Below, one piece after another: positions 1 through 64,000 of a stretch of DNA of 64,000 nucleotides. The DNA is from Scenedesmus sp. PABB004. Lineage: Eukaryota. The position numbers and the translations under genes were made by a program. Under the pieces are notes generated by a model. It did not search any database and had not been told where the DNA came from. It saw only the letters and a list, made by a program, of their open reading frames with translations. The number at the start of each line of letters is the position of its first letter. The stretch's first letter is position 1. The stretch covers positions 434,001 through 498,000 of the forward strand of contig CM026547.1 of the NCBI GenBank assembly GCA_014905635.1. The letters run 5' to 3'.

Positions 1-3000
1 CGCGGCGCCCGCACCGGTGTAGAGGAAGGTCTGGATCGTGCGCGTGGTCACCTGGGTGAGCGCCTGCTGCGCGAGGAACGTGCCGAGCGCGCCGCCCAGC
101 TCCTGCGCGCCGGCGGCGGCGCCGCGGCGGCGGCGGCGGCGGCGCGGTCGGCGGCGCTGCCGCGCGGCGCTCGCGCGCGGGCGCGCACTGCGCCGCGCAG
201 GCTCTGTGCAGGCTCCTGACCTTGAGGCACTCGAGCTCCCAGACGAGCGCGAAGCGGTCGCAGTCGCGGCTCGGCAGAGTCGCCCAGGGCGCCACAAAGT
301 CCTCCACGGCGGCGATGCAGCAGCCGTTGGCCGCGATCGTCAGCGCGAGCCGCGTCTCGCCGTCGGCCGCGTGCTGCGGGTTGACCGGGGTCGGCAGGAG
401 CGGCACGAAGACCGGCTTGGGCGGCGGCTTGCGCGAGAACAGGCCGCCCAGGCCACGAGGCGCGGGCGCCGCCGCCGCGGCGGGCTGCTGCTGCTGCTGC
501 TGCTCCGGCGGCTGCTCCGGCGGCTGCTCCGGCTGCTGCTGCGCCGGCGGCGGCGACGACGCCTGCTGCAGCGGCCGCTCCTGCTGCTCCTGCTGCTCCG
601 GCGCGGCAGCCGCCCCGGGCGTGCCGCCGCCGCCGGCGGCCGTGGGCGTCGCGGGCGTGCTGCTGGGGCTGCTGACGTACTCGCAGCGAAACTGCTCCGC
701 GTCCTCGTCGCTGTCTGCGTTGAACGCGTCGGCGTTCAGCTCGAGCGTCTTGGAGCGCACACGCGCCGGGCGCGCGTCCTCAGCGTCCTCAGCGTCCTCG
801 GCGTCCTCGGCTGCCGCCGGCGAGGCCTGCAGCACGGCCGCGCCGCCGCCGCCGCCGCCGGCCGCGGCGGCGGGGCTGGGCCCGAACAGCCGCTGCAGCA
901 GGCCCTGCTGGGCCGGCTGCGGCTCTCCCTGCACGCCGCCCTGCGCCGGCGCGCCCGCGCCGCCGGCCGGCGCCGGCTGCTGCCGCTGCGCCTGCGCCTG
1001 CGCCTCCTCCTCGAGCGCGGCGGGGCCCTTGCCGTCGACGTAGATGCTCTGCCCGAGGTCATAGAACCCAAACTGAGTGATCTCGCCCCACAGCCGCCCG
1101 GCGGAGCCGCCGCCCACGGACGCGCCCCACGCGCCAAACAGCCCCGTCACGGCCGCGGTGCCCGCGGTCGACCCCGCCGCGCCCGCCACGGCCGCGGCGG
1201 CCGCCGCGCCGCCGTGCACGAGCGAGACCGCCGCACCGAGGCCCGCCGCGATGGCTGGGGCCGCGAGACCGCCCGTTATTGCCAGCAGCGCACCGCCGCC
1301 CACGGCGGCGGCGCCGACCTTGAGGTACGCCAGCGAGCCGCTGCTGCCGTACCGCGGCTGATGGGTGGCCGGGTCGACGTTCAGCGCCTGGCTGGCCCAC
1401 ATCTGCTCAAAAGCGCGCACCTGCCCCCACGGCACGCGCAGCCAGTGCGCGACGCGCTTGACCGCCACGCGCGCGCGCGCGTCATACAGCTGCACGGCCG
1501 CAACTCCCTCGTCCCGCGCGCCCGGCGCGGCCGGCGCCTCCGGCCGCGCCTTGGCGGCGGTGCCGCCAGTGCCGCTGCCGCTGCCGCCGCCGCCGCCGCC
1601 GCCCGTGGCAGGGCCAGCCGCCGGCTCGTCCGCGGGAAACCAGGCCGCCGCCGGCCGCGGCGTGCTGCCGCTGCCGCTGCTGTCGGCGCGCGCCGCCGCC
1701 TCCGGCTGCTCGCCGCCGCCGCCGCCGCCCGCGCTCGCGCCGCTGCCGGCGCGCGCGAGGCGCCGCGCCGCGGCCGCCGCCGCGGCGGGCGCCGACGCGG
1801 GCTCGACCGCGGCCGCCGCAAGGAGCAGCGGCTCGAGCGCCGCGTCTGTGTTGGCGGCGATGCAGCCGCCGATGAGCTCGTACAACGCCAGCACCGCCTT
1901 GTGGCTGGTGCTGTGCGAGAAGTGCTCAGCCGGGGCAAAAGTGGCAGCGGGGACGATGCTGCCCTCGTCCGCCTCGCGCGGCAGCACGTCGACGGCCGCG
2001 TGCAGCGCGTCAAAGCTGCCGGCGCCGCCTGGCTGCTGCAGGGCCCCTGCCGCGCCGCCGCCGCCCGCCGGGTCGGCGCCCGAGGCGGAGGCCTCGCGCG
2101 ACGCGGCGGCGGCAGCGGCGCTGATCGAGGCCGCGGCGACCGCGGCCGCCTGCTCCGCAGGCATCGCGACGACCGCGCCGCCGCCCTCGCCGCCCGCCTT
2201 GGCGCCGCCGCCGGCGCCGCGCAGCAGCCCGAGGCCAAACGCTCCGGCGCCGGCGTCGGCGTCGCCGGCGTCGGCGGCTGCCTGCAGGCTCAGCTGCTCC
2301 AGCTGCTGCTCCGCGCCGGGCGCCTGCTTGAACTGCTGCTGCAGCCGGCTGGCCTGGCCGGTCGTGAACGCGAGCGCCTGGTCCAGGAACGCGGCGTGCC
2401 TGCGGCGGCGGGCCGGTCGTGCCGCGCCGCGCGGCGCGTTGGCGCCGCGCCCTTGCCAGCCACAGCGAGCGGCGCGCCGGGCGCGGCCGCCCGCACCTGC
2501 GCACGAGCGTGACAAACGCCTCCACCGCGGCGGGGCTGCCGGCGCTGCCGGCGAGGTCGGGCATGCGCAGCAGCCCGGGCCACGCCTTGCGGGGAATCTG
2601 CGACCCACGCGGTGGCGGCGGCGGCGGCGGCCGTCGGCTCCACCGCCCGGCGCGGCGCGGCGCGCCGCCGCCGCCGCCGCCGCCGCCACCGCCGCTGCCG
2701 CCGTGCGCCGGCGCTGCGCGCCCTGCTGCGCACGCACCTTGAGCCACGCGAAGAGGCGCGGCGCGAGGCCGCCCGCGGGCGCGACGTCGTCAAAGCCCCA
2801 AAACACGCGCAGCACGTCGGGCGGCAGCCGCAGGCGCCGCGGGCGCGCCGCGAGCAGCTCGTCGAACAACTCCTCGCTCGGGCAGCTGCAGCGGCGCGGG
2901 GCAGGGCGCGGCGGGGCGGCGCGGTTGTTGCGCACGGGGTCTGAGACGGGCGGCGCTGCCCGGGCGGCCGCGGCGCGGGCGCCGCGCACCCCCAGGCAAT

Positions 3001-3117
3001 CTCCGACTCGCTCAGCAGGTTGCCGTCGCCGTCGACGCCGCTCTCGACGGCGGTGCTGTGCAACGCGAGCGTGAAGAGCGCCGCGACGGCGTAGCGCTCG
3101 CCATCGTTGAGGTCCAT
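1..3117 (-). CDS. DUF726 / TMCO4-like transmembrane alpha/beta-hydrolase-fold protein, multi-exon; 3' end runs off the left edge
   Basis: ATG at 3117, MDLNDGERYAVAALFTLALH (like the N-terminus of plant TMCO4-like proteins); YDARARVAVKRVAHWL; hydrophobic GGGALLAITGGLAAPAIAAGLG segment; ALVWELECLK|ELGGALG; GT-AG introns near 2990, 2494, 221 and 16. Confidence 0.85.
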
Positions 3118-3643
3118 CGCCGCCGCCGCCGCTGCTGGCTCGCTGGGCCGCTCGCCGCGGCCGCGCCGCGGCGGGCGCGGCGGGCAGCAGCGCCGCTGCA
3201 CGCGCGGCGCTGCGCGGGGCTCGCGAGCGGGCGGGGGTGAGCGCCAGCGGCGTGCCGGCGGTGTGCCGTTAGTGGCGGTGACGTCGGCCGGGCGCGGGGG
3301 CTGCAGACAAAGGCAAGCGTACGCGGCCAGCGGCGAGCAAAGCCGCGGACAACCGCCGCCGCCGCTTGGCATCCTGTCGCGCCCCGCGGTCCCACACACA
3401 CCGTCACCTCCGTCCCTGCTCACCGCTCCTCACCGCCCGCGACCGCGCTGCCGCGCAGCGCCCCCGAGAGGCGCTGCAGCGGCAGCAAGCCCCGCCACCG
3501 GCGCCAGGGCCGCGCCACATCCCCCGCGGCCGGGACGTCGTCGCTCACAGCCTCCGTGCCTCGCCCCCGGGCGTGCTAGCAGGGGCGCAGGCGCCCGCGA
3601 TCGCGCGGGAGCAGGCGCCTGCATCCCCCCGGCTCTCCCCGCC

Positions 3644-4891
3644 ATGCTGTCCATGGCGTCCCGCCTGGCGGCGCAGTGGGCCGCTGCGTCGCTGCCGCGG
3701 CGCGCGGTCCCGCTGCGCCAGGTGCCGGCCGAGTTTGGCGCGCCGGCGCTGCTGCCGCCGCCGGCGCCCGCCGGCGCTGGCGCGCCCGCCGGCGCGGGGG
3801 CGGCGGCGCTGGAGCTCGTGCCCCTGACGGCCCTGGCGGCGGAGGCGATGCCCGGCCGGCCGCGCGCCCGCACGCGCGGCGGCGCGGAGCCGCACGGTGG
3901 CCCGCGCCCGGGCGGCGCGCCGCGCCGCGCGTCGGCGCCGGGCGGCGGCCTGCGCGCCGCGTCGTCGCTCGCGGGCGCGGCCGACGCCGCCGCCGCCGAC
4001 GCGGAGCCGCTCGTCGTGTGCTGCGGCTGGCTCGGCGCCAAGAAGCGCCCGTTTGGCAAGTGAGTGGCTCGTGGTCAGCCCCGCCCGGGCTGCCGCACCC
4101 CTCCCGCACCCCTCCCACGCCGCTCGCGCCGCTGCCGGCGCCGCCGCAGGTACAAGGCGCTGTGGCAGTCGCTCGGCGTGCGCCGCGTGCTCTCGGCGCG
4201 GCCGCCGATGGCGGCGATCATGGTCCCCGCCGCGGGGCAGCTCCTCGCGGCGCAGTTCACGCACCAGCTCCTCGACGCCGCCGCGGCGGCGCCGCGCGCG
4301 CCGATCGTGGTCCACCTCTTCAGCGGCGGGGGGTTTATCTTCATGACCTGGGTCTTCCAGCTGCTCGCGGAGCTCGACGGCCCCGCCGCGGCGGACGTGC
4401 GGGCGCGCGTCGCGGGCGTGGTGTTTGACTCGTGCCCCGCCGACGTGTCGGCCGACGTCTCGTCGCGCGCGCTCGTCGCGGCCGCGCTCGGCCGCCCCGC
4501 CGACGGCATCGCGCAGGACTTCCCCTGGCTCGTGCGCCCGACGGCCGCGCTCGTGGGCGGCTACTTCAGGCTGCCCTTTGTGCGTGACGCGCTCGTGGGC
4601 CTCGAGTCGACCTGGGCCGCCGCCGCGCCGCGGTGCGCCAAGCACTTCCTCTACTCTGACGCCGACCCGCTCATCGACCCCGCGGTCGTGGAGAGCTTTG
4701 CCGCGGCGCAGGCGCGCGCGGGCAGCGCGGTGAGCGCGCACAAGTGGGCCGACAGCGGGCACGTCGACCACTACCGCTGCCACCCGGAGGCGTACGCGGA
4801 GCAGCTGCGCGCGTTTGTGCGCCGCGCGGTCGCGCTGCAGCGCGCCGGCAAGGCCGGCGGCGGCGGGGCGACCGGCGAGGAGCTGGTGTGA
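3644..4891 (+). CDS. DUF829 / TMEM53-like alpha/beta-hydrolase-fold protein, 2 exons (3644-4059, 4150-4891), probable transit peptide
   Basis: LVVCCGWLGAKKRPFGK|YKALW, VHLFSGGG, GVVFDSCP, FLYSDADPLI, SGHVDHYRCHPEAY motifs; GTGAGT donor at 4060, CAG acceptor ending 4149. Confidence 0.88.
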
Positions 4892-5456
4892 CGGGCTGAC
4901 TCGCCGGAGCGGCGCGGGGCCGCCGCGCTGCGACACGCGCGGGCGGCGGCGAGCTGTACATGCAGGATGAGGGGCGCTGGGCGGCGCTGTGCTGTTGCTG
5001 CTGTACAATTGCAAGCAGCGGGGGGTCTCCAGAGCGGTGTGGTGTGGAGCGTTGCGGTGTGGCGTGGAGCGTTGCGGTGTTCCTCGCGTCGCCGCCGCAC
5101 CGACAGAGTCGTCGTCGCCATCAAACAGAGTTTGCTGCTCGTCGCGCTCAAACAAAATCGTGTCGCCGCCGCCGCTAGGGGTACATCGCGCGCGCGCGTG
5201 CCTGCAGCACGCCGCTCGGACAGGTCGCGCGCCGCGCAGAAAAAGCAGAAAAAGCAGAGACAGCACACACACAGAAAACGACACAGATTTCTTCAACAGG
5301 ACAGGTGCACGCTGTCGCGCCCCTCGTCGACTGAACGGGGGGCTGCGCGCACACGCTCTCTCCACCGCTGGTGGTGGTGGCCTCGCGGCCACGCAGGTGC
5401 AGCTCGCTCACTGCTCTCCGCCGCCACGCGCCGTGCGGCGCCGCCGGCACGCACGC

Positions 5457-6959
5457 TCAGCACGCGGCCGGCGGCGCGTCGACGAGGCCCGCCGCGGCGG
5501 CCTCGGCCGCGAGGCTCAGGAACGCGGCGCGGCAGGGCGCGTCAAAACCTCCCGCAAACTGGTGGAGCTTGAACAAAAACGTCAGCGACTCCTCGAGCTG
5601 CCGCGCCGTCGCGTGCGCGAGCGCCGCCGCGGCGCGCGCCTGCGCGCGCGCGAGCGCCGCGGCCTGCCGCCCGTCGCGCACGGGGCAGCCCCACATCGCG
5701 GCGCCGGCGCCGGCGGCGAGCTTGGCGCGGCCCTCGCCGAGCACGGCGAGCACGGCGCGGCCGTATGCGGCGCCGAGCTGCACCGCCGCGGCCTTCACGC
5801 CCGCCACGAGCTGCCCCCCGTTCCAGGGCACGCCCGCGGCGCGCATGCGCTTCTCAAACCCGCCCTCGCCGCGCTGGAACGCCTCGAGCTTGGCCGTCAC
5901 GGCGCCGTACGCGCGCGCCGCGTCGGCGGCGGCGGCGCCGGCGGCGGCGCCGCCGCGCGCCGCGCCCGCGTCGGCGGCGCGCGCGGCGGACAGGCACTGC
6001 TGGCGCAGCTCCAGGAGCTGCCCGTACACCACGGCGCCCTCCCAGAGCGTCTCCCACTTGGCGGCCGGCCACGACGGCACCTGCTTGAGCGCAGCGCGCT
6101 CGTCGTAGAGGGCGTCCAGCGTGCCCTGCTGCGCTGCGCCGACAAACTCGACCAGCGCCGGCATGCTGGGCGGGTTGAACGCCGCGACGCGGCCCGCGAG
6201 CGCCTCGAGCGCGGCGCCGTGCGCGGCGAGGTCGGCCTGCACGCGCGTGCAGTAGCTGCCCCGGCTCAGGATCTGGCTGAACAGCTCCGACGCGTCGCCC
6301 GGCCCCGCCGCCGCCGCCTCGGCCGGGCGCGGCGCGGCGGCGGGGCCGCGCGCGCGCGCGCCGCCGCCGCCGGCCTTGATGCCTGCGGCCGCGAGCTGGC
6401 GCCGGCGCAGCTGCTGGTACGTCGCCAGCACCTCCGGCACGCGCCCGATGCCCGCCGCGGCCAGCGCCGCCGAGCCGGCGCCGCCCCCGCTGGGCGAGCG
6501 GTGCAGGGGGCTCGGCGGCGCGCGCGGCGCCGCGGGCGGCGTGCGCCCACCGAGCCCGGGCGGCGCGGGCGCCGGCGCCGGCGACGGCGCGGCTGGCGGC
6601 TCGCCGGGCGCCGCGGCGGGCATCTGCCACGCCAGGCACTCCTCCTCGTCCAGCTCCTCCACGCCCGGCTGCGCCCGCGGCGTGGAGGCCGTCGGCGACG
6701 CCGGCGCCCGCAGCTGCTGCGGCTGGGCGGCCGGCTGCGGCGGCGGCGCCGCCGCGACGGCTGCGGCCGCGGGGCTGTGCGGCCGCGCACGGGCAAAGCC
6801 CTTGTGCGGCGGCGGCGGCCCCGGCGGCGGCGGCGGCGGCTTGGCCGGCGACGGCGACGGCGACGGCGCCGACAGGGCGTGCGCGAGCGGCGCCGCGGCG
6901 CGGCCGCTGCCCGCGCGCTGCAGCGCCGGCGAGGAGCCGGCGCTGCGCAGCGCCGCGGG

Positions 6960-6991
<32 letters not shown>

Positions 6992-9900
6992 CGGGCCGGG
7001 GCCCCGCCGCCGCGGGCGCCTCGGGCGCCGCGCCTGGCGTCGGCGGCGGCACTGGGCTGACGCTCGCGGGCCGCCCCTGCTGCGCCGCCAGCTGCGCCTG
7101 GTGCCTGCGCTGCGACCGGCGGAGCCACTGCCGCTGCAGCAGCGCCAGGCCCCACACACGGCGACGGCGCTGCATCGCGGCCGACCGCGGGCCGCTGGCC
7201 CGGCGCAGGAAGCGCCACCGGCCGCCGGCACGCGCGGGCGCCTGTGCCGCCGCGGCCCTGCCCCATGTGACCGTCCACTCAAGCTGCGGGTCCAGCCCCA
7301 GCGCCTCGAGGAAGCTGCCCCACGGCTGCAGCTGGCTGCTGCTCACGCTGCCGGCGCGGCTGGCGAGCAGCTGCAGCAGCTGCTGCAGCTGCCCGGCGCC
7401 CGCGCCCGCGCCGCCGCCCGCCGCATCGGCGCCCGCGGGCGTAAACGGCGTGCCGCGCGCGCCGCCGAGCGGCGGCGTGGCGCAGCTGGCGTCGTCGCTG
7501 TCGTCGTCCGCCGCACGGCCGCGCTGGAAGGGCGTCGCGCGCGGCGTGGCGCCGCTCGGCGTGGGCGGGTCCAGCTCGTGCTCGGCTGCCTCCTCCGCGG
7601 CGGCCGCCGCGCCGCGCTCGCCGCCCGCGCCGCTGCCGCGGCGCTTGAGCGGCGCGAGGCGCAGCGCGCCCGGCGCATCCTGCTTCGGCGTGCCGCATGT
7701 CGGCGAGCGCGGCGCGTCGTCCTGCGCCGCCGACTCAGGCGCCAGCTCCTGCATGAAGGCGTGGATCAGCCGCAGCAGCTCTGCCGCCTCCGCCAGCTTC
7801 TGCTGCTGCCGCTGCACTGCCTTGCCGGCTGCGGCGGCGGTGGCCGCGGCCTCGCCGTCCGCCGCGGGCGCCGCGGGCTCCGCGGGCTCTGCGGGCGCCG
7901 CAGGCTCTGCCGCTGGCTGCTCGCCGGCGTCTGCGGCGGTGCACCCAGCGTCGCCCGCCGCTGCAGGCGCGCCAGGCGCGCCGGGATGCCCTGCGTCGCC
8001 GCCGCCGCTGGCGCTGCTCGCCAGCACCGACGCAGCGACCGCCGTCGCGGCGACGGCCGTCGCCGCGACAGCGGCGGCGGGCAGCGCCACGGTCGAGGCC
8101 GCCACCGCCGCAGCGGTGCTCGCCGCAGTCGCAGCGCTCGCGGCGGTCGCGGCGGTCGTGCCGGCCGCGCCGGCCGCGCCGAGCGCGGTGGCCGCGACGC
8201 CGCCGGCCACTGCCGAGGCAGTCGCCACCAGGGCGGTGCCCACGCCCCGCAGCGACGACAGCCAGCCGCTGCCGCTCTCCGCGGGCGCCTCGATAGCGGC
8301 GGGGGCGCCGCTGCTGCGCTCGGCGGGCGGCTCGGCGGCGGCACCGCCGCCGCCGTTGCTGCTGCCGCCGCCGCCGGTGCGGCTGCCAATGCTGCCGATG
8401 TAGGCGGCCGGCGGCAGCACAAAGCCTGCGTCCTTGTACTTGGCCGCGGCCGGCGCCTGAACTGCCGGCGCCTCAACCGCCGCCGGCGCCTCAACCGCCG
8501 CCGGCGCCTCGACGGCCGGCGCCTCAACCGCCGCCGGCGCTTCGACGGCCGCCGGCACCGCGACGACCGCCGGCGCCTGGCAGGGCTCCGCCGCCGGCGC
8601 GGGGCTGGGCGCCGGTGCCGCTGGACCGGCGGGGTCGCTGCCGCCGCTGCCGTCGCTGCTGCTGGGCGGGGAGCCGCTGGGCCGGGCGCAGTGCTCGTAC
8701 TCGATGCTTGCCTGCATCTGCTGCCACCAGGGGCGCACGGTGAAGGCCGCCGCCGCGGGCTGCTGCGGCGCAGCCGCCTTCTGCTGCACCGCCGCCTGCT
8801 CAGCAGGGGCCGCACGCTGCGGCGCCGGCTGCTGCACCACCACGGGCTCCTGCGGCTGCTGCAGCACCGCCTCCTGCGGCGTGGCATCGGCGACTGCTGC
8901 TGCGGGCTGGACGCCCGAGCTGCTGCTGTCGCTGCTGCTGCTGCTGCTGCGGCTGCTGCTGTCGCTGCTGGGCGGCGTGGCGACGGACGCCGGCTCCACC
9001 GCGACCGCTGCTGCAGGCGCCGGCTGGCTGGCCGCCTTGGCCGCAGCCGGGGCCGCGGACGCTGTGCCGCTGCTGCTGCGCGGCTCGCGCGACGCCGCGC
9101 CCTCGGCGACTGCCGCTGCAGCCGCGGGCGCCGCGCGCACCGCGGGCGCCTCTGCGCCCGAGCGCTTGGCGGCGCTGTCGCTGCTCGCGGCAGGCGGCTG
9201 CGCGACCACGGCGCTCACGCTGGTGTGCAGGCCCAACGCCGCAGCCAGGCGCGCGGCGTTGGGCCGCGCGCCCGCCGCCACGGGCGCCGGCGGCGGCAGC
9301 GAGGCCGCTGCGCCGGCGGCCGCCTTGCTGCTGCCGCCGGCGCTGGCCTTGGCGGCAACGGCAGCGCTGCTGCCAGCAGCCTCGGCGCTGCTGACGCCGC
9401 CGGCACCGCCGGCGGCGCTGCTGCTGCTGCTGCCGGCCATCAGGCCGCTCATGTCTGGGCGGTAGCGGCCGCGCAGCCCCGCGGCCGCAGCGGCGGCCGC
9501 GGCTGCGCTGCTGGAGCCCCCCTGCTGGCGCATGCCCGCGGCCGCGGCCGCCGCCGCCGCGCCGCCCGGCCCGAGCCAGCCCAGGCTGTGCGCGGGATCG
9601 GGGCCGGCGGGCGCGTCGGGCGCGGCCGCTGCGGCGGCGGCGCCCGCCGCCGCGCCGTCATCCAGGCCGAGCACGCTCTCCGTCACATTGACCGTCGCCG
9701 CCGCGGTGGCGAGCAGGCCCGCGCCCTTGAGCATGAGCGCCGCGCCCTTGCCCGCCTTGGCCGCGACCGCCGCGCCCTTGCCGAACGCGACGGCGCCCTT
9801 GCCTGCGGGCGGCGGGGGAGGCGCGCGGTGTGAGGCGGCGGCGGCGGCGGCGGCGGCGGCGGCCCGCGCCAGGCTGCGGCGCGCGACCGCTGGCCGCGCT

Positions 9901-10018
9901 GCGCCCGCGCGCGCCAGCCCGCACCTGCGGCCGCCTTCTTGAGCAGGCCCTTGCCGCCGAGCTTCGCCGCCTTGGCGGCGAGCTTGGCGGCCTTGATCGC
10001 CTGCGCCGAGGGCGGCAT
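5457..10018 (-). CDS. CHUP1/IPGA1-like protein: long low-complexity N-terminus, poly-Pro (FH1-like) stretch and CHUP1 C-terminal domain; 2 exons
   Basis: RVPEVLATYQQL, DLAAHGAALEALAGRV, LYDERAALKQVPSWP and FLFKLHQFAGGFD match the CHUP1 C-terminal motifs (RAPEVVEFY, LVDERAVLK.F.WP, FAFRVHQFAGGFD); ATG 10018; phase-1 intron about 9924-9803. Confidence 0.82.
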
Positions 10019-10255
10019 GGCGCCGCTGCGCGCGGCCGCACGCGATGTCGCGCCGAGCCGCCGCCGCCGCCGTCGGCTGCCGGCCGCGCTGGCGCGCTGG
10101 CGCGGGCCTCAGGAGCGCGAGGGGCGCCTCGCCGTGGCCCTGGCGCGCCGCTGCAGCCCGTGCGCAGGAGTGATGGCCGGTGGGTTGCGCGCGCGTGCCG
10201 CGCCCACAGGCAGCGCTGGGCCGGCCTGGCCGCCTGGATCGGGCGAAAACGCTTC

Positions 10256-10888
10256 GGGCGTCTACCCACGCGCGCCCCGCGCGGCTGCGGGGCGGTGGGC
10301 GCCGAACGGGCGTCGACGCCGCGCCGCACGTCGCTGTCCCGCCTGCTCGGGGCGTGGCTGGACCGGCGCGCGATCGCCGTGCGCCGCGCCGCGGGCGTGT
10401 GGGGTGCGGGCTCGGGCGCGTGCTGCCGGCGCGGGGGTGGGGGCCGCGTAGGTGTTTGAGGCTTGCCCGGCACACTAGCCCTCCCGACGCGCCACCGCCA
10501 CGCGCGGCGCGAGTCGGCCGGCGCTTGGCGCCGCGCAGAACGCGCGCGCCGCCCGGCGCAGGCGTTGCCGGCCCGCGCTGCGCGGCGCTGCCGCCGCCAC
10601 TGCAGGCGGGCGGGCCGGGCACGCCGCCGCACGCCCCCGCGCACGGCCCCGGCGACAGGCGCGCTCGCGCTGGAAGCGGTCGGCGCGGCGCTGGGCAACT
10701 CGGTGCCGCCGCGCCAGGCGGTCAACCGGCGGCGCGCCCGGCCGCCGCGCCCGGCGCGAGCGCACTGCGCGCCCGGGGGCAGGGTGCAGCGCGGCGCTGC
10801 GCCCTGGCCCGCGCCAGCGCTCGCTGCGCAGCCCGCCGCCGACGGCGCCACACCGCGTGCGACGCCCACAGCCCCAGCGCTGCGCACC
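10256..10888 (+). repeat. ~630-bp inverted repeat, copy A (partner 13840-14494)
   Basis: Near-identical to the reverse complement of 13840-14494; ORFs 10463+ and 14286- begin with the same translation. Confidence 0.95.
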
Positions 10889-10923
10889 AGCCCGCCGCGC
10901 ACCAGCCCGGGGCGTGTGGCCAG

Positions 10924-10928
10924 TTACA
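10924..10928 (-). promoter_or_regulatory. TGTAA poly(A) signal of the bestrophin gene
   Basis: ttaca on + strand about 315 nt after the stop; canonical chlorophyte signal. Confidence 0.55.
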
Positions 10929-11243
10929 GCGACACGCAAGCCAAGATGCGCACAGCCTCCAATGGAGAGGGGTGCGCGAAGCGATCTCACCCCCCGGAGC
11001 GGGGTGTGTTGCGCGGCGGCCGCGCCGCGCTTTTTGAGCCGAGCACAATCCATCGCGCGTTCGTCAATCCGGCAGCAGCGCATAGTACTAGTGTGGCCGG
11101 CCGCAGCGGCGCAGCAAGCGGTTGGGTTCAAGTCCCCGACAAACCCGACGCTCTCCTCTCTGCACGCGCGCTGAACCAGTGCCGCCAGCCCCAAGGCGGG
11201 GCTGGCCGGCGCGCTGCCGCGTCGCGGGCGCTGGCGCGCGCGC

Positions 11244-11858
11244 CTAGTTGTACACCCGCGGGCTGAGGCGGCCGTCCGCCGTCGCCGGCGGGTGCTGCGC
11301 CGCGGGCGGCGCCGCTGCGTGGTCAGCCGCCAGCAGGTGGCCGCTCGGCATGGGCAGCAGCTTGGCGGTGAGCGGCGCGAGCGCGGCGGCGTCAGCGGTC
11401 GCCTGCGCGATGCCGGCGGCCACCTCGTCGCAGTAGGTCTGCGCGGCGCGGCGGGGGCGTAAGCGCCGGGCGGCGCGGCGCGGCGCGGCGCGCCCGGCGG
11501 CCAGGCGCGCACACCTCGAGCGCGAGGATGCCACTGCAGGGCGACGGCGGCAGGGCGTGGGTGCGGGCGGCGGGGCGGCGGCGGGGGCGGGCGGGCGGGG
11601 TGAGGAGGCATGCGCGGCGCGGGCCGGCGCCGCGGCCCGCGCAGGCGGCTGCCGCCGCTGCCGCTGCTGCTGGCAGCAGCTCGGGGCCCCGCGCAAGAGG
11701 GGAGCGCGCCACTCACACTGAAGGCGGCGCGGCCAGGCGCGGCAGGCGGCGGCGGTGGCGGCAGCGGCGGGCGGGCGGCGGGCGTCGGCACGGGCGTGGG
11801 CCGCGCGCGGCGCTCAACGCCCCGTTGCGGCGGCGGCAGCGCTGTGCGGCTGTGGCGG

Positions 11859-11897
<39 letters not shown>

Positions 11898-12386
11898 CGT
11901 GCGCGGGCCTCACATGGCTCCTCGATCTGGACGCCGATCTCCTGTTTGGTGGCGGCGCAGCCGTCGGCGCGGCGGGCGGCGGGGTCAGCGCGAGCGCGGC
12001 CGCGCGCTGCGCTCAGCGCCCGCAAGCGCTGCCGGTGCAGCGGTGCGCTTGCCTCAATGCCAAAGAGCAGGAAGGAGACGACCATCGAGATGGGCACGCT
12101 GTACCAGCCGAGCTCCTGCCAGATGACAAAGGGCAGGCAGGTCAGCCAGAGCACGAGGAAGCGACCCGTGTGGCGAGTGTACGACACCGGGATGGGCGTC
12201 GTCAATATCTTCTCGCAACTCCCTAAGCTCTCCTGCGCGCCGCCGGGCCGCGGGGCGGCGCGTCGCCGTCGGCGCCGCCGCCCGCCCGCCCGCGCCGCGC
12301 GTCACCGCGCCCGGCTCTCTGCTGCTGCTCTCTGCTGCTGGACCGGGCTGCTGGGCCGGGCTGCCGCCGCAGCAGCAGCAGCAGCC

Positions 12387-12437
<51 letters not shown>

Positions 12438-13765
12438 CGCACCTGCAACACGCGGACGCTCTCGTCCATGTGCGTTTTGCTCTCGATGCGCATGTCGCTC
12501 ACCGCCAGCAGCTGCCCGATCGCGCTGAGCACCAGCAGGGGCGGGTTTTTGGAGCGCAGCAGCAGGCCAACCTCCTCGCCCGTCAGCACGCTGCGCGCGC
12601 ATGCGGCGGGCGAGGCGTCGGGCGCGCGCAGCCGCGGCCGCGCGGAGCTGGGCTGGGGCGCCGCCGCACCCGGCGGCCAGGCCCTCCAGGTCCTCCTCGT
12701 GGCCGCGCAGGTGGACCATGAGCGTGACGGGGAAGACGCGCAGCCAGCGCAGCAGCGCGCAGCGCACGGCGTCGTTGCCGCCGCCGTCGCGCCCCGACGA
12801 CGGCAGCCACTGCTCCGTCTGGCGCGCGAGGTGGGTGCAATCGTTCACGATCATGCGCCAGCAGTCGCGCGCCTCCCACCAGCGCTCGTAGCTCGAGTTT
12901 GTCCTGAACACCAGGAGCAGCGATAGCGCAAAGGTGCTGATGCTGAAGATGCCGCTGCTGTTCAGGTTAATCGTCGGCCACTCCAGCTGCGCGGCGGCGC
13001 GGGCGCGGGCGCGGGCGCTGGGCCGCGGCGCGCGGGCTGCGCGGCGCGCGGGCGCTGTGCGCTGGGCCGCGGCGCGCGGGCTGCGCGGCGCGCGGGCAGC
13101 GGCGGCGCGGGCTGCGCGGCGACGCACGTCCGGCGCCAACCACTGGATGGCATGCATGTCCAACAGCGTGTGGTACGTGCAGACCGAGGCACAGATCGAC
13201 GCCACGTAGAGCATCGGCCCGAGCAGCCCGCGCGCGATGCGCGACGTGAGGATGCCCTGCATGTGCCGCGCGTAGCGCGCCGTGCTGCGGTGCTCCTCCC
13301 AGCTGTGCGCGTCGAAGACCTGCGGCGCGGCGGCGGCGGCGCTGAGGGCGGCGCGCGCGTGCGGCGCTGTCCGCCGCCACAGGCTGCTCTGGCGCCGCGC
13401 ATGGCGCGCGGGGCGTCCTGGCACGCTCGATTGCCTGACGGTGAAGGCGTTTCTGGACCAAGCGCGCTCCAGCGGCCGCGCGCCCGGCAGCCGGGATGCT
13501 GCCCCGCCGAGCGGGCCCCACCGGCCAAAGCCACCGCCCCGCGCGCCCCGCACGGCACACCGGGGTGTCACGCGCCCCGTCACCGCCCCCTAGAGCTCAC
13601 CACGCGCCGGAAGCTCCGCCCCAGCTCGCGGTCGCTGTCGCCGTCCACTGCCGCGGTGCCCACGGGCTGCGCCGGGCGCCGCCGCGCCAGGCGCGGCGCC
13701 GCGGCGGCCCAGGGGCGGCCACTCGCGCCGGCCCGCGCCCGGGCGGGCAGAGCTGAGCGCAGCAT
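11244..13765 (-). CDS. Bestrophin-like (UPF0187; VCCN1/BST-type) chloroplast anion channel, 9 exons including a 1-nt exon at 11717
   Basis: Transit-peptide-like start; W..HRS..RY, LSLLLVFRTNSSYERWWEAR, CEKILTTPIPVSYTRHTGRFL, GIEEIGVQIEEPFGILALE motifs. Confidence 0.93.
12369..12436 (+). repeat. (CAG)n microsatellite in a bestrophin intron
   Basis: About 22 gca/cag units, lying between a donor near 12442 and an acceptor near 12233. Confidence 0.9.
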
Positions 13766-13839
13766 GCCGCCGTGTGCGCGGCGGCAGCGGCGGCGCCTCT
13801 CTCTCCGACGCGAGCGCGGGCGGGCGGGGGCTGGTTGCG

Positions 13840-14494
13840 GGTGCGCAGCGCTGGGGCTGTGGGCGTCGCACGCGGTGCGTCGCACGCGGTGTGGCGCCGT
13901 CGGCGGCGGGCTGCGCAGCGAGGGCCACCGGCGCGGGCCAGGGCGCAGCGCCGCGCTGGACCCTGGCCGCGGGCGCGCGGTGAGCACGTCGGCGCGGCGG
14001 CCGGGCGCGCCGCCGGTTGACCGCCCGGCGCGGCGGCACCGGGTTGCCTAGCACCGCGCCGACCGCTGCCAGCGCGAGCGCGCCTGTCGCCGGGGCCGTG
14101 CGCGGGGGCGTGCGGCGGCGTGCCCGGCCCGCCCGGCCCGCCCGCGCGGTGGCGGCAGCAGCGCTGCGCAGCGCGGGCCGGCACCGCCTGCGCCGGGCGG
14201 CGCGCGCGTTCTGCGCGGCGCCAAGCGCCGGCCGACTCGCGCCGCGCGTGGCGGTGGCGCGTCGGGAGGGCTAGTGTGCCGGGCAAGCCTCAAACACCTA
14301 CGCGGCCCCCACCCCCGCGCCGGCAGCACGCGCCCGAGCCCGCACCCCACACGCCCGCGGCGCGGCGCACGGCGATCGCGCTCCGGCCCAGGCACGCCCC
14401 GAGCAGGCGGGACAGCGACGTGCGGCGCGGCGTCGACGCCCGCTCGGCGCCCACCGCTCCGCAGCCGCGCGGGGCGCGCGTGGGGTAGACGCCC
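13840..14494 (-). repeat. ~650-bp inverted repeat, copy B (partner 10256-10888); immediately upstream of the bestrophin ATG
   Basis: Direct comparison with copy A; differs by substitutions and small indels such as a duplicated cgcggtgcgtcgca. Confidence 0.95.
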
Positions 14495-14601
14495 CCCGCC
14501 CCGCGGCGGCGGCGCCGAGCTCGCCGACAAGGGCCGGCCGCCTCTGTTACCCGTGGCCCGCCCGGACACCCCGCCGCGCGCAGCGCGCGCGCACGCCTGT
14601 G

Positions 14602-15387
14602 TCACGTGTGCAGCGCCGTGTACGTCAGGACCCACGTCAGCTGCGGGAGCGCGTGCGGCGGCCGTCGGCGGGCGGGGGGGGGGGGGGGAGGGCGCCGGGG
14701 CGATCCCGGACGGCGAGGGGCGCGCGGGGCGCGCCGCTGCCGCGGGGCGCGCCGCTGCCGCGGGGGCGCCGCTGCCGCAGTGCGCACCAGGAAGCTCGGG
14801 ATGCAGCTCGGCATGCCCTCGCCGCAGAGGTCACCGTGGCCGCCAAACTCCTCCTCGTCCACGCTGCGGCGCGCGGCATGCGGCGCGCGGCATGCGGCGC
14901 TCAGCCCCCGCGCCGCCGCCGCCGCCGCCGCTGCCGCTGCCCCCGTCGAGGCGGCAGGCGGGCCGCCGCGCACCCCAGGACGCTCTTGTAGGCCGCCACC
15001 GTCAGCAGGATGTTGAACACTACAAACCTGCGGGGTTGAAAGACGTGCTCAGGGCACGCCGAACCCGCCGCGGCCGCCGCTGCCGCGCGCGCGCCGCGCC
15101 CGCTGCTCACGAGATGAACCCGGGCAGGCCGGTCAGCTGGAACACGCCCCACACGAGGCCGAGCGCGATGCCGAGGATCTGCCGCCACCAGAAGATGACG
15201 TCCAGCAGCTCGTCCTGCGAGCGCGGGCAGCGCGGGCGGCGGCTGCGGTTGGCCGCCGCCGCGCCCGCCCGCCGCCCCCGGCGCGCGCAGCGGCGCCGCG
15301 CCGCACCTTCTCCCACTTGGCGGCGTCGCGCTGGCGCATCTTGGCCAGGGCGTCCCCCAGCCTCCGCGCGCGGCCGGCCTCCGCCAT
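14602..15387 (-). CDS. RAB5IF: Rab5-interacting protein family (RAB5IF/OPTI, EMC6-like) membrane protein, 5 exons
   Basis: WEK|DELLDVIFWWRQILGIALGLVWG..LTG, VDEEEFGG..L..EG, FL|LTWVLTYT. Confidence 0.9.
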
Positions 15388-15808
15388 CGCTGCGCCGGCG
15401 CCGGCGTCGCGCTGCTGCTGCTGCTGCTGCTGCTGCTGCGCCGGCCGAGTGCGCGCGCTGCCGATCCCAGCCGGGTGGTGGGTTGGCCCTGCAGCCCGCG
15501 GCGGTGCTGCCACACGCGACCAAGCGCGTCCTCGCACAGGGGGCGCCCAGATGCACAGCGGGCGGAGCGACTGCGGCGGGAACGCCCGGCGCCGCGATCG
15601 GTGGCCACTCCCACGGTCTGCTGGGCGCGCCAGGGCGCGTCAGAGGCTCAGCGCGCCTCCGCAGGGTTGAGCCTCAGGCGCAGCCGAGCGGGCGCCACCC
15701 CGCCTCGCGCCCCTGGCCATCGCGCCACGCCCCCGCGCCGGGCAGACCCCCCCGCCGCGATCAGTGCGGCGCGGAGGAGCGCAGGGCGCATTCCCCGCGC
15801 CATTTGCC

Positions 15809-17794
15809 ATGGAGGAGGACTTCGAGCTCCTCGCGGCGCCCGACGTCCTGAGCCTCGGCGACAGCGCGTCCCTCGACGATGTCATCAGCCTGGACGACGA
15901 GCTGGAGGCGCGCGACGACCTGAGCGCGCACGCCAGCGACGAGCTCGCGCACGCCGTGCTCTCCGCCACCAGCGAGGACGCGGGGCCTGCCCCCGGCGTG
16001 CTGCAGGTGCGATGCGTCGCGCCGCAGGGCGGGCGGCTGCCGCGGGGGCGCACATCGCCGGCGCGGGCGGCGCCAGGCGGGCGCGCGCGCGCCGCCGCCG
16101 CCCGACCACGGCCCCGCCGCCCCCGTGCGCGCGCAGGGCCTGCTGCACGAGGCGCTGGCGTCCATGGGCGCCGCCGCGCCGGCGCTGGCCGAGCCCGGCG
16201 CGCCCGACGCGGCGGACGCGCCCGCCGCGGCCGCGCCGCCGCCGGCGGCCCCGCTGCGCGACGCTGCCGCTGCCGCCGACGGCGCGGGCGCGGGCGCGGC
16301 GCCGCACCCCGCGGCCGGCGCGAGGCGTGCGGTGGCGGTGGTGCTGCTGGCGGCCTACGCGGCCGCAGTGGCGGCGGCGCTGCTGCTCGGGGGCCCGGGG
16401 GCCGCGCCCCGCGGCCCGGCGGCGGCCTGCGCGCGCTGCTGCTCGGCGCGCCGCCGCGCCCGCGCGCCGCGGCGCCGGCGCCCGCCGCGGGCGCCTGGAG
16501 CGGCGGCCCCGCCGGCCCGTGGGCGCCGCTGGGCCACACGCGCCACGCCAACGCGAGCGGCCGCGCGGGCGCAGACGCCGCCGTGGCGCGGCGCCGCCGG
16601 CCCGCCACCGCGGCGGCGCGGGCGCTGGCGCTGCAGGCGCCGCCCGCGTCGCCGCCCGGCGGCGCGGCGGTCGTCAACCCCCTGCTCTCCTGCCCGCGCG
16701 CCTGGCAGTGCGTGCTGCTGCGCAACGGCTCCCGCGCCGCGGCGGCGCCCCGGCGCGCCAGCGCGGCGCCCGCGGCCGCGGGCGCCGCGCCCGCCGCGAG
16801 CGCGCCGGCGGCCAGCCCCTGGGGCGCGCGGCGCGCCAACGGCTCGCTGCCGCTGCGCCTGTGCAGCTGGCTCTGGAGCTACCATGCCGCCCGCCCGGCG
16901 CAGCGCGGCGGCGCGCGGCCGGCCCCGGCCCCCTGGAGCTTCCGCGCCGCGCCCCCCTGCCTGGGGGCCGGCGGCGGCGGCGGCCGGGCCGCGCGCCGCG
17001 GCGCCAGCCTCCTCGCGCTGCCGGCGCTGCCGCCCCTGGCATACCCGCAGCCGCCGGGCGGCAACGGCAGCGGGGGCCACGTCACGCCGAGCGGGCTCAC
17101 GCTGCCGATGCTGCCACCAAGCCGCAAGGCGGGGGGCGAAGCCGGTGGGCTGACACTGCCGATGCTGGCGCCCATCACCTGCGGCGGCTGCGGCAAGCAG
17201 CTGGCGGCATGGCGCGGAGGCGGCCGCGCCGCCGTCGCGCCCGCGCCCGCGCACGCGCCGCCGACCTGCCCCGCCGCGAGCGCCTGCGCCGCCGAGCAGG
17301 CGCGGCGCCTCGCGTCGGCCGCCCCCGCAACACGTGAGGCGCGGCCGGTGCCGCAGGCGGGGGCGGCGGCGGCGGCCAACGCCACCGGCGCACACACGGG
17401 CAGCGGGTGGGTGGCCAGCTTTGCGTCGCTCCCCCTCCTCCCGCCCGCAAGTGGCGCGGAGCGCCCCCAGCCCCAGCACGCGCCGGCGGCCGGCGCGGAG
17501 CAGCGCGGCGGGAGCGCGGGGCGCGCCGCCGCCGCCTCGCCGGCGCCGGGCGTCGCCGCCATGCTCAAGGGCTGTGTGCCTGCGGCGGGGCCGCCCAGCG
17601 CGCGCGTCGCCTGGATGCAGCCCGCGGCCGTGCCGATGGGCACCGGCGCGCCGCGGCGCGCGCGCGCGGGCCTCCCGGGCAGGCCCCAGCCTGGCAGCGC
17701 GTGGCCGACGCCGCGGGCGGCCGCGCGGCCCGTCGGGGCGGAGGGCGGCCGCCCGGCCGCCCCCCGGCTGCGCGGCGGCGGCGCGGTGGCCTAG
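15809..17794 (+). CDS. Unknown protein: acidic N-terminus, one TM helix, low-complexity C-terminus; apparent 1-nt frameshift near 16390-16420
   Basis: MEEDFELLAAPDVLSLGD...; intron about 16007-16136; TM segment AVAVVLLAAYAAAVAAALLL; TGTAA at 18135. Confidence 0.55.
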   Translation: MEEDFELLAAPDVLSLGDSASLDDVISLDDELEARDDLSAHASDELAHAVLSATSEDAGPAPGVLQVRCVAPQGGRLPRGRTSPARAAPGGRARAAAARPRPRRPRARAGPAARGAGVHGRRRAGAGRARRARRGGRARRGRAAAGGPAARRCRCRRRRGRGRGAAPRGRREACGGGGAAGGLRGRSGGGAAARGPGGRAPRPGGGLRALLLGAPPRPRAAAPAPAAGAWSGGPAGPWAPLGHTRHANASGRAGADAAVARRRRPATAAARALALQAPPASPPGGAAVVNPLLSCPRAWQCVLLRNGSRAAAAPRRASAAPAAAGAAPAASAPAASPWGARRANGSLPLRLCSWLWSYHAARPAQRGGARPAPAPWSFRAAPPCLGAGGGGGRAARRGASLLALPALPPLAYPQPPGGNGSGGHVTPSGLTLPMLPPSRKAGGEAGGLTLPMLAPITCGGCGKQLAAWRGGGRAAVAPAPAHAPPTCPAASACAAEQARRLASAAPATREARPVPQAGAAAAANATGAHTGSGWVASFASLPLLPPASGAERPQPQHAPAAGAEQRGGSAGRAAAASPAPGVAAMLKGCVPAAGPPSARVAWMQPAAVPMGTGAPRRARAGLPGRPQPGSAWPTPRAAARPVGAEGGRPAAPRLRGGGAVA

Positions 17795-19007
17795 GCCGGC
17801 CTGGCGCGCTCGCTCATGCGTCTTCGGTCGCCGTCTGGGGCGCGCTGCTGCACCGTGCGGCGTGCACTCATGTGAGTAATCAATTGCAGCGCCGGCTGAC
17901 GCGTTGGCTGCTGCGTGTGCAGGGCTGCCTGTCTCCCTCTAGTTGTTCCTTTTCGTCTGAGCGCACCACAGTGCGCTGGTGTGAGCTGGTGGTGCGTGCG
18001 CGCCGAGGACTGCGTGGGTGGGCTGACCGCGACGACGGGACTGCGCTCTCACCGACCGACCCCGCACTGCATCGGCCGACTGACTGACTGCGGAGGCTGT
18101 ACTACTAACACACCTGTATATATGTATGTGCGCCTGTAAAACAAGGAACGGTCGCAGAAGCGCGAGTCCAGGGCGAGGAGCGCGCCGGGGCGGCTCGGCG
18201 GCCGCCGGGTCACGCGCCCGCGTTCAAACGCCGCCCCGGCGCCCCGCCCCGGGCCGCGGGCCGCGCTACTCACGCTCCGCCCCTCTCCGGCGGTGCGCAG
18301 GCCGCGCTCTCCGCCCCCTCTCCCGCTTTTGCCAGGTGTCACCAGGACGGGCAACAGTCGCCGCCCGCCACGCCGCCCGCCGGCGCCGGGCGCCGGCTCG
18401 CGAGAGGGGCCTCGAACGGTCCAGGCGGTGCGGCGCGGCTCTGCGCCGTGCGCGGGCGGCGGATTTGGCGGCGGTCGGGGGTTCAGCCTGGGCCGTCGGG
18501 CGCCTCTGCTGGGCCCATCTAGGCACCGGCGCCGGCTCCACGCCAGCCTCTGCTCCTCACCTCCCAGCCACCAGCCGCTGTCCCTGCACGGCGCGCTCCT
18601 CCCTCACCCCACATCCACCCTCAGCGCCTCCAGCCAGCCAGGTGCGGCCAGGCCGCGGACGCGGCAGCGCGGGCGCTGATCGGCGGGGGCGTAGGCCAGA
18701 GCGCCGTCTGGCGGCGCGGCGCGGCGCGATCGGGGGCCGTGCCGCCGCGCACCCGCGCCTGCTCCAGCAGGATCGCGCGGGCCGTTTCACCGCGGCGCGG
18801 CCAGCGCGCGGCGGGGCGCCCGGGGCCGCCCCGGGGCGGCGTTGATGCAATGCAGGCGCCGCGCCCGCCCTGGCGCCCGCGTCAGCGAGGCAGCGCGGGC
18901 GAGCCAGTTCAGTCGGACGCCTGCGGCGGGCGCGCCGCAAAAGGCGCGCCGCGCGCCTCACGTGCCGCCCGCCCCGCGCACCGCCTATCCCGGCTGCCGC
19001 AGGCAAG

Positions 19008-21719
19008 ATGCGTGTCGCCGTTGTGCTCCTGGCCCTCCTGGCCGTGGCCCACGCCGATGTTGCCGGTGCGCGCGCGCGGGCCCGGGGCGGCGGCCGGTGG
19101 CGGCCAGCGGGCCGTCGGCGCGGCGGGCGGCGCGCAGCGCGCGGCGCAGGCAGCGCCGGCGCCGGAGTGCCTGGGTCAGCGCCATGGCCCGCCCAGACGC
19201 CAGCGCAGCAGTCTGGCGGGCTGCAAGCCGGCGGCTGCCCGTCGGGAGGTCCTGGGCGTCCCCTGGGCGCCCCCTGCGCGGCCCGGCGGCGCGAGCCGCC
19301 GGTGCAGCGCGCCGGGGCAGCAGCCCGGGCAGGGCACGCGCGCGGTGACATCGGCCGCAGCGCGAGCTGCGACACTGGCGCGCGCCGGCGGAGCGCGGAA
19401 GCCAGCGACGGGGCGCGGCGGCGCAGAACGCCGCAGCCAGGCAGCACCAGCAGCAGCACCGGCCGGCCGGCGGGCCAGGCAGCATGCTGCGAGGCGGCCA
19501 GAGAGCCAGAAGCCGCAGCGGGCCGGCATCGCTGCGGTGGCATGGCGGGGGCGGGATGGACTGACGTTTTTTTGCCAGGGCGCTGGCCTTGAGCGCCTGC
19601 GGCCGCGCCGCGCAGCCGCCGACGCTGTCGCCGCTGCCGCTGCGCAGGCCGCACCCTCCAGGGCGCCGGCAAGGGCGAGGCCGTGCAGAGCGTGATCGAC
19701 GCCAAGACCAAGTTCATCAACAGCCTGCTGGCCGCCAAGACCGCCGGCAAGGGCGCCACCGCTGCGTCCACCGCGACCAAGGCCAACCCCAGCGCGCCCC
19801 CGACCGTGAAGGCCGAGGCGCCCGCCGCCAAGACCCTGAGCCTGCCCACCTTCACCAAGCCCACCATCACGGTGCCCACCCTCTCGGTGCCCACCGTCTC
19901 CGTGCCCACCGTGAGCGTGGCTGCCGCCGCCAAGCCCGCGGTCGCCGCGGCGACCGCCGACACCGGCAAGGGCGCCAAGACCCTGTCCATCCCGACCATC
20001 TCTCTGGGCAAGGGCCGCAAGCTCCAGGGCACCGGCAAGGGCGAGGCCGTGCAGAGCGTGATCACCGCCAAGACCACCTTCATCAACAGCCTGCTGGCCG
20101 CCAAGACCGCTGGCAAGGGCGCCGCCGCTGCGTCCACTGCGACCAAGGCCAACCCCAGCGCGCCCCCGACCGTGGCCGCCGAGGCGCCCGCCGCCAAGAC
20201 CCTGAGCCTGCCCACCTTCACCAAGCCCAGCATCGACATCAGCAGCATCTTTGGCAAGGGCGCCGCCGCCTCCGCGGTGAGCACCAAGTCTGCCGACAGC
20301 GGCAAGGGCTTCAGCATCAGCATCACCAAGGGCGCCGCGTCCGCTGAGGCCAAGGCCAACCCCAGCGCGCCCCCGACCGTGAAGGCCGAGGCGCCCGCCG
20401 CCAAGACCCTGAGCCTGCCCACCTTCACCAAGCCCACCATCACGGTGCCCACCCTCTCGGTGCCCACCGTCTCCGTGCCCACCGTGAGCGTGGCTGCCGC
20501 CGCCAAGCCCGCGGTCGCCGCGGCGACCGCCGACACCGGCAAGGGCGCCAAGACCCTGTCCATCCCGACCATCTCTCTGGGCAAGGGCCGCAAGCTCCAG
20601 GGCACCGGCAAGGGCGAGGCCGTGCAGAGCGTGATCACCGCCAAGACCACCTTCATCAACAGCCTGCTGGCCGCCAAGACCGCTGGCAAGGGCGCCGCCG
20701 CTGCGTCCACTGCGACCAAGGCCAACCCCAGCGCGCCCCCGACCGTGGCCGCCGAGGCGCCCGCCGCCAAGACCCTGAGCCTGCCCACCTTCACCAAGCC
20801 CAGCATCGACATCAGCAGCATCTTTGGCAAGGGCGCCGCCGCCTCCGCGGTGAGCACCAAGTCTGCCGACAGCGGCAAGGGCTTCAGCATCAGCATCACC
20901 AAGGGCGCCGCGTCCGCTGAGGCCAAGGCCAACCCCAGCGCGCCCCCGACCGTGAAGGCCGAGGCGCCCGCCGCCAAGACCCTGAGCCTGCCCACCTTCA
21001 CCAAGCCCACCATCACGGTGCCCACCCTCTCGGTGCCCACCGTCTCCGTGCCCACCGTGAGCGTGGCTGCCGCCGCCAAGCCCGCGGTCGCCGCGGCGAC
21101 CGCCGACACCGGCAAGGGCGCCAAGACCCTGTCCATCCCGACCATCTCTCTGGGCAAGGGCCGCAAGCTCCAGGGCACCGGCAAGGGTGAGGCCGTGCAG
21201 AGCGTGATCACCGCCAAGACCACCTTCATCAACAGCCTGCTGGCCGCCAAGACCGCTGGCAAGGGCGCCGCCGCTGCGTCCACTGCGACCAAGGCCAACC
21301 CCAGCGCGCCCCCGACCGTGGCCGCCGAGGCTCCCGCCGCCAAGACCCTGAGCCTGCCCACCTTCACCAAGCCCAGCATCGACATCAGCAGCATCTTTGG
21401 CAAGGGCGCCGCCGCCTCCGCGGTGAGCACCAAGTCTGCCGACAGCGGCAAGGGCTTCAGCATCAGCATCACCAAGGGCGCCGCGTCCGCTGAGGCCAAG
21501 GCCAACCCCAGCGCGCCCCCGACCGTGAAGGCCGAGGCGCCCGCCGCCAAGACCCTGAGCCTGCCCACCTTCACCAAGCCCACCATCACGGTGCCCACCC
21601 TCTCGGTGCCCACCGTCTCCGTGCCCACCGTGAGCGTGGCTGCCGCCGCCAAGCCCGCGGTCGCCACGGCGACCGCCGATGCTGGCGCCAAGACCTTCAG
21701 CCTTGGCAAGGGCCTGTGA
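19008..21719 (+). CDS. Secreted Lys/Thr/Ala/Ser/Pro-rich tandem-repeat protein (709 aa), exons 19008-19065 and 19648-21719
   Basis: Signal peptide MRVAVVLLALLAVAHA; phase-1 GT-AG intron joins in frame; strong codon bias; 5'-UTR intron about 18642-19002. Confidence 0.85.
19648..21700 (+). repeat. Coding tandem repeat, 573-bp (191-aa) period plus a shorter 366-bp first unit
   Basis: gcagagcgtgatc recurs at 19685, 20051, 20624 and 21197; units nearly identical. Confidence 0.95.
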
Positions 21720-22856
21720 GCAGCCAACACGTCGTGCCAGCTGGCTGCAGCTCTGGCACGTGTGAGCAGCTGTCGTGCAGGCGCGCTGCGCAGCGGCCGT
21801 GGCTAGGAGCTCCTGGCGACGGCGCGCTGCGCAGCAGCCTGTGTAGCAGGCGCTGGCTGGCGCCGCTGCGCTGCAGCGCGCGGCTGCCGGCCCGCAGCCG
21901 GGGGTCTTGGGGGGAGGGGCCGGGGCACGCGTGGCGTGCAGCGCGCACCCTGCGCCGCTGGCATTGATTTTGATGCAGGGTGTTGGGTGGGCGCGCTGCA
22001 CGCGCGCGGGCGGCGGGGGGTCGGGTGTGCGCGGCGCGCGCGCGCACGAGAGTGACCGTGGGCCTCGGTGGCGGTGTGGTGATCTGATGCAGCCGGCGCG
22101 CTGCATCCCTAGCAGAGCACCCGCTCCCGCGCGCGCTGGCTGGGCGCGCGCGGGGCCACCATGGTTTGTTGCGGCTCGCCTCTCTGAAAAATACACACCG
22201 ACTGCGAAGAAGAAGGCGCGCGTTTGACAGCCCCGAACCAAATAGACCTGCATCCTCGAGCGACCGGCCCATACGTATGTGCATCCAGGGCGCGTGTGTG
22301 AGCGTGCGTCGACGGGGCGGTGGTGGCTGGCTGCAGGGCCTGTGCGCAGCAGCGACGACGGGCGTGGCGGCGGCGCCCGGCAGCGCCGCGCTCGCGCACG
22401 CGCGAGCGCGGCGCTGCCGGGAATAACGCGACCGCGGAAGGGGGCTGCCCCGCCCCGGCCTGTGCCGGGGCGCTGGCGGTGGCACGCACGCGCGCCCCTG
22501 CCGGCCCGCAGGCCCCGGCCGGCGGCGGGCGGCAGCAGCTGTCCGTACAGCTGCGACGCGCTGCGCGCGCCGAGTCGGATTGCTTGCTTCCCATTTCTCG
22601 CAGAGAGAGCGGTCGGGGTCGGGCGCCACTGAACTGACGGACTGCAACAGCCCAGTGAACCCTGCGTGACGTGCGCCCCCCTCCGCGGCGCCCGGCCGTT
22701 ACAGAGTACAGAGTCAGTCAGTCGCGATCAGGCGGTCAAAAATGTCTGCGCCCGCCGCCAAAACTGGGCAAAATGGCGCGCGCTCAACCGACCAGCGCTC
22801 ATCGTCTCATCACAACCTCGCGGCGCGCGGCGCAGCGCGTGTCCTCACGACAAGCC

Positions 22857-24864
22857 TCAGAGCTCGTCCCTGCCACCGCCGCCGCCACCGGCGCCGGCAG
22901 CGCTGCAGGCGGCCAGGCGCTCCTCGCGCTGGCTGAGCTGCCGCTCCAGCGTCCGCACGCGGTCGAGCAGCCGCCCAGCGCGCCGGTGCTGGTGCTTGGC
23001 CCACAGCAGGGCCACGCCCGTGCCGCCAGAGAGCAGCAGCAGGAGCACCAGCAGCAGTTTGAGCAGCGGCGCGGCCTGGCTCGCGCCACCGCCGGCGGCG
23101 GCGGCCGGCTCGCGCGGCACGACCGCCACGTCGCCCTGCGAGGCTTCGTCTGCCCCCGCGGCGCCCGGCTCGTGCGCTGCTGCCGCGGCTGCCGCTGCAG
23201 GCGCAGCGCCCTCAACCTCGTCGGTGCGGGGCGCCTGCTCCAGCGCCGTGCCGCTGCCTGCGAGGGACGTGGCGGCTGCGCCTGCAGCCGCAGCCGGCGA
23301 CTCGCTGCGCCCGCGCTTGCCGCCCGCCGAGCTGCCCCCGCGGCCGGCGCCCAGGGCGGCGCCAGCGGCAGCACCGACGGCGCCAGCGGCGACACTGACG
23401 GCGCCAGCGGCAGCAACGGCGGCGCCGAGCGGCGCTGGCCACTCTGCGCCGCTGACGGCGGCAAAGCTGGGGGACAGCAGTCCGCTCGCTGCAGCGTCGA
23501 GCTCAGCAACAAACTGAGCCGGCGCCGCGTTGCACACGGCCGCCGCTGTCGGGGTGGACGCGATGCTGCTGCCGCCCGGCGTGTCCGAGCCGCGGCTGGC
23601 CGCGCCGCGGGCCACGACGATGGGCGGCGGCGGCAGCACGCCGCCGCCCGCCGCCGCCGCGTCTGCCGCTGCCCGGGCGGCGGCCTTGGCGGCCGCCGCC
23701 CGGGCGCGCTGCCGCGACAGCGCCTCAAAGCCGCGTATCGTTGACTTGACCGGCGGCCGCGCCTCGTTGCTGCTCGGCTGCAGCGCCGCGCCGCTGCTCG
23801 TCGGCGAGCCGGGCGCGTCCACCGCGCTGGTGCTGCCGCTGCTGCTGGCGCCGTCGAGGCGCGCGTCGACGGAGGGCGCGGCGCGGCCGCCGCCGCCCAG
23901 CAGGCTGCGCAGCTTCGCGGCGCCGCTGGCAGCGATGGCCTTGTGCTTTTTGCGCCGCTGCTCCTGCGCGCGCAGCGTGGTGCTGCTGTCGCTGCTTGCC
24001 GCTGCGGCCGCGGTGCCGCCGGGGTCGCCGCCCGGGTCGCCGCCGGCGCGGGCGTCTGCGCGGTGCGCCGGCGCAGGCGGCGCCGCGCCCGGCGGCGCGC
24101 CCGCGTCGCTGGCCAGCCCCGACCCCGACGCGCGCTGGCGCTGGATCTGAAGCTTGGCGTGGTCGCGCTCGCTCTCCGCCCGGCGCAGCAGCCCCTGCAG
24201 CTGCTCCAGCAGCGCGGCGACCTGCGCGGCGCGAGCGCGCGCGCGCGCGCGTGGGCGGGCGCGCGCGGGCGGGCGGGCGCCGGGCGGCCGAGCCGCCGCT
24301 GCGCGCGCCGGGCGCCGCGCCGCGCCGCCGCGCCTGGCTGGCCGAGGCCTGGCTCTCCCGGTTGCGCGCCTCGCTCGCGTGCAGCGCCTCGGTCGTGGCC
24401 AAGAGCCGGTCCACCAGCGCGTCGCGCTCCTCCTCCAGCAGCGAGATGCGAAACTCGAGCGGCGCCTGGAACTCAGCGAGCTCCGCGTCGCTCAGCAGCT
24501 CGCCGTCGACGCCCTGCCAGGCGCCGCCCCCGAGCTCCGCGCCGCCGCCGTCGCCACCCGCCGCGTCGGCCGGCGGCGGGCCGTCGGCCAGCGCCGCCGC
24601 GCCCGGCGGCGCGGCGTCGCCGAGCGGCGCGGAGGGCGCGCGCTGGGCGGCTGCCGCCGCCCGGCCGCTGCCCCCGTCGCCGCCCGGCTCGCTCGCGCGC
24701 CGCAGCGCCGCGCGCGGGCGCGCGAGGTCGCTGCTGAGCTCTAGGGGCAGCAGCGCCACGCCGAACGCTTCAGCCAGATCACGCACCGCCGCGTGGGCTG
24801 CAGCGCGGTCCTTGCCGTGCGTGGGCGTGGACGCGCGCGCCAGGGGCGGCAGCGGCGCCGCCAT
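22857..24864 (-). CDS. Coiled-coil protein with a TM helix near the C-terminus and terminal RDEL; 2 exons (GC-AG intron)
   Basis: LEFRISLLEEERDALVDRL coiled coil; LLLVLLLLLSGGTGVALLW TM; ends GRDEL*; TGTAA at 22699-22703. Confidence 0.7.
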
Positions 24865-25385
24865 GGCTGCTGCGGCCGCTGGGGCCTGCCGCTGCCGCTG
24901 GGCCTGGCTGCTGCGGCAGCAGCCAGGCGCCGCGCCCGCGGCGGCGGGCGGCCAACAACGGCGGCGGCGGCGCTGCGCGCGCGCGCGCGCGCCGCTCGCC
25001 GCGCCGCTCGCTGCAGGGCCCGCAGCGGCTGGCTGCCTGCCCTGCGAGCGGTGCCGGGCGGCCCGGCTGCCTGCCGGTGTGGAGGGGCCGACAGCAGCAA
25101 GGCCGCTGCTGCTGCGCCCGGGCGGCGCGGAATGGCGCGCGCGATGGCCGATACCCCGTTTAGAGCGGCGGAGGAACTGTGGGGGAGCGCAGCGGTGATT
25201 GAGGCCCTGAACCGCGCGACTGGCAGGGCAATCGCCGGCCACGTCCCCGCGCGCCGCCCGCGACGCCAATTCGCGGCCCGCTGCGCCGGTTGGCCCAGAG
25301 CGTCAGTGTTGTGACGCCACCGCCTGGCGCGCTCCTCCCTCCTCGCCGGCGGCAGCAGCAGCAGCACCACACCAGGGGCCGCTCC

Positions 25386-27420
25386 ATGGCCACGCGCCTC
25401 CAGCGGCCGGCGTGTCCCGGCTGCAGCGCCCCTGCACCAGCAGCAGCCAGCACGCGCCGCAGCCGGCGGCCGCGCGTCGCCGCGATGGCGGCGGCCGGCG
25501 CGGCGCAGCAGCAGCCGGCGGCCGCGCCGCCGGGCGGCGCGCCGCCCGCGCCGACGGCCTTCCTGCGCAAGCACCTGCTCCAGCTCGCGCCCTACACGCC
25601 CATCGAGCCGTTCGAGATCCTCTCGGCGCGCTACGGGCGCGCGCCGGGGGACATCGTGAAGCTCGACGCCAACGAAAACCCCTACGGCCCGCCGCCCGAG
25701 GTGCGCGAGGCGCTCGCGGCGATGCCCTTCCCCCACATCTACCCCGACCCGGAGACGCGCCGCCTGCGCGCCGCGCTCGCGGAGTGGACGGGCGTGCCGA
25801 TGGAGCACCTGCTGGTGCGGCGGCGGGCGCCTGCGCGCGGCGGCGCACGCACGCGGCAGCGGCGCGCGCCGCACACGCGCCGCACACGCGCCCGCACGCG
25901 CCGCCGCGCCCGGCAGCGCCCCCGCGCTGCCCCCACGCCGCCGCCGCCGTTGGCACGGCAGGTCGGCTGCGGCGCGGACGAGCTGATCGACCTGCTGATG
26001 CGCTGCACGCTGGAGCCGGGCGACGCGATCGTGGACTGCCCGCCCACGTTCACGATGTATGCGTTTGACGCCGCCGTCAACGACGCGCGCGTCGTCACCG
26101 TGCCGCGGCTGCCGGGCTTTGCGACCGACGTGGAGGGCATCCGGTGCGCCGCCGCCGGGGGCCGCTGCGCGCTGCCGCGCGCGGGCTGGGAGGCGGCCGC
26201 GGCCCGGGCGCAGCAGGCGCAGCGCGGCGCGCGGCGCGCCCCGGCGGCGGGCCGCGGGCGGCGCGCTGCCGCTCACGCGCCGGGGCTGGCTCTCGCAGGC
26301 GCGCCGTCGCGGAGCACGCGCCCAAGATTGTGTTTCTGACCAGCCCCAACAACCCCGACGGCAGCGTCATCAGCGACGCCGACCTGCGCGCGGGTGCGCA
26401 CGCACACACACACACACGCACGCGCCGCGGCCGGCGGGGCGGCGGCCGCCCGCGCACCGGACGCGGCCGCCCAGCCCGCGGCGGGGACGGGCGCGCCCCC
26501 TTCTCTCTCTCTCTCTCTCTCTCCCCGCCCGCGCGCCGTCGCACACGCCTCACGCACGCGGCCCGCCCGCCTGACCGCCCCGCCGCCGCCCGCCCGCCCG
26601 CCCGCCCCCGCGCAGTGCTGGCGCTGCCGGTGCTGGTCGTGCTGGACGAGGCGTACATCGAGTTTGCGACCGACCTGCCCTCCCGCATGGCCTGGGTCGC
26701 GGAGCACCCCAACCTCGTCGTGCTGCGCACGTTCAGCAAGTGCGCCGCGCTCGCGGGGCTGCGCGTGGGGTACGGCGCGTTCCCGCTGGGAATGATCGAG
26801 TACCTCTGGCGCGCAAAGCAGCCGTACAACGTCTCCGTCGCGGCGGAGGTGACGCGGCGGCGCGGCGCGGCGATGCTGGTCGCGGGCGCGGCGGCGCGGC
26901 GGGCGCGCGCGCGCGCGGCGCTGACCCGCGGCCGCGCGCCGCCGGCGGGCGCGCCGCAGGTCGCGGCGTGCGCGGCGCTGACCAACCAGGGCTACCTGGA
27001 CACGGTGCGCGACGCGCTGCTCGCGGAGCGCGCGCGGCTGTTTGCCGCGCTGAGCGGCGTGCCCTGGCTGGAGCCGTTCCCCTCAAACGCCAACTTCATA
27101 CTCTGCAAGGTCGACCAGGTGCGGCGCCCGGGCGCACGCCCAGGCGGCGCGGGCCGCGTCGGCGCCGTGCCGGCGCCGCGCGCGGTCGACGTCTTGGCCC
27201 CCGGCCGCAGCGGCGCCGCCGCCGCGCGGGCGCCGCCCCGGCCCCGACGCGCCGCGCGGCGCCGCAGGGGCGCGACGCCAAGGAGGTCAAGGACGCGCTC
27301 GCGCGGTCGGGCATCATGGTGCGCCACTACGCCAAGGCCGAGCTCTCGGGCTACATCCGCATCAGCGTGGGCAAGCCGGAGCACACCGACGCGCTGATGG
27401 CGGCGATCAACGCGCTGTGA
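25386..27420 (+). CDS. hisC: Histidinol-phosphate aminotransferase (HisC/HISN6), chloroplast, 6 exons
   Basis: [51 protein letters not shown] (PLP lysine), IRISVG. Confidence 0.96.
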
Positions 27421-27603
27421 GGGGCCGGCGCGGGTGTGTCGCCGCTCATTTGACCTCGGCCCTGACCTGGCGCCGGCCTGGCCGGCGGGCGCGAACGTGC
27501 ACACGTGGCTGCTCGCGCGCGCGCGCATGCGCGGCGGCGCGGGCGGCGGCGTGCGCAGGCGCGCGCGGCAACGGCTCGTCACCGCGACGGCGCCCCCGCG
27601 CGC

Positions 27604-30144
27604 TCACGCGGCGAGGCGCTGCATCAGCGCTGCGTTCGCCGCCAGCATCTGCTCCACCGCCGCCTGCCGCGCCGCCGCGTCGCCGGCCGCCGTCCCCAGC
27701 GCCGCCAGCCCGCCCCCGCCGCGCCAGCCGCCGCTGCCGCGCAGCGACGTGGCAGCCAGGCTGCTGCGCACGCTGCAGCCACCGGCGCTGCTGCCGCCCA
27801 GGCCGTCGCCGCAGCCGGTGCCCCACTGCCGCCGCGCGTGGGGCGCGGCAGCCCAGGGCGGCGCCAGCTCGGCCGCCTCGGCCGCTGCCGCGGCGGCCGC
27901 CTCCGCTGCCGCAGCAGCCTCTGCCTCCGCGGCCGCCGCTTCGGCCTCCGCGCCCGCCGCTTCGGCCAGCGCGGCCGCCTCGGCGCCCGCCGCCGCCTCG
28001 GCGTCCGGCGGCAGGCGCTGTCCGCTGCCCCAGCCGCAGATGGCGGCCATGCGGGCGGAGCTGCGCAGCTCGGCAGCCACCAGCGCCTGCGCGGCGCGGG
28101 GGCGGCGCTCGGGCGGCGCCGCGGCGCGCGCCATGCCGCCGCGCGCGGCGCCCGGACCCCACGCGCACCTGCTGGCGCAGCGCCGCCGCGCGCTCCGCGG
28201 GGCTGGTCGCCGCCCAGGCCGCAAACTCCAGCGCCGCCTGCACGTAGCCCTCCACGCCCACGGGGTTGCGCGGCACGACCTCGCGCCGGCTGCCGTCCGG
28301 CAGCACGAGCGCCGCGACGCCGCGGTCGGGCGCGAGGGTGAGGAGGGTGCGGTCAGCAAACACGACGCGCACGCGGCCGTCTGCGTGAGCGATGAAGCGC
28401 CCAACGCCGGGGACGTCCTGCGTCTCCACCTCCTCCGTGCCAGTGCTGCCCGCGCCGGCGCCGGCGCCGGCGGCCCGCAGCGCCAGCGCGCGGCATGCGG
28501 CGGCCGCGGGCGCGCGCCCGCCCGGCGCGGCGGCGGCGCCCGCGGCGGCGTCGAGACGCGCGCACTTCGCCCGCACCATCGCGCTCCTCAGCGCGAGCGC
28601 CTGCGACGCGACCTGGCCGATGGGGAGCTTGACGCCGCCGCGCCCCGCGCCCGCCGACGCCACCGGCAGCTCCGGCAGCGCGCTGGCGGCAAACACGCGG
28701 CTCATCGCGCTCGCGTCGATGGTCCCGTCCAGCAGCCCGAGCGCGTCGCCGCCGCCGCCGCCGCCGCCTTCCGCGGCCGGCCCGCCCACGCCGGCCGCCG
28801 GCGCGCGCGTCTGCAGGTGCGTGACAAACGCGCCGGCCTGGAAGCTGTACAGGCAGGAGTCGTCGGCGTGCAGCCACACCTCCACCTCCTCCACCTCCTG
28901 CGGCGCACGCGCGGCGGCGCGGGTCGCCACGGGCGGGCGGCAACCAACGGCGCCGCAGCTGCCGGCAACTGAGCCGGTGCGCAGCGCTGCCGCCGCCGCC
29001 GCGGGCGCACCCGCACGAAGATGGTGGTCGCTTCGCGCGTCCACACCATCTGCAGCAGCTCGTCCGACGGCGGCAGCAGCGACGGCTCAAACCACCAGCC
29101 GCGCCCCAAGCCCGCACTGCCGCCGCCCGCGGAAGAGGGCCGCTGCCCCAGCGCCTGCGCCAGCGCAGCGGCGACGCGGCCGCCGGCGGCGGGCCCCGGC
29201 GCCGGCGGTGGCTGCTCCGGCGGCAGCCGGCCGCCGAGCTGCCGCCACTGCTGCTGCACGTGCGTGGGCAGCGTCTCCAGCAGCTCGCCGCTGATCGGCA
29301 GCTGCGTGGCGCACTCCGCGGCGCTCATGCCTCCCTCCGGCGCCAGCTCCTGCGCCAGCTGCTGCTCCGGCAGCACCAGCGCGCCGAGCCGCGCGGGCGA
29401 CGACGGCGGGCTGCCGGCGCCCCCGGCGCCGTCGCCCGCGGGCTGCTGCCAGCCGCGGTGCTGGCGCTGCAGCGGGCTGCCGAAGCGCCGCGGGCTGCCG
29501 CCGGCCGCGGCCGTGTCGCCGCGCGGCCAGGCCTGCGCCGCGGGGCCGGCCCCCGGCGCCGCGAGCGCCGCCGCGAGGGCGAGCGGCGCCGCCCAGCGGG
29601 GCGGGAACTGGCTGCGCGAGAAGACCTGCGTGTGCCAGGAGTAGGTGTAGGTGCCCGCGCCCGCGTCGTGGTGGAGCAGCAGCGGGTATGTGACCGCGAA
29701 GCGCAGCCCCGCCTGCTCCAGCACGAGCCGCGCCGCGCCGCAGCTGCTGCGCAGCGCGAGCCGGCAGCCGTCGGGCAGGCGCTCCGCCAGGCCGGCGGCG
29801 AGCGCGGCGCGCGGGCTGCGCGGCCACGTGGCCGCCAGCAGCGGGTAGCCCAGCGTCGCGAGGCCGCCGGCGGCGCGGGCCGCGGCGGCCGCGTGCGCCG
29901 GCAGGCGCGGCACGTCGACGTGGCGGTTCCTGAACTCCAGGAGCTCCACCAGCGCCGGCGCAAAGGCGCTGAGGCAGCAGGCGGACAGCTGCGTCGTGCG
30001 CGTGCGCGGCGGCGCGGCGCCGACGTGCGTGAAGCTGTCCGCGCCCGCGCTGAGCACCAGCAGGCTGTTGTCGTCGTAGAGGGCCTTGACGGCGCCGTCG
30101 ACGGCCACCCAGATGCGCTCCAGGCGCGGCGGCGGCGCCGCCAT
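27604..30144 (-). CDS. C5orf34-like protein (DUF4524/DUF4520-type domains), 3 exons
   Basis: N-terminal DGAVKALYDDNSLLVLS...LLEFRN and C-terminal VPGVGRFIAHADGRVRVVFADRTLLTL resemble metazoan C5orf34. Confidence 0.68.
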
Positions 30145-30764
30145 CGCGCCCGGCGAGCGAGCTCCGCTGCTCGCGCGCGCGCCGCTCAACAACGCGCCGC
30201 CGGGCGGCCCCGCGCCGAGGCGTGGGCAGCGTGACAACGTGCGGGCGGGCTGTTGGCGCTGCGGAGCGCAGGTGCGGGGCGCTCACGGCTCGCCCGGCCG
30301 GTTGCCGCCCCCGCGGCGCCGCCGCCGGGCGCGCCCCGCCAGGTGCTGTCCTCTGCTGCTGGGAGGTGGCGCGTGTGGCGCGGGGGGTGCCATAGCAGAG
30401 GGCCCTGCTCGATGCGCGCTGCCGTTTTCGTCGCCGCAAACCCGCCGGCCGTGACGTCGCCGGCCGGCCGGCGCACGCGCGTGCGTCGGCGTCGCGCCCA
30501 CCCCCACATCCCGCCCGCCCTGCCTGCTGTCCGACCGATCGCCCGCAGCCCTCGCGCGCACGCGCACGCGCCGCCGCTGCCGCCGCCGCCGCCCGACGGC
30601 CGCCACCGCGCCGGCAACCGCTGCAACCACCGCCTCAGGCGTGCGCGGGGCGCGCCGCCGGCGTCGCCGGCCACCGCGCCGCCGCCCGCGCCGCCGCGCG
30701 CCGCCGCCCGCGCCGCCGGCCCGGGCCCACGCGCGCTGCCCTGCGCGCGCGCAGGCCACGCGCG

Positions 30765-33355
30765 ATGGCGCCGCGGCCCGACTTTGTGTTTGAGGCCCCC
30801 GTGCCCGAGGCCGCGCTGTCGTCGCCGCGGGAGCTCATCAAGGCCTCCCTCTTCGAGGGCAAGCTGCGACTGACCATCGCGGGCGACACGCAGTGAGCCC
30901 CGGCGCTGGCTCGGCCCCCGCCACGCGCCCTCGCGGCCGCCGCTCAATCCTGCTGCGCTCGACCCCTCCTGCCCCCGCGCAGGGAGGTGGCGCTGCCGGA
31001 GGACGCGTTCGTCGACGACGCCTCGGCGCGGCTCGCGGGCCGCACGCTCACCGTGCGCGTGGCGCGGCGCGACCCGCAGGGCCCCGCGATGCAGGCGCGC
31101 ACGCGTTGTGCGCGCTGCCGCGCAGCGCCTGCGCGCCGCGCGTGCGCCGCGCCTGCGCCGCGCTCGGCAGCCGTGGGCGGACGGGGCGCCGCCGAACCGC
31201 CGCACCGCCGCGCGGTCGCTCCCGCGCTGACGCCGACCCCTCCAGGAGAAGCGGCTGTTCAACCCGGACCGCCACCCCGTCGAGCTGGACGTGGCGCTGC
31301 CCAAGGAGCTGATCAACAAGCTGCCCAAGTGCGACCGCGCCACCGGGGGCCGCCGCCGTGCCGACCGCCGCCGCGCCGACCGCACCGCGACGTCGGCCGC
31401 GCCGCGGCGCCACGCGGCGCAGGTCGCCGCTGAGCCCGGCGCACGCGGACAAGACGCCCGCGCAGACGAGCGCGGGCGAGTTCAGCGACTCGCTCATCCA
31501 GGTGCGGCGGCGGCGCCGCGTGCCTGTGCACGCCGGCACACGCATGCGCGTGCGCACGCGCGTCGCCTCGCGCCCACGCGCGCCGCCCGTGCTCGCCGAC
31601 GCCCCACCGCGCACGCTGTGCGGGGCGCACCCGCGCCCGCGCGCGTGCCGCAGGGCGGCCCCGCGGCGGCGTACAAGATGCCGGCGGTCAACCTCGGCAG
31701 CAGCATCGTCACCGCGATGCCGGTGCTGGTCAACCAGGCGCGCGACCGCTGCCGCCGCTGCCGCTGCTCCTGCTGTTGCAGCCCAGCCCGCCGACCGCTG
31801 GCCGCTCCGCCGCCGTCGCCCGCCGCCGCGCGCGTGCGCAGGGCGGCGCCATGGACACGGTGAGCCAGGGCGAGACGGTGACGCGCGTGCCGGGCTCCAC
31901 CGACGTCCGCCACCTCACGGGCCTGGTCGAGTCCCCCGGCGGCGCGCCGCCGAGCGCGGAGGAGCTCGCGTGCCGCCTGCGCGACACCGCGGTGCGCCGG
32001 CGGCGGCGCCACGCCCGCGCGTGCACAGGCTGCACGCGTCCGGCGGCCGGCCGCGGGCGCCGAGCGCTCCGCGCCGCGCAGGTGCACGACCTGCCACCGC
32101 CCGGCGCGAGCGTGGAGCAGGGCGCCAGGCCGTTTGAGACCGAGGCGACCTACGACGAGGCGGCGGCCGCGCCCGCGCGCCCCGGCGCGGCGCCCGCGCC
32201 CGCGGGCGACGACGACGAGGCGCGCGCGCTCGCGACCGGCGCGCGCGGCGAGAAGGTCAGGTGAGGCGGGCTGCACGCGCGCCGGGGAGCGCTGGCGGGC
32301 CAGCCCTGCACGCGCACCGCCGCCGCGGCACGCGCGACCACCCCGCGCCGCATGGCCGTGCCTGCAGGTCCGACTATGTCGGCGCCGGCCCCAAGGTCGG
32401 CATGGAGTACGTCGAGCGCACCGCCGCGGCCGCGTACGTCGGCTCCGTGACGGGTGCGGCGGCGCCACCGGCCCTGCCAGGGCGCCGCGCCGTGCCCTGC
32501 GCTGCCGCCGCGAGCGCCGCGGCGCGGCGGCCCGCGTGCGCAGGCGCGGAGCCCATCAGCTCGCTCAAGACGCCCGGCGCGGCGCTGTGCGACCTCTGCG
32601 GCTGCGCGCCCTGCCAGTGCCACCACATGAGGCGCACCGGCGGCGCCGGCAACAACCCGTACGAGGTGCGGCGGTGGGGGCAGATGCGGCAGAGGCAGGC
32701 GCTCCGCACGGCACGCCGCACGCCAGGGCGCTGCCGCAGCGCTGCCCGGCGGCCGCGCGCCGACGCCGCGGCCGCCCTCCCCCTCCTGCAGCTGACCGCG
32801 CCGGAGACCAAGCGCGGCGGCAAGCCGGCCATCCACAGCCACGCACACGCAGTCACCGGCACGCGCGGCCACGCCAAGCAGGCGCGGCCGCGCGCGGGCC
32901 GGGCGGCACCGGCCAGCCGGTGGGGGGCCGGCGCGCGCGAGCTGAGCTGGCTGCCTGCGCCGCCCGCCGCAGTTTGACCCGCACCACGTGGGCGTCGGCG
33001 CGCGCCTGGCCGACTTCAAGGGCAACGTGCCGGGTGCGCGGCGGGCGGCGCGCTGGCGCGCTGCGCCGGGCGTGCCCGCGCGCCTGCGGTGGCGGCGGCC
33101 GACCCCGAGCGCCCGCGCCGCTGCTTGCTTGCCGCGGCGTCGCGCCGCGCCGCGCCCGCAGAGGGCCACGGCGACGCCGGCGACCCGCGCGACGTCGGCG
33201 CGGCGCACGCGGCGCACGGCGCGCACGGCGCGACGCACGCCGGCGGCGCGCCGATCGAGATGGGCGGCCCCGGCAAGCGCCACGGCTCGGAGGCCGCGAG
33301 CGGCGCGCGCACCGCGGGCGGGCACAAGACGACCTTCCCCGGCGCGCTCGGCTGA
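30765..33355 (+). CDS. 12-exon protein with an N-terminal HSP20/alpha-crystallin-like domain, a CxxCxCxxCxC cluster and a His/Gly-rich tail
   Basis: All 11 introns splice in frame (3 GC donors); IKASLFEGKLRLTI..EVALPEDAFVDDASARLAGRTLTVRV resembles ACD strands; CDLCGCAPCQC. Confidence 0.7.
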
Positions 33356-34096
33356 GCCCGCGGCGCGCGAGTGAGGGTGGACCGAGGCGGCGCGCGGCGT
33401 GCGCGCAGTGGGAGGCGTGCGGGGGGCCGGGCCACGCGTTGCGCTGCAGGCCGCTGCGTGTTGTGTGTGCGAGCCCCCGTGTTGTGCGGAGTTGCGCAGG
33501 GCAACCGGCAGGGGCTGTCGCTCCAGCGGCGAGGCGCCGCCGGCAGCGCGCGCTGCGCTGGCGGCGGGCGCGGCGGGGGCACAGCGCGGGCAGCGCTGGT
33601 GCCGGCAGCAGCGTTGCGAGTGCGTCCGCTGATCGCCGAGCGCCAAGGGCGCCCCTCCGCACGGCAGCAGGGTGCGCTCGCGGGCGCGCGCCAGCTGCTG
33701 GCTGCCTGCGTGGACGGCGCGCGTCGCGAGCGCTTGCGGCATTGCCGTGGAGGCGAACGCGGCCCATCCGGCAGTGCGGGGTCGCGCGTAGAGTGCGCCA
33801 GGGCCACAATAACACCGCGGGTGCATCATGAGGGAAGGCTGGCAACGCAGGGCGGCGCGGCGCGGGCGCGCGAGACCAGCCGGGGCGGCGCTGGCCGCCC
33901 GGCGTGCTGCGGGTGGCTGCGGCCGCGCAGCGCCTTGGCCGCGCTCGCGCCTCAATCTGCGGGTGGCGTGCGGCGTGCTGCGTCGGGCGGCCGCGGGCGC
34001 TGCGCGGCCAGGATGGGGTCCACGGGGGTTCACGGGTGGAGGTGTTGAAAAACACCATTTTGGGCTGCTCACTGCAATGGCCGCGGCTCGGGCTGC

Positions 34097-35636
34097 TCAC
34101 TGCACCCAGGGAGGGGCGGCGAGGGCGACCGGCGCAAAATGCTGGGTCAGGATGTGCGGCGACACCCCGGGCCGGAGGGGCATGCGCAGCGCGCCGGGCG
34201 CCGCCAGCTCCAGCGCCTGCTGCTGGTTGTTAATCGTGATGGCCGCCAGCAGGTTGTTGGCGCGGTCGCACAGGCAGAGGCCGTGGACCAGGTAGTGCCG
34301 CCAGCGGCTGGCAAGCACCGCGAACGGGTTGTCAAAGGTGCGCTGGCCGCCCCCAGGTCCCGTGCCGCTGCTGGGGAACCGCAGCCGCTGCTGCGGGGTC
34401 ACCAGGGCCTCCACGGCCTCTCGTTGCGCCGGCTGCTGGAAGGCCGCGGTCCAGCTCCGGAGGGTGAAGTCCAGCGCGCTGCCAGCGCCCCAGCTCAGGC
34501 TCTGGTGCTCGCTGGGCTGGCCCGGGCGCATGCCGAACCAGCAGTAGCCCAACGCCATGAGCTTGTAGCCCTTGCGCAGGCAGCAGCCGGGCAGCACGAT
34601 GCCCTCGAGGAACTCGGCGGTGCCCCCGTGGCGGGTGACGTACGCCGTCCCGGCCGCGTCGTCGGCGCGCCAGCCCAGCAGCTCCTTGAAGAGCACCCAA
34701 CCGACGGCGGGCACGTTGCTGGTGGTGAAGTCGGGGATGAGCGCAGAGGAGCGGGCCCGGTGCTGCGGCCGGGTGACGTGCCTGTGGTCAAACTTCACGC
34801 AGCCATCGCCGTCCCAGAGGCCGGCGATGAGCAGCCGCAGCGTGAGGCAGACCGGGGGCCCAATGTCCATGATGGGAGCGGCCAGGATGGCGCTCAGGAT
34901 GGGGTTGTAGGCCAGGATGGCGTCGACGCGGGTCCGCATCATCTCAATCTGCGGCCCCTCGTCGACGTCGCCCCAGTCGTCCACAATGAACATATCCGGC
35001 AGCTGCGGCACCGCCTCGTCCGGCATCGCCACAAAGCCCTGCGCCGCGCCGGCGACCATCGCCAGGGACAACAGCTTGGGCCCGATGGTTGGCGCGAGCG
35101 GCAGCAGCTCCTGCGCCACCCACACGGCGGCCGCGCCGTACGCGACCAGCGCGTGGGGGTGCTCGCCGTTGTTGAACAGACCCACGTTGACGAGGTGGTC
35201 GTGCGGCACCTCCACCACGACAAACAGGTTGGGGTCGGCGGCCCACGGCGGCGCGTAGGCGAGCAGCCGCAGCCGCAGCTCGGCCAAGAAGGTTTGGGCG
35301 CTCTGCGCAGGAGCGGGGCGCCCTCAGCGCCGCCCGGTCCGCCACCCCGCGCCCGCGCGCGCGCCCGCGCGCGCGCGCGCCCGCCGCGCGCGGCTGACCG
35401 CGCCGCCGCACCTGGCTGAAAACCACCATGTTGCCAGCCAGCCAGCCCTCATGCCAAGCCGAGCCGTCGGCGGCCCAAAAGGCAGCCGCGTGCAGGAAGA
35501 AGCAGGACCTCAAGAGCACAGGCCAGAAAGCCTCGGGGTAGCCGTGCGCAGCAAAGCACTCCTGCAGTTTGTTGAACCAACCCGCAGACTCCACGGAGGT
35601 GTTGGCAATGCTGTCGGGGGTCAACTGCGCTGCCAT
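34097..35636 (-). CDS. Putative single-motif LAGLIDADG endonuclease-domain protein (476 aa), exons 35636-35412 and 35302-34097
   Basis: Phase-0 GT-AG intron joins ...[16 protein letters not shown]...; [15 protein letters not shown]...FTTSN...LFKELLG...[15 protein letters not shown] follows the I-CreI pattern; lower GC than neighbours. Confidence 0.72.
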
Positions 35637-35677
35637 TGCGGCGCTGCCGGGCGCCCTGCGGCGGCGACGGCGAGCGT

Positions 35678-36113
35678 TGGCGCTGCGCCGCCGCTTGACC
35701 GCCGCGTCGTCGCGCGGCCCCGCGCCGCACGCCAGCCGCGCTGCGCTTCGCGGCCGTAGCGCACCGTGATCAGCAGCTTCGGCGCGCGGGCGCGGCGCGA
35801 GAGTGTCGCGGCCGGCCGCGAGCGCCGGCCACGCGAGCAGCGGCGGGCGCGCCGCGCCTGGGGTGCGGCGTGGCGGGCGGCGAGCGTGGCAGGGGTGGAG
35901 GGCGTCAGCCCGTCGAGGTGTGTGGCCGTGCAGGAGTGGTGCGGGGCGGCCCAGCGCGGCGGTGCGGGGCGGCGCTGCGCCGCCGCTTGACCGCCGCGTC
36001 GCCGCGCGGCCCTGCGCCGCACGCCCGCCGCGCTGCGCTTCGCGGCCGGAGCGCACCGTGATCAGCAGCTTCGGCGCGCGGGCGCGGCGCGCGGGAGTGT
36101 CGGCCGCGAGCGC
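35678..36113 (+). repeat. ~145-bp direct repeat pair (35678-35825 / 35970-36113) upstream of the LAGLIDADG gene
   Basis: ggcgctgcgccgccgcttgaccgccgcgtcg...gcaccgtgatcagcagcttcggcgcgcgggcgcggcgcg present twice. Confidence 0.9.
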
Positions 36114-36152
36114 GGGGCGCGCGAGCTGCAGCGGGCGCGCCGGGCCTCCCGA

Positions 36153-36207
36153 CTGCACCAAGGGCGGGGCGGCGACCGGCGCAAACTGCTGGGTTAGGAT
36201 GTGCGGC
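36153..36207 (+). repeat. Direct repeat of the LAGLIDADG gene 3' end (34099-34160)
   Basis: actgcacc.aggg.ggggcggcga...ccggcgcaaa.tgctgggt.aggatgtgcggc; translates [18 protein letters not shown] vs [20 protein letters not shown]. Confidence 0.9.
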
Positions 36208-36241
36208 CGGGCCCCGTCCAAAGCTGCCGTCATGTTACAGT

Positions 36242-36625
36242 CCGCCGCCGGACGCGCCGCGCGCCGCGCTGCGCCTGCTGCGCCCAGGCCGCGGCCGCCT
36301 CCCAGCCCGCGCGCGGCGGCGGCGGCGCACCGGATGCCCTCCACGTCGGTCGCAAAGCCCGGCAGCCGCGGCACGGTGACGACGCGCGCGTCGTTGACGG
36401 CGGCGTCAAACGCGTACATCGTGAACGTGGGCGGGCAGTCCACGATCGCGTCGCCCGGCTCCAGCGTGCAGCGCATCAGCAGGTCGATCAGCTCGTCCGC
36501 GCCGCAGCCGACCTGCCGTGGCAACGGCAGCGGTAGATGTGGGGGAAGGGCATCGCCGCGAGCGCCTCGCGCACCTCGGGCGGCGGGCTGTACGGATTTT
36601 CGTTGGCGTCGAGCTTCACTACGTC
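36242..36625 (-). pseudogene. Inverted partial copy of hisC (source 25650-26249, with ~200-bp internal deletion)
   Basis: [29 protein letters not shown] and [15 protein letters not shown]...VEGIR, plus intron sequence. Confidence 0.93.
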
Positions 36626-36627
36626 AG

Positions 36628-37360
36628 CCGTCTCGGAGCTGACGTACGCGTCCGCGGCCATGCCGACCTTGGGGCCCGCGCCGACATAGTCGGACCTGCA
36701 GGGCAGGCATGGCCAGGCGGCGCGGGGTCGGTCGCGCGTGCCGCGGCGGCGGTGCGCGTGCAGGGCTGGCCCGCCAGCGCTCCCCGGCGCGCGTGCAGCC
36801 CTCGGCGCCGGCGGCCGGCCGCCGGACGCGTGCGGCCTCCTGTGCACGCGCGGGCGGGGCGCCGCCGCGGCGCACCGCGGTGTCGCGCAGGCGGCGCGCG
36901 AGCTCCTCCGCGCTCGGCGGCGCGCCGCCGGGGGCGTCGACCAGGCCCGTCAGGTGGCGGACGTCGGTGGAGCCCGGCACGCGCGTCACGGTCTCGCCCT
37001 GGCTCACCGTGTCCATGGCGCCGCCCTGCGCGCGCGCGGCGGGCGGCGGCGGAGCGGCCAGCGGTCGGCGGGCTGGGCCGCCGCCGCTGCCGGCGGCGGC
37101 GGCGGCAGCGGGCGCGCGCCTGGTTGACCAGCACCGGCATCGTGGTGACGATGCTGCTGCCGAGGTTGACCGCCGGCATCTTGTACGCCGCCGCGAGGCC
37201 GCCCTGCGGCACGCGCGCGGCCGCGCGCCGCACAGCGTGCGCGGCGGGGCGTCAGACAGCGGGGGCGGTGCGCGCGGGCGCGAGGCGACACGCGCGCGCA
37301 CACGCGTGTGTGTGCGCGGCGTGGCACAGGCACGCGGCGGCGCGGCCGCACCTGGATGAG
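36628..37360 (-). pseudogene. Inverted partial copy of the HSP20-like gene (source about 31494-32453, one exon deleted), fused to the hisC fragment
   Basis: YKMPAVNLGSSIVTTMPVLVNQ, GGAMDTVSQGETVTRVPGSTDVRHLTGLV and SDYVGAGPKVGM exons with their introns. Confidence 0.93.
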
Positions 37361-37741
37361 GTTGACCGCGCACTAGGTGGGTGACCGCCGGCGGCAGCGC
37401 ACGCTGACGCCCGCCGCGGGCGGGCGCGGCGCAGCAGCCGGCGGGACAGAGGCGCCAAGGTCGCGTTTGAGGTGCTGCGCCCGGCCGCCGCGGTGCGCGC
37501 ACTGCCGGCTGCGCTGCGTGCTCTGACCCGCCCGACGACTACCAGCCGCGCCCCGACGGCCGCTGCGCCGTTTAGCCCACCCGTAGTCTCGCGTCCCAGC
37601 AAGCTCCAGGAACTCCACCCCAACCTCTGCTGCGGCGGCGGGCGGCGCCGGCGCCCGGTCCGCCGCTCGCGCGCGTGGCCGGCGCTGGCCAGCTGGAGCC
37701 ACCCGGCAGCCCCGGACGCAGCGCGGGCACCCCGCGCGCCG

Positions 37742-37852
37742 CCGGCGGCAGCAGCGGCGGCCTGGGCAGCCCGCGCGCCGTCGCCGGCGGCAGCGGCGGC
37801 CTGGGCAGCCTGCGCGCCGCAGGCAGCAGCAGCGGCGGCCTGGGCAGCCCGT
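37742..37852 (+). repeat. Three ~35-bp tandem units (gcagcggcggcctgggcagcc core)
   Basis: Direct inspection. Confidence 0.8.
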
Positions 37853-37989
37853 GCGCGGCAGGTGAGCCCAAGTAACACGCGGGCCCACATCCGCTGCGAG
37901 TGCTGTCGAGCGCGGCCGGGCCCCGTCCAAAGCTGCCGCCGCTGCGTGCCAGCGCCGATCAGCGCCGCGCGCGCGCCGTCCAGGCCACC

Positions 37990-40900
37990 ATGCAGCAGTC
38001 CCTGCGCGGCGCGGCCCGGAGCGCGAGCGCGAGCGCCCCGCGTGCCACGCTCCACGCTGCCCCGCGACTGGCGGGCGCGTCCGCGCGCGGCGCGCGGGCC
38101 ACGCCAGCCCTGGCGCGCCAGGGCGGCCCCCGGAGCCATGCCACAATCGTGAAGGCCGTCGCGGAGGCTGTGGAGAACAGGACCGACAACCAGGGCCTGG
38201 TGCGCGCAATTGGCGCGCCGCGGCGCCAATGGGCGCGGCGTGGCGGCCATGCGGGCCGGCGCGGGGCGCGCGCGCGCCGCTGCCGCTGCCGCCCGGCGCT
38301 GCCCCCCGCCGCCGCCGCGGCCCTCCCGCTCCGGCGCCCGGCCCGCCCTCCCGGCCGCCGGCCGCCCTCGCCGGCCGTATCGCGCCGCGCCGCCCGCCGC
38401 CCACGCTCGCTGCGCCGCCGCGCCAGGCGCTGTACGAGGTCGATCCGCAGCTGCTGCAGCACCGCGACCACCTGGACTACCGGTGGAACCAGTTCTGCGA
38501 CGTCAAGGGCAACATCGAGCGCAACGTCGGCTCGCTCGCCGAGTTTGCCAAGGCGCGGCGCGGCGCGGCCGCGCGCGGGAGCCCTGGCGCGCGCCCGCGC
38601 CGCGCTCCCTCCCGCAGGGCGCCGCGCCGCGCCGCCGCGCGCGCCGCGCCGCCCTCACGCGCGCCCCGCCGCCGCCTTGCCCGCCTCCCGCCCCGCTGTC
38701 CCTCCCGCCTGCTGTCCCGCGCTCAGGGCTATGAGAGCTTTGGCATTGTGCGCAAGGGCAACAAGACCGTCTACCGCGAGTGGGCGCCCGGCGCGCAGGC
38801 CTGCGCCCTCATCGGTGCGGCGCGCGCCCGCCTGCCGGCGCGCGGCGCGGCGCGGCGGCGCGGCGGCGCAGGGCGCGGCGCGGCGCAGGGCGCGGCGCGC
38901 CGGCGCGCGTGGCTCGGGCGCCGCCACCGACGCCGACGCGCGGCGCCGCGTGGGCCGCGCCGCGCAGGCGACTTCAACAACTGGGAGCCCACATGGATGA
39001 ACAAGGATGAGTGGGGCGTGTGGAGCGTGGAGCTGCCCGACGGTGCGCGGCCGCCAGCAGCGGTAGCAGCAGCGCCGGGGGCCGCAGCGCCAGCGGAGAC
39101 AGCGCCAGCGGGACAGCAGCAGCGGCAGCGGCGAGCAGCGGCCCTCGCCGCCGCGCGCGCGCCCCTCACCGCGCCCCGCCCCTCCCTCCGCCGCCGCCGC
39201 CGCGCCGCGCGCGGCGCGCAGGCCCCGACGGCGCGCCCGCGATCCCGCACGGCAGCCGCGTCAAGGTGCGCATGCAGAGCTTTGGCGACTGGTGGGTCGA
39301 CCGCGTGCCCGCGTGGGTGCGCTATGCGACCATCCCAGAGGGCGTCATGGGCGCCAAGTACGATGGCGTGCACTGGGACCCGCCGCGCGGCGAGCGCCAC
39401 GTGTGGTAAGTTGTTGCCCACGCCGCGCGCCGGCAACGCGCGCGCGCCGGCGGCGCCGCGCGCGCGCGCCGTGGACGCGCCGCCTCGCGCGGCGACGGCC
39501 CGCCGCGGCCGCGCCGGCCCACGCACGCGCCCGCGCCGCGCCTTTTGCGCCGCGCCGCGCAGGCGCAACAAGCGCCCCGGGCGGCCGTCCAGCCTGCGCA
39601 TCTACGAGGCCCACGTGGGCATGAGCGGCGAGGACGAGCGCGTGAGCACGTACGCCGAGTTTCGCGACAACGTGCTGCCCCGCATCGCCAAGCAGGGCTA
39701 CACCGCGGTGCAGCTCATGGCCATCCAGGCGCGCGGCTGCGCGGCGGCAGCAGCGGCGCGGCGGCGGCGGCGGCGGGCAGGGCAGGGCAGGGCAGGGCAG
39801 TCGGCGGGGCCCGCGGCTGCCCTCACACTCTCGCCTCCACCCCTCGCCCTCACCCCACACGCCCGCCACCCCTGTCACGCCCACCCACACCCACCCACAC
39901 ACCACACCCACCCACCCACCCACACCGCAGGAGCACGCGTACTATGCGTCGTTCGGGTACCACGTGACCAACCCCTTTGCGCCGAGCAGCCGCAGCGGCA
40001 ACCCGGAGGACCTCAAGTCCCTCGTCGATGCGGCGCACGGGCTGGGCCTCGTGGTGCTGCTCGACGTCGTGCACAGCCACATCAGCTCCAACGCCGACGA
40101 CGGCCTCGCGGGTGCGGCGGCGCTCGCGCTTGCGGGGGCGCGCGCGCGTGTGCTCCTGTCTGCGCGTGCGCGGCGCGCGGCCGCCCGCCGAGCCGCCGCT
40201 GAGCCGCCGAGCCGCCGCCCGCGCGTCCCGCCGCGGCCGGCCGCGCAGGCTTTGACCTCGGCCAGGCCCAGGACTGCAACTACTTCCGCTCCGGCGAGGC
40301 GGGCTACCACAAGCTCTGGGACTCCCGGTGCGCGCGGCGGCGGCGGCGCCGCCCGCCCGCCCGCCGCCGCCCGCCCGCCCGCGCACGCCGCCGCACGCCC
40401 CCGCCCGCTCTCCCGCGCACCCGCCCGCCATCCGCCCCACCCTCCCGCCGCGCCGCGCCGCCGCGCCGCCGCCAGGCTGCTCAACTACGGGCACTGGGAG
40501 GTTCAGCGCTACCTGCTGTCCAACCTGCGCTACTGGCTGGAGGAGTTCCAGTTTGACGGCTTCAGGTGCGGGCTGGCCCCGCCGCGCTGCCCGCCTCTCC
40601 CTCTCCCTCCCTCGCTCCCTCCCTCCCTCTCAGCCTCCCGCCCTGCCTCTCCCTCCCCTGCCTCTCCCTCTCCCTCTCCCTCCCCTGCCGCCTCTCCCTC
40701 CCCGCCGCGCGCCGCCCCCGCTCACCGCCCGGCCGCGCTCCCCTAAACCCTGCAGGTTTGACGGCGTGACGAGCATGCTGTACCACCACCACGGCATCGA
40801 CACCGCCTTCAGCGGCGGCTACCACGAGTACTTTGGCCCCCAGGCGGACGTCGAGGCGGCGGTGTACCTCATGATGGCAAACGCGATGATTCACGACATC

Positions 40901-42895
40901 CTGCCCGACGTGCGGCGCGCGTGACCGCGTGGCTTTGTCCTTGCGTGTGTTTGTGTGTCTGTCTGTCTGTTGTTTGACCGCCGGCGCCGCAGCTGCAGCC
41001 GCGCCCGACGCCGGCTGCGGCTGCGGCGCCGGCGCCGGCGCCGGCGGTGGAGCAAACAGCAGCGGCCGCCGCGGGCGCGCGCGCGCGCGCCCGCCCCACG
41101 CCGCTCATCCCGCCGCGCGCGCGCGCACCCGCCTCACGCCGCCGCGTCGCCGCTGCCGGGCGCGCAGGCGATCACGATCGCGGAGGACGTGAGCGGCATG
41201 CCCTCGCTCTGCCGCCCCGTGGCCGAGGGCGGGCTGGGCTTTGACTACCGCCTCAACATGGCCATCCCTGACACCTGGATCAAGTGCGCGCCTTGCTGAC
41301 GCGCGCCCCGCCGCCGCCGCGCCGTCCGCGCCGCGCCGCACGACCGCCTCCACCTCCCCGCACCCACCACCTCGCGCTTACCACCCCGCCGTCTGCCGTC
41401 CGCGCTCGCCGCGCGCGCCGCGCCCCGCGCCAGGCTGCTGAAGCACGTGCGCGACGAGGACTGGAGCATGATGGAGATCGTCAACGCGCTCTGCAACCGG
41501 CGCTACAGCGAGAAGACCGTCGCCTACGCGGAGAGCCACGACCAGGCGCTGGTGCGGCGCGCGCGGCGCGGCGGCGCCGGCGTGCGGCGCGGCGGCGCCG
41601 GCGTGCTGCGCGGCGGCGGCGCGGCGGCGGCGCGGCGGCGCGCCGGCGGCGCGGTCGCAGCAGGCGGCGCGGCGCGAGGGCCCGGAGGACTGGGGAGAGG
41701 GAGTGCAGCGCGGCCGGCGGCAGCCGGTGACGCGCTGTTCTTTTGGTTCCTGACCAGCGTCGCGTCGCGTGCCGTGTGCCGCGTGCCGCGTCGCGCCGCA
41801 GGTCGGGGACAAGACGATCGCGATGTGGCTGTTTGACGCTGAGATGTATACCAACATGTCGACGCTCAACGAGACCACGCCCGTGGTCGAGCGCGGCATG
41901 GCGCTGCACAAGCTCATCCGCGGCGTGACCATCGCGCTCGGCGGCGAGGCGTGGTGCGCGGCCGCGCGGCGCGCGGCGCGCACACCGCACGCGCACGCAC
42001 GGTTGCGCGCCCCTGGCCCGCTGCACCCAGAACCGCCCCAAAACCACGCTGACCCGCTGAACCCCGCTGAACCCCGCTGAACCCCGCTGAACCCCGCTGA
42101 ACCCCGCTGAACCCCGCTGAACCCCGCTGAACCCCGCTGAACCCCGCAGGCTCAACTTCATGGGCAACGAGTTTGGCCACCCCGAGTGGCTCGACTTCCC
42201 GCGCGAGGGCAACGACTGGAGCCACCAGCACTGCCGGTGCGCGCCCCGGGCGCCCGCCCGCGCGCCGCCGCCGCGCGCCCCGGCCCCCGCCGCCGCCGCG
42301 GCCGCTCGCCCGCCCGCGCTCGACCCCGCCGCGTGCGTGCGCCTCCTCACGCCCTGCGCCCTAAACCGCGCAGGCGCCAGTGGAGCCTGGTCGACACCGA
42401 GCACATGCGGTACTGCCAGCTCAGCGCGTGGGACCGCGCGCTGATGGAGCTCGACGCGGCGACCGGCTTCATGACCAGCCAGCGCCAGTGGGTCACCACG
42501 ATCGACCAGGAGAAGCAGGTGCGGGCGCGCTTCAAACGCGGTTCAAACGCGGTTCAAAACCCGGTTCGAACGCGCGCGCGGCGGAGTGGCGGGGCTGGAG
42601 CCGGGCGCCTGGCGGCCGCCCACACGCGCCGCCCGCGGCGCCGCGGCGTCGTCCGCTGCGCGTGCGCGCAGGTGCTCGTCGCGGAGCGCGGGCCGCTGGT
42701 GTTTGTGTTCAACTTCCACCCCCACGAGGACTACGAGGGGCTCAAGGTCCCCGCGCCCGAGCCGGGTGAGGCCCTGAGCACGCCCAGACGCCCCCGCCGC
42801 GGGGGCAGGCGTCTGCCGCAGCGCGGCCGCGGGCTGGGGGAGGAGGCCCGGCCGCGGCGCGCGCGCCGCGCAGGCGCCGCCCGCGCCGCCGACCG

Positions 42896-42926
<31 letters not shown>

Positions 42927-43569
42927 ACCAGGCAAGTACAAGGTCGCGCTCGACAGCGACGCGTGGCACTTTGGCGGCGCGGGCCGCATCCACTGGGACG
43001 GCGAGCACTTCACCACGCCCGCGGCGGACGAGGAGGGCGGCAAGTTCCACGAGCGCGACCAGTACTTCCAGGCGAGCCAGGGTTTAGGGCCGAGGGGTGT
43101 AGGGCCGAGGGCTCGGCCTGCTCTCGCGCGCCTGCTGGCGCCAGGCCAGAGCAGGTCGTGCGCGCCGCCGCCGCGGCCGCCGCGCTCACGCTCGCGCCGC
43201 CCGCCCGCCGCCGCGCAGGTGCTCGCGCCGTCGCGCACGCTCGTGGGGTACATGCGGGAGGAGGACCAGCAGCAGCAGCAGCAGCAGCACCCCTGGCAGC
43301 AGAGCCGCGGCGGCGGCGGCGGCGAGGGCGGCGGCGGGCGGTTCAGCGCCTACATCCAGAGCCGCGAGGGCTCCGGCGCGGGCGGCGGCGGCAGCGGCGG
43401 CGCGGGCGGCGAGGGCGGGCGCTTTGCCGCGTACATCGCGCAGCGCGAGGGCGGCAACGGCGGCAGCGGCAACGGCAACGGCAACGGCGCGCACGCGAGC
43501 GGCGGCGGCGGCGGCGGCGAGCGCTTCGGCTCCATTATCAAGGAGCGCTACGGCGGCCGCGGGCTGTGA
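37990..43569 (+). CDS. SBE: 1,4-alpha-glucan (starch) branching enzyme, GH13_8, chloroplast, 18 exons
   Basis: [34 protein letters not shown] (nucleophile), IAEDVSG (acid/base), [25 protein letters not shown]; all junctions in frame; TGTAA at 43933. Confidence 0.97.
42055..42149 (+). repeat. 10-bp minisatellite (gaaccccgct)x9 at the 3' end of an SBE intron
   Basis: Perfect tandem array whose last unit ends in the CAG acceptor. Confidence 0.95.
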
Positions 43570-44090
43570 GGCGGCGGGGCGTGCGGGGCCGCGGGGCGCC
43601 GGGGCTGGCGCGGGGCAGCGGCGGCCGCGGCGGGCGCGCGGCGCGGCGGGCGCGCCCGCAGCGGGCGCGGCGCTGGCGCCGCGGGCGGTCGCGCATGTTG
43701 TACAGACAACACATACAGGCAGCCCGGCGGGAGGGGAGGCCCGTGCGGGGGTGCCTCCCGCGGGCGTTGGAGTGACCTTGGCCAAACTGAGGGCGGGGGG
43801 CGGAGGGGCATTGCGAGCGGCGTCTGGGGCCGCGCTCCGGGTTGGGCACGGCACTCGTTGAGCGCGGCGCCAGAGCCTTCACACATCAGGCTTGGTGCGG
43901 CGGCGCGGCGCTCGCGGCGGCGCGGGCGGCCGTGTAAATGCATCGCAGGAAGCGAGGCTGGTTACCTGGCTGCGGCGCTCGCTGCTCGTGCTGCTGCTCG
44001 TGCTGCTGCTGCCGCTGCCGCCGCAGCCGCCGCAACCGGGCCACGAGCAGAAACCAAAGAAAAAGCCGCCAGCTGCTGCACCGCCGCGGC

Positions 44091-45055
44091 TCAGAAGAAG
44101 GGCACGCCCGCGCGCCACTCCAGCGCGGCGAGGACGGCGAATCCCAGCATCGCCGCGCGCCCGTTGGTTAACTCTGCTCGCGGCGAAAACACACCTGCGC
44201 CCGCGGCGGCGCCCGCGGCGGCGGCGGCGGCGGGGGGTCGGGCTCCTCGCGTGCGGCGCCGCGCGGCTCGTCGGCCCGCGCCGCCGCGCCGCGCCGCGCC
44301 GCGCCGCGCCGCGCCGCGCCCCCGCGCGGCGGACACGCACCGAACGCCTCGTGCCGCGCGCCCTTGAGCATGGGGACGAGCGAGGCGTAGACGATGAGCC
44401 CGAGCGCCGCCCACACCGCCGGCGGCGTGTCGGCGAGCTGCGCGGCGAGCGGCGCGCCCGTGACGGCCTCGCGCCGCGCGGCCGCGAGGATGCCGACCAT
44501 CGCCAGCCTCGACTGGATGAGCTCGGGGCCTGCGGCACCGCGGCGGCGGCGCGGCGCGGCACGGTGCGGCGCGGCGCACTGGGCTGCGCAGCGCGGCGCG
44601 CGGGCGCGGCGCGGCGCGGCGTGTGTGGGCGGCGCGAGCGCCTCGCTGGCCCCTCCCCGCCGAGCTGCTCGCTCGCCTGGGCCGTTGAATTTCATCACGT
44701 CTGAGAGAGGAGGCGGGCGCACGCACGGCGCGGGCGGCGGGGTGAGCCGCAGGGGCGCGGGCCGGCCGGCGGCGCGGCCGACCCCCCGGCGCGCACCGAA
44801 AAAGCTCCGGCCCGGCGGCGGCAGCGGCGGCGCGGCCGGCGGCGGGGGCGGCGACGACGGCAACGGCTGCGGCACGGCGGCCGGGCTCGCGGGGCGCGCC
44901 TCCGGCGCCGCGCGCGGCACCGCCGGCGGCGCCGCCGGCTGCTGCTGCTGTGGCCGCTGCCAGGGGCAGGGGCAGACGCCACGCGCGAGCCGCGCCGGTC
45001 GCGCGTGCGAGGGAGCTGCGGGCCGCTGCGGCGACGCGCGCGGCGCAGACTGCAT
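44091..45055 (-). CDS. ELIP: Early light-induced protein / Cbr-like (LHC superfamily), 4 exons
   Basis: DVMKFNGPGPELIQSRLAMVG and AELTNGRAAMLGF chlorophyll-binding helices. Confidence 0.9.
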
Positions 45056-45681
45056 GGTGAGAGCGGCGGCGAGGCGCGGCGAGCAGCGCGTGGCTGTCGG
45101 CGGCGCGGCGTGTGTGGCCGGGCTGCGGCGGCGGCGAATTGGGCGGCGCCGGCGTGGTCGCGGAGGTCTGACTGCGTCAGGGAGCGGCGCGGCGGGGTCT
45201 GGGGCGGCGCGCCTGCGAGCGTGGGCAGGAGCAGCGCAGATGGCGAGGGCGCAAGTGCGCAGCGGCCGTAACACACCCGCCCGCGCTGACACACGCCCTG
45301 CACCGCTCCAACCACCCGGCGGCGAGCGTCTGCGCCGCCGCGTGCCGCCGCTGCGCGGCTGGTCAGCTGCTTGGGGCTGCGCGCGGCCGCTGGTGCGTTG
45401 CAGCTCTCTCTCGCCCTGGTCGTGTGCAGCTCGACGCGCAGCGGCACACAGCGCCGCCGCGCCGGTCACCTCACAATCCGGCCGCCACTGGTCCCGGCCG
45501 TGGCTTGACGCGCGCGCGCTTGCCGCTCGACGCGCGAAAGAAAAATCCAGCGCGCGCGCTGTCAGTGTCTCGCGCCCGCTCCTGCACAGCAAAACCCCCG
45601 CGCCGCGCGGCCGCTTTGCCCGGCGACGATCCGCCCCACGCTGCGCCCCCAACGCTGCCGCCGCTGCCCCCGCAGCGTCCG

Positions 45682-46699
45682 CTACTTGATGTACCCGTCC
45701 ATGCGGTCTTGCTGCTCGGCCGCCTCGTTCGCGGCGTTCACGCCCTTCAGGAAGAGGAACGCTGATGTGCGGGCGGCGGCGGGAGCATCGCATGCGGCGG
45801 GCGAGGCGGGTGCGCGTCGGCGCGGCGCGGCGGCGGCGCGGCGCGGCTGTGGTCGCGCGGCGCGCGGCGCCGCGCAGCGCGCGGCGCCGCGCGTGAGACC
45901 CCCGCACCCGCGGTCGGCAGGCCGGTGAATGCAAAGAGCCCCAGCACGGGCGCCCAGAGCGGGCTGTCGGGCTGGATGACGCCAAACACTGGGTTGCCGC
46001 CAAAGTACTCAAACACAGACCCCACCTGGTGCGGCGCGCGCGGTGCGGCGCGGGGGGCGTCGGTCGGCTCGGCCGCGGGCGCCGGACGAGCCCGCGCCGC
46101 CGCGCGCTGGCGCCCGGGTCGCCGCGCCGCGTGCCGCGCGCCGCACCGAGGCGATGGCCACGAAGCAGGACAGGAGCAGGTAGAGCGGCCAGGGCAGCTC
46201 GCCCTTGCGGCCCGCCGCGGCCTCGCGCTCGCGCTCGCGGCGCACCCAGATCGGCTCCTCCTCGCCCGGCGGCTGCTGCGGCTGCTGCGGCGGCGCCGTC
46301 GTCTGCGTGTGCGCGGGGGACGCGGCGGCGGCGGCGGCGACCGCGTGGGCGGCGCGGCGCGCGCCGCCGGCGGCAGCAGCAGCGGCGAGCGCTGCAACGC
46401 CCGCCGTGTCGCGGCCGGCCGTCGGCGCCGGCATGCGGGCCGCCAGTCCGCGTGCGGCAGCGGGCCCTGCGGGCCCTGCGGGCGTGGGGCCCTGCCGCGC
46501 CCGGGCGCCCCACCTGCGCGCCAGACGGCCCCGCGCCCTCCTCCTCTGGCGAGGCGCGCACGCGCAGCGCCAGCGGCCGCCCGCCCGCGGCGCTCGGCCG
46601 CGCAGCTGCTGCCCCGAGCGCCCCGCCGGCGCGCCGGTCGGCGCGCCGGTCGGCGAGCGGGCGCAGGCCCGCCAGGCGCGGCGAGGGCGAGAGCAGCAT
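45682..46699 (-). CDS. Conserved green-lineage chloroplast membrane protein of unknown function, 4 exons
   Basis: Transit peptide; EEPIWVRRE..ELPWPLYLLLS..VAIASVGSVFEY...NPVFGVI.PDSP.WAPVLG.F.FTGLP..AFLF.K.V.AAN..AE.QD..DGY. Confidence 0.8.
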
Positions 46700-47002
46700 C
46701 GCGCTTGTGTGCCCCCGCGTGCAGTGCGCTGGCCGTGGGGCTGGGCGCTGCGACTGGCTGGCAGGTGGGGCGGGGCGCTGTGGCGGCGCCGGCGCGCGCC
46801 GCCGGGCGAGAGATTGTCGGTGCGGCGCGCCTGTAGCGGCGGTCCGCTGAAGCGCCGCGCCCCGCCGCTCCGAAAGCTTCCCCGCGGCGCTCTACACACG
46901 CTCCCCCTCAGTTTCAGTGCAGAGCAGCACCAGCACCAGCGCGCGCGCCGCCGCGCGCCGCCGCGAGTGACCGCGCTGCTGCGCCGCTCAGCGCGCCCAG
47001 CA

Positions 47003-48354
47003 ATGTGGGGCTCGTCCTTCGCAATGCCTGCGTCGCCGCCGCCCGGCTTCGTGCGCTTCAACGTCGGGGGACAGGTCTTCACGGCCGCCCGCGACACGGC
47101 GCTGCGGGAGCCGTCGTCGCGCCTCGCGCTGCTCGTGCGCGGCGTGCTGCCCGCCGCGCGCGACGCCGACGGCGCCATCTTCCTGGAGCGGTGCGCGCGC
47201 CGAGCACGCGCGGGCCGCCGCCCTGCTCTGCTCGCCGCCGCGGGCACGCGCGGCGCGCGCGGCCGCCGACTGCCGCCGCCCGCGCCGTCGCCCTGCCGGC
47301 CGCGCCCCAGGGACCCGAAGCACTTTGCCACGATACTCGCCTGGCTCCGCGATGGCTGGGCTGCGCTGCCGCCGCGCGGCGCGGAGGAGCGGCGCGAGCT
47401 GCTGCAGGAGGTGCGCTGGCTGCAGCTGACCGCCATGGAGGCCTGGCTGCGCGCCCAGGACGCGGGCAGCTGCTGCGGCGGCGGCGGCGGCGGCTGCGGC
47501 GCGGCCGAGCCCCGCTGCGGCGGGCGCGCGAGCCCCTACGAGCCCCCGCGTGTGAGCTGCGTCAGCCCGTTTGGCGAGCCGGGCAGCCCCGCCGGTCTGT
47601 CGCTGCGGAACAACAGCTTCCTGGCACACAACGGCGACCTGCTCGCCGCGGGCGCGCTCTGCGGCGTGCGCACGAGCCGCGCGCTCGCGGCCAGCCCCTT
47701 TGCAGCGGGCCCCGGCGCCGCCGGCGCCAAGCCCTGGCAGCCGGTGAGTGCGCCAGCTAGCCCCGACCGCGCGGCGCAGTTCGGCGGCGGCCGCCCCGCG
47801 TCGGCGTCGCTGCTGGGCGCCGGCGGCGGCCTGGCCGGCGGGTCTCCGCTGGCGGCGAGCTACGCGGCCGGCTTGCTCGCCGCGCAGCGCGGCGCGGGGG
47901 GCTTCCTGCAGTCCAGCGCACACATGGCCATGGCGGACATGGCCGGGACGCTCGTGCAGCTGGCGACGGCGCCGCCGGGCCTGGCGTGGGGCGAGGGCGC
48001 CGCGCCGCCGGGCCTGGCGTGGGGCGAGGGCGCCGCGCTGCGCCCTGCCGCCGACCCGGGCCTGCTGCGCAAGCTGGCCATCGCCGACTTCGTGCAGGTT
48101 GGTGCCGCCCGGGCCGGCGTCTGCGGGGTGGCCGCACGCGCTCCGAGGCTCGAGCCTGGCGCGGGCTGACCCGCGCGCACGCGCAGGACCACCTCCACGT
48201 TCTGTCCGCGTACCTCAAGGACTGGGCGCTGGAGGCGGCCGTTTCTGGCAGCTGCAGGTGCGCCTGCCGGCGCTCGTGAGCGTTGGGCAGCTTCGGTCGA
48301 CTGTTGCGGCGCAACGTTTCGTGCAGGCGTCCCTCGCGCCCTTTTGCGTGGTAA
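47003..48354 (+). CDS. BTB/POZ (KCTD / potassium-channel T1-type) domain protein; 3' end approximate
   Basis: VRFNVGGQVFTAARDT...DGAIFLER|DPKHFATILAWLRDG..LP......LLQEVRWLQL. Confidence 0.85.
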
Positions 48355-48471
48355 ATTTCGATGCGCTGACGGAGCGAGCTGAGCTGAGCGCTAATCAGGT
48401 TGCTGCACACCGCCTCGCCGATAACAGCAGCGGCGGTGGTTCCAAACCGGAGCTCTGGCGGCTGCGCCGCC

Positions 48472-51400
48472 ATGATGGCGCGCCCAGCGGTGGCGCTGTG
48501 GCTTTTGTTAGCACTCCTCGCCAGCGGCGGGCGCCCAGCCACGGCATCACGCGGGGCGCGGCTGCTGCTGCAGGAAGCAGCCCTCCCCGAGCCGTCCCAG
48601 CCGCCGCCCGACCCGTGCTTGGGAAAATATTGCGGCCAGGGTAGCTGCTCTGGCGGCACCTGCGTGTGCGCCGACGGCTGGACCGGCGCGGCGTGCGACC
48701 TGCGTGAGTGCCGTGCGCAGCCCTTGGCCAGCGAGGCAGCGTGCCCGACAGCTCACCCGCGACCGCCGCCGCTGCACTTGCCGCAGCCCCAGACCCCTGC
48801 GCGGGCAAGAGCTGCGGTCAGGGCAGCTGCAGCGGCGGCACCTGCGTGTGCTCAGACGGCTGGAGCGGTGCAGCGTGTGAGACAGGTGTGTGCGCGCCAG
48901 CTGCACGTGACAGCCCTGGTCGCGGCCCGCCTGCCTGCCCGCTGATCATTCGCCGCTGCGGCGCGCACGCCGCAGCCCCAGACCCCTGCGCGGGCAAGAG
49001 CTGCGGTCAGGGCAGCTGCAGCGGCGGCACCTGCGTGTGCTCAGACGGCTGGAGCGGTGCAGCGTGTGAGACAGGTGTGTGCGCGCCAGCTGCACGTGAC
49101 AGCCCTGGTCGCGGCCCGCCTGCCTGCCCGCTGATCATTCGCCGCTGCGGCGCGCACGCCGCAGCCCCAGACCCCTGCGCGGGCAAGAGCTGCGGTCAGG
49201 GCAGCTGCAGCGGCGGCACCTGCGTGTGCTCAGACGGCTGGAGCGGTGCAGCGTGTGAAACAGGTGCGTGCGCGCCAGCTGCACGTGACAGCCCTGGTCG
49301 CGGCCCGCCTGCCTGCCCGCTGATCATTCGCCGCTGCGGCGCGCACGCCGCAGCCCCAGACCCCTGCGCGGGCAAGAGCTGCGGTCAGGGCAGCTGCAGC
49401 GGCGGCACCTGCGTGTGCTCAGACGGCTGGAGCGGTGCAGCGTGTGAGACAGGTGTGTGCGCGCCAGCTGCACGTGACAGCCCTGGTCGCGGCCCGCCTG
49501 CCTGCCCGCTGATCATTCGCCGCTGCGGCGCGCACGCCGCAGCCCCAGACCCCTGCGCGGGCAAGAGCTGCGGTCAGGGCAGCTGCAGCGGCGGCACCTG
49601 CGTGTGCTCAGACGGCTGGAGCGGTGCAGCGTGTGAGACAGGTGTGTGCGCGCCAGCTGCACGTGACAGCCCTGGTCGCGGCCCGCCTGCCTGCCCGCTG
49701 ATCATTCGCCGCTGCCACGCGCACGCCGCAGCCCCAGACCCCTGCGCGGGCAAGAGCTGCGGTCAGGGCAGCTGCAGCGGCGGCACCTGCGTGTGCTCAG
49801 ACGGCTGGAGCGGTGCAGCGTGTGAGACAGGTGTGTGCGCGCCAGCTGCACGTGACAGCCCTGGTCGCGGCCCGCCTGCCTGCCCGCTGATCATTCGCCG
49901 CTGCCACGCGCACGCCGCAGCCCCAGACCCCTGCGCGGGCAAGAGCTGCGGTCAGGGCAGCTGCAGCGGCGGCACCTGCGTGTGCTCAGACGGCTGGAGC
50001 GGTGCAGCGTGTGAGACAGGTGTGTGCGCGCCAGCTGCACGTGACAGCCCTGGTCGCGGCCCGCCTGCCTGCCCGCTGATCATTCGCCGCTGCCACGCGC
50101 ACGCCGCAGCCCCAGACCCCTGCGCGGGCAAGAGCTGCGGTCAGGGCAGCTGCAGCGGCGGCACCTGCGTGTGCTCAGACGGCTGGAGCGGTGCAGCATG
50201 CGAGATCCCTCCAGCACAGCTAGCGCAGGCAGCTGGACCGGAGCTGCCGCCTGCAGCCGAGCAGCCAGCACAGGGAGCTGCGCCAGAGCTGCCGCCTGCG
50301 GCCGAGCAGCCAGCGCAGGCGGCCGCATCGCAGCCGCCTCCTGCAGCTGAGCAGCCAGATCCGGCGGCTGCACCATTGCTGCCACCTGCAGCCGAGCAGC
50401 CAACGCCGGTGGCTGCGCCAGTGCTGCCGCCTGCAGCCGAGCAGCCAGCTCCGGCGGCTGCGCCAGAGCTGCAACCTGCAGCCGAGCAGCCAATGCCGGC
50501 GGCTGCACAGGAGCCGTCGCCGGCAGCCGAGCAGCCAATGCCGGCGGCTGCACCGGAGCCGTCGCCGGCAGCCGAGCAGCCAGCGCCGGCGGCTGCACCG
50601 GAGCCGTCACCGGCAGCCGAGCAGCCAATGCCGGCGGCTGCACAGGAGCCGTCGCCGGCAGCCGAGCAGCCAATGCCGGCGGCTGCACCGGAGCCGTCGC
50701 CGGCAGCCGAGCAGCCAGCGCCGGCGGCTGCACCGGAGCCGTCACCGGCAGCCGAGCAGCCAATGCCGGCGGCTGCACAGGAGCCGTCGCCGGCAGCCGA
50801 GCAGCCAATGCCGGCGGCTGCACAGGAGCCGTCGCCGGCAGCCGAGCAGCCAATGCCGGCGGCTGCACCAGAGCCGTCGCCTGCAGCCGAGCCGCCAGCA
50901 CAGCCAGGTGTGCCGCCCACGGCCGATCAGGCAGCGTCCCTGATGTCAACGGGCAGCAGAAGCGAGCCGGCGCAGCAGCCCATGGCCGCCAGGTCGCAGC
51001 ACCCAGTTGAGCCCGTGGCGGGGCCCGCCTCGCCGGCGCCAGCGCCGCAGCCAGAGCCCTTGTCGTCGCCACCACCTGGCAACGAGGCGGCGCTGCAGGC
51101 TGCGGTGGGCAGCATCAGCAGCGGTGCCTCAACCACCTTCACGTGGGCCCTGGAGGTGACCGGAGGCGGCAGCCTTGCCACCGCGCCCGACGCCGACCTG
51201 CCAATCCCGTTCGAAGTGACGGCCACGCGCAGCGAGGGCACGCGCTCAGCGTTTGTCGCCGGCGCCGTGACGGTCCGCAACACAGGCGGCGCCGGAGCCG
51301 ACATCACCGGCGTGTCCGTTGCAGCGGGCGGCGCGCGGCAGGCGCTGAGCGACTGCGCCGCCACGCTCGCCCCGGGCGCGACGACGAGCTGCGCCTTTAA

Positions 51401-54346
51401 CATCTCGCTGGCCGGCGCCGCACCGGGCAGCGTCGAGGCGGTGGTGGCGTTTTCGAGCCCCGGCGGCTCGGGGGGCGGCGCGCAGCGAACGGCCAGCGCG
51501 TCCGCGTCGTACGACGCCCCCGTCGTGCTCAGCACCGGCGCGAAGGCCGTGATCTACGACACGATCACCCCCGGCGCGGTCGCGCTGCCGGGCGGCGGCG
51601 GTGGCGCCGGCGCGATCCGCGCGGAGCCGCCCGGCGCCAAGCCGCCGGCGGGGCCGCCGGGCACGACGCTCGACGGGTCGCGCAGCTTCAGCTTCCGCCT
51701 GGTCCTCGGCAAGCTCGGCGCCTGCCCCGGCACGCCCGTCACTGTGAGCTGCACCGGTCTTGACCCTTTAAGGAGGGGGGGGGGCAGAGGGAGGGCAGCT
51801 GGCGCGCGGCGCCAAGCGCGTTGAGCGGCGCGCGTGCGCCCCGCCCCCCTGACCCGCGCCGCCCCGCCCTGCGCCGCCGCGGCAGCTTGACTATGCTGCC
51901 ACACTGCTGCCGGAGGGACCCGACGGCGGCACGCCCGCGCCGCTCACCAAGTCGGTGTCGGCGAGCGTCAACGTGCAGGGCTGCGAGTCGGCGCTGCAGC
52001 CGTCGGTCGCGCTGCTCAACCTGCAGACCTGGGCAGCCGTGAGCTGGGCCTGGACGCTCAGCAAGCGCGCCGTGGCCTCGCAGATCCAGGTGGCGCCAGG
52101 GGACGGCGCCAGCCCTGCGTTCCTGGTGCAGCTGCAGCGCACGCGGCAGGCGGGGTCGTACTGGCTCTCGGGGATCGTGCGGCTCACCAACCACAGCAAG
52201 ATGCCGCTGGCCATCGCCGGGGTGCGTCTGGTTGGGCAGACGGGCCAGGCTGGCACGCTGCCGGTCAACTGCATCGGCGGCAGCAGCTTTGGCCGCGGCG
52301 CGCTGCTGGAGGCGCCGTCTGGGCCGGGCGGCGGCGGCGGGGCCGCGCTCGCGCCGGGCGCGCAGGTTGACTGCGCTTTCAACGTCTCCGCCGGCAGCGG
52401 GGCGCCCGTCCAAGGCACGATCGCGGCCGAGGTCGCGTCGTCGGCCGCCGGCGCGGGCGTGGGCGGCGGCATCACGCTGAGCGCCTCGGCTCCGATCAAC
52501 TTTGCCAGCCCGACGCAGCAGTGGTGTGGGGGACTGGGTGGGAAGGGCTGCCTGCCGCGTGAGCCGCCAGCGCACCCCCCCCCCTCCCCCTCTCACGGCC
52601 CGCCCCGCCGCTCGGCCGCCAGGGACATCGGCGGCTGCGTCGCCTTCAGCGACGTTGCGACGACGACCGGGAGCGCCGGGGGCTGGGCGCCGCAGCTCAC
52701 GGGGCTGCCGCAGCAGGAGACGATCTGTGACTCGTGGGAGTGGAGCTATTCCGGCGCGCTGGTGCCCCCTGCGCCCGCCGGGTCCACCGCGTGCGGCGGG
52801 AGCGTGACCATCGAGACCAACGCGGTGGCGCGGCCCATCGGCGGCGGCACCGGGGCGCAGGGCTCGGCCTCGGTGTCCGTCGTGATGGGCTGCAGCGGCA
52901 GCAACGCCGGCCCCCCGCCCGCGCCCGCCCCCGCCCCTGCGCCTGCGCCCGCCGTGCCGCCGGCGCAGCCGCCGGCCCTCGGCCCGCGCGACCCGAGCGG
53001 CGCGGCGACTGGCCGGCCCTTTGTGCCTGGCTACATCTCACCTGGCGGCCTGGCCCGAGGCGGCTACGGCTACGGCCCGGGCCCCGGCGGCGGCTACGTC
53101 GCGCCGGGCGGCCGAGGCTTTTATGGCGTCGGCGGTGGCGGGGGCTACGGCGTGCAGCCCGGCACCGGCGGCGGCTATGGCGCGCAGCCCAGCACCGGCG
53201 GCGGCTATGGCGTGCAGCCCAGCACCGGCGGCGGCTACGGCGTGCAGCCCGGCACCGGCGGCGGCTACGGTGGTGGTGGTGGGAGCACTGGCGCGGTCCC
53301 GGGCCGGGGCCTCGGCGGCGGCACGCCGCCGGTCAGCCCGCTGCCCGCCGCCAACGCCACGGCGCCGGGCCAGCCGTCGCAGTTCATGGCTGCGGGGCTG
53401 CGCCTCAGCCTGAGCAACGTGTCGGCGTCGCCGGCCGCGCGCGGCTGGGCGGTCGCGCTCGCGCACGACGCGCCGCCGCGTGGCGTGTCGCTCACGGGCC
53501 TGCAGGCCCTCGCCTCGGTCCTCTACACAGTCAACGTCACGGCGCGCTCGGTGTTGACCGGCCGCGTCACGCTGTCAAACGCCGGCGCCGCGCCCGTCGC
53601 CGTGCAGTCGCTCGCCGTGCGGGCGAGCGGCGGCGCCGCGGCGGCGGGGCCGGGCAACTGGAGCTGCCCGCGGCCGCTCCCACTCACGCTGCCGGCCGGC
53701 GGCTCGCTGGAGTGCTCCTTTGTCGCGGCAGCCCCGCCTGGCGGCGGGGCGGGCCTCGTCGTCGCCTCGGCGCTGACCGACGCCGGCGCGGTCAGCAGCG
53801 AGCCGGCGCGGCTCACGCCCGGAGGGGGAGGCGGTGGCGGCGCCGGCTGCGCGGAGGTGGCGATCAGCTTCCCCCGGCGCGGCTCGCTGACGCCCAAGCT
53901 GGCGCCAACTGGCGCGGCGCCGCCGCCGGGGCTGGCGCTGGCCCCTGGGCTGGCGCCGCCCATCACACGTCCGGGCAACGCAAGCGCCGCGCCCGGCGCG
54001 GACGCGGGGCGGCGCGTCGTGTGCGCGGCGACGAGCTTCGGCCTGCAGGCGACGTTTGGCCCTTTTGAGGCGGTAGAGTGTGCCTCAATGAATCTGGTGC
54101 GGCGCTGGCTTGCCGGCCGCACGCCGCGCGCGCTTGCTCGTGCGCCCGCTCACGCGGCCCCGTTGGCGCGCGGCGCCTCCGCAGATCCCGGCGATCGCGA
54201 CCGTGCGGGCGGGCGGGCGCGTGCTCGACCGGGCGCGCGTGTCCTTCCCCCTCTACATCGCCTGCGCGCCGCCGAGCCCCGCGCCGGCAGACCTGTCGGC
54301 GGCCGAGCCTAGCGCGGCGACGGCGCGCGTGCTGGGCGAGCGCTGA
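48472..54346 (+). CDS. Secreted modular cell-surface/wall protein: signal peptide, 9 EGF-like repeats, Pro/Ala/Glu/Gln linker, beta-sandwich domains, GGYG repeats
   Basis: MMARPAVALWLLLALLA; DPCAGKSCGQGSCSGGTCVCSDGWSGAAC; downstream exons splice in frame to TGA at 54346. Confidence 0.85.
48787..50203 (+). repeat. Tandem array, 189-bp period: 99-bp EGF exon + 90-bp intron (8 exons, 7 introns)
   Basis: Exon starts at 48787, 48976, 49165, 49354, 49543, 49732, 49921 and 50110. Confidence 0.95.
50240..50895 (+). repeat. Coding 45-bp repeat (AAEQPMPAAAQEPSP-like, about 14 units)
   Basis: gcagccgagcagcca recurs every 45 bp. Confidence 0.9.
53137..53275 (+). repeat. Coding 30-bp repeat (GGYGVQPSTG, about 4.5 units)
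   Basis: Direct inspection. Confidence 0.85.
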
Positions 54347-54692
54347 GCCGTGTGAGCCGCTGGCTGTGCGGCGCGGGCCGCCACCGAGTTATTCTCTGCG
54401 CCGCGCGCCGCGCGTCGAAGCGCGGTTTGGCCAAACCGCGGCGTGCCCGAAGCCCCCCGGCGCCGCCCGGCGACGGGTGCCACCGCTCAACCCCAGCCTG
54501 GAGGCGGCAAGACCGCCCTCGCACACAGTCCTCGTCGGCGGCGGCGGCGCCGGCAGCGGCAGCCGGAAGCGGCAGCAGCGGCGCGGCGGCGCAAGCGGCT
54601 TCCCCGCGCTGCAAGCCGGCCGACACGCGGTTTGACGATGCATCCCGCCTGACGTTCACTCTTGTGCTCCGCTGGGGCCCTCGGGCGCCGGC

Positions 54693-55792
54693 ATGGAGCT
54701 GGTGGAGTCGATGGCAGCGGGCAGCGGCGCCGGCAGGCGAGCTGGGCGGCCCGCAGCGCGCTCCCGCCGTGCTCCACCGCAGCGCCTGAACTCACGCGCG
54801 CCCTCCGACCGCAGGCTGCAGCGCGCCCGCGTGGCGCTGGTGCCGGCGCAGCACTCGTGGGTCGCGCTGCCGGCGCCGCTGGTGAACAGCCTGCTGGACG
54901 CGGGCCTGGGCCTGCCCCTGGCCCTCCGGCTCACCGTGCAGCAGCCGCCGGGTGCGGGCGCGGGCGGGCCGGCGCGCGAGGGGCGAGCGCGAGGGGCGGC
55001 GGTTGCCGCGCCAGCACAGCGCGCTGCGTGCACGCGGCGCGGCGCGCCGCACGCGCCGCCCCCGCGCGCGCCGCAGGCCTGCGCGGCGGGCCGCCGCAGC
55101 CGCCGCGGTACGTGGCCTGGGCGGGCGCGCTCTCGGCGGTGCCCGGCACGCTGGAGCTGGCGGCGGGCCTCGCGTCGGCGCTGGCGCTGCCCGCGGGCGC
55201 GGGTGCGCGCCGCCGACGCCGACGCCGCGCCCGGCGCGGCGGGCGCGGTGTGCACGCCGGCGGCGCGCATGCGCGTGCGTGCGCTCACGCAGCAGCCGCT
55301 GCGCCGCCCCGGCCGCAGAGGTCGCCGTGGAGGTGCTGCCGCGCCTGGCGGAGGCCGCCGCGGTCGCGGTGGAGCCGGCCGGCCCCGCGGACTGGGAGGT
55401 GGTGGAGCTCAACGCGGGGCTGCTGGAGGATATGCTGCTGGGCCAGGCGCGCGCGCGTCGCCCCGCGCTGCGCCTCGCACGCCAGCTAGCTGCGCACGGG
55501 CGCACGCCCACGCCGCGCGCCGTCGCCGCCGCCGCCGCCGCCGCCGCCGCGCGCCGCCGCCGCCGCAGGCGGGCGTGGTGTGCGTCGGCCAGCCCTTCCC
55601 GATGTGGGCGCGCCAGGCGCGCGTCATGCTGCGCGTCACGGGCGTCACGCACGGCGCGGGGGCGGGCGACGGCGGCGCGCTGGTGATGCGGCACGTCGTG
55701 CGGCTCGCGCAGGGCACAGAGCTGCACGTGGCGCCCAAGCCCCGCGCCGCGCCGGGCGGCAGCCACCAGCAGGCGGGCGCAGCGGTGCCGCC

Positions 55793-55834
<42 letters not shown>

Positions 55835-58800
55835 CGAGCCGGTGTGGCTGCGGGTCGAGGATGCGCGCGACCAGCACCTGCTGGACACCGCCGCGCTGCA
55901 GGAGCCGGCTGGGGCCGCCCCCGCCGGCCCGCGCCCCAACGGCGGCGCCGGCGGCGCGCCCAACGGCTCCGGCGCCGGTGGCGCGCCGCCTGGTGCGGCG
56001 ATGGTGCGGTCGTGGTGCACCACCGCCGTGCATGTGAGCCCTGCGACGGCGCGTGACATGGAGCTTCTGCCCGGCGGTCTGGTGCGACTGTACGGCGTTG
56101 GCGGCGGCGGCGGCGCTGGCGTGCTGCCGCTGCAGTCCCTGGTGCTCGCGCTGGCGCTGGACGAGGGTGTGCCATGGGGTCACGTGGCGCTCGCGCCGCC
56201 GCTGCAGCGCTGCCTGGGCGTCGCCGCGCGCGAGTACGTGCAGCTGCAGCCCCTGCAGGCCGCGGCGCAGCTGCAGCAGCTGCCGGGCTTTGTGCTGCAC
56301 CCGCTGCTGCCGGGCTCCGCGGCGGGCGGCGCCGCGGGCTCGGCAGGGCTGGGCAGCGCTGTGGCGTCGGCGGCCGCATCGTGCGGCGGTGCGCGGGGCA
56401 GCAGCGGCGGCGGCGGCGGCGGCAGCACGCTCGCGCCGCCAGCTGCCAGAGCGGGCGCGCCGATCAGCAGTGAGATTGAGGAGCTGCCGGACGACGGCGG
56501 CGAGCGCGGCGCGGCCGGGGGCGACGGCGGCGCGGCGCTGCGCTCGCAGCACGCGGCGTCGCCGCGGGAGAGCTTCACCGGCCTGGGGCTGGTGCAGGAG
56601 GTGGTCGCCGACTGGCTCAACAGGCCGCTGCGCCTGCTGGCCGCGGCCAGGCCGCAGCAGCGGCGGCAGGAGCAGCGGCAGTCGCAGCCGGGGCAGGAGC
56701 CGCCCGGCGGCGCGGCCACGCCGCCGCGCACGCCGACGGCGGCGGCGGGCGCCCTCGCGGACGCGCCGCCGGCGCCGAGCGTGCTGCAGCAGCCGGAGGT
56801 GCTCGCTGCGGCGATGCACGCGTGGCTGCGCCTGCAGGCGCTGGGGCTCGCGTCCGCGGCGCCGGCAGCCGGCGCCGCGCCGGCGGCGCTGCCCTGCAGT
56901 GGGCCGCTGCTGGTACACTTTCAGCTGCACGATGGCCCGCCGTCAGCGGCGGCGGCCGCGCAGCAGGAGCAGCCCGCGGGCGCGGCAGAGCACGGCGGTG
57001 CCGGCGCGCGGCAGCACCAGCACGACTCAGACCACCTCCTGCTGCTGGTGCCGCACGGCCAGCCGCAGGCCGGCGGCGCCGCGCTGCCGTGCGGCCTGCT
57101 GGCGGCCGGCGCGGCGGGCGGCGGCGGCGACGCGCAGCTGCACGTGCACGCCGCGGGCAGCCTGTCGTACGAGGGGGGCGCGACGGCCGTGCTGGCCTCC
57201 CGGGTGGCGGCGGAGCACGGCGCGCACGTGGCGCTCGTCGGCGGCGGCGCCGGCGGCGCCGGCGGCCAGCGGCAGCAGCACCTTGACCCTGCTGACTTCC
57301 CCTGGCTTGCGCCCGCGCTGCAGTCCTGCCTGCGCCGCCTTGGCCCGCGCCTCAGCCTGCCCGCGTGGCAGGCGTGGCAGGCGGCGGAGCTGCCCCTGCC
57401 CGGCGGCGTGCTGCTCGCCGGCAGCAGCGACGGCGGGCGCGGCTGGCTGCTGCAGCTGCTGGGCCAGGCGGCGGCGGAGCAGCACGGCGCGCACGTCCTG
57501 CGGGTGCGGCGGCGCAGCTCGCTGGCGCGTCGGCCCCGGCGCGGCCGCGCCGGCCACGCGCCGAGCTCTCACCGCTGCGGTCCTGCCTCCCTGTGCCTCC
57601 CTGCCTGCCGCCGCCGCCACTCCCGCCGCCGCCAGGTGTCCTGCAAGAGCCTGGCCGGACTCGGCTTTGAGGCCGCGGCCGGCGTGCTCGCGGCGGCCGC
57701 GTCCGAGGCGGCCGCGTGCTGCCCGGGGCTGCTGCTGCTGGACGACCTGGACCTGCTCACACCGGCGGCGAGCGGAGAGGGGCCCGGCGGCGTCGAGCAG
57801 GCGCGGCCGCGCCCCGCGCTCGCGCCCCGCGCCCCTCCCTTCCCCTCCTGGCCCCGCTGCGGCCCGGCAGCGGCGGCGCCGCCGGCGGGTCCCCGAGCCG
57901 CACGCGTCCGCGCCGCGCGCGCCGCACGCAGGACCACGCGACCGCGACGCGCCTGGCGGAGTGGCTGGCCGACCTCGTGCGCTGGGCGGCCGGCCAGCCG
58001 CGCCCGCTCACGTTTGCGGCGGCCTGCGCCGCGCCCGCCGCGCTGCCGCCCGCGCTGCGCGGCGCGGGGTGCCTCGACTGCGAGGTCAAGACGCCGCCCT
58101 TTGGCGCGGCGGGGCGCGCCGCGCTCCTGCTCGCGGCGGTGCGCGAGCGCGGCCTGGCCTATGGCGGCGCGGCCGGCGACGTCGCGTCCCTCGCAGGCAA
58201 GGCGCTGGAGGGCTTCGACGCTCGCGACCTGCAGCTCGTGGCCGACCGGGCGGCGCACGCCGCGCTCGCGCGCCGCGTGGCGCGCGGCGGCGCGTGCGGC
58301 GTCGACGGCCAGGCGCCGCCGCCGCGGCTGGAGGTGTGCGCCGAGGACCTGGCTGAGGCGCTCGAGGGCTTTGTGCCCGTCGCGTTCTGGCGCGCGGGGC
58401 AGCACAAGGGCGCCGCGGTGCAGGACGGCGGCCTGCAGGGCTGGGAGGACGTCGGTGAGCCGCGGCGCTCGGCGCGGCGTCGGGGCTGGGGGCGCGCCGC
58501 CGCCGACCGCCGCGCCGCCGACCGCCGCCGACCGCCGCGCCGCGCCGCGCCGCGCCGCCGCGCCGCGCCGCCGCGCCGCGCGCCCAGGCGGCCTCGCGGA
58601 CGCCGTCGCTGCGCTGCACGAGGCGCTGGTCATGCCGGCAAAGTATGGCCAGCTGCTCGCCGCGGCGCCGCTGCGCCTGCGCACTGGTGCGGCACCCGCG
58701 CGCGCGCGCGCGCGCGCGCCGTGCGCGGCAGGCGCTCCGCCGCCCGTGCACCGCCGTGCGCCGCACGCGCGCCGCACGCCGACCGCGCGCCGCCGCGGCG

Positions 58801-60046
58801 GCGCAGGCCTGCTGCTGTTTGGGCCGCCCGGGTGCGGCAAGACGCACGTCGTCGCCGCTGCGGTCGCTGCCACGGGGGCGCGGCTCATCTCGGTCAAGGT
58901 GCGCCGCCACCCTGCCCGCCCCTCCCCTCCCCCTTCCTCCTCTCTTGTCGCTCCGCGCGCGCGCGCACTCGCGCTGGCCCTGCCCGCCTCCCCCCTGCCC
59001 GCCTCGCCCCTGGCCCGCCTCCGCCTCCGCCTCACCTCGGCCGCCTCACCGCGCCTCCCCTGCCCGCCGCCGGGCGGCGCGCGTCAGGGCCCCGAGCTGC
59101 TGAACAAGTACATCGGCCAGAGCGAGGCCGCGGTGCGCGAGCTCTTCGCCCGCGCGTCCGCCGCCGCGCCGTGCGTCCTCTTCTTCGACGAGTTTGACGC
59201 CATCGCGCCGCCGCGCGGCCACGACTCCACGGGCGTCACCGACCGGTGCGCCGCGCCGCGGCTGTGGCGCCTGCGCGCGCGGGCGGCGCGCGTCGTGGCG
59301 GCGCGGCGCTGACCCCGCCGCCGCGCGCGCAGCGTGGTGAACCAGCTGCTCACGGAGCTGGACGGCGTGGAGGGCCTGAGCGGCGTCGCGGTGCTCGCCG
59401 CCACGAGCCGCCCGGACCTCATCGACGCCGCGCTGCTGCGCCCGGGTGCGCGCACAACGCGCGCGCGCGCGCCGCGCCGCCCGCCGCACTGTGTGCTGTG
59501 CGCGCCGCGCCAGCCTGCCCCTCGCCCACACACGCACACACGCGCGCCGCCGCCGCCGCCTGCGTGTTGCTGTCGACAGGCCGGCTCGACCGCCTGGTCA
59601 TGTGCGGCCTGCCAGACGCGGCGGAGCGGCTCGCCATCCTGCGCGCCGCGGCGCGGCGGCTGCCTCTCGGCGCCGGCGCCGACCTGGCGGCGGTCGCGGC
59701 GGCGACGCCGCACTTCACCGGCGCCGACCTCGCGGCCATCCTCAGCGAGGCGCAGCTGCTGGCGGTGCACGATGCGCTCGACGCCGCAGCGGCGGCGCAG
59801 CAGGCCGCCGGCGGGGGCGGCGACGAGCCCCCGGGCGGCGGCGGCGGCGCCGCCGGCGTGCCCGAGGTGGGCGCGGCCCACCTGCGGCGCGCGCTGTCGC
59901 GCGCGCGGCCGTCGCTGCCCGCGGCGGAGCGCGCGCGGCTGGCGGCCGTGTACGCGCGGTTCCAGGCGGGCCGCGACCCGGGGCTGAGCAACCGGCAGCT
60001 GCTGGCCGAGGAGGCGGCGCACGTGAAGCACGCCACGCTGGCCTAG
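54693..60046 (+). CDS. PEX1: Peroxisome biogenesis AAA ATPase PEX1, about 12 exons
   Basis: N-domain SWVALP and [27 protein letters not shown]2 [56 protein letters not shown]; ends ATLA*. Confidence 0.94.
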
Positions 60047-60229
60047 CCGGCGCTGCTAGCTGCTAGGCGGCCTTGCGCTGGTGCTGCGCGGTCGGTAATC
60101 ATGAGCGGGTGGCGGCCCGTGCGTTGCCTCGCGTACGTCCGTGTACCTCAGCCGCTCTGCCGCCGCGCAAGACAACACACACGTGTGCCCCCGTTGCCCC
60201 TGACACCCTTCCTCTTCCTTCCTCGGACA

Positions 60230-60333
<104 letters not shown>

Positions 60334-61679
60334 CCACGCGCCATGCGCCAACAGCGAACGAGCAGCCCCCGACTCCGTTTCCGATCAATTGCATAAGGCC
60401 GGCTGTGAGTGGGGGGAGCGTGCTGGGCCGTGAGCAGGGGGTGCGTGCAGGGGGGCCATACGTAAACATTGATTGGTAATGCTGAAGTATGTACCGGCAC
60501 GCACACAGTAAGTACCACAACAGCTGACCAAAGGGGGAGGGGTGCGCCAACATGATGACGATGCCTGCAGGCAGCTGCCGGCGCGCGCATGGGGGCAGCT
60601 GCGCGCCGCGCGTGCGCAAGCTTATTCAGGGTGGTCGCCGCCACCTTTGGTTGATTGACCGCCAAATGAGGGCCTTCTCCTCCTCCTTCCTGCCTAGCCT
60701 CCCTGGGAGCTCGCCGTCCGCCGGCCTGCCAGTTTTATGGGTGTTTCGGCGACGCGCCCGCACAGCGCAGGGGCGCGCGCTCGCGTGCGTTGGGGGCGCT
60801 GGCAGCTGCACCCCAGCCCCGCCGCAACATGGTAAAGCAACCGGGCCTGCCCGCATCCTGTTTGTGCGTGCGCGCGTGCCGTTGCGCCTGCAAGTGACAT
60901 CATCAAGAGGGGCGGCCGTAAAGCGCCACGCTCCGTGCAGGCGCAGCCTGCGCCTGCGTTTTTCGATTCGCCAGCCACAATAGCATCTGAAGTGGAGCGC
61001 CACACCAGGGCACCTTGCAGCCGGTGCAGTGACGCCTGGCTGCCAGGGGTGGGAGGGTGCGCAGCCGAGCCGAGCCGAGCCGACCAAGCAACCACCCTAG
61101 ACCGAAGGCGCACCAGCCGCTCCGACAAAAGAAACAAAAGAGACAGTGAGGCTCGCAGTGCGCCGGCGCCCGCGTGCGGGGGCGGGGTTTCGGCCACGAC
61201 GCGCAGGTGCACTGCGGGCTGTGTGCGGCGGAGCCGGCGGGGCAGGGCAGAGCCCTGCCCGGCCAGACCCCTCTGTGCGCAGTGCGCAACAACAACGCAG
61301 AGTGAGCAAAGCGCCGGGTCAAGTGCCTGACTGTGTTTGCTAAACGCACAAAAGGTGCTTTATTACTGAGCCGTCCGTGTGCCTGCCTGGCTGGCGCGTG
61401 CCGTGCGCCCCTGGGCAGTGAACAGAAGAGAAACAAGCCACGAGACACCCATCACGGTCGCTTCCGTGCGTTTCTAGACTGGACCAGACACCGGTGAAGC
61501 TCTGAAGCCCACGCCGCGGCCGGCGGGGTCGAGGTCCGGGGGCGGGCGCGCGCGCGCGCCCGGCAGGCGCGCGCTGCGCGCGCGACCGCCCGCGCAGGCT
61601 CGACGCGGCGCCGGCAGGCGCGCCGCGGAGCGCGCGGGCGGCGCGCCGCCGCTTATTGTGCTCCTCCAACCCCGCCCGC

Positions 61680-64000
61680 TCAGCGCGGGCAGGTGCTGGG
61701 GCAGGCGTTGAACGTGCCGACCACGTACGGCGCGCAATTCTGGATGGCGCTGTTGCTCCGGCAGCCCTTGGGCAGGGCGTAGGGCCCCGCGGTGATGGTG
61801 GCAAACGCGGGTTCGTTCTTGTTGAACGAGCCGTCGTGCAGGGCAAGGAAGACCTCGTTGCCGTTCTTGAGCCCGCCGAGCACCAGGTCCTGGCTGTAGG
61901 CGATGCCCTCGACCTTGGCGCACGTCGCGCCCGCGCCCGTGACGCCGGCGGCGACCCAGGAGAGCGCCGTCTTCTGGCACTTGCCGTTGAGGAACGGAAT
62001 CTTGATGGCCATGCGCCCGACGCAGTTGGTGCAGGTCGCGACCACGCTGCCGGGCTGCAGGAACCACGCGCGGGCCACGCTGGCGGACGGGCACTCGCCC
62101 TTGCCCGCGCACGCCGCCTCCACCTGCGGCACGTGCGTGCGTGCGTGCGGCGGGCGGCGAGGGTTGGCGGCGCGGCACGCTGAGCGTGCGCCCCAGCCAC
62201 GGGGCTGCCGCGGCCAGCACAGCAGGCGCGACGCCGCCGCCGCCGCGCCCACCTGGCAGGGAATGGTGAGCGCGTCGGTGTCGCTCGCCGTCTTGCCGCC
62301 GGACGTCACGACCGACACGCCCACGGTCGCGCCGACAGACGCGCCCACGCCGCAGATGCCCGCGGGCAGCGCGACGCTGGCTGTGCACGTCACGCTCGCG
62401 CCGGGGGCCAGCGGGCCGAGGGTGGCGCATGTCATTGGCACCGCCGCGAGGGTGCCCACGTTGAGGCTGGGCGGCGATGAGGCGGTCCAGGCGGTGTTGG
62501 CGCCGGCCGGGTTGGTCACGAGCGCAGAGTAAACAACCGTCCCTGCGCGGCGCGGCCGGCGGGGCGCGCGTGAGTGGGCGCGGGGCCTCGCGGCGCAGCG
62601 CCAGCGCGGGGGCGCGCGGCGGGCACGCCCGCGTCAGCCCTGCAAGCGCACCCGGTGCGGCGGCAGAGATGCTCGTGGTGGTGGAGGTGAGTGCAATGTC
62701 CACCTGCGGCCGCACGTCCATGGTCACAGTCTGGCTGACCGGCCGCTCCAGAGTCACGTCGCCCGTCTGGCCAGGTGTCAACGACGTGGCCGCGGCGACG
62801 ACGGAGCAGCCGGCCGCGGCGCCGCTGATGGTGAGGTCGACCGACAGCGGGCTGCCCGACTCAAACGCCGCGGCGCTGACCGTCGTGGCGATCTTGCAGC
62901 TCACGCTGCCGCCGGGCGCGGCCGCGCCGGCGAGGCTGCAGCCGGTCAGCGTGCGCGAGGCGGTCAGGCCGGTGAGGCGCCAGTTGCCATTGTTGGTCAC
63001 CGTGACGTCGCACTCGACCGGGCCGGCTGCGGCAGCGGGGGCGGCGGACGGCGGGCGGCCGTGCGTGAGCGAGCGGGCCCCCCGGCGCGCAGCCGCGAAG
63101 CGCCGCCAGCCCTCGCTGAAGCTCGAGCCCCTGGTGCCAGGCGCCCGAGCCCCTGGCAGTGCACGCGCGCGCCGCACCCGCGCTGATGGAGGTCGGGCAG
63201 ACCATCGACACCGCGAGCCCGGTGGCGCAGGTCGCGGTCACCGTCTCGGCCGCCGTGACGGGCGCGGGCAGCGTGGGGCTGGTGGCGGTCGCGGTGTTGA
63301 TGTGCCCCGCGGCGGCGCCCTCCATCGCCGCCTGGTCAAACGTGATGGACCCGGTGCACGTCAGCACCGCGCCAGGCGCGAGCGCGGCCGGCTGCGCGGG
63401 CGTGCAGGCGAGGCTGGGCACGCGCGGGTCGGCGATCGCCACGCTGGTGAGGCCCACGTTGCCCACGTTGGTCGCGACGATGGTGTAGGACACGACGCCT
63501 GCGCGCGGCGGCGGGCGGCGCGGAGCGACGCGGGCGCATGGGCGGCGGCGCGGGCACCGAGCGCGCGGGCGGCAACGCAGGCGCGGGCGGCCGCGCACGC
63601 GCGCGCGCGCGCGCGCGCGCGCGCACCTGGCGCCGAGAGCGTGGTGGTGTTGGCGGTCTTCTCCAGCTGCAGCGCGGGCGACTGCGCGGCGGCGGCCACT
63701 GCGTTGTCGGTGTCGAACACGGAGGGGCCGGCGTCGCCGCCCTCGGCGCCGCCCTCGGGCCGGGGCGGCTGCGCCCAGCTCGGCTCCGAGCCGGACACGC
63801 TGCCGGTGTTGACGATGCTGCCGGCGTCGATGTCGGCCTGCGCCACCGTGTAGCTGCCGCCGCACGTGAGCGTGGCGCCCACGGCGAGGTCCACGCCCGC
63901 CGCGCTCTCGCCGCACGCCGCGCCGGTCAGGTCAGGGATCATGGAGTCGGTCGGTGATCTTCACGCCAAAGAGCCTGAGAGGCAGGACGAGAGGAGGCAG
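61680..64000 (-). CDS. 3' part of a probably secreted protein with DUF11/DUF7507-type Ig-like repeats and a Cys-containing C-terminal domain; 5' end beyond the window; possible frameshift near 63950
   Basis: YTVAQADIDAGSIVNTGSVSG, PALQLEKTA, VSYTIVATNVGNVGLTSVAIAD, LAPGAVLTCTG, VTVTNNGNWRL. Confidence 0.78.

Follow-up and report, generated by a model that had tools for sequence, protein, structure and literature searches.

A probable one-nucleotide exon in a bestrophin-like gene of a GC-rich green alga

The window and its bestrophin-like gene

The 64-kb stretch of DNA analyzed here (the window) has a GC content of 67–84% per 2 kb, with short GT-AG and GC-AG introns. Genes recognized by Pfam matches of coding-like segments comprise a DUF829 gene (4133–4870, plus strand), two class I/II aminotransferase genes (25518–27450, plus; 36309–37239, minus), a C5orf34-like gene (28187–30162, minus), a gene for a PEX1-type AAA ATPase (54795–60073, plus) and a DUF7507 segment (63751–63918, minus). 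A starch-branching-enzyme gene lies at 38427–43560 on the plus strand. It encodes Alpha-amylase and Alpha-amylase_C domains and has at least 17 exons, one of which is 92–94% identical to Raphidocelis and Tetradesmus proteins. Seventeen exons were mapped on a relative's protein (P0164), with unbroken query coverage and no frameshift.

Repeated sequences occur at several places. At 48780–50205 (plus strand), a 189-nt unit is present 7.5 times with 99% identity; each unit reads as a Cys-rich exon that ends in ..GAGACAG, with GTGTGTGC after it, which suggests exons and introns arrayed in tandem. A 45-nt unit repeated 15 times follows this array at 50217–50897. On the minus strand between 19600 and 21700, coding-like segments recur every ~573 nt (e.g., 19925–20164, 20498–20737 and 21071–21196). 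A Pfam search of these segments gave no match, and they possibly belong to a gene for a repeat-domain protein.

The bestrophin-like gene is on the minus strand. Eight coding pieces (exons A–H) were placed using reading frames together with marker positions, and the model starts at exon A, with further exons expected on its 5′ side. Exon A (13319–13128, 192 nt; VFDAHSWEEH...WLAPD) gives a weak Bestrophin_2 match (E = 0.036) and aligns to two proteins, P0002 and P0003. Exon B (12986–12670, 317 nt) and exon D (12232–12053, 180 nt, ending LLFGIE) match Bestrophin_2 (Pfam PF25539) with E values of 8e-23 (81.8 bits) and 4.8e-22 (79.2 bits), respectively, well over the gathering cutoff of 27 bits. 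Exon D is 95% identical to P0002, a protein assigned to Tetradesmus obliquus by UniRef. Exon C (12590–12443, 148 nt) was placed on the basis of frame and orthologue alignment.

Intron D–E is of the GC-AG type (gag/GCAAGC ... aaacag, where the slash marks the splice junction). It is followed, after aaacag, by exon E (11941–11914, 28 nt), which encodes EIGVQIEEP and the first T of a Phe codon and has the donor cat/GTGAGG. Intron E–F (11913–11718, 196 nt) ends in ccgccttcag. The proposed exon F is a single T at 11717, which would form the center of the TTT (Phe) codon. Intron F–G (11716–11534, 183 nt) starts with GTGAGT and ends in ccctgcag. Exon G (11533–11515, 19 nt) supplies the third T of the Phe codon and encodes GILALE, after which comes gtgtgc. 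The last coding exon, H (11438–11244, 195 nt), encodes TYCDEVAAGIAQATADA...VYN and ends with the stop codon. Intron E–F also carries an uninterrupted run of ~34–37 G residues (11853–11890, minus strand), and a similar G-rich tract is found near 14650–14700. The run could form a G-quadruplex and is a likely trouble spot in sequencing.

The solved structure closest to the Tetradesmus orthologue is 7ek1, a "Bestrophin-like protein" (E = 1e-45). It reads IEEPF, and the motif IEEPF..LAL is common to 7ek1 and the Tetradesmus orthologue. When the T at 11717 is included, the host gene contains the motif G-I-E-E-I-G-x-x-I-E-E-P-F after the last transmembrane segment. We predict that the host gene is a nuclear bestrophin-like (VCCN1/BST-type) anion-channel gene of a green alga with ~80% GC that is related to Scenedesmaceae. 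We take the VCCN1/BST type to be that of bestrophin-like thylakoid anion channels. The likeness consists of the Bestrophin_2 match of the host gene and the match of its orthologue to 7ek1, and the function and localization of the algal protein are predicted from sequence.

The base at 11717 and the reading frame

The end of exon E, the base at 11717 and the start of exon G each lie exactly where the initial annotation had placed them on the minus strand. Exon E closes with GAG GAG CCA T/gtgagg, exon G reads ccctgcag/T GGC ATC CTC GCG CTC GAG, and at 11717 a T is flanked by ccgccttcag and gtgagt. A direct join of exon E to exon G does cause the frameshift that had been described: the phase-1 end of exon E does not fit the phase-2 start of exon G, and one base is missing. 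With the T included, the model comprises 1080 nt (360 codons) with a single terminal stop, and these 1080 nt contain no further frame defect. With the T skipped, the frame stays open for 336 codons when counted from the first base of exon E.

The initial annotation had also proposed that the T, as the center of a Phe codon (TTT), brings back the motif IEEPFGIL. This reading agrees with gap-free orthologue alignments and a near-invariant Phe, as well as with the unique AG/T/GTGAGT site and the lengths of the two introns. With the T, the predicted protein aligns without gaps across the junction (EEPFGILALE to the C terminus) to P0002 (254/331 residues identical), P0003 (257/349), P0001 from a transcriptome assembly (238/348) and P0011 from Scenedesmus sp. 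(231/322). P0003 is a full-length ORF on a Logan contig and is probably transcript-derived. Without the T, the alignments to all four relatives end at residue 288, the Pro. Exon H is conserved with P0002, P0001, P0003 and P0011 only in the T-restored frame, which indicates that selection maintains the frame downstream of the break. No transcript-derived protein from this organism was among the matches of the database protein search, the best of which were 95% identical.

A codon of the form T-N-T encodes Phe only when N is T, and T makes up ~6% of the bases in these introns. The first search found 11 homologues; 4 stop short before the motif, and all 7 that reach it contain EEPFG. A larger set of 156 proteins was gathered after a search listing the best 150 of 2203 matches (E up to 0.001). 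The motif pattern was found in 88 of these, and the residue after EEP is Phe in 83, Met in 3 and Leu in 2; the remaining 68 proteins are incomplete before the motif or do not fit the pattern.

Splice signals around the single base and alternative explanations

The gap of ~380 nt between exons E and G contains three AG-N-GY sites, and the one at 11717 is the only AG-N-GT. The other two, AG-C-GC at 11841 and 11812, were rejected as exons; they would give Ser, and they score −6.5 and −19.6, versus 7.9 for 11717. To estimate chance occurrence, a first-order Markov model with the intron composition of this gene was used to generate 200,000 introns of 368 nt, the site being placed at least 54 nt from the ends. 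AG.GT was present in 5.2% of these random introns, AGTGT in 0.15%, YAGTGTR in 0.09% and CAGTGTGAG in 0.002%; AGTGTRAGT was found in none. In the 64-kb window, the sole match to the 13-mer YYYCAGTGTGAGT, with one mismatch allowed, is the site at 11717 (0.16 expected).

The shorter pattern CAGNGTGAG is enriched in the window, with 8 matches versus 2.8 expected. Six of the other seven matches are CAGCGTGAG, in a coding-looking (Ser-Val-Ser type) or otherwise non-pyrimidine context. These seven and the two other matches to AGNGTGAGT in the window were considered as one-base exons and rejected; they have no upstream pyrimidine tract and are mostly coding-looking. At the site itself, A and T account for 7 of the 12 bases of ttcagtgtgagt; nowhere else in the gap, which has ~13% A+T, are they so densely clustered.

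The introns flanking the T were compared with 19 control introns, comprising 14 well-supported introns from the starch-branching-enzyme gene and 5 other introns of the bestrophin-like gene. The controls are 76–258 nt in length. The two halves of the gap, which the initial annotation had called normal in size, fall inside this range, whereas the unsplit interval of ~380 nt would exceed every control. The GTGAGT that follows the T agrees with GTRAGT at 6/6 canonical positions, a score reached by 1 of the 19 controls. The usual donor is GTGCG[CG] (12/19 controls); the GTGAGG donor of exon E also belongs to the rare GTGAG type. GC-AG introns account for 3 of the 19 well-supported controls (~16%), namely gag/GCAAGC at 12053 on the minus strand and cag/GCGCGC and cag/GCGAGC at 39728 and 43071 on the plus strand. 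The branching-enzyme gene may have two additional GC-AG junctions, both weaker. This type looks unusually frequent, perhaps because the extreme GC content shapes the splice signals.

Scoring with a log-odds matrix derived from these 19 introns gave 0.9 bits for the acceptor before the T (controls, 2.7–15.8) and, with the exon side included, 7.0 bits for the donor after it (controls, 7.6–12.4). Both values are below those of all controls, and this is a real caveat. In part the low scores could not be otherwise, since the signal of either site occupies the "exon side" of its partner; the matrix also favors the local GC-rich consensus.

Taking the frame, the homologues and the splice signals together, we consider it likely that the spliceosome treats the T at 11717 as a genuine one-nucleotide exon, joined to its neighbors in two sequential splicing steps so that the Phe codon is divided T/T/T over exons E, F and G. 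A single base would be too small for exon-definition contacts, and U1 at the donor would overlap the 3′ splice-site factors at the AG. Because exon binding is impossible for one base, we propose that both introns, short at 196 and 183 nt, are recognized by intron definition and removed in turn, as suggested for APC11 (PMC4674806) and in a manner resembling recursive splicing. Removal of intron E–F first would leave ..CCAT-T adjoining the intact GTGAGT donor; removal of intron F–G first would leave ttcag adjoining T-TGGC. The fully canonical GTGAGT, which is rare in this genome, would offset the missing exon context. An RNA structure presenting the T found no support, as the 446-nt region is less stable than its shuffles (z = +2.45), and an Rfam search of the window gave no match. 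Inclusion of the T is presumably constitutive, because skipping yields a frameshifted product without a nearby stop.

Three other explanations were weighed. Under an assembly error, which we regard as unlikely, a T would have been lost from the assembled sequence at the edge of exon E or of exon G that faces the gap, the 380-nt interval would be an ordinary intron and the AG-T-GTGAGT inside it would be coincidental. The weak scores that the local matrix assigns to the sites around the T fit such an error, as does the long G homopolymer in the intron, a type of sequence that troubles some sequencing platforms; however, the missing base would fall outside any long homopolymer, and both the 1080 nt of the gene and the 17 exons mapped in its neighbor are free of other frameshifts. 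A 380-nt intron would be longer than all 19 controls (maximum, 258 nt), and the coincidence needed has an estimated probability of 0.15% for AG-T-GT and below 1 in 200,000 for AGTGTRAGT, while the base must also happen to give Phe. The gene could instead be a pseudogene, or a defective allele, that acquired its frameshift recently; exon E would then be joined directly to exon G, the product would be non-functional and a paralogue would do the work. This too would require AG-T-GTGAGT to be perfectly placed by an improbable coincidence. Every other exon is intact, at 77% identity to the Tetradesmus orthologue, and the exon downstream of the shift is in its proper frame. Open frames say little at 80% GC, where stops are rare (the 64 kb contain 331 ORFs of at least 120 aa), but we give the pseudogene explanation very little credence.

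The T could also be a regulated, alternatively included micro-exon, with skipping acting as an on/off switch through a frameshifted, degraded mRNA. This is a sub-case of the one-base exon and no true alternative to it, and we find it distinctly improbable. The coexistence of VPS55 transcripts with and without a one-base exon in Selaginella, a hornwort and a liverwort, described in the accessible part of the report on that gene (PMC8831610), provides a precedent, and the weak local-matrix scores would permit skipping. Against this, the sequence contains no sign of regulation, and the skipped form has no stop for 336 codons and lacks a motif that 83 of 88 homologues (from the set of 156 proteins) conserve. 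The regulatory switch by skipping suggested in the initial annotation is unsupported: skipping destroys FGILALE and the conserved C-terminal exon over a stretch free of stops, and the outcome would be a defective product and not an alternative C terminus.

Intron layouts in relatives and known one-base exons

Conservation of AG-T-GT in orthologues, which the initial annotation had proposed as a check, was looked for and is absent in the four relatives readable here (P0013, P0016, P0019 and L001). A shared site would have been the strongest form of evidence, although membership of the class does not strictly demand it; its absence argues for a recent origin. In the window, a 48-nt coding stretch (GIE/EIGVQIEEP-T/T/T-GILALE/) is bounded and cut by four introns. 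P0013 and P0016 read through from an upstream intron into RHTG...LLFGIEEIGVQIEEPFGILALE without interruption and continue downstream into GTG...; they share the intron after ALE and have none at GIE/E or at the Phe codon. P0005 and P0008 have the intron after GIE in common with the window, and P0019 has a break after QIE. L001, a 1006-nt contig and the only one recovered from a metagenome scan for orthologous loci, has introns at LLFG/IEE and IEE/PFG and none after ALE. The fragments of P0013, P0016 and P0019 may be of either DNA or partly spliced RNA origin. The protein sequence over this stretch is identical or nearly so between the relatives' fragments and the window. At least four intron layouts occur among close relatives within the 16-codon stretch GIEEIGVQIEEPFGILALE, which suggests that intron turnover at this stretch is unusually fast in these algae.

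The one-base exon looks lineage-specific, because the fragments of close relatives carry other intron layouts. The relatives' fragments with the same protein have no introns inside the 48-nt stretch or single introns elsewhere, and we tentatively suggest, with slightly less than even confidence, that the exon is evolutionarily young. It might have originated by the gain of a second intron one base away from an existing intron. Alternatively, a cryptic AG-T-GT might have been recruited after the loss of one base; for the CYP621A genes of Fusarium, Nelson and Syed suggest, in the part of their report available to us, that a cryptic AG-N-GT can compensate for the loss of one base at an exon edge (PMC12940212). 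Duplication of an intron, or descent from an introner family, is unsupported as the origin; the similarity of the two introns ranks 21 among 210 intron pairs and consists of low-complexity GC-rich matches only, and neither intron is specifically similar to other parts of the window.

A further, apparently recent chlorophyte case would show that one-base exons arise repeatedly. If the exon is young, comparing the alga with its relatives would provide a natural before-and-after series for the shrinking of an exon to a single base, and the case would show how the spliceosome of an extreme-GC genome (usual donor GTGCGS; GC-AG in ~16% of the introns sampled) recognizes such an exon. With a length below 450 nt, the region is a compact substrate for studying how the spliceosome treats an exon too small to bind. 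Automatic annotation of this gene likely truncates or frameshifts the conserved C-terminal part of the channel. Annotators may look for the pattern seen here, a phase-1 to phase-2 clash together with AG-N-GTRAGT in an over-long intron.

The initial annotation had described single-nucleotide exons as rarely documented. They are indeed a rare kind, although less singular than was implied: the precedent it cited, APC11, is correct (PMC4674806), and VPS55 and CYP621A are documented as well. Our literature search found one-base exons documented only for these three and no algal case; the 337 micro-exons of 1–15 nt reported for Chlamydomonas in the accessible text of PMC8831610 possibly include 1-nt members. 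All three known cases are RNA-verified: APC11 (PMC4674806); plant VPS55, which has a conserved GTRAGT donor, in a study that also extended APC11 to most land plants (PMC8831610, from the portion available); and the CYP621A P450 genes of Fusarium (Nelson and Syed, 2026; PMC12940212, likewise in part).

The exon in APC11, like that proposed here, is a one-base coding exon, constitutive in APC11 and presumably so in the alga, that lies between two ordinary short introns (U2-type in APC11), keeps the frame and was missed by annotation (PMC4674806). For Arabidopsis APC11, Guo and Liu (2015) proposed sequential splicing, with intron definition and a recursive step (PMC4674806). In contrast to the algal exon, which is known from its sequence, appears lineage-specific and lies in another gene, that of APC11 was verified by cDNA and reporter assays and is kept across land plants. 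The exon in VPS55 was likewise missed by annotations, and the donor after its single base is GTRAGT, compared with GTGAGT in the alga (PMC8831610, accessible text). It differs in being conserved from bryophytes to flowering plants, alternative in some lineages and of consequence for the N terminus, according to the same portion of that report, whereas the algal exon sits in a conserved motif near the C terminus.

The CYP621A genes, as far as the available text of PMC12940212 describes them, share with the alga a phase-1/phase-2 clash, one base missing in a conserved motif, an AG-N-GT in an intron of about twice the usual length and a single base that forms the middle of a codon. According to the same text, their base is a G (AG/G/GT), is conserved in 20–24 orthologues and is confirmed by SRA reads (PMC12940212). 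The algal base is a T, seen at the DNA level, and none of the four relatives readable here has an orthologue with the same site.

Recursive splice sites (ratchet points, AG/GT) serve the stepwise removal of very long animal introns and leave nothing in the mRNA. They resemble the algal site in that one interval is removed stepwise through an internal, juxtaposed acceptor and donor, and they have been discussed in connection with APC11 (PMC4674806). A zero-length ratchet point at 11717 was rejected, as one base lies between the AG and the GT and is needed for the frame. The algal site differs from ratchet points in retaining this base and in having both parts shorter than 200 nt. By the logic of its sequence, the algal one-base exon is a probable further case of the rare class known from APC11, VPS55 and CYP621A.

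Follow-up and report, generated by a model that had tools for sequence, protein, structure and literature searches.

Does a nuclear gene of Scenedesmus sp. PABB004 encode a LAGLIDADG-type protein that stands free of any intron or intein and, if so, is it a mobile element or a settled resident of its host? LAGLIDADG enzymes are known chiefly from introns and inteins of organelles and microbes; nuclear members that stand free, HO and WHO of yeast, are rare and have shaped mating-type switching. A sequence-only reading of a 64-kb stretch of PABB004 DNA (the whole stretch analysed here, hereafter the window) had proposed such a gene, with an I-CreI-like domain between unrecognised regions, as either a selfish element or a domesticated protein. 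We find a genuine gene whose product belongs to a small family with a conserved LAGLIDADG-like motif, and favour, with modest confidence, a divergent, host-resident protein probably of LAGLIDADG type, its mobility being unsupported.

A two-exon nuclear gene

The gene lies on the minus strand and is built as follows:

35412..35636, minus strand: exon 1, 75 codons, ATG at 35636-35634; the exon end is also used in NCBI model P0001
35303..35411, minus strand: intron of spliceosomal type, GT..AG, 109 nt, 91% GC, with a stop codon (35324-35326) in the exon-2 frame
34097..35302, minus strand: exon 2, 401 codons and a TGA stop at 34097-34099

Spliced together, the exons give an ORF of 476 aa plus stop, and the same intron (35411-35303) is used by NCBI's own gene model. 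Coding-like periodicity spans 34110-35340, the longest such block within 30000-38500, and the third-position GC periodicity is strong and specific to the frame of the ORF. Exon 2 has GC1/2/3 of 0.71/0.48/0.935, the exons of a neighbouring histidinol-phosphate aminotransferase gene (HisC) having a GC3 of 0.93–0.94; values for exon 1 are 0.56/0.51/0.79. The two-exon ORF is a genuine nuclear gene, as the sequence-only reading had it. That reading also remarked on a GC content lower than that of the neighbours. As a number this is correct (69.6% for the gene versus 78.4% for the window and 79–81% for the flanks) and arises because GC2 is 0.48 in coding DNA; as a sign of foreign origin it fails, given the host-like GC3 of 0.935.

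Could GC-rich DNA, or faulty annotation, still account for the ORF? Stop-free frames of 400–650 aa are frequent locally in all six frames, and 41 stop-to-stop ORFs with 50 aa or more lie in or across 33500-36500; ORF length alone is therefore weak evidence in such DNA. The NCBI model P0001 is moreover a chimera, in which duplicated upstream exons are fused to the ORF. Against this stand the confinement of GC3 periodicity to the ORF's frame and the existence of homologues of quite different composition (E 5.5e-9). We give the spurious-ORF reading almost no weight and regard it as already close to refuted.

Two side observations belong to the gene ends. At the ORF N-terminus, acidic residues are present and arginine is scarce; the start of the neighbouring HisC is rich in Arg, Ala and Ser. 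TGTAA was considered as a polyadenylation signal and rejected: none lies downstream of the ORF stop, and the window holds 5 occurrences versus 3.5 expected.

A LAGLIDADG-like motif conserved in a three-protein family

Four conserved features were located in exon 2:

34790..34834, minus strand: LAGLIDADG-like motif and first strand, residues 232–246, with D241 at the catalytic acidic position
34523..34843, minus strand: putative single LAGLIDADG-type core, residues ~229–335, from the motif helix to the LRKGYKL helix, common to P0002 and P0003
34559..34579, minus strand: LRKGYKL, of which LRKG-KL does not vary across the family; K319 is 78 residues past D241
34268..34378, minus strand: family-specific C-terminal block, FPSSG ... 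VLASR..Y..HG..C, with invariant columns and without a known domain

The ORF translation contains the motif at 34790-34834 as well as the further strings that the sequence-only reading cited. A generalised motif pattern, G-[hydrophobic]2-D-[GA]-[DE]-G (our own, without a database source), has a single match in the window translated in all six frames and turns up in none of 100 first-order Markov simulations of it. The motif in the ORF is thus more than chance.

HMMER, run exhaustively over 1.84 billion representatives, returned two matches, P0002 (E 5.5e-9) and P0003 (E 2.4e-5). These relatives are only 30–37% identical, in alignments that extend from the motif to the C-terminus, and the family consists of three distinct proteins in public data. 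Word-indexed searches with family alignments gave only proteins already known, a weak negative given that one such search missed P0003. No orthologue was found in the public proteins of other algae, the relatives being two environmental or assembly-derived proteins. Metagenome scans yielded no family loci, and a tblastn search of phages with P0002 turned up 7 records (E 2–9), none informative.

All three members keep the pattern D..[DE]G-[CS]-V-x-F-x-H, and the motifs of the relatives are closer to the canonical form than that of the window protein (YVAGLFDAEGCVYF and YVGSFFDAEGSVFF). In the family alignment the acidic column of the motif holds D241 of the window protein, and each of the relatives has E there. 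The claim of one LAGLIDADG-like motif with its acidic residue retained is borne out. Of the individual residues named beforehand, the acidic D241 and K319 (the Lys of LRKG) are kept in 3/3 members; the Gln of the second strand is missing from the window protein, as stated, though both relatives have it. Beyond the core, the unrecognised flanks are borne out, with ~230 aa at the N-terminus and ~140 aa at the C-terminus lacking a known domain; the C-terminal block 34268..34378 has no Pfam, PHROG or NCBIfam match.

Curated families, solved structures and predicted models

At E ≤ 10 neither the window protein nor P0002 nor P0003 matched any Pfam family, so the LAGLIDADG_1/3 check proposed by the sequence-only reading is negative in all three members. 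NCBIfam gave noise only. The single match to family models outside Pfam links the P0002 motif to phrog_5046 (E 0.0046). Searching the PDB with the window protein (phmmer) gave 7 matches at E 0.54–2.5, none of them LAGLIDADG, and the two best matches of the family profile to solved structures are I-MsoI (E 0.16) and the LAGLIDADG endonuclease 4lq0 (E 0.72). A language-model search placed both proteins tried nearest to LAGLIDADG clusters, at 0.86 and 0.89, both below the tool's own line of 0.9.

AlphaFold models of the 401-aa exon-2 protein (pLDDT 35.0) and of P0002 with a 4-row alignment (pLDDT 38.0) are unusable. The low-confidence P0002 model (pLDDT 38.0) nonetheless runs in the order helix-strand-strand-helix-strand-strand-helix, and 8 of its 12 best Foldseek rows are LAGLIDADG enzymes (E 0.6–1.6, TM ~0.2), all Foldseek matches having E of at least 0.6. 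A homodimer prediction for residues 1–126 of the domain, run without controls or a family alignment, scored 0.00 and counts neither way. Across the PDB profile, Foldseek and language-model searches, LAGLIDADG enzymes rank top, non-significantly.

Profile comparison with verified LAGLIDADG enzymes

The family was compared with two sets of verified enzymes by profile-profile alignment (hhalign). Against 12 proteins from CPR bacteria it aligned over 88 columns with Prob 93.3% and E 2.7e-7, and a repeat run gave Prob 94.8%, the two alignments spanning 88–89 columns. All 12 match PF14528 at E ≤ 1.1e-10; they come from 14 loci, of which L083 and L091 were dropped for their truncated ORFs. Against 11 viral LAGLIDADG_1 (PF00961) proteins, Prob was 29–48% (P 1.8e-4 to 5.8e-4), a score reached by none of 100 column shuffles. 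The viral set was drawn from 78 motif-bearing ORFs, of which 16 short, early-motif ones were taken to Pfam and 13 matched PF00961; L030 (under the Pfam cut-off) and L049 (scoring the same as L005) were left out of the alignment. Both reference sets were picked by motif patterns (a LAGLIDADG-type pattern of our own making and the family's own motifs), and the P-values are therefore flattering.

Removal of the motif abolishes the viral signal (score 9.0 versus 10.0 ± 1.6 for shuffles). With motif and first strand removed, the CPR score falls to 10.0, a level attained by 72 of 100 shuffles. The significant similarity is therefore confined to ~16 residues. The motif stretch 34790-34834 matches motif 2 of the CPR proteins (Prob 66%, P 5.6e-5, 22 columns), and the window protein on its own aligns over just 18–22 residues. 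The putative core 34523..34843 is colinear with verified LAGLIDADG domains in hhalign, and LRKGYKL falls opposite the L-RK--F / KK-QA helix that verified enzymes carry, non-significantly when taken alone. A BLASTP alignment of P0002 with one CPR enzyme is likewise colinear (110 columns, E 1e-7).

Two candidates for a further motif were rejected. A degenerate first domain of LAGLIDADG type was considered for the N-terminal 150 residues (WAAD at 54–57 and 95–98), which score 7.4, a value that 59 of 60 shuffles reach; the exon-1 string AFWAADGSA, read as motif 1, gives P 0.11 against CPR motif 1.

These comparisons link the family to verified LAGLIDADG enzymes through the motif and first strand. 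The I-CreI label given earlier is unsupported, the best solved-structure match of the family profile being I-MsoI at E 0.16. The motif region is the sole firm tie of this three-protein orphan family to LAGLIDADG enzymes, and we treat the case as a plausible lead.

A free-standing gene beside a mosaic of local copies

The setting is free-standing, in agreement with the original description: Rfam found no family, Intron_gpI included, in 30000-40000, and Pfam detected no Hint/intein, zinc finger or other domain in the window protein. There are no tRNA genes in the window. Upstream of the ATG lies a chain of copied segments:

35645..36147, no strand assigned: two tandem copies at ~290-nt spacing, 86–87% identical, directly 5' of the ATG
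36152..36207, minus strand: diverged copy (84%) of the last ~20 codons of the ORF (34160-34099), with its end at the position of the stop codon
36242..36625, minus strand: dead HisC-like (histidinol-phosphate aminotransferase) fragment, copies of 25650-25743 and 25924-26250 at 91–95%, with an internal deletion and a mid-exon start
36625..37360, minus strand: inverted duplicate (84–89%) of 31493-32456, where an unnamed gene on the plus strand has its 5' part; it supplies the first exons of the NCBI model

The mosaic also contains a 27-nt exact copy of 37912-37938. No common sequence is visible by eye at its breakpoints, with a possible 3-nt overlap at 36625 only. The idea that the gene interrupts HisC was discarded: the ORF is not flanked by the halves of a single gene, the rest of HisC does not continue downstream of the ORF, and an intact HisC runs from 25386 to ~27100 on the plus strand. 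That copy lies ~8.7 kb away, on the opposite strand, with no junction to the ORF. The window holds one full copy of the ORF and a 62-nt fragment, so the mobility entertained by the sequence-only reading finds no support.

Weighing the alternatives

Whether the protein is of LAGLIDADG type at all is a fair question, and a lineage-restricted protein of another fold, with a LAGLIDADG-like stretch of ~16 residues arisen by chance, holds an appreciable minority share of the probability. It would account for the negative Pfam result in 3/3 members, a profile signal that is nil beyond the motif and first strand, the want of a confident structure model, an N-terminal region (150 residues) that bears no resemblance to a first LAGLIDADG domain (7.4; 59/60 shuffles), and a protein most of which (~230 aa N-terminal, ~140 aa C-terminal) is unrecognised. 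It sits badly with a motif that is kept, and is more canonical, in relatives of 30–37% identity, and that appears in 0/100 simulated windows. Past the motif, the weak matches stay colinear and correctly spaced (LRKG-KL against the K-rich last helix), and LAGLIDADG enzymes come top in four unrelated types of search. If the domain is of this type, it might instead descend from the LAGLIDADG gene of an organellar intron and act as a nuclear-encoded, organelle-targeted, maturase-like splicing helper. I-MsoI, encoded in a green-algal chloroplast rRNA intron, is the best solved-structure match of the family profile. Nuclear LAGLIDADG-motif genes that serve organellar intron splicing do exist, as described for OTP51 of plants (PMC8393795). 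The window protein shows no PPR or other RNA-binding domain in Pfam, however, and a single recognisable motif (AFWAADGSA reaching only P 0.11); its acidic, Arg-poor N-terminus, unlike the HisC start, does not look like a transit peptide to us, as judged by eye rather than by a predictor. We consider the splicing-helper reading very improbable.

An active selfish element, that is, a free-standing nuclear homing endonuclease gene, perhaps in an unorthodox WHO-like mode, whose cutting and repair made the adjacent patchwork, gains from the acidic motif residue retained in 3/3 members and from the patchy distribution, with no orthologue among the public proteins of other algae. The upstream chain itself (62 nt of the ORF 3' end, the 27-nt copy, the HisC fragment, 0.7–0.9 kb of another gene and two ~290-nt tandem repeats) is unusual for a genome reported at 1.31% repeats (PMC12571836). 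WHO elements leave fragments of essential host genes beside the endonuclease gene (PMC7282813; bioRxiv 10.64898/2026.08.13.744650). The HisC piece here is internal, deleted and dead, however, with the intact gene ~8.7 kb off on the other strand, which is not the WHO arrangement; Pfam finds neither a Hint domain nor a zinc finger, and there is one full copy per 64 kb. Codon bias is fully host-like and an intron is present. The upstream duplicates are old, because they are 84–95% identical, and ordinary break repair can yield a patchwork of short copies without this protein. An active selfish element is, in our judgement, improbable. The bolder version, in which an endonuclease of a green-algal nuclear selfish element, from a family missed by current models, built the patchwork from its own 3' end, HisC and the 5' part of a neighbour by cutting and repair, is slightly less probable again. 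Were the element selfish, it would parallel the yeast WHO elements and give Viridiplantae their first known nuclear LAGLIDADG element of homing type; none is known to us, and none is among the literature matches listed.

A proposed model

We return to the divergent, host-resident LAGLIDADG-type protein, for which the fold, the pairing into dimers, the cutting of DNA and a settled rather than mobile state are inferred as follows. The central ~110 residues most likely form a highly divergent LAGLIDADG-type domain, with one motif helix ending D-G-D-G, then a strand, and a last helix bearing the invariant LRKG-KL; family-specific N- and C-terminal regions would flank this putative core. By analogy with single-motif LAGLIDADG enzymes, two copies of the protein may pair through their motif helices. 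The predicted dimer would, by the same analogy, bind and probably cut a specific, roughly symmetric DNA site, with D241 holding a metal ion. The gene may be long resident and possibly domesticated, rather than an element caught moving, because it has host codon bias and a spliceosomal-type intron in a genome whose repeats are given as 1.31% (PMC12571836).

If this is true, such domains have also been retained, or have spread, in algal nuclei. The family would then be a very divergent branch overlooked by curated models, and possibly a new scaffold for sequence specificity.

Comparison with known systems

OTP51-type plant splicing factors resemble the present case as nuclear genes with LAGLIDADG-type sequence (PMC8393795). 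OTP51 differs in having PPR repeats and two motifs; neither was found in the window protein (no PPR in Pfam).

With WHO/HO of budding yeasts, the window gene shares a nuclear, free-standing LAGLIDADG-motif gene and fragments of an essential metabolic gene beside it. WHO/HO are intein-derived proteins with a zinc finger, and lie directly 3' of FBA1, whose 3' half they replace, whereas the window protein has no Hint domain or zinc finger and one recognisable motif, and the intact HisC is 8.7 kb off on the other strand.

Single-motif LAGLIDADG enzymes (PF00961; I-CreI / I-MsoI type) are alike in their single motif helix ending in an acidic residue and Gly, followed by a strand, and in a Lys-bearing last helix, which in the window protein comes ~78 residues on. 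I-CreI has a matching motif-to-Lys distance of ~78 residues. Weak profile similarity to the 11 viral PF00961 proteins points the same way. Unlike these enzymes, the window protein lacks a Pfam match and the second-strand Gln and carries ~230 N-terminal and ~140 C-terminal extra residues, and its gene, which is nuclear, shows host codon bias, has an intron of spliceosomal type and lies outside any group I intron.

The double-motif proteins of CPR/Patescibacteria (PF14528; L082-L095) differ in being bacterial, ~210–230 aa long and two-domained, and in lying among tRNA genes in the loci checked; the algal protein has no detectable first domain, and similarity beyond the motif and first strand is non-significant. 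They are nevertheless the best profile match of the family, at Prob 93–95% to their second domain, and their FDGDGCVYF-type motif is nearly identical to that of the family.

Gene structure and genomic context

The two-exon ORF proposed in the sequence-only reading is present on the minus strand, its joined exons giving 476 codons and its LAGLIDADG-like motif lying at 34790–34834 (residues 232–246). In DNA this rich in GC (78.4% over the window) long open frames arise readily: 41 stop-to-stop ORFs of 50 aa or more overlap 33500–36500, the longest of 649 aa, and the coding signal was therefore tested directly. Exon 2 has GC1/2/3 of 0.71/0.48/0.935, matching two exons of the neighbouring histidinol-phosphate aminotransferase-like gene (HisC; GC3 0.93–0.94), a pattern lost in shifted frames; in a periodicity scan of 30000–38500, no other coding-like block comes near 34110–35340 (minus) in length. 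In exon 1 the signal is weaker (GC3 0.79), but the exon is needed for the start codon; an in-frame stop precedes exon 2, and the intron is also used by NCBI's model. The ORF is indeed lower in GC than its neighbours (69.6% versus 79–81%), but this is no sign of foreign DNA, because exon 2 shares the HisC codon-position pattern and the low GC is thus the normal look of coding sequence here.

Features of the ORF and its surroundings
35636–35412, minus: exon 1, supplying the start codon
between exons 1 and 2, minus: intron, 109 nt, GT..AG
35302–34097, minus: exon 2
35645–36147: two tandem ~290-nt units, nearest the ATG
36207–36152: partial copy of the ORF, its 3′-terminal ~20 codons (62 nt, 84%)
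between that copy and the HisC fragment, moving outward: 27-nt exact copy of 37912–37938
36625–36242: dead HisC fragment, 91–95% to 25650–25743 and 25924–26250
37360–36625: inverted copy of 31493–32456, 84–89%
25386 to at least ~27100, plus: HisC gene, apparently intact (PF00155), with a transit-peptide-like start
27449–30282, minus: C5orf34-like gene (PF15016, E 1.6e-19; PF15025; PF22833)
31170–32700, plus: unnamed gene of short coding-like exons, no Pfam match

The stretch upstream of the ATG, 35645–37360, is a patchwork pieced together from diverged copies of nearby sequence. The HisC fragment, which begins mid-exon and carries an internal deletion, derives from the intact plus-strand gene; the inverted duplicate comes from the 5′ part of the unnamed gene, so that 31493–32456 and 36625–37360 form inverted repeats either side of the ORF. 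This chain of short copies looks like break repair with copied filler. The NCBI protein model HT031_000085 (644 aa, 34097–37179, minus), the one exact protein match of the window and assigned to Scenedesmus sp. PABB004, is a chimera: exons 1–4 derive from the duplicated fragments (HisC pseudo-exons and the 5′ exons of a different gene) and are spliced onto the 476-aa ORF.

The patchwork contrasts with a genome put at 39.8 Mb, 78.5% GC and 1.31% repeats in the available text of its description (PMC12571836). The C5orf34-like gene sits between HisC and the duplicated region. A TGTAA at 36235–36239 (minus) falls exactly at the junction of HisC fragment and filler, probably by chance (5 in the window, 3.5 expected), and three tandem 39-nt units, 87% identical, occupy GC-rich DNA at 37718–37856.

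A three-protein family

Searching Pfam with the window protein, a check proposed in the sequence-only reading, returned no family at E ≤ 10, and phmmer against the PDB nothing relevant. Of 1.84 billion representatives searched exhaustively with HMMER, two matched, P0002 (257 aa, E 5.5e-9) and P0003 (299 aa, E 2.4e-5), from a JGI metagenome and from Logan assemblies; additional searches for members found none beyond these. Neither matches Pfam, which thus does not capture this three-protein family. All three share the motif region, an invariant LRKG-KL some 75–78 residues after it, a block FPSSG...VLASR..Y..HG..C and C-terminal ends that resemble one another; an N-terminal stretch is further common to the window protein and P0003. 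In the relatives the motif reads YVAGLFDAEGCVYF or YVGSFFDAEGSVFF, nearer the textbook LAGLIDADG form than in the window protein.

By comparison with the residue roles in I-CreI, D241 occupies the metal-binding position (E in P0002 and P0003) and K319 is invariant, whereas the second-strand Gln, present in both relatives and aligned to that of I-MsoI, is replaced in the window protein, as had been read from the sequence. One motif is recognizable in the window protein, and comparing its N-terminal 150 residues with first domains of two-domain enzymes gave no signal. The exon-1 string AFWAADGSA (residues 52–60; 35458–35484, minus) is similar to GFFAADG, motif 1 in CPR LAGLIDADG proteins with two domains; as a candidate for that motif it was not significant (hhalign P 0.11). 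The N-terminus is unlike the Arg/Ala/Ser-rich start of HisC.

Evidence for and against a LAGLIDADG domain

The generalized motif occurred in 0/100 simulated windows. The two best matches of the family profile among solved structures were I-MsoI (E 0.16) and the LAGLIDADG endonuclease 4lq0 (E 0.72), and the P0002 motif matched phrog_5046 in PHROGs (E 0.0046). With a protein language model, the nearest named clusters were all LAGLIDADG for both proteins tried, which is only a lead because the scores (0.86 and 0.89) fall under the tool's 0.9 line. Using hhalign, the family aligned to 11 viral proteins, all matching PF00961, with Prob 29–48% and P 1.8e-4 to 5.8e-4 (0/100 column shuffles reaching the score), and to 12 CPR-bacterial proteins, 12/12 matching PF14528 at E ≤ 1.1e-10, with Prob 93.3–94.8% and E 2.7e-7 to 5.2e-8 over 88–89 columns that begin at the motif and reach the LRKG-KL helix; P-values against both sets are flattering, because the sets were picked by LAGLIDADG-type motif patterns (a consensus in the viral case, motifs taken from the family itself in the CPR case). 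BLASTP aligned P0002 colinearly with one CPR protein (110 columns, E 1e-7).

One of the two main rivals is that the motif is fortuitous and sits on some unknown fold. The columns left after trimming score at shuffle level: 9.0 versus 10.0 ± 1.6 for the viral set without the motif, and 10.0, reached by 72/100 shuffles, for the CPR set without motif and first strand. Taken by itself, the window protein aligns across no more than 18–22 residues. Two AlphaFold models were of low confidence (pLDDT 35.0 and 38.0); that of P0002 runs helix-strand-strand-helix-strand-strand-helix, and LAGLIDADG enzymes fill 8 of its 12 leading Foldseek rows, but this counts for little because E was at least 0.6 and TM ~0.2. 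Against this, the motif is conserved, its spacing to the conserved Lys helix is correct and many weak searches concur, so that the window protein probably carries a divergent LAGLIDADG-type domain and the chance reading is rather unlikely.

Mobility and comparison with known systems

The ORF is free-standing, as proposed: 30000–40000 holds no Rfam family and Pfam found no intein domain in the ORF; no tRNA genes were found in the window. The other main rival, an active selfish element, is improbable. The window has one copy, nothing speaks in favour of mobility, and host-like codon bias and the intron argue for long residence; the failure to find orthologues among public proteins is as compatible with rapid evolution of a resident gene as with patchy spread of an element. 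The observation behind the sequence-only reading is confirmed and its interpretation partly supported: the ORF is most likely a resident gene of the nucleus and encodes a single-motif protein of LAGLIDADG type that is very divergent.

Among the loci fetched for comparison, viral 122-aa ORFs (L079, 7017–7385; L080, 5869–6237) carry a motif, YVAGLFDGEGSVYF, almost identical to that of P0002 and score against Pfam LAGLIDADG models only at E 0.001–0.008, short of the cut-offs. Two-motif LAGLIDADG genes in five CPR loci (L085, L086, L088, L092 and L093; ~5400–6400) adjoin tRNA gene clusters rather than lying within rRNA; in L092 there is also a group I intron (4136–4345). The PABB004 ORF with its upstream patchwork is laid out unlike the yeast WHO elements, as far as the available text on these describes them.

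Follow-up and report, generated by a model that had tools for sequence, protein, structure and literature searches.

A mosaic of about 1.2 kb (36152-37369), assembled from diverged and broken copies of four nearby donors, lies in the genome of Scenedesmus sp. PABB004. It is probably non-functional filler, a scar left by a single complex accident during repair or replication, rather than a functioning gene or a homing element. The mosaic was located by self-BLAST of positions 35501-38200 against the whole window, the 64,000-nt stretch of CM026547.1 within which all coordinates are counted, and it occupies the intergenic region between two divergent genes, a nuclease-like gene on the minus strand and a branching-enzyme gene on the plus strand. 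If this reading is right, the locus preserves a clean and fully traceable natural case of multi-template-switch repair in a green alga of approximately 80% G+C, with every donor still alongside. Events of this kind, which leave patchwork "filler DNA" where breaks were repaired, are already known, also from plants; the mosaic opens no new question, and its use is as an illustration and as a caution for gene annotation.

Self-BLAST and global alignments resolve the mosaic into at least seven pieces from four donors, four of them inverted and two direct (Table 1). The four donors are consecutive genes around the mosaic, all within 11.7 kb, in agreement with the initial annotation, which had described a mosaic of neighbouring-gene fragments drawn from about 11 kb and had correctly recognised hisC and the branching-enzyme gene (SBE). 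TIGR01141 is the best NCBIfam family for the mosaic copy (E 3e-11) as well as for both hisC donor ORFs (E 4e-24 and 1e-38), the scores falling short of the cutoff set for whole proteins since each scan covered a single ORF piece, and the branching enzyme carries a CBM_48 domain (a weak match) and an alpha-amylase domain. The name "HSP20-like", given at first to another donor, finds no support: this hypothetical protein, HT031_000084 (P0005), matches no Pfam family at E<=10 and no NCBIfam family, and has no usable PDB match and no Atlas match. The adjoining region 37370-37911 has no donor within the window and no Pfam match.

Table 1. Positions in the window of the mosaic pieces, their donors and neighbouring features, with the corresponding self-BLAST matches.
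Feature	Position	Strand	Structure or donor	Self-BLAST match
LAGLIDADG-motif ("nuclease-like") gene	34097..35636	-	exon 1 35636-35412, GT-AG intron, exon 2 35302-34100 plus stop	
Two ~200-nt repeat copies	35645-35859 and 35940-36147		86% identical, spacing 288-292 nt	
Copy of nuclease-like CDS 3' end, ~62 nt	36152..36207	-	donor 34099-34160, same orientation	36152-36207 with 34099-34160, direct, 83.9% over 62 columns, E 6e-13
Exact 27-mer from upstream of branching-enzyme ATG	36203..36229	+	direct copy of 37912-37938	
12-nt filler	36230..36241		contains TGTAA on minus strand, 36235-36239	
hisC fragment B	36242..36533	-	donor 25941-26250, inverted	36242-36551 with 26250-25924, inverted, 91.2%, E 2e-132
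hisC fragment A, part of preceding exon	36532..36625	-	donor 25650-25743, inverted	36532-36625 with 25743-25650, inverted, 94.7%, E 7e-37
HT031_000084 fragment 2, intron and exon start	36625..36801	-	donor 32268-32456, inverted	36625-36801 with 32456-32268, inverted, 84.1%, E 4e-59
HT031_000084 fragment 1	36802..37360	-	donor 31493-32063, inverted	36784-37360 with 32082-31493, inverted, 89.2% over 595 columns, E 0.0
12-nt outer-junction patch	37358..37369		identical to 37162-37173, 196 bp away inside mosaic; donor 31684-31695	
hisC donor region, in intact hisC gene	25650..26250	+		
HT031_000084 donor region	31493..32456	+	hypothetical protein (P0005)	
27-mer donor or flanking twin	37912..37938	+	upstream of branching-enzyme ATG 37990	

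On the plus strand, the inverted hisC sequence precedes the inverted HT031_000084 sequence, so the pieces are not collinear with their donors; a decayed duplication of a single inverted block is ruled out, as it would give the opposite fragment order. The two large pieces total 384 nt (hisC) and 736 nt (HT031_000084). Fragment B of hisC spans the final 20 nt of one intron, the complete exon after it, in which 1 of 188 nt is mismatched, and the start of the next intron, and its 17-bp gap falls in the intron part. The hisC content covers positions ~77-137 of the 349 in the family model and, in addition, a short piece of the exon upstream, and a sequence without the positions beyond ~137 cannot be a working aminotransferase. 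Fragment 1 of HT031_000084 comprises the final 12 nt of one exon, the intron and exon that follow, and the start of a further intron. Fragment 2 carries an 18-bp in-frame gap, and its join to hisC fragment A keeps the reading frame. In the copy of the nuclease-like 3' end, a gap of 6 nt leaves the frame intact, and homology ends at the donor stop codon. The 27-mer is identical at 27/27 positions to its twin, which sits 52-78 nt 5' of the branching-enzyme ATG (log10 of the matches expected in the window, -8.7); an extension of this homology to the start-codon region, at ~12/17 nt by eye, was judged too weak.

The junctions were all read from the assembly sequence. Global alignments place two large skips in the donors, of 199 bp in hisC (25742-25940) and 204 bp in HT031_000084 (32064-32267), in addition to the smaller gaps of 17 bp (26157-26173) and 18 bp (32410-32427). 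The hisC skip covers a portion of an exon and the greater part of an intron, and the HT031_000084 skip takes out a whole exon together with 18 and 6 nt of intron. Neither is intron-precise or GT..AG-ended, and intron sequence is kept elsewhere in the fragments. Copying was therefore at the DNA level, as the initial annotation, which also noted a deletion of ~200 bp per fragment, had argued from retained introns, and intron-precise loss by an RNA route is ruled out, given that the skips are not at splice sites. The in-frame join of HT031_000084 to hisC, the 27-bp identity, the minus-strand TGTAA and the copy of the 3' end of the supposed endonuclease gene, all noted at that stage, were likewise recovered; across the in-frame junction, residues 71-102 of the publicly annotated protein P0001 match 36667-36572 at 100% and ungapped in tblastn.

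Neighbouring pieces overlap by 5, 2, ~3, 1 and 3 nt, including 5 nt between the 27-mer and the nuclease-like 3'-end copy and 3 nt between the 12-nt patch and HT031_000084 fragment 1, whereas random junctions in the window average 1.04 nt. The probability that five such overlaps sum to at least 14 nt is 0.011, and that they sum to at least 11 nt, with the blurred junction counted as 0, is 0.05. One junction is blurred by substitutions, and the enrichment in microhomology is modest given the 80% G+C of the genome.

Serial template switching, which was among the origins first proposed for the mosaic, is supported by several features: pieces that are out of donor order and in both orientations, junctions with short microhomology, a 12-mer of templated sequence where the mosaic ends, and donors that are all local. 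A broken end or collapsed fork would have primed low-processivity DNA synthesis, which would then have moved from one nearby template to another, with a few microhomologous bases at each switch. Read from left to right on the plus strand, this synthesis would have copied 62 nt of the nuclease-like 3' end and then 27 nt of the branching-enzyme upstream region, added 12 nt of untraceable filler, copied hisC inverted in two pieces with 199 bp skipped, and copied HT031_000084 inverted in two pieces with 204 bp skipped; a 12-nt snap-back patch would have preceded re-joining of the end, and neutral drift would subsequently have taken the copy to ~96% identity. From this anatomy we infer that there was one event, in which direction synthesis ran, and that the mechanism was of the MMBIR or SDSA type. 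At least two successive small duplications with later deletions would yield an identical end state.

Features of the MMBIR model described in PMC2621351 include discontinuous duplications, deletions or inversions, microhomology of ~2-5 bp, nearby templates, and a pre-existing low-copy repeat near the endpoints. The mosaic resembles MMBIR/FoSTeS-type events in its discontinuous duplications with skips and inversions, its close templates, its junction microhomology of 1-5 nt, and its small templated end patch, and would resemble them in its adjoining low-copy repeat if that repeat pre-dated the event (PMC2621351). It differs in being old, fixed and ~96% identical in the intergenic DNA of a green alga, whereas those events are fresh somatic or germline variants; moreover, the mechanism is here read from anatomy alone, and three jumps of 196-204 bp are without explanation. 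In comparison with polymerase-theta templated insertions, the pieces of 384 and 736 nt are far longer than is typical.

Across 1096 aligned positions, the copy differs from its donors at 47, corresponding to 95.7% identity. The two big fragments contain 10/383 and 37/713 mismatches (Fisher p 0.059), and the latter falls to 19/546 when the low-complexity stretch 31505-31677 is left out (p 0.57). Exon parts are no better conserved than intron parts, and 6 of 146 aligned residues are changed in the copy, from 12 nucleotide mismatches in the same four exon parts. Such frequent amino-acid changes in exons that are no better kept than introns fit neutral drift, and the substitutions look neutral. 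The same divergence bears on whether misassembly produced the mosaic as a chimeric consensus. DNA of such extreme G+C, with local repeats, is indeed hard to assemble, but a mis-join of real reads would match the donors exactly, and so the 47 mismatches and the clean gaps of 17, 18, 199 and 204 bp count against an artefact, as does a contig spanning 4.85 Mb; this explanation is considered highly unlikely.

The identities also bear on whether the mosaic was built stepwise, through a series of independent, small local duplications followed by deletions, and not in one episode of template switching. Segment identities spread from 84% to 100%, with the 27-mer identical and the 62-nt nuclease-like piece at 84%, as might be expected of pieces acquired separately, and an unrelated local inverted duplication is present elsewhere in the window. 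The segments, however, are too short for differences in identity to mean much, the two large fragments show no significant difference in mismatch rate, and the pieces abut without spacer and with overlaps of 1-5 nt. A stepwise origin is unlikely, although it deserves some weight. The other inverted duplication (10256-10891 and 13837-14494) lies on both sides of a bestrophin-like gene that has no nuclease in its vicinity, suggesting that such events are not special to the mosaic locus.

A gene-fragment-capturing transposon, either Pack-MULE-like or Helitron-like, or a chimeric retrocopy might alternatively have brought the fragments together. The exact 27-bp direct repeat flanks 36230-37911 and so resembles a target-site duplication, TGTAA is found close to where the hisC piece ends, and Pack-MULE and Helitron captures are likewise mosaics of intron-bearing fragments from several genes. 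The usual target duplications of DNA transposons are nevertheless shorter than 27 bp, and the terminal inverted repeats and transposase of such captures are not seen here: among the 85 inverted pairs in 35500-38300, the 25 longest (21-36 nt, 70-92% complementarity) are all imperfect matches in G+C-rich, low-complexity DNA and none brackets the mosaic, while no transposase or reverse-transcriptase domain occurs in the ORFs scanned. The donors, furthermore, are all immediate neighbours, and a retrocopy in particular is at odds with retained introns, the lack of an A-run, and skips that are not GT..AG. An origin of this kind is extremely improbable, and the gene-fragment capture that the initial annotation had offered as an alternative to template switching is not supported.

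The public annotation contains a gene model, HT031_000085, whose 644-aa protein (P0001) fuses the mosaic to the nuclease-like ORF. The fusion depends on one GC donor and on two cryptic sites, an acceptor at 36667 and a donor at 36572 inside a hisC exon, and is most likely a gene-prediction artefact, in which case the annotation turns a repair scar into a "hisC-domain" fusion protein. Because the junction is in frame and native splice sites persist, a chimeric transcript is possible. A stronger proposal is that the mosaic supplies real 5' exons and that HT031_000085 is a young chimeric gene, in which HT031_000084 and hisC pieces are spliced to the nuclease-like ORF. Exactly this protein is present in the public annotation, the fragment junction is in frame, and the parts could be linked through the native hisC donor site and an AG located 19 nt before the ATG; in exon-shuffling chimeric genes formed by DNA-level duplication, too, pieces of two genes are joined in frame, introns included, ahead of a third ORF. 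In contrast to such genes, the model needs non-native splice sites, two of them cryptic and one a GC donor, and the substitutions look neutral. In alignments inspected by eye, hisC exon A read straight past the 199-bp skip runs into a stop codon, and with native sites the frame is broken because the skipped exon changes the phase. The young chimeric gene is accordingly very unlikely. TGTAA is the green-algal poly(A) signal, and the minus-strand copy at 36235 could end a transcript before the nuclease-like ORF, which is a further point against the fusion; the motif occurs 5 times in the window against 3.5 expected, and so its count is ordinary and its position is suggestive without being evidence by itself.

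The initial annotation called the gene downstream of the mosaic an endonuclease. The ORF, whose protein is 475 aa long, possesses one LAGLIDADG-type motif with the acidic residue kept, and this motif is conserved across a three-member family (the ORF, P0002 and P0003). A profile of the family searched against PDB gave five matches, three of them LAGLIDADG proteins (I-MsoI, E 0.029; 4lq0, 0.56; I-PanMI, 0.99), which are weak and confined to the motif, and the Atlas feature matches of the ORF are to LAGLIDADG clusters at 0.84-0.86, under the 0.9 bar. Two AlphaFold models show an alpha-beta-beta-alpha-beta-beta-alpha order after the motif, but at pLDDT 36.1 and 37.1. No Pfam family, whether LAGLIDADG, Hint or zinc-finger, matches the ORF, P0002 or P0003 at E<=10, and the ORF has no match in PHROGs. 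The endonuclease label is hence a weak one, for which the motif and weak profile matches speak and curated families do not. An intein splicing block in the N-terminal part, suggested by a likeness, was dropped since there is no Pfam Hint or intein match at E<=10.

Relatives of the ORF are few. Two, both remote, were found among 1.84 billion representative proteins; a word-based protein search returned the window's own protein only, a profile search added no relative, and none was confirmed in metagenome contigs scanned with alignment A2 and with P0002. Within the window, tblastn of P0001 revealed no second copy, the only extra piece being the 62 nt of 3' end. Exon 2 of the gene has a host-like GC3 of 0.94.

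The initial annotation had further likened the locus to WHO elements, with hisC as the target. WHO elements of Torulaspora and Lachancea, relatives of HO, are described as lying directly downstream of FBA1 and replacing its 3' half in place, and among their reported features are intein-like and zinc-finger domains and clusters of nuclease genes (PMC7282813; bioRxiv 10.64898/2026.08.13.744650). The likeness is that a gene with a LAGLIDADG-type motif adjoins fragments of a housekeeping gene. Here, however, the hisC piece is an internal, N-terminal part, inverted, 10 kb from the intact hisC gene, broken by the 199-bp skip, and fused to a fragment of the unrelated HT031_000084; the nuclease-like ORF has a single LAGLIDADG-type motif and no Hint or zinc-finger match; and neither in-place replacement of a 3' half nor a nuclease-gene cluster is seen in the window. 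Judged from the sequence, the analogy with hisC as target fails.

A broader proposal holds that an active selfish LAGLIDADG-type nuclease triggered the repair, or that a WHO-like homing cycle targeting hisC left the mosaic behind. The mosaic does lie directly upstream of the ORF and contains a copy of its 3' end, and the motif, the PDB profile matches and the sub-threshold Atlas matches lean the same way. The arrangement of the hisC piece, the absence of Pfam matches, and the low pLDDT nevertheless tell against it, along with a spliceosomal intron, host-like GC3, and the lack of a close paralogue among the predicted proteins searched, and it is regarded as quite improbable. It is a long shot that the ORF, intron-bearing and host-adapted, represents an undescribed, tiny family of nuclear nucleases, active now or once, that cuts near its own locus and left the mosaic, with its copy of the 3' end of the nuclease gene, as the scar of repairing that break. 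If true, a green alga would carry in its nucleus a selfish nuclease system of neither the intron nor the intein type, with a loose parallel in WHO elements. The orphan LAGLIDADG-motif nuclear gene is a more curious object than the mosaic, and the locus would be important only if an active nuclease were tied to the rearrangement.

Directly beside the mosaic, between it and the nuclease-like ATG, lies the duplicated stretch of ~200 nt, which may stem from the same event as the mosaic.

The pieces of the mosaic upstream of the nuclease-like open reading frame (ORF) were resolved by BLASTN of 35501-38200 against the window and by gapped alignments, with the window sequence and protein databases as the evidence base. 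G+C is about 80% across the whole window, and its genes carry spliceosomal introns. The patchwork of neighbouring-gene fragments proposed in the initial annotation is real, and its pieces and donors are listed in the table; the large mosaic-donor matches have E-values of 0.0 to 7e-37. Homology to the 3' end of the nuclease-like ORF stops at the donor stop codon, and the twin of the 27-mer precedes the branching-enzyme ATG (37990) by 52-78 nt (log10 expected count of the match in the window, -8.7). The exact 27-mer pair, which flanks 36230-37911, can be read as another short templated piece or as a flanking duplication. Beside the 27-mer donor, upstream of the branching-enzyme gene, a 39-bp unit is present in three to four tandem copies (37718-37860).

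Coordinates of the mosaic pieces, the nuclease-like gene and the public gene model
Feature	Window coordinates	Donor or source	Orientation	Details
Nuclease-like gene	ATG 35636; stop 34097-34099		minus strand	GT-AG intron 35411-35303
Copy of nuclease-like ORF 3' end (last 62 nt)	36152-36207	34099-34160	direct	6-nt gap
27-mer	36203-36229	37912-37938	direct	27/27 identical
12-nt filler	36230-36241			minus-strand TGTAA inside; no donor found
hisC piece	36242-36533	26250-25941	inverted	
hisC piece	36532-36625	25743-25650	inverted	
HT031_000084 piece	36625-36801	32456-32268	inverted	
HT031_000084 piece	36802-37360	32063-31493	inverted	
12-mer	37358-37369	37162-37173	direct	repeat within mosaic
HT031_000085 model (644 aa)	37179-37120, 37025-36873, 36664-36572, 36509-36330, 35654-35412, 35302-34100			joined parts

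Each large donor copy lacks about 200 bp, as had been claimed: 199 bp of hisC (25742-25940) and 204 bp of HT031_000084 (32064-32267), as well as smaller losses of 17 and 18 bp. The two large skips do not follow intron borders: that in hisC took out half of an exon together with the greater part of an intron, that in HT031_000084 a whole exon plus a few adjacent intron bases. Other intron sequence is kept. Intron retention together with skips that ignore intron borders indicates copying at the DNA level, as first proposed, or, less likely, from an unspliced RNA template; no A-run is present. The two donor skips and the 12-nt patch, which comes from 196 bp away, are three jumps of nearly equal size.

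On the plus strand, the inverted hisC pieces precede those of HT031_000084, and the two small pieces are in direct orientation. A decayed inverted block duplication was rejected, as it would leave the opposite order. The reversed order and the two direct pieces imply at least four templates, used separately, and the donors are consecutive neighbouring genes, all within 11.7 kb (initially put at about 11 kb). Abutting pieces overlap by 5, 2, about 3, 1 and 3 nt, against a mean of 1.04 nt for random junctions drawn from the window; the probability of the five overlaps summing to at least 14 is 0.011, or 0.05 with the substitution-blurred junction scored zero. The outer-junction 12-mer shares 3 nt with the last fragment, has its source in that same fragment, and is a snap-back patch of the kind left by low-processivity repair synthesis. 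Directly adjoining the mosaic, a stretch of about 200 nt is duplicated at a spacing of 288-292 nt. PMC2621351 characterizes MMBIR-type events by discontinuous duplications interspersed with deletions and inversions, by 2-5 bp of microhomology and by low-copy repeats nearby; the mosaic shows the first two, and the adjoining duplicated stretch may correspond to the third. The serial template switching suggested at the outset is supported as the probable origin by order, orientations, junction overlaps, templated 12-mer and local donors. Gene-fragment capture, also suggested, finds no such backing in its transposon form: among the best 25 of 85 inverted pairs (the longest), all imperfect and G+C-rich, none forms terminal inverted repeats around the mosaic, and the scanned ORFs showed neither a transposase nor a reverse-transcriptase domain.

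To the donor ORFs and the mosaic copy alike, Pfam assigns Aminotran_1_2 and NCBIfam gives TIGR01141 hisC as the top model, supporting the hisC identity of the donor. The copy spans model positions 77-137 of 349 and, ending at about position 137, cannot encode an aminotransferase. A weak CBM_48 match and a downstream alpha-amylase catalytic domain likewise support the branching-enzyme label. The donor previously called HSP20-like is HT031_000084 (protein P0005, 433 aa), and the HSP20 label was not supported: no Pfam family at E<=10, no NCBIfam family, no meaningful PDB match and no usable Atlas match was found.

The nuclease-like ORF carries one LAGLIDADG-type motif and finds no family in Pfam or PHROGs. 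Only two remote relatives emerged from 1.84 billion representative proteins, P0002 (E 5.5e-9) and P0003 (E 2.4e-5), unnamed proteins from metagenome and SRA assemblies that resemble it at the motif and in several further blocks, the C-terminus among them. A three-member profile gave five PDB matches at E<=10, three of them LAGLIDADG enzymes over the motif region (I-MsoI, E 0.029; 4lq0, 0.56; I-PanMI, 0.99). The motif and these weak profile matches make the ORF a candidate endonuclease. Atlas feature matches to LAGLIDADG clusters reached 0.84-0.86, under the acceptance bar of 0.9. Two low-confidence AlphaFold models (pLDDT 36.1 and 37.1) both hint at an alpha-beta-beta-alpha-beta-beta-alpha run after the motif. 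The GC3 of exon 2 is 0.94, like host genes, which marks it as a resident nuclear gene rather than a recent arrival.

For the idea that this gene triggered the mosaic, in the manner of yeast WHO elements with hisC as target, there remain its proximity and the 62 nt of its own 3' end among the pieces. As described in PMC7282813 and bioRxiv 10.64898/2026.08.13.744650, WHO elements encode intein-like nucleases with LAGLIDADG and zinc-finger domains, lie directly downstream of FBA1, swap its 3' half for a usable copy and form clusters. Here, in contrast, the hisC piece is internal, inverted and broken, lies 10 kb from intact hisC and is fused to a piece of another gene; the ORF has no Hint or zinc-finger match, and the window holds only one nuclease-like gene. 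Those defining features of WHO elements that were tested are not seen at the locus. Another local inverted duplication, some 640 bp long (10256-10891 and 13837-14494, 91.7% identical), whose arms flank a minus-strand bestrophin-like gene (Pfam Bestrophin_2, E 3e-25 and 2e-21), has no nuclease gene nearby, and so local inverted copying occurs in the window absent such a gene. A nuclease-driven or WHO-like origin is not supported. Just inside one arm of this duplication lies a minus-strand TGTAA (10924-10928).

The copy matches its donors at 1049 of 1096 aligned positions (95.7%), with mismatches concentrated near the central junction. Exon parts (93.8-99.5% identity) show no consistent advantage in conservation over intron parts (89-98%). 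Of the 16 nucleotide differences in exon parts, 12 fall in four parts (146 residues), where six residues are changed, and four in a fifth, which by eye also shows residue changes, as neutral drift would give. The difference in mismatch rate between the two large fragments is not significant (Fisher p 0.059; 0.57 without one low-complexity stretch), which is compatible with one event.

A protein search recovered the product annotated in the window itself (P0001), KAF8072426.1, 'hypothetical protein HT031_000085 [Scenedesmus sp. PABB004]', encoded on a 4.85-Mb contig. Over residues 71-102 it aligns to 36667-36572 with 100% identity and no gap, confirming the in-frame hisC/HT031_000084 junction. 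The splice sites of the model are only partly native: the first piece must be followed by a GC donor, and the acceptor used at 36667 and the donor used at 36572, within a hisC exon, are both cryptic. By eye from the alignments, native sites lose the frame because the skipped exon alters phase, and hisC exon A read on past the 199-bp skip reaches a stop. Every reading frame is open in this DNA, and the fusion is read as a likely product of ab initio prediction. The mosaic appears to be a scar of repair or replication, of a known kind, fixed and drifting, that the annotation has wrongly taken into a gene. HT031_000085 uses as its first coding exon a stretch whose donor counterpart (31678-31737) is intron in the HT031_000084 model, and the two public models conflict over this matching sequence.

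Two tandem arrays also occur in the window. One (19647-21679) has a period of about 573 bp, has copies 93-99% identical and sits where the window's G+C is lowest; the other (48600-50900) repeats about every 189 bp, with offsets at 189 and its multiples, copies 78-94% identical to one another and a second register of 45-90 bp near 50217-50900.
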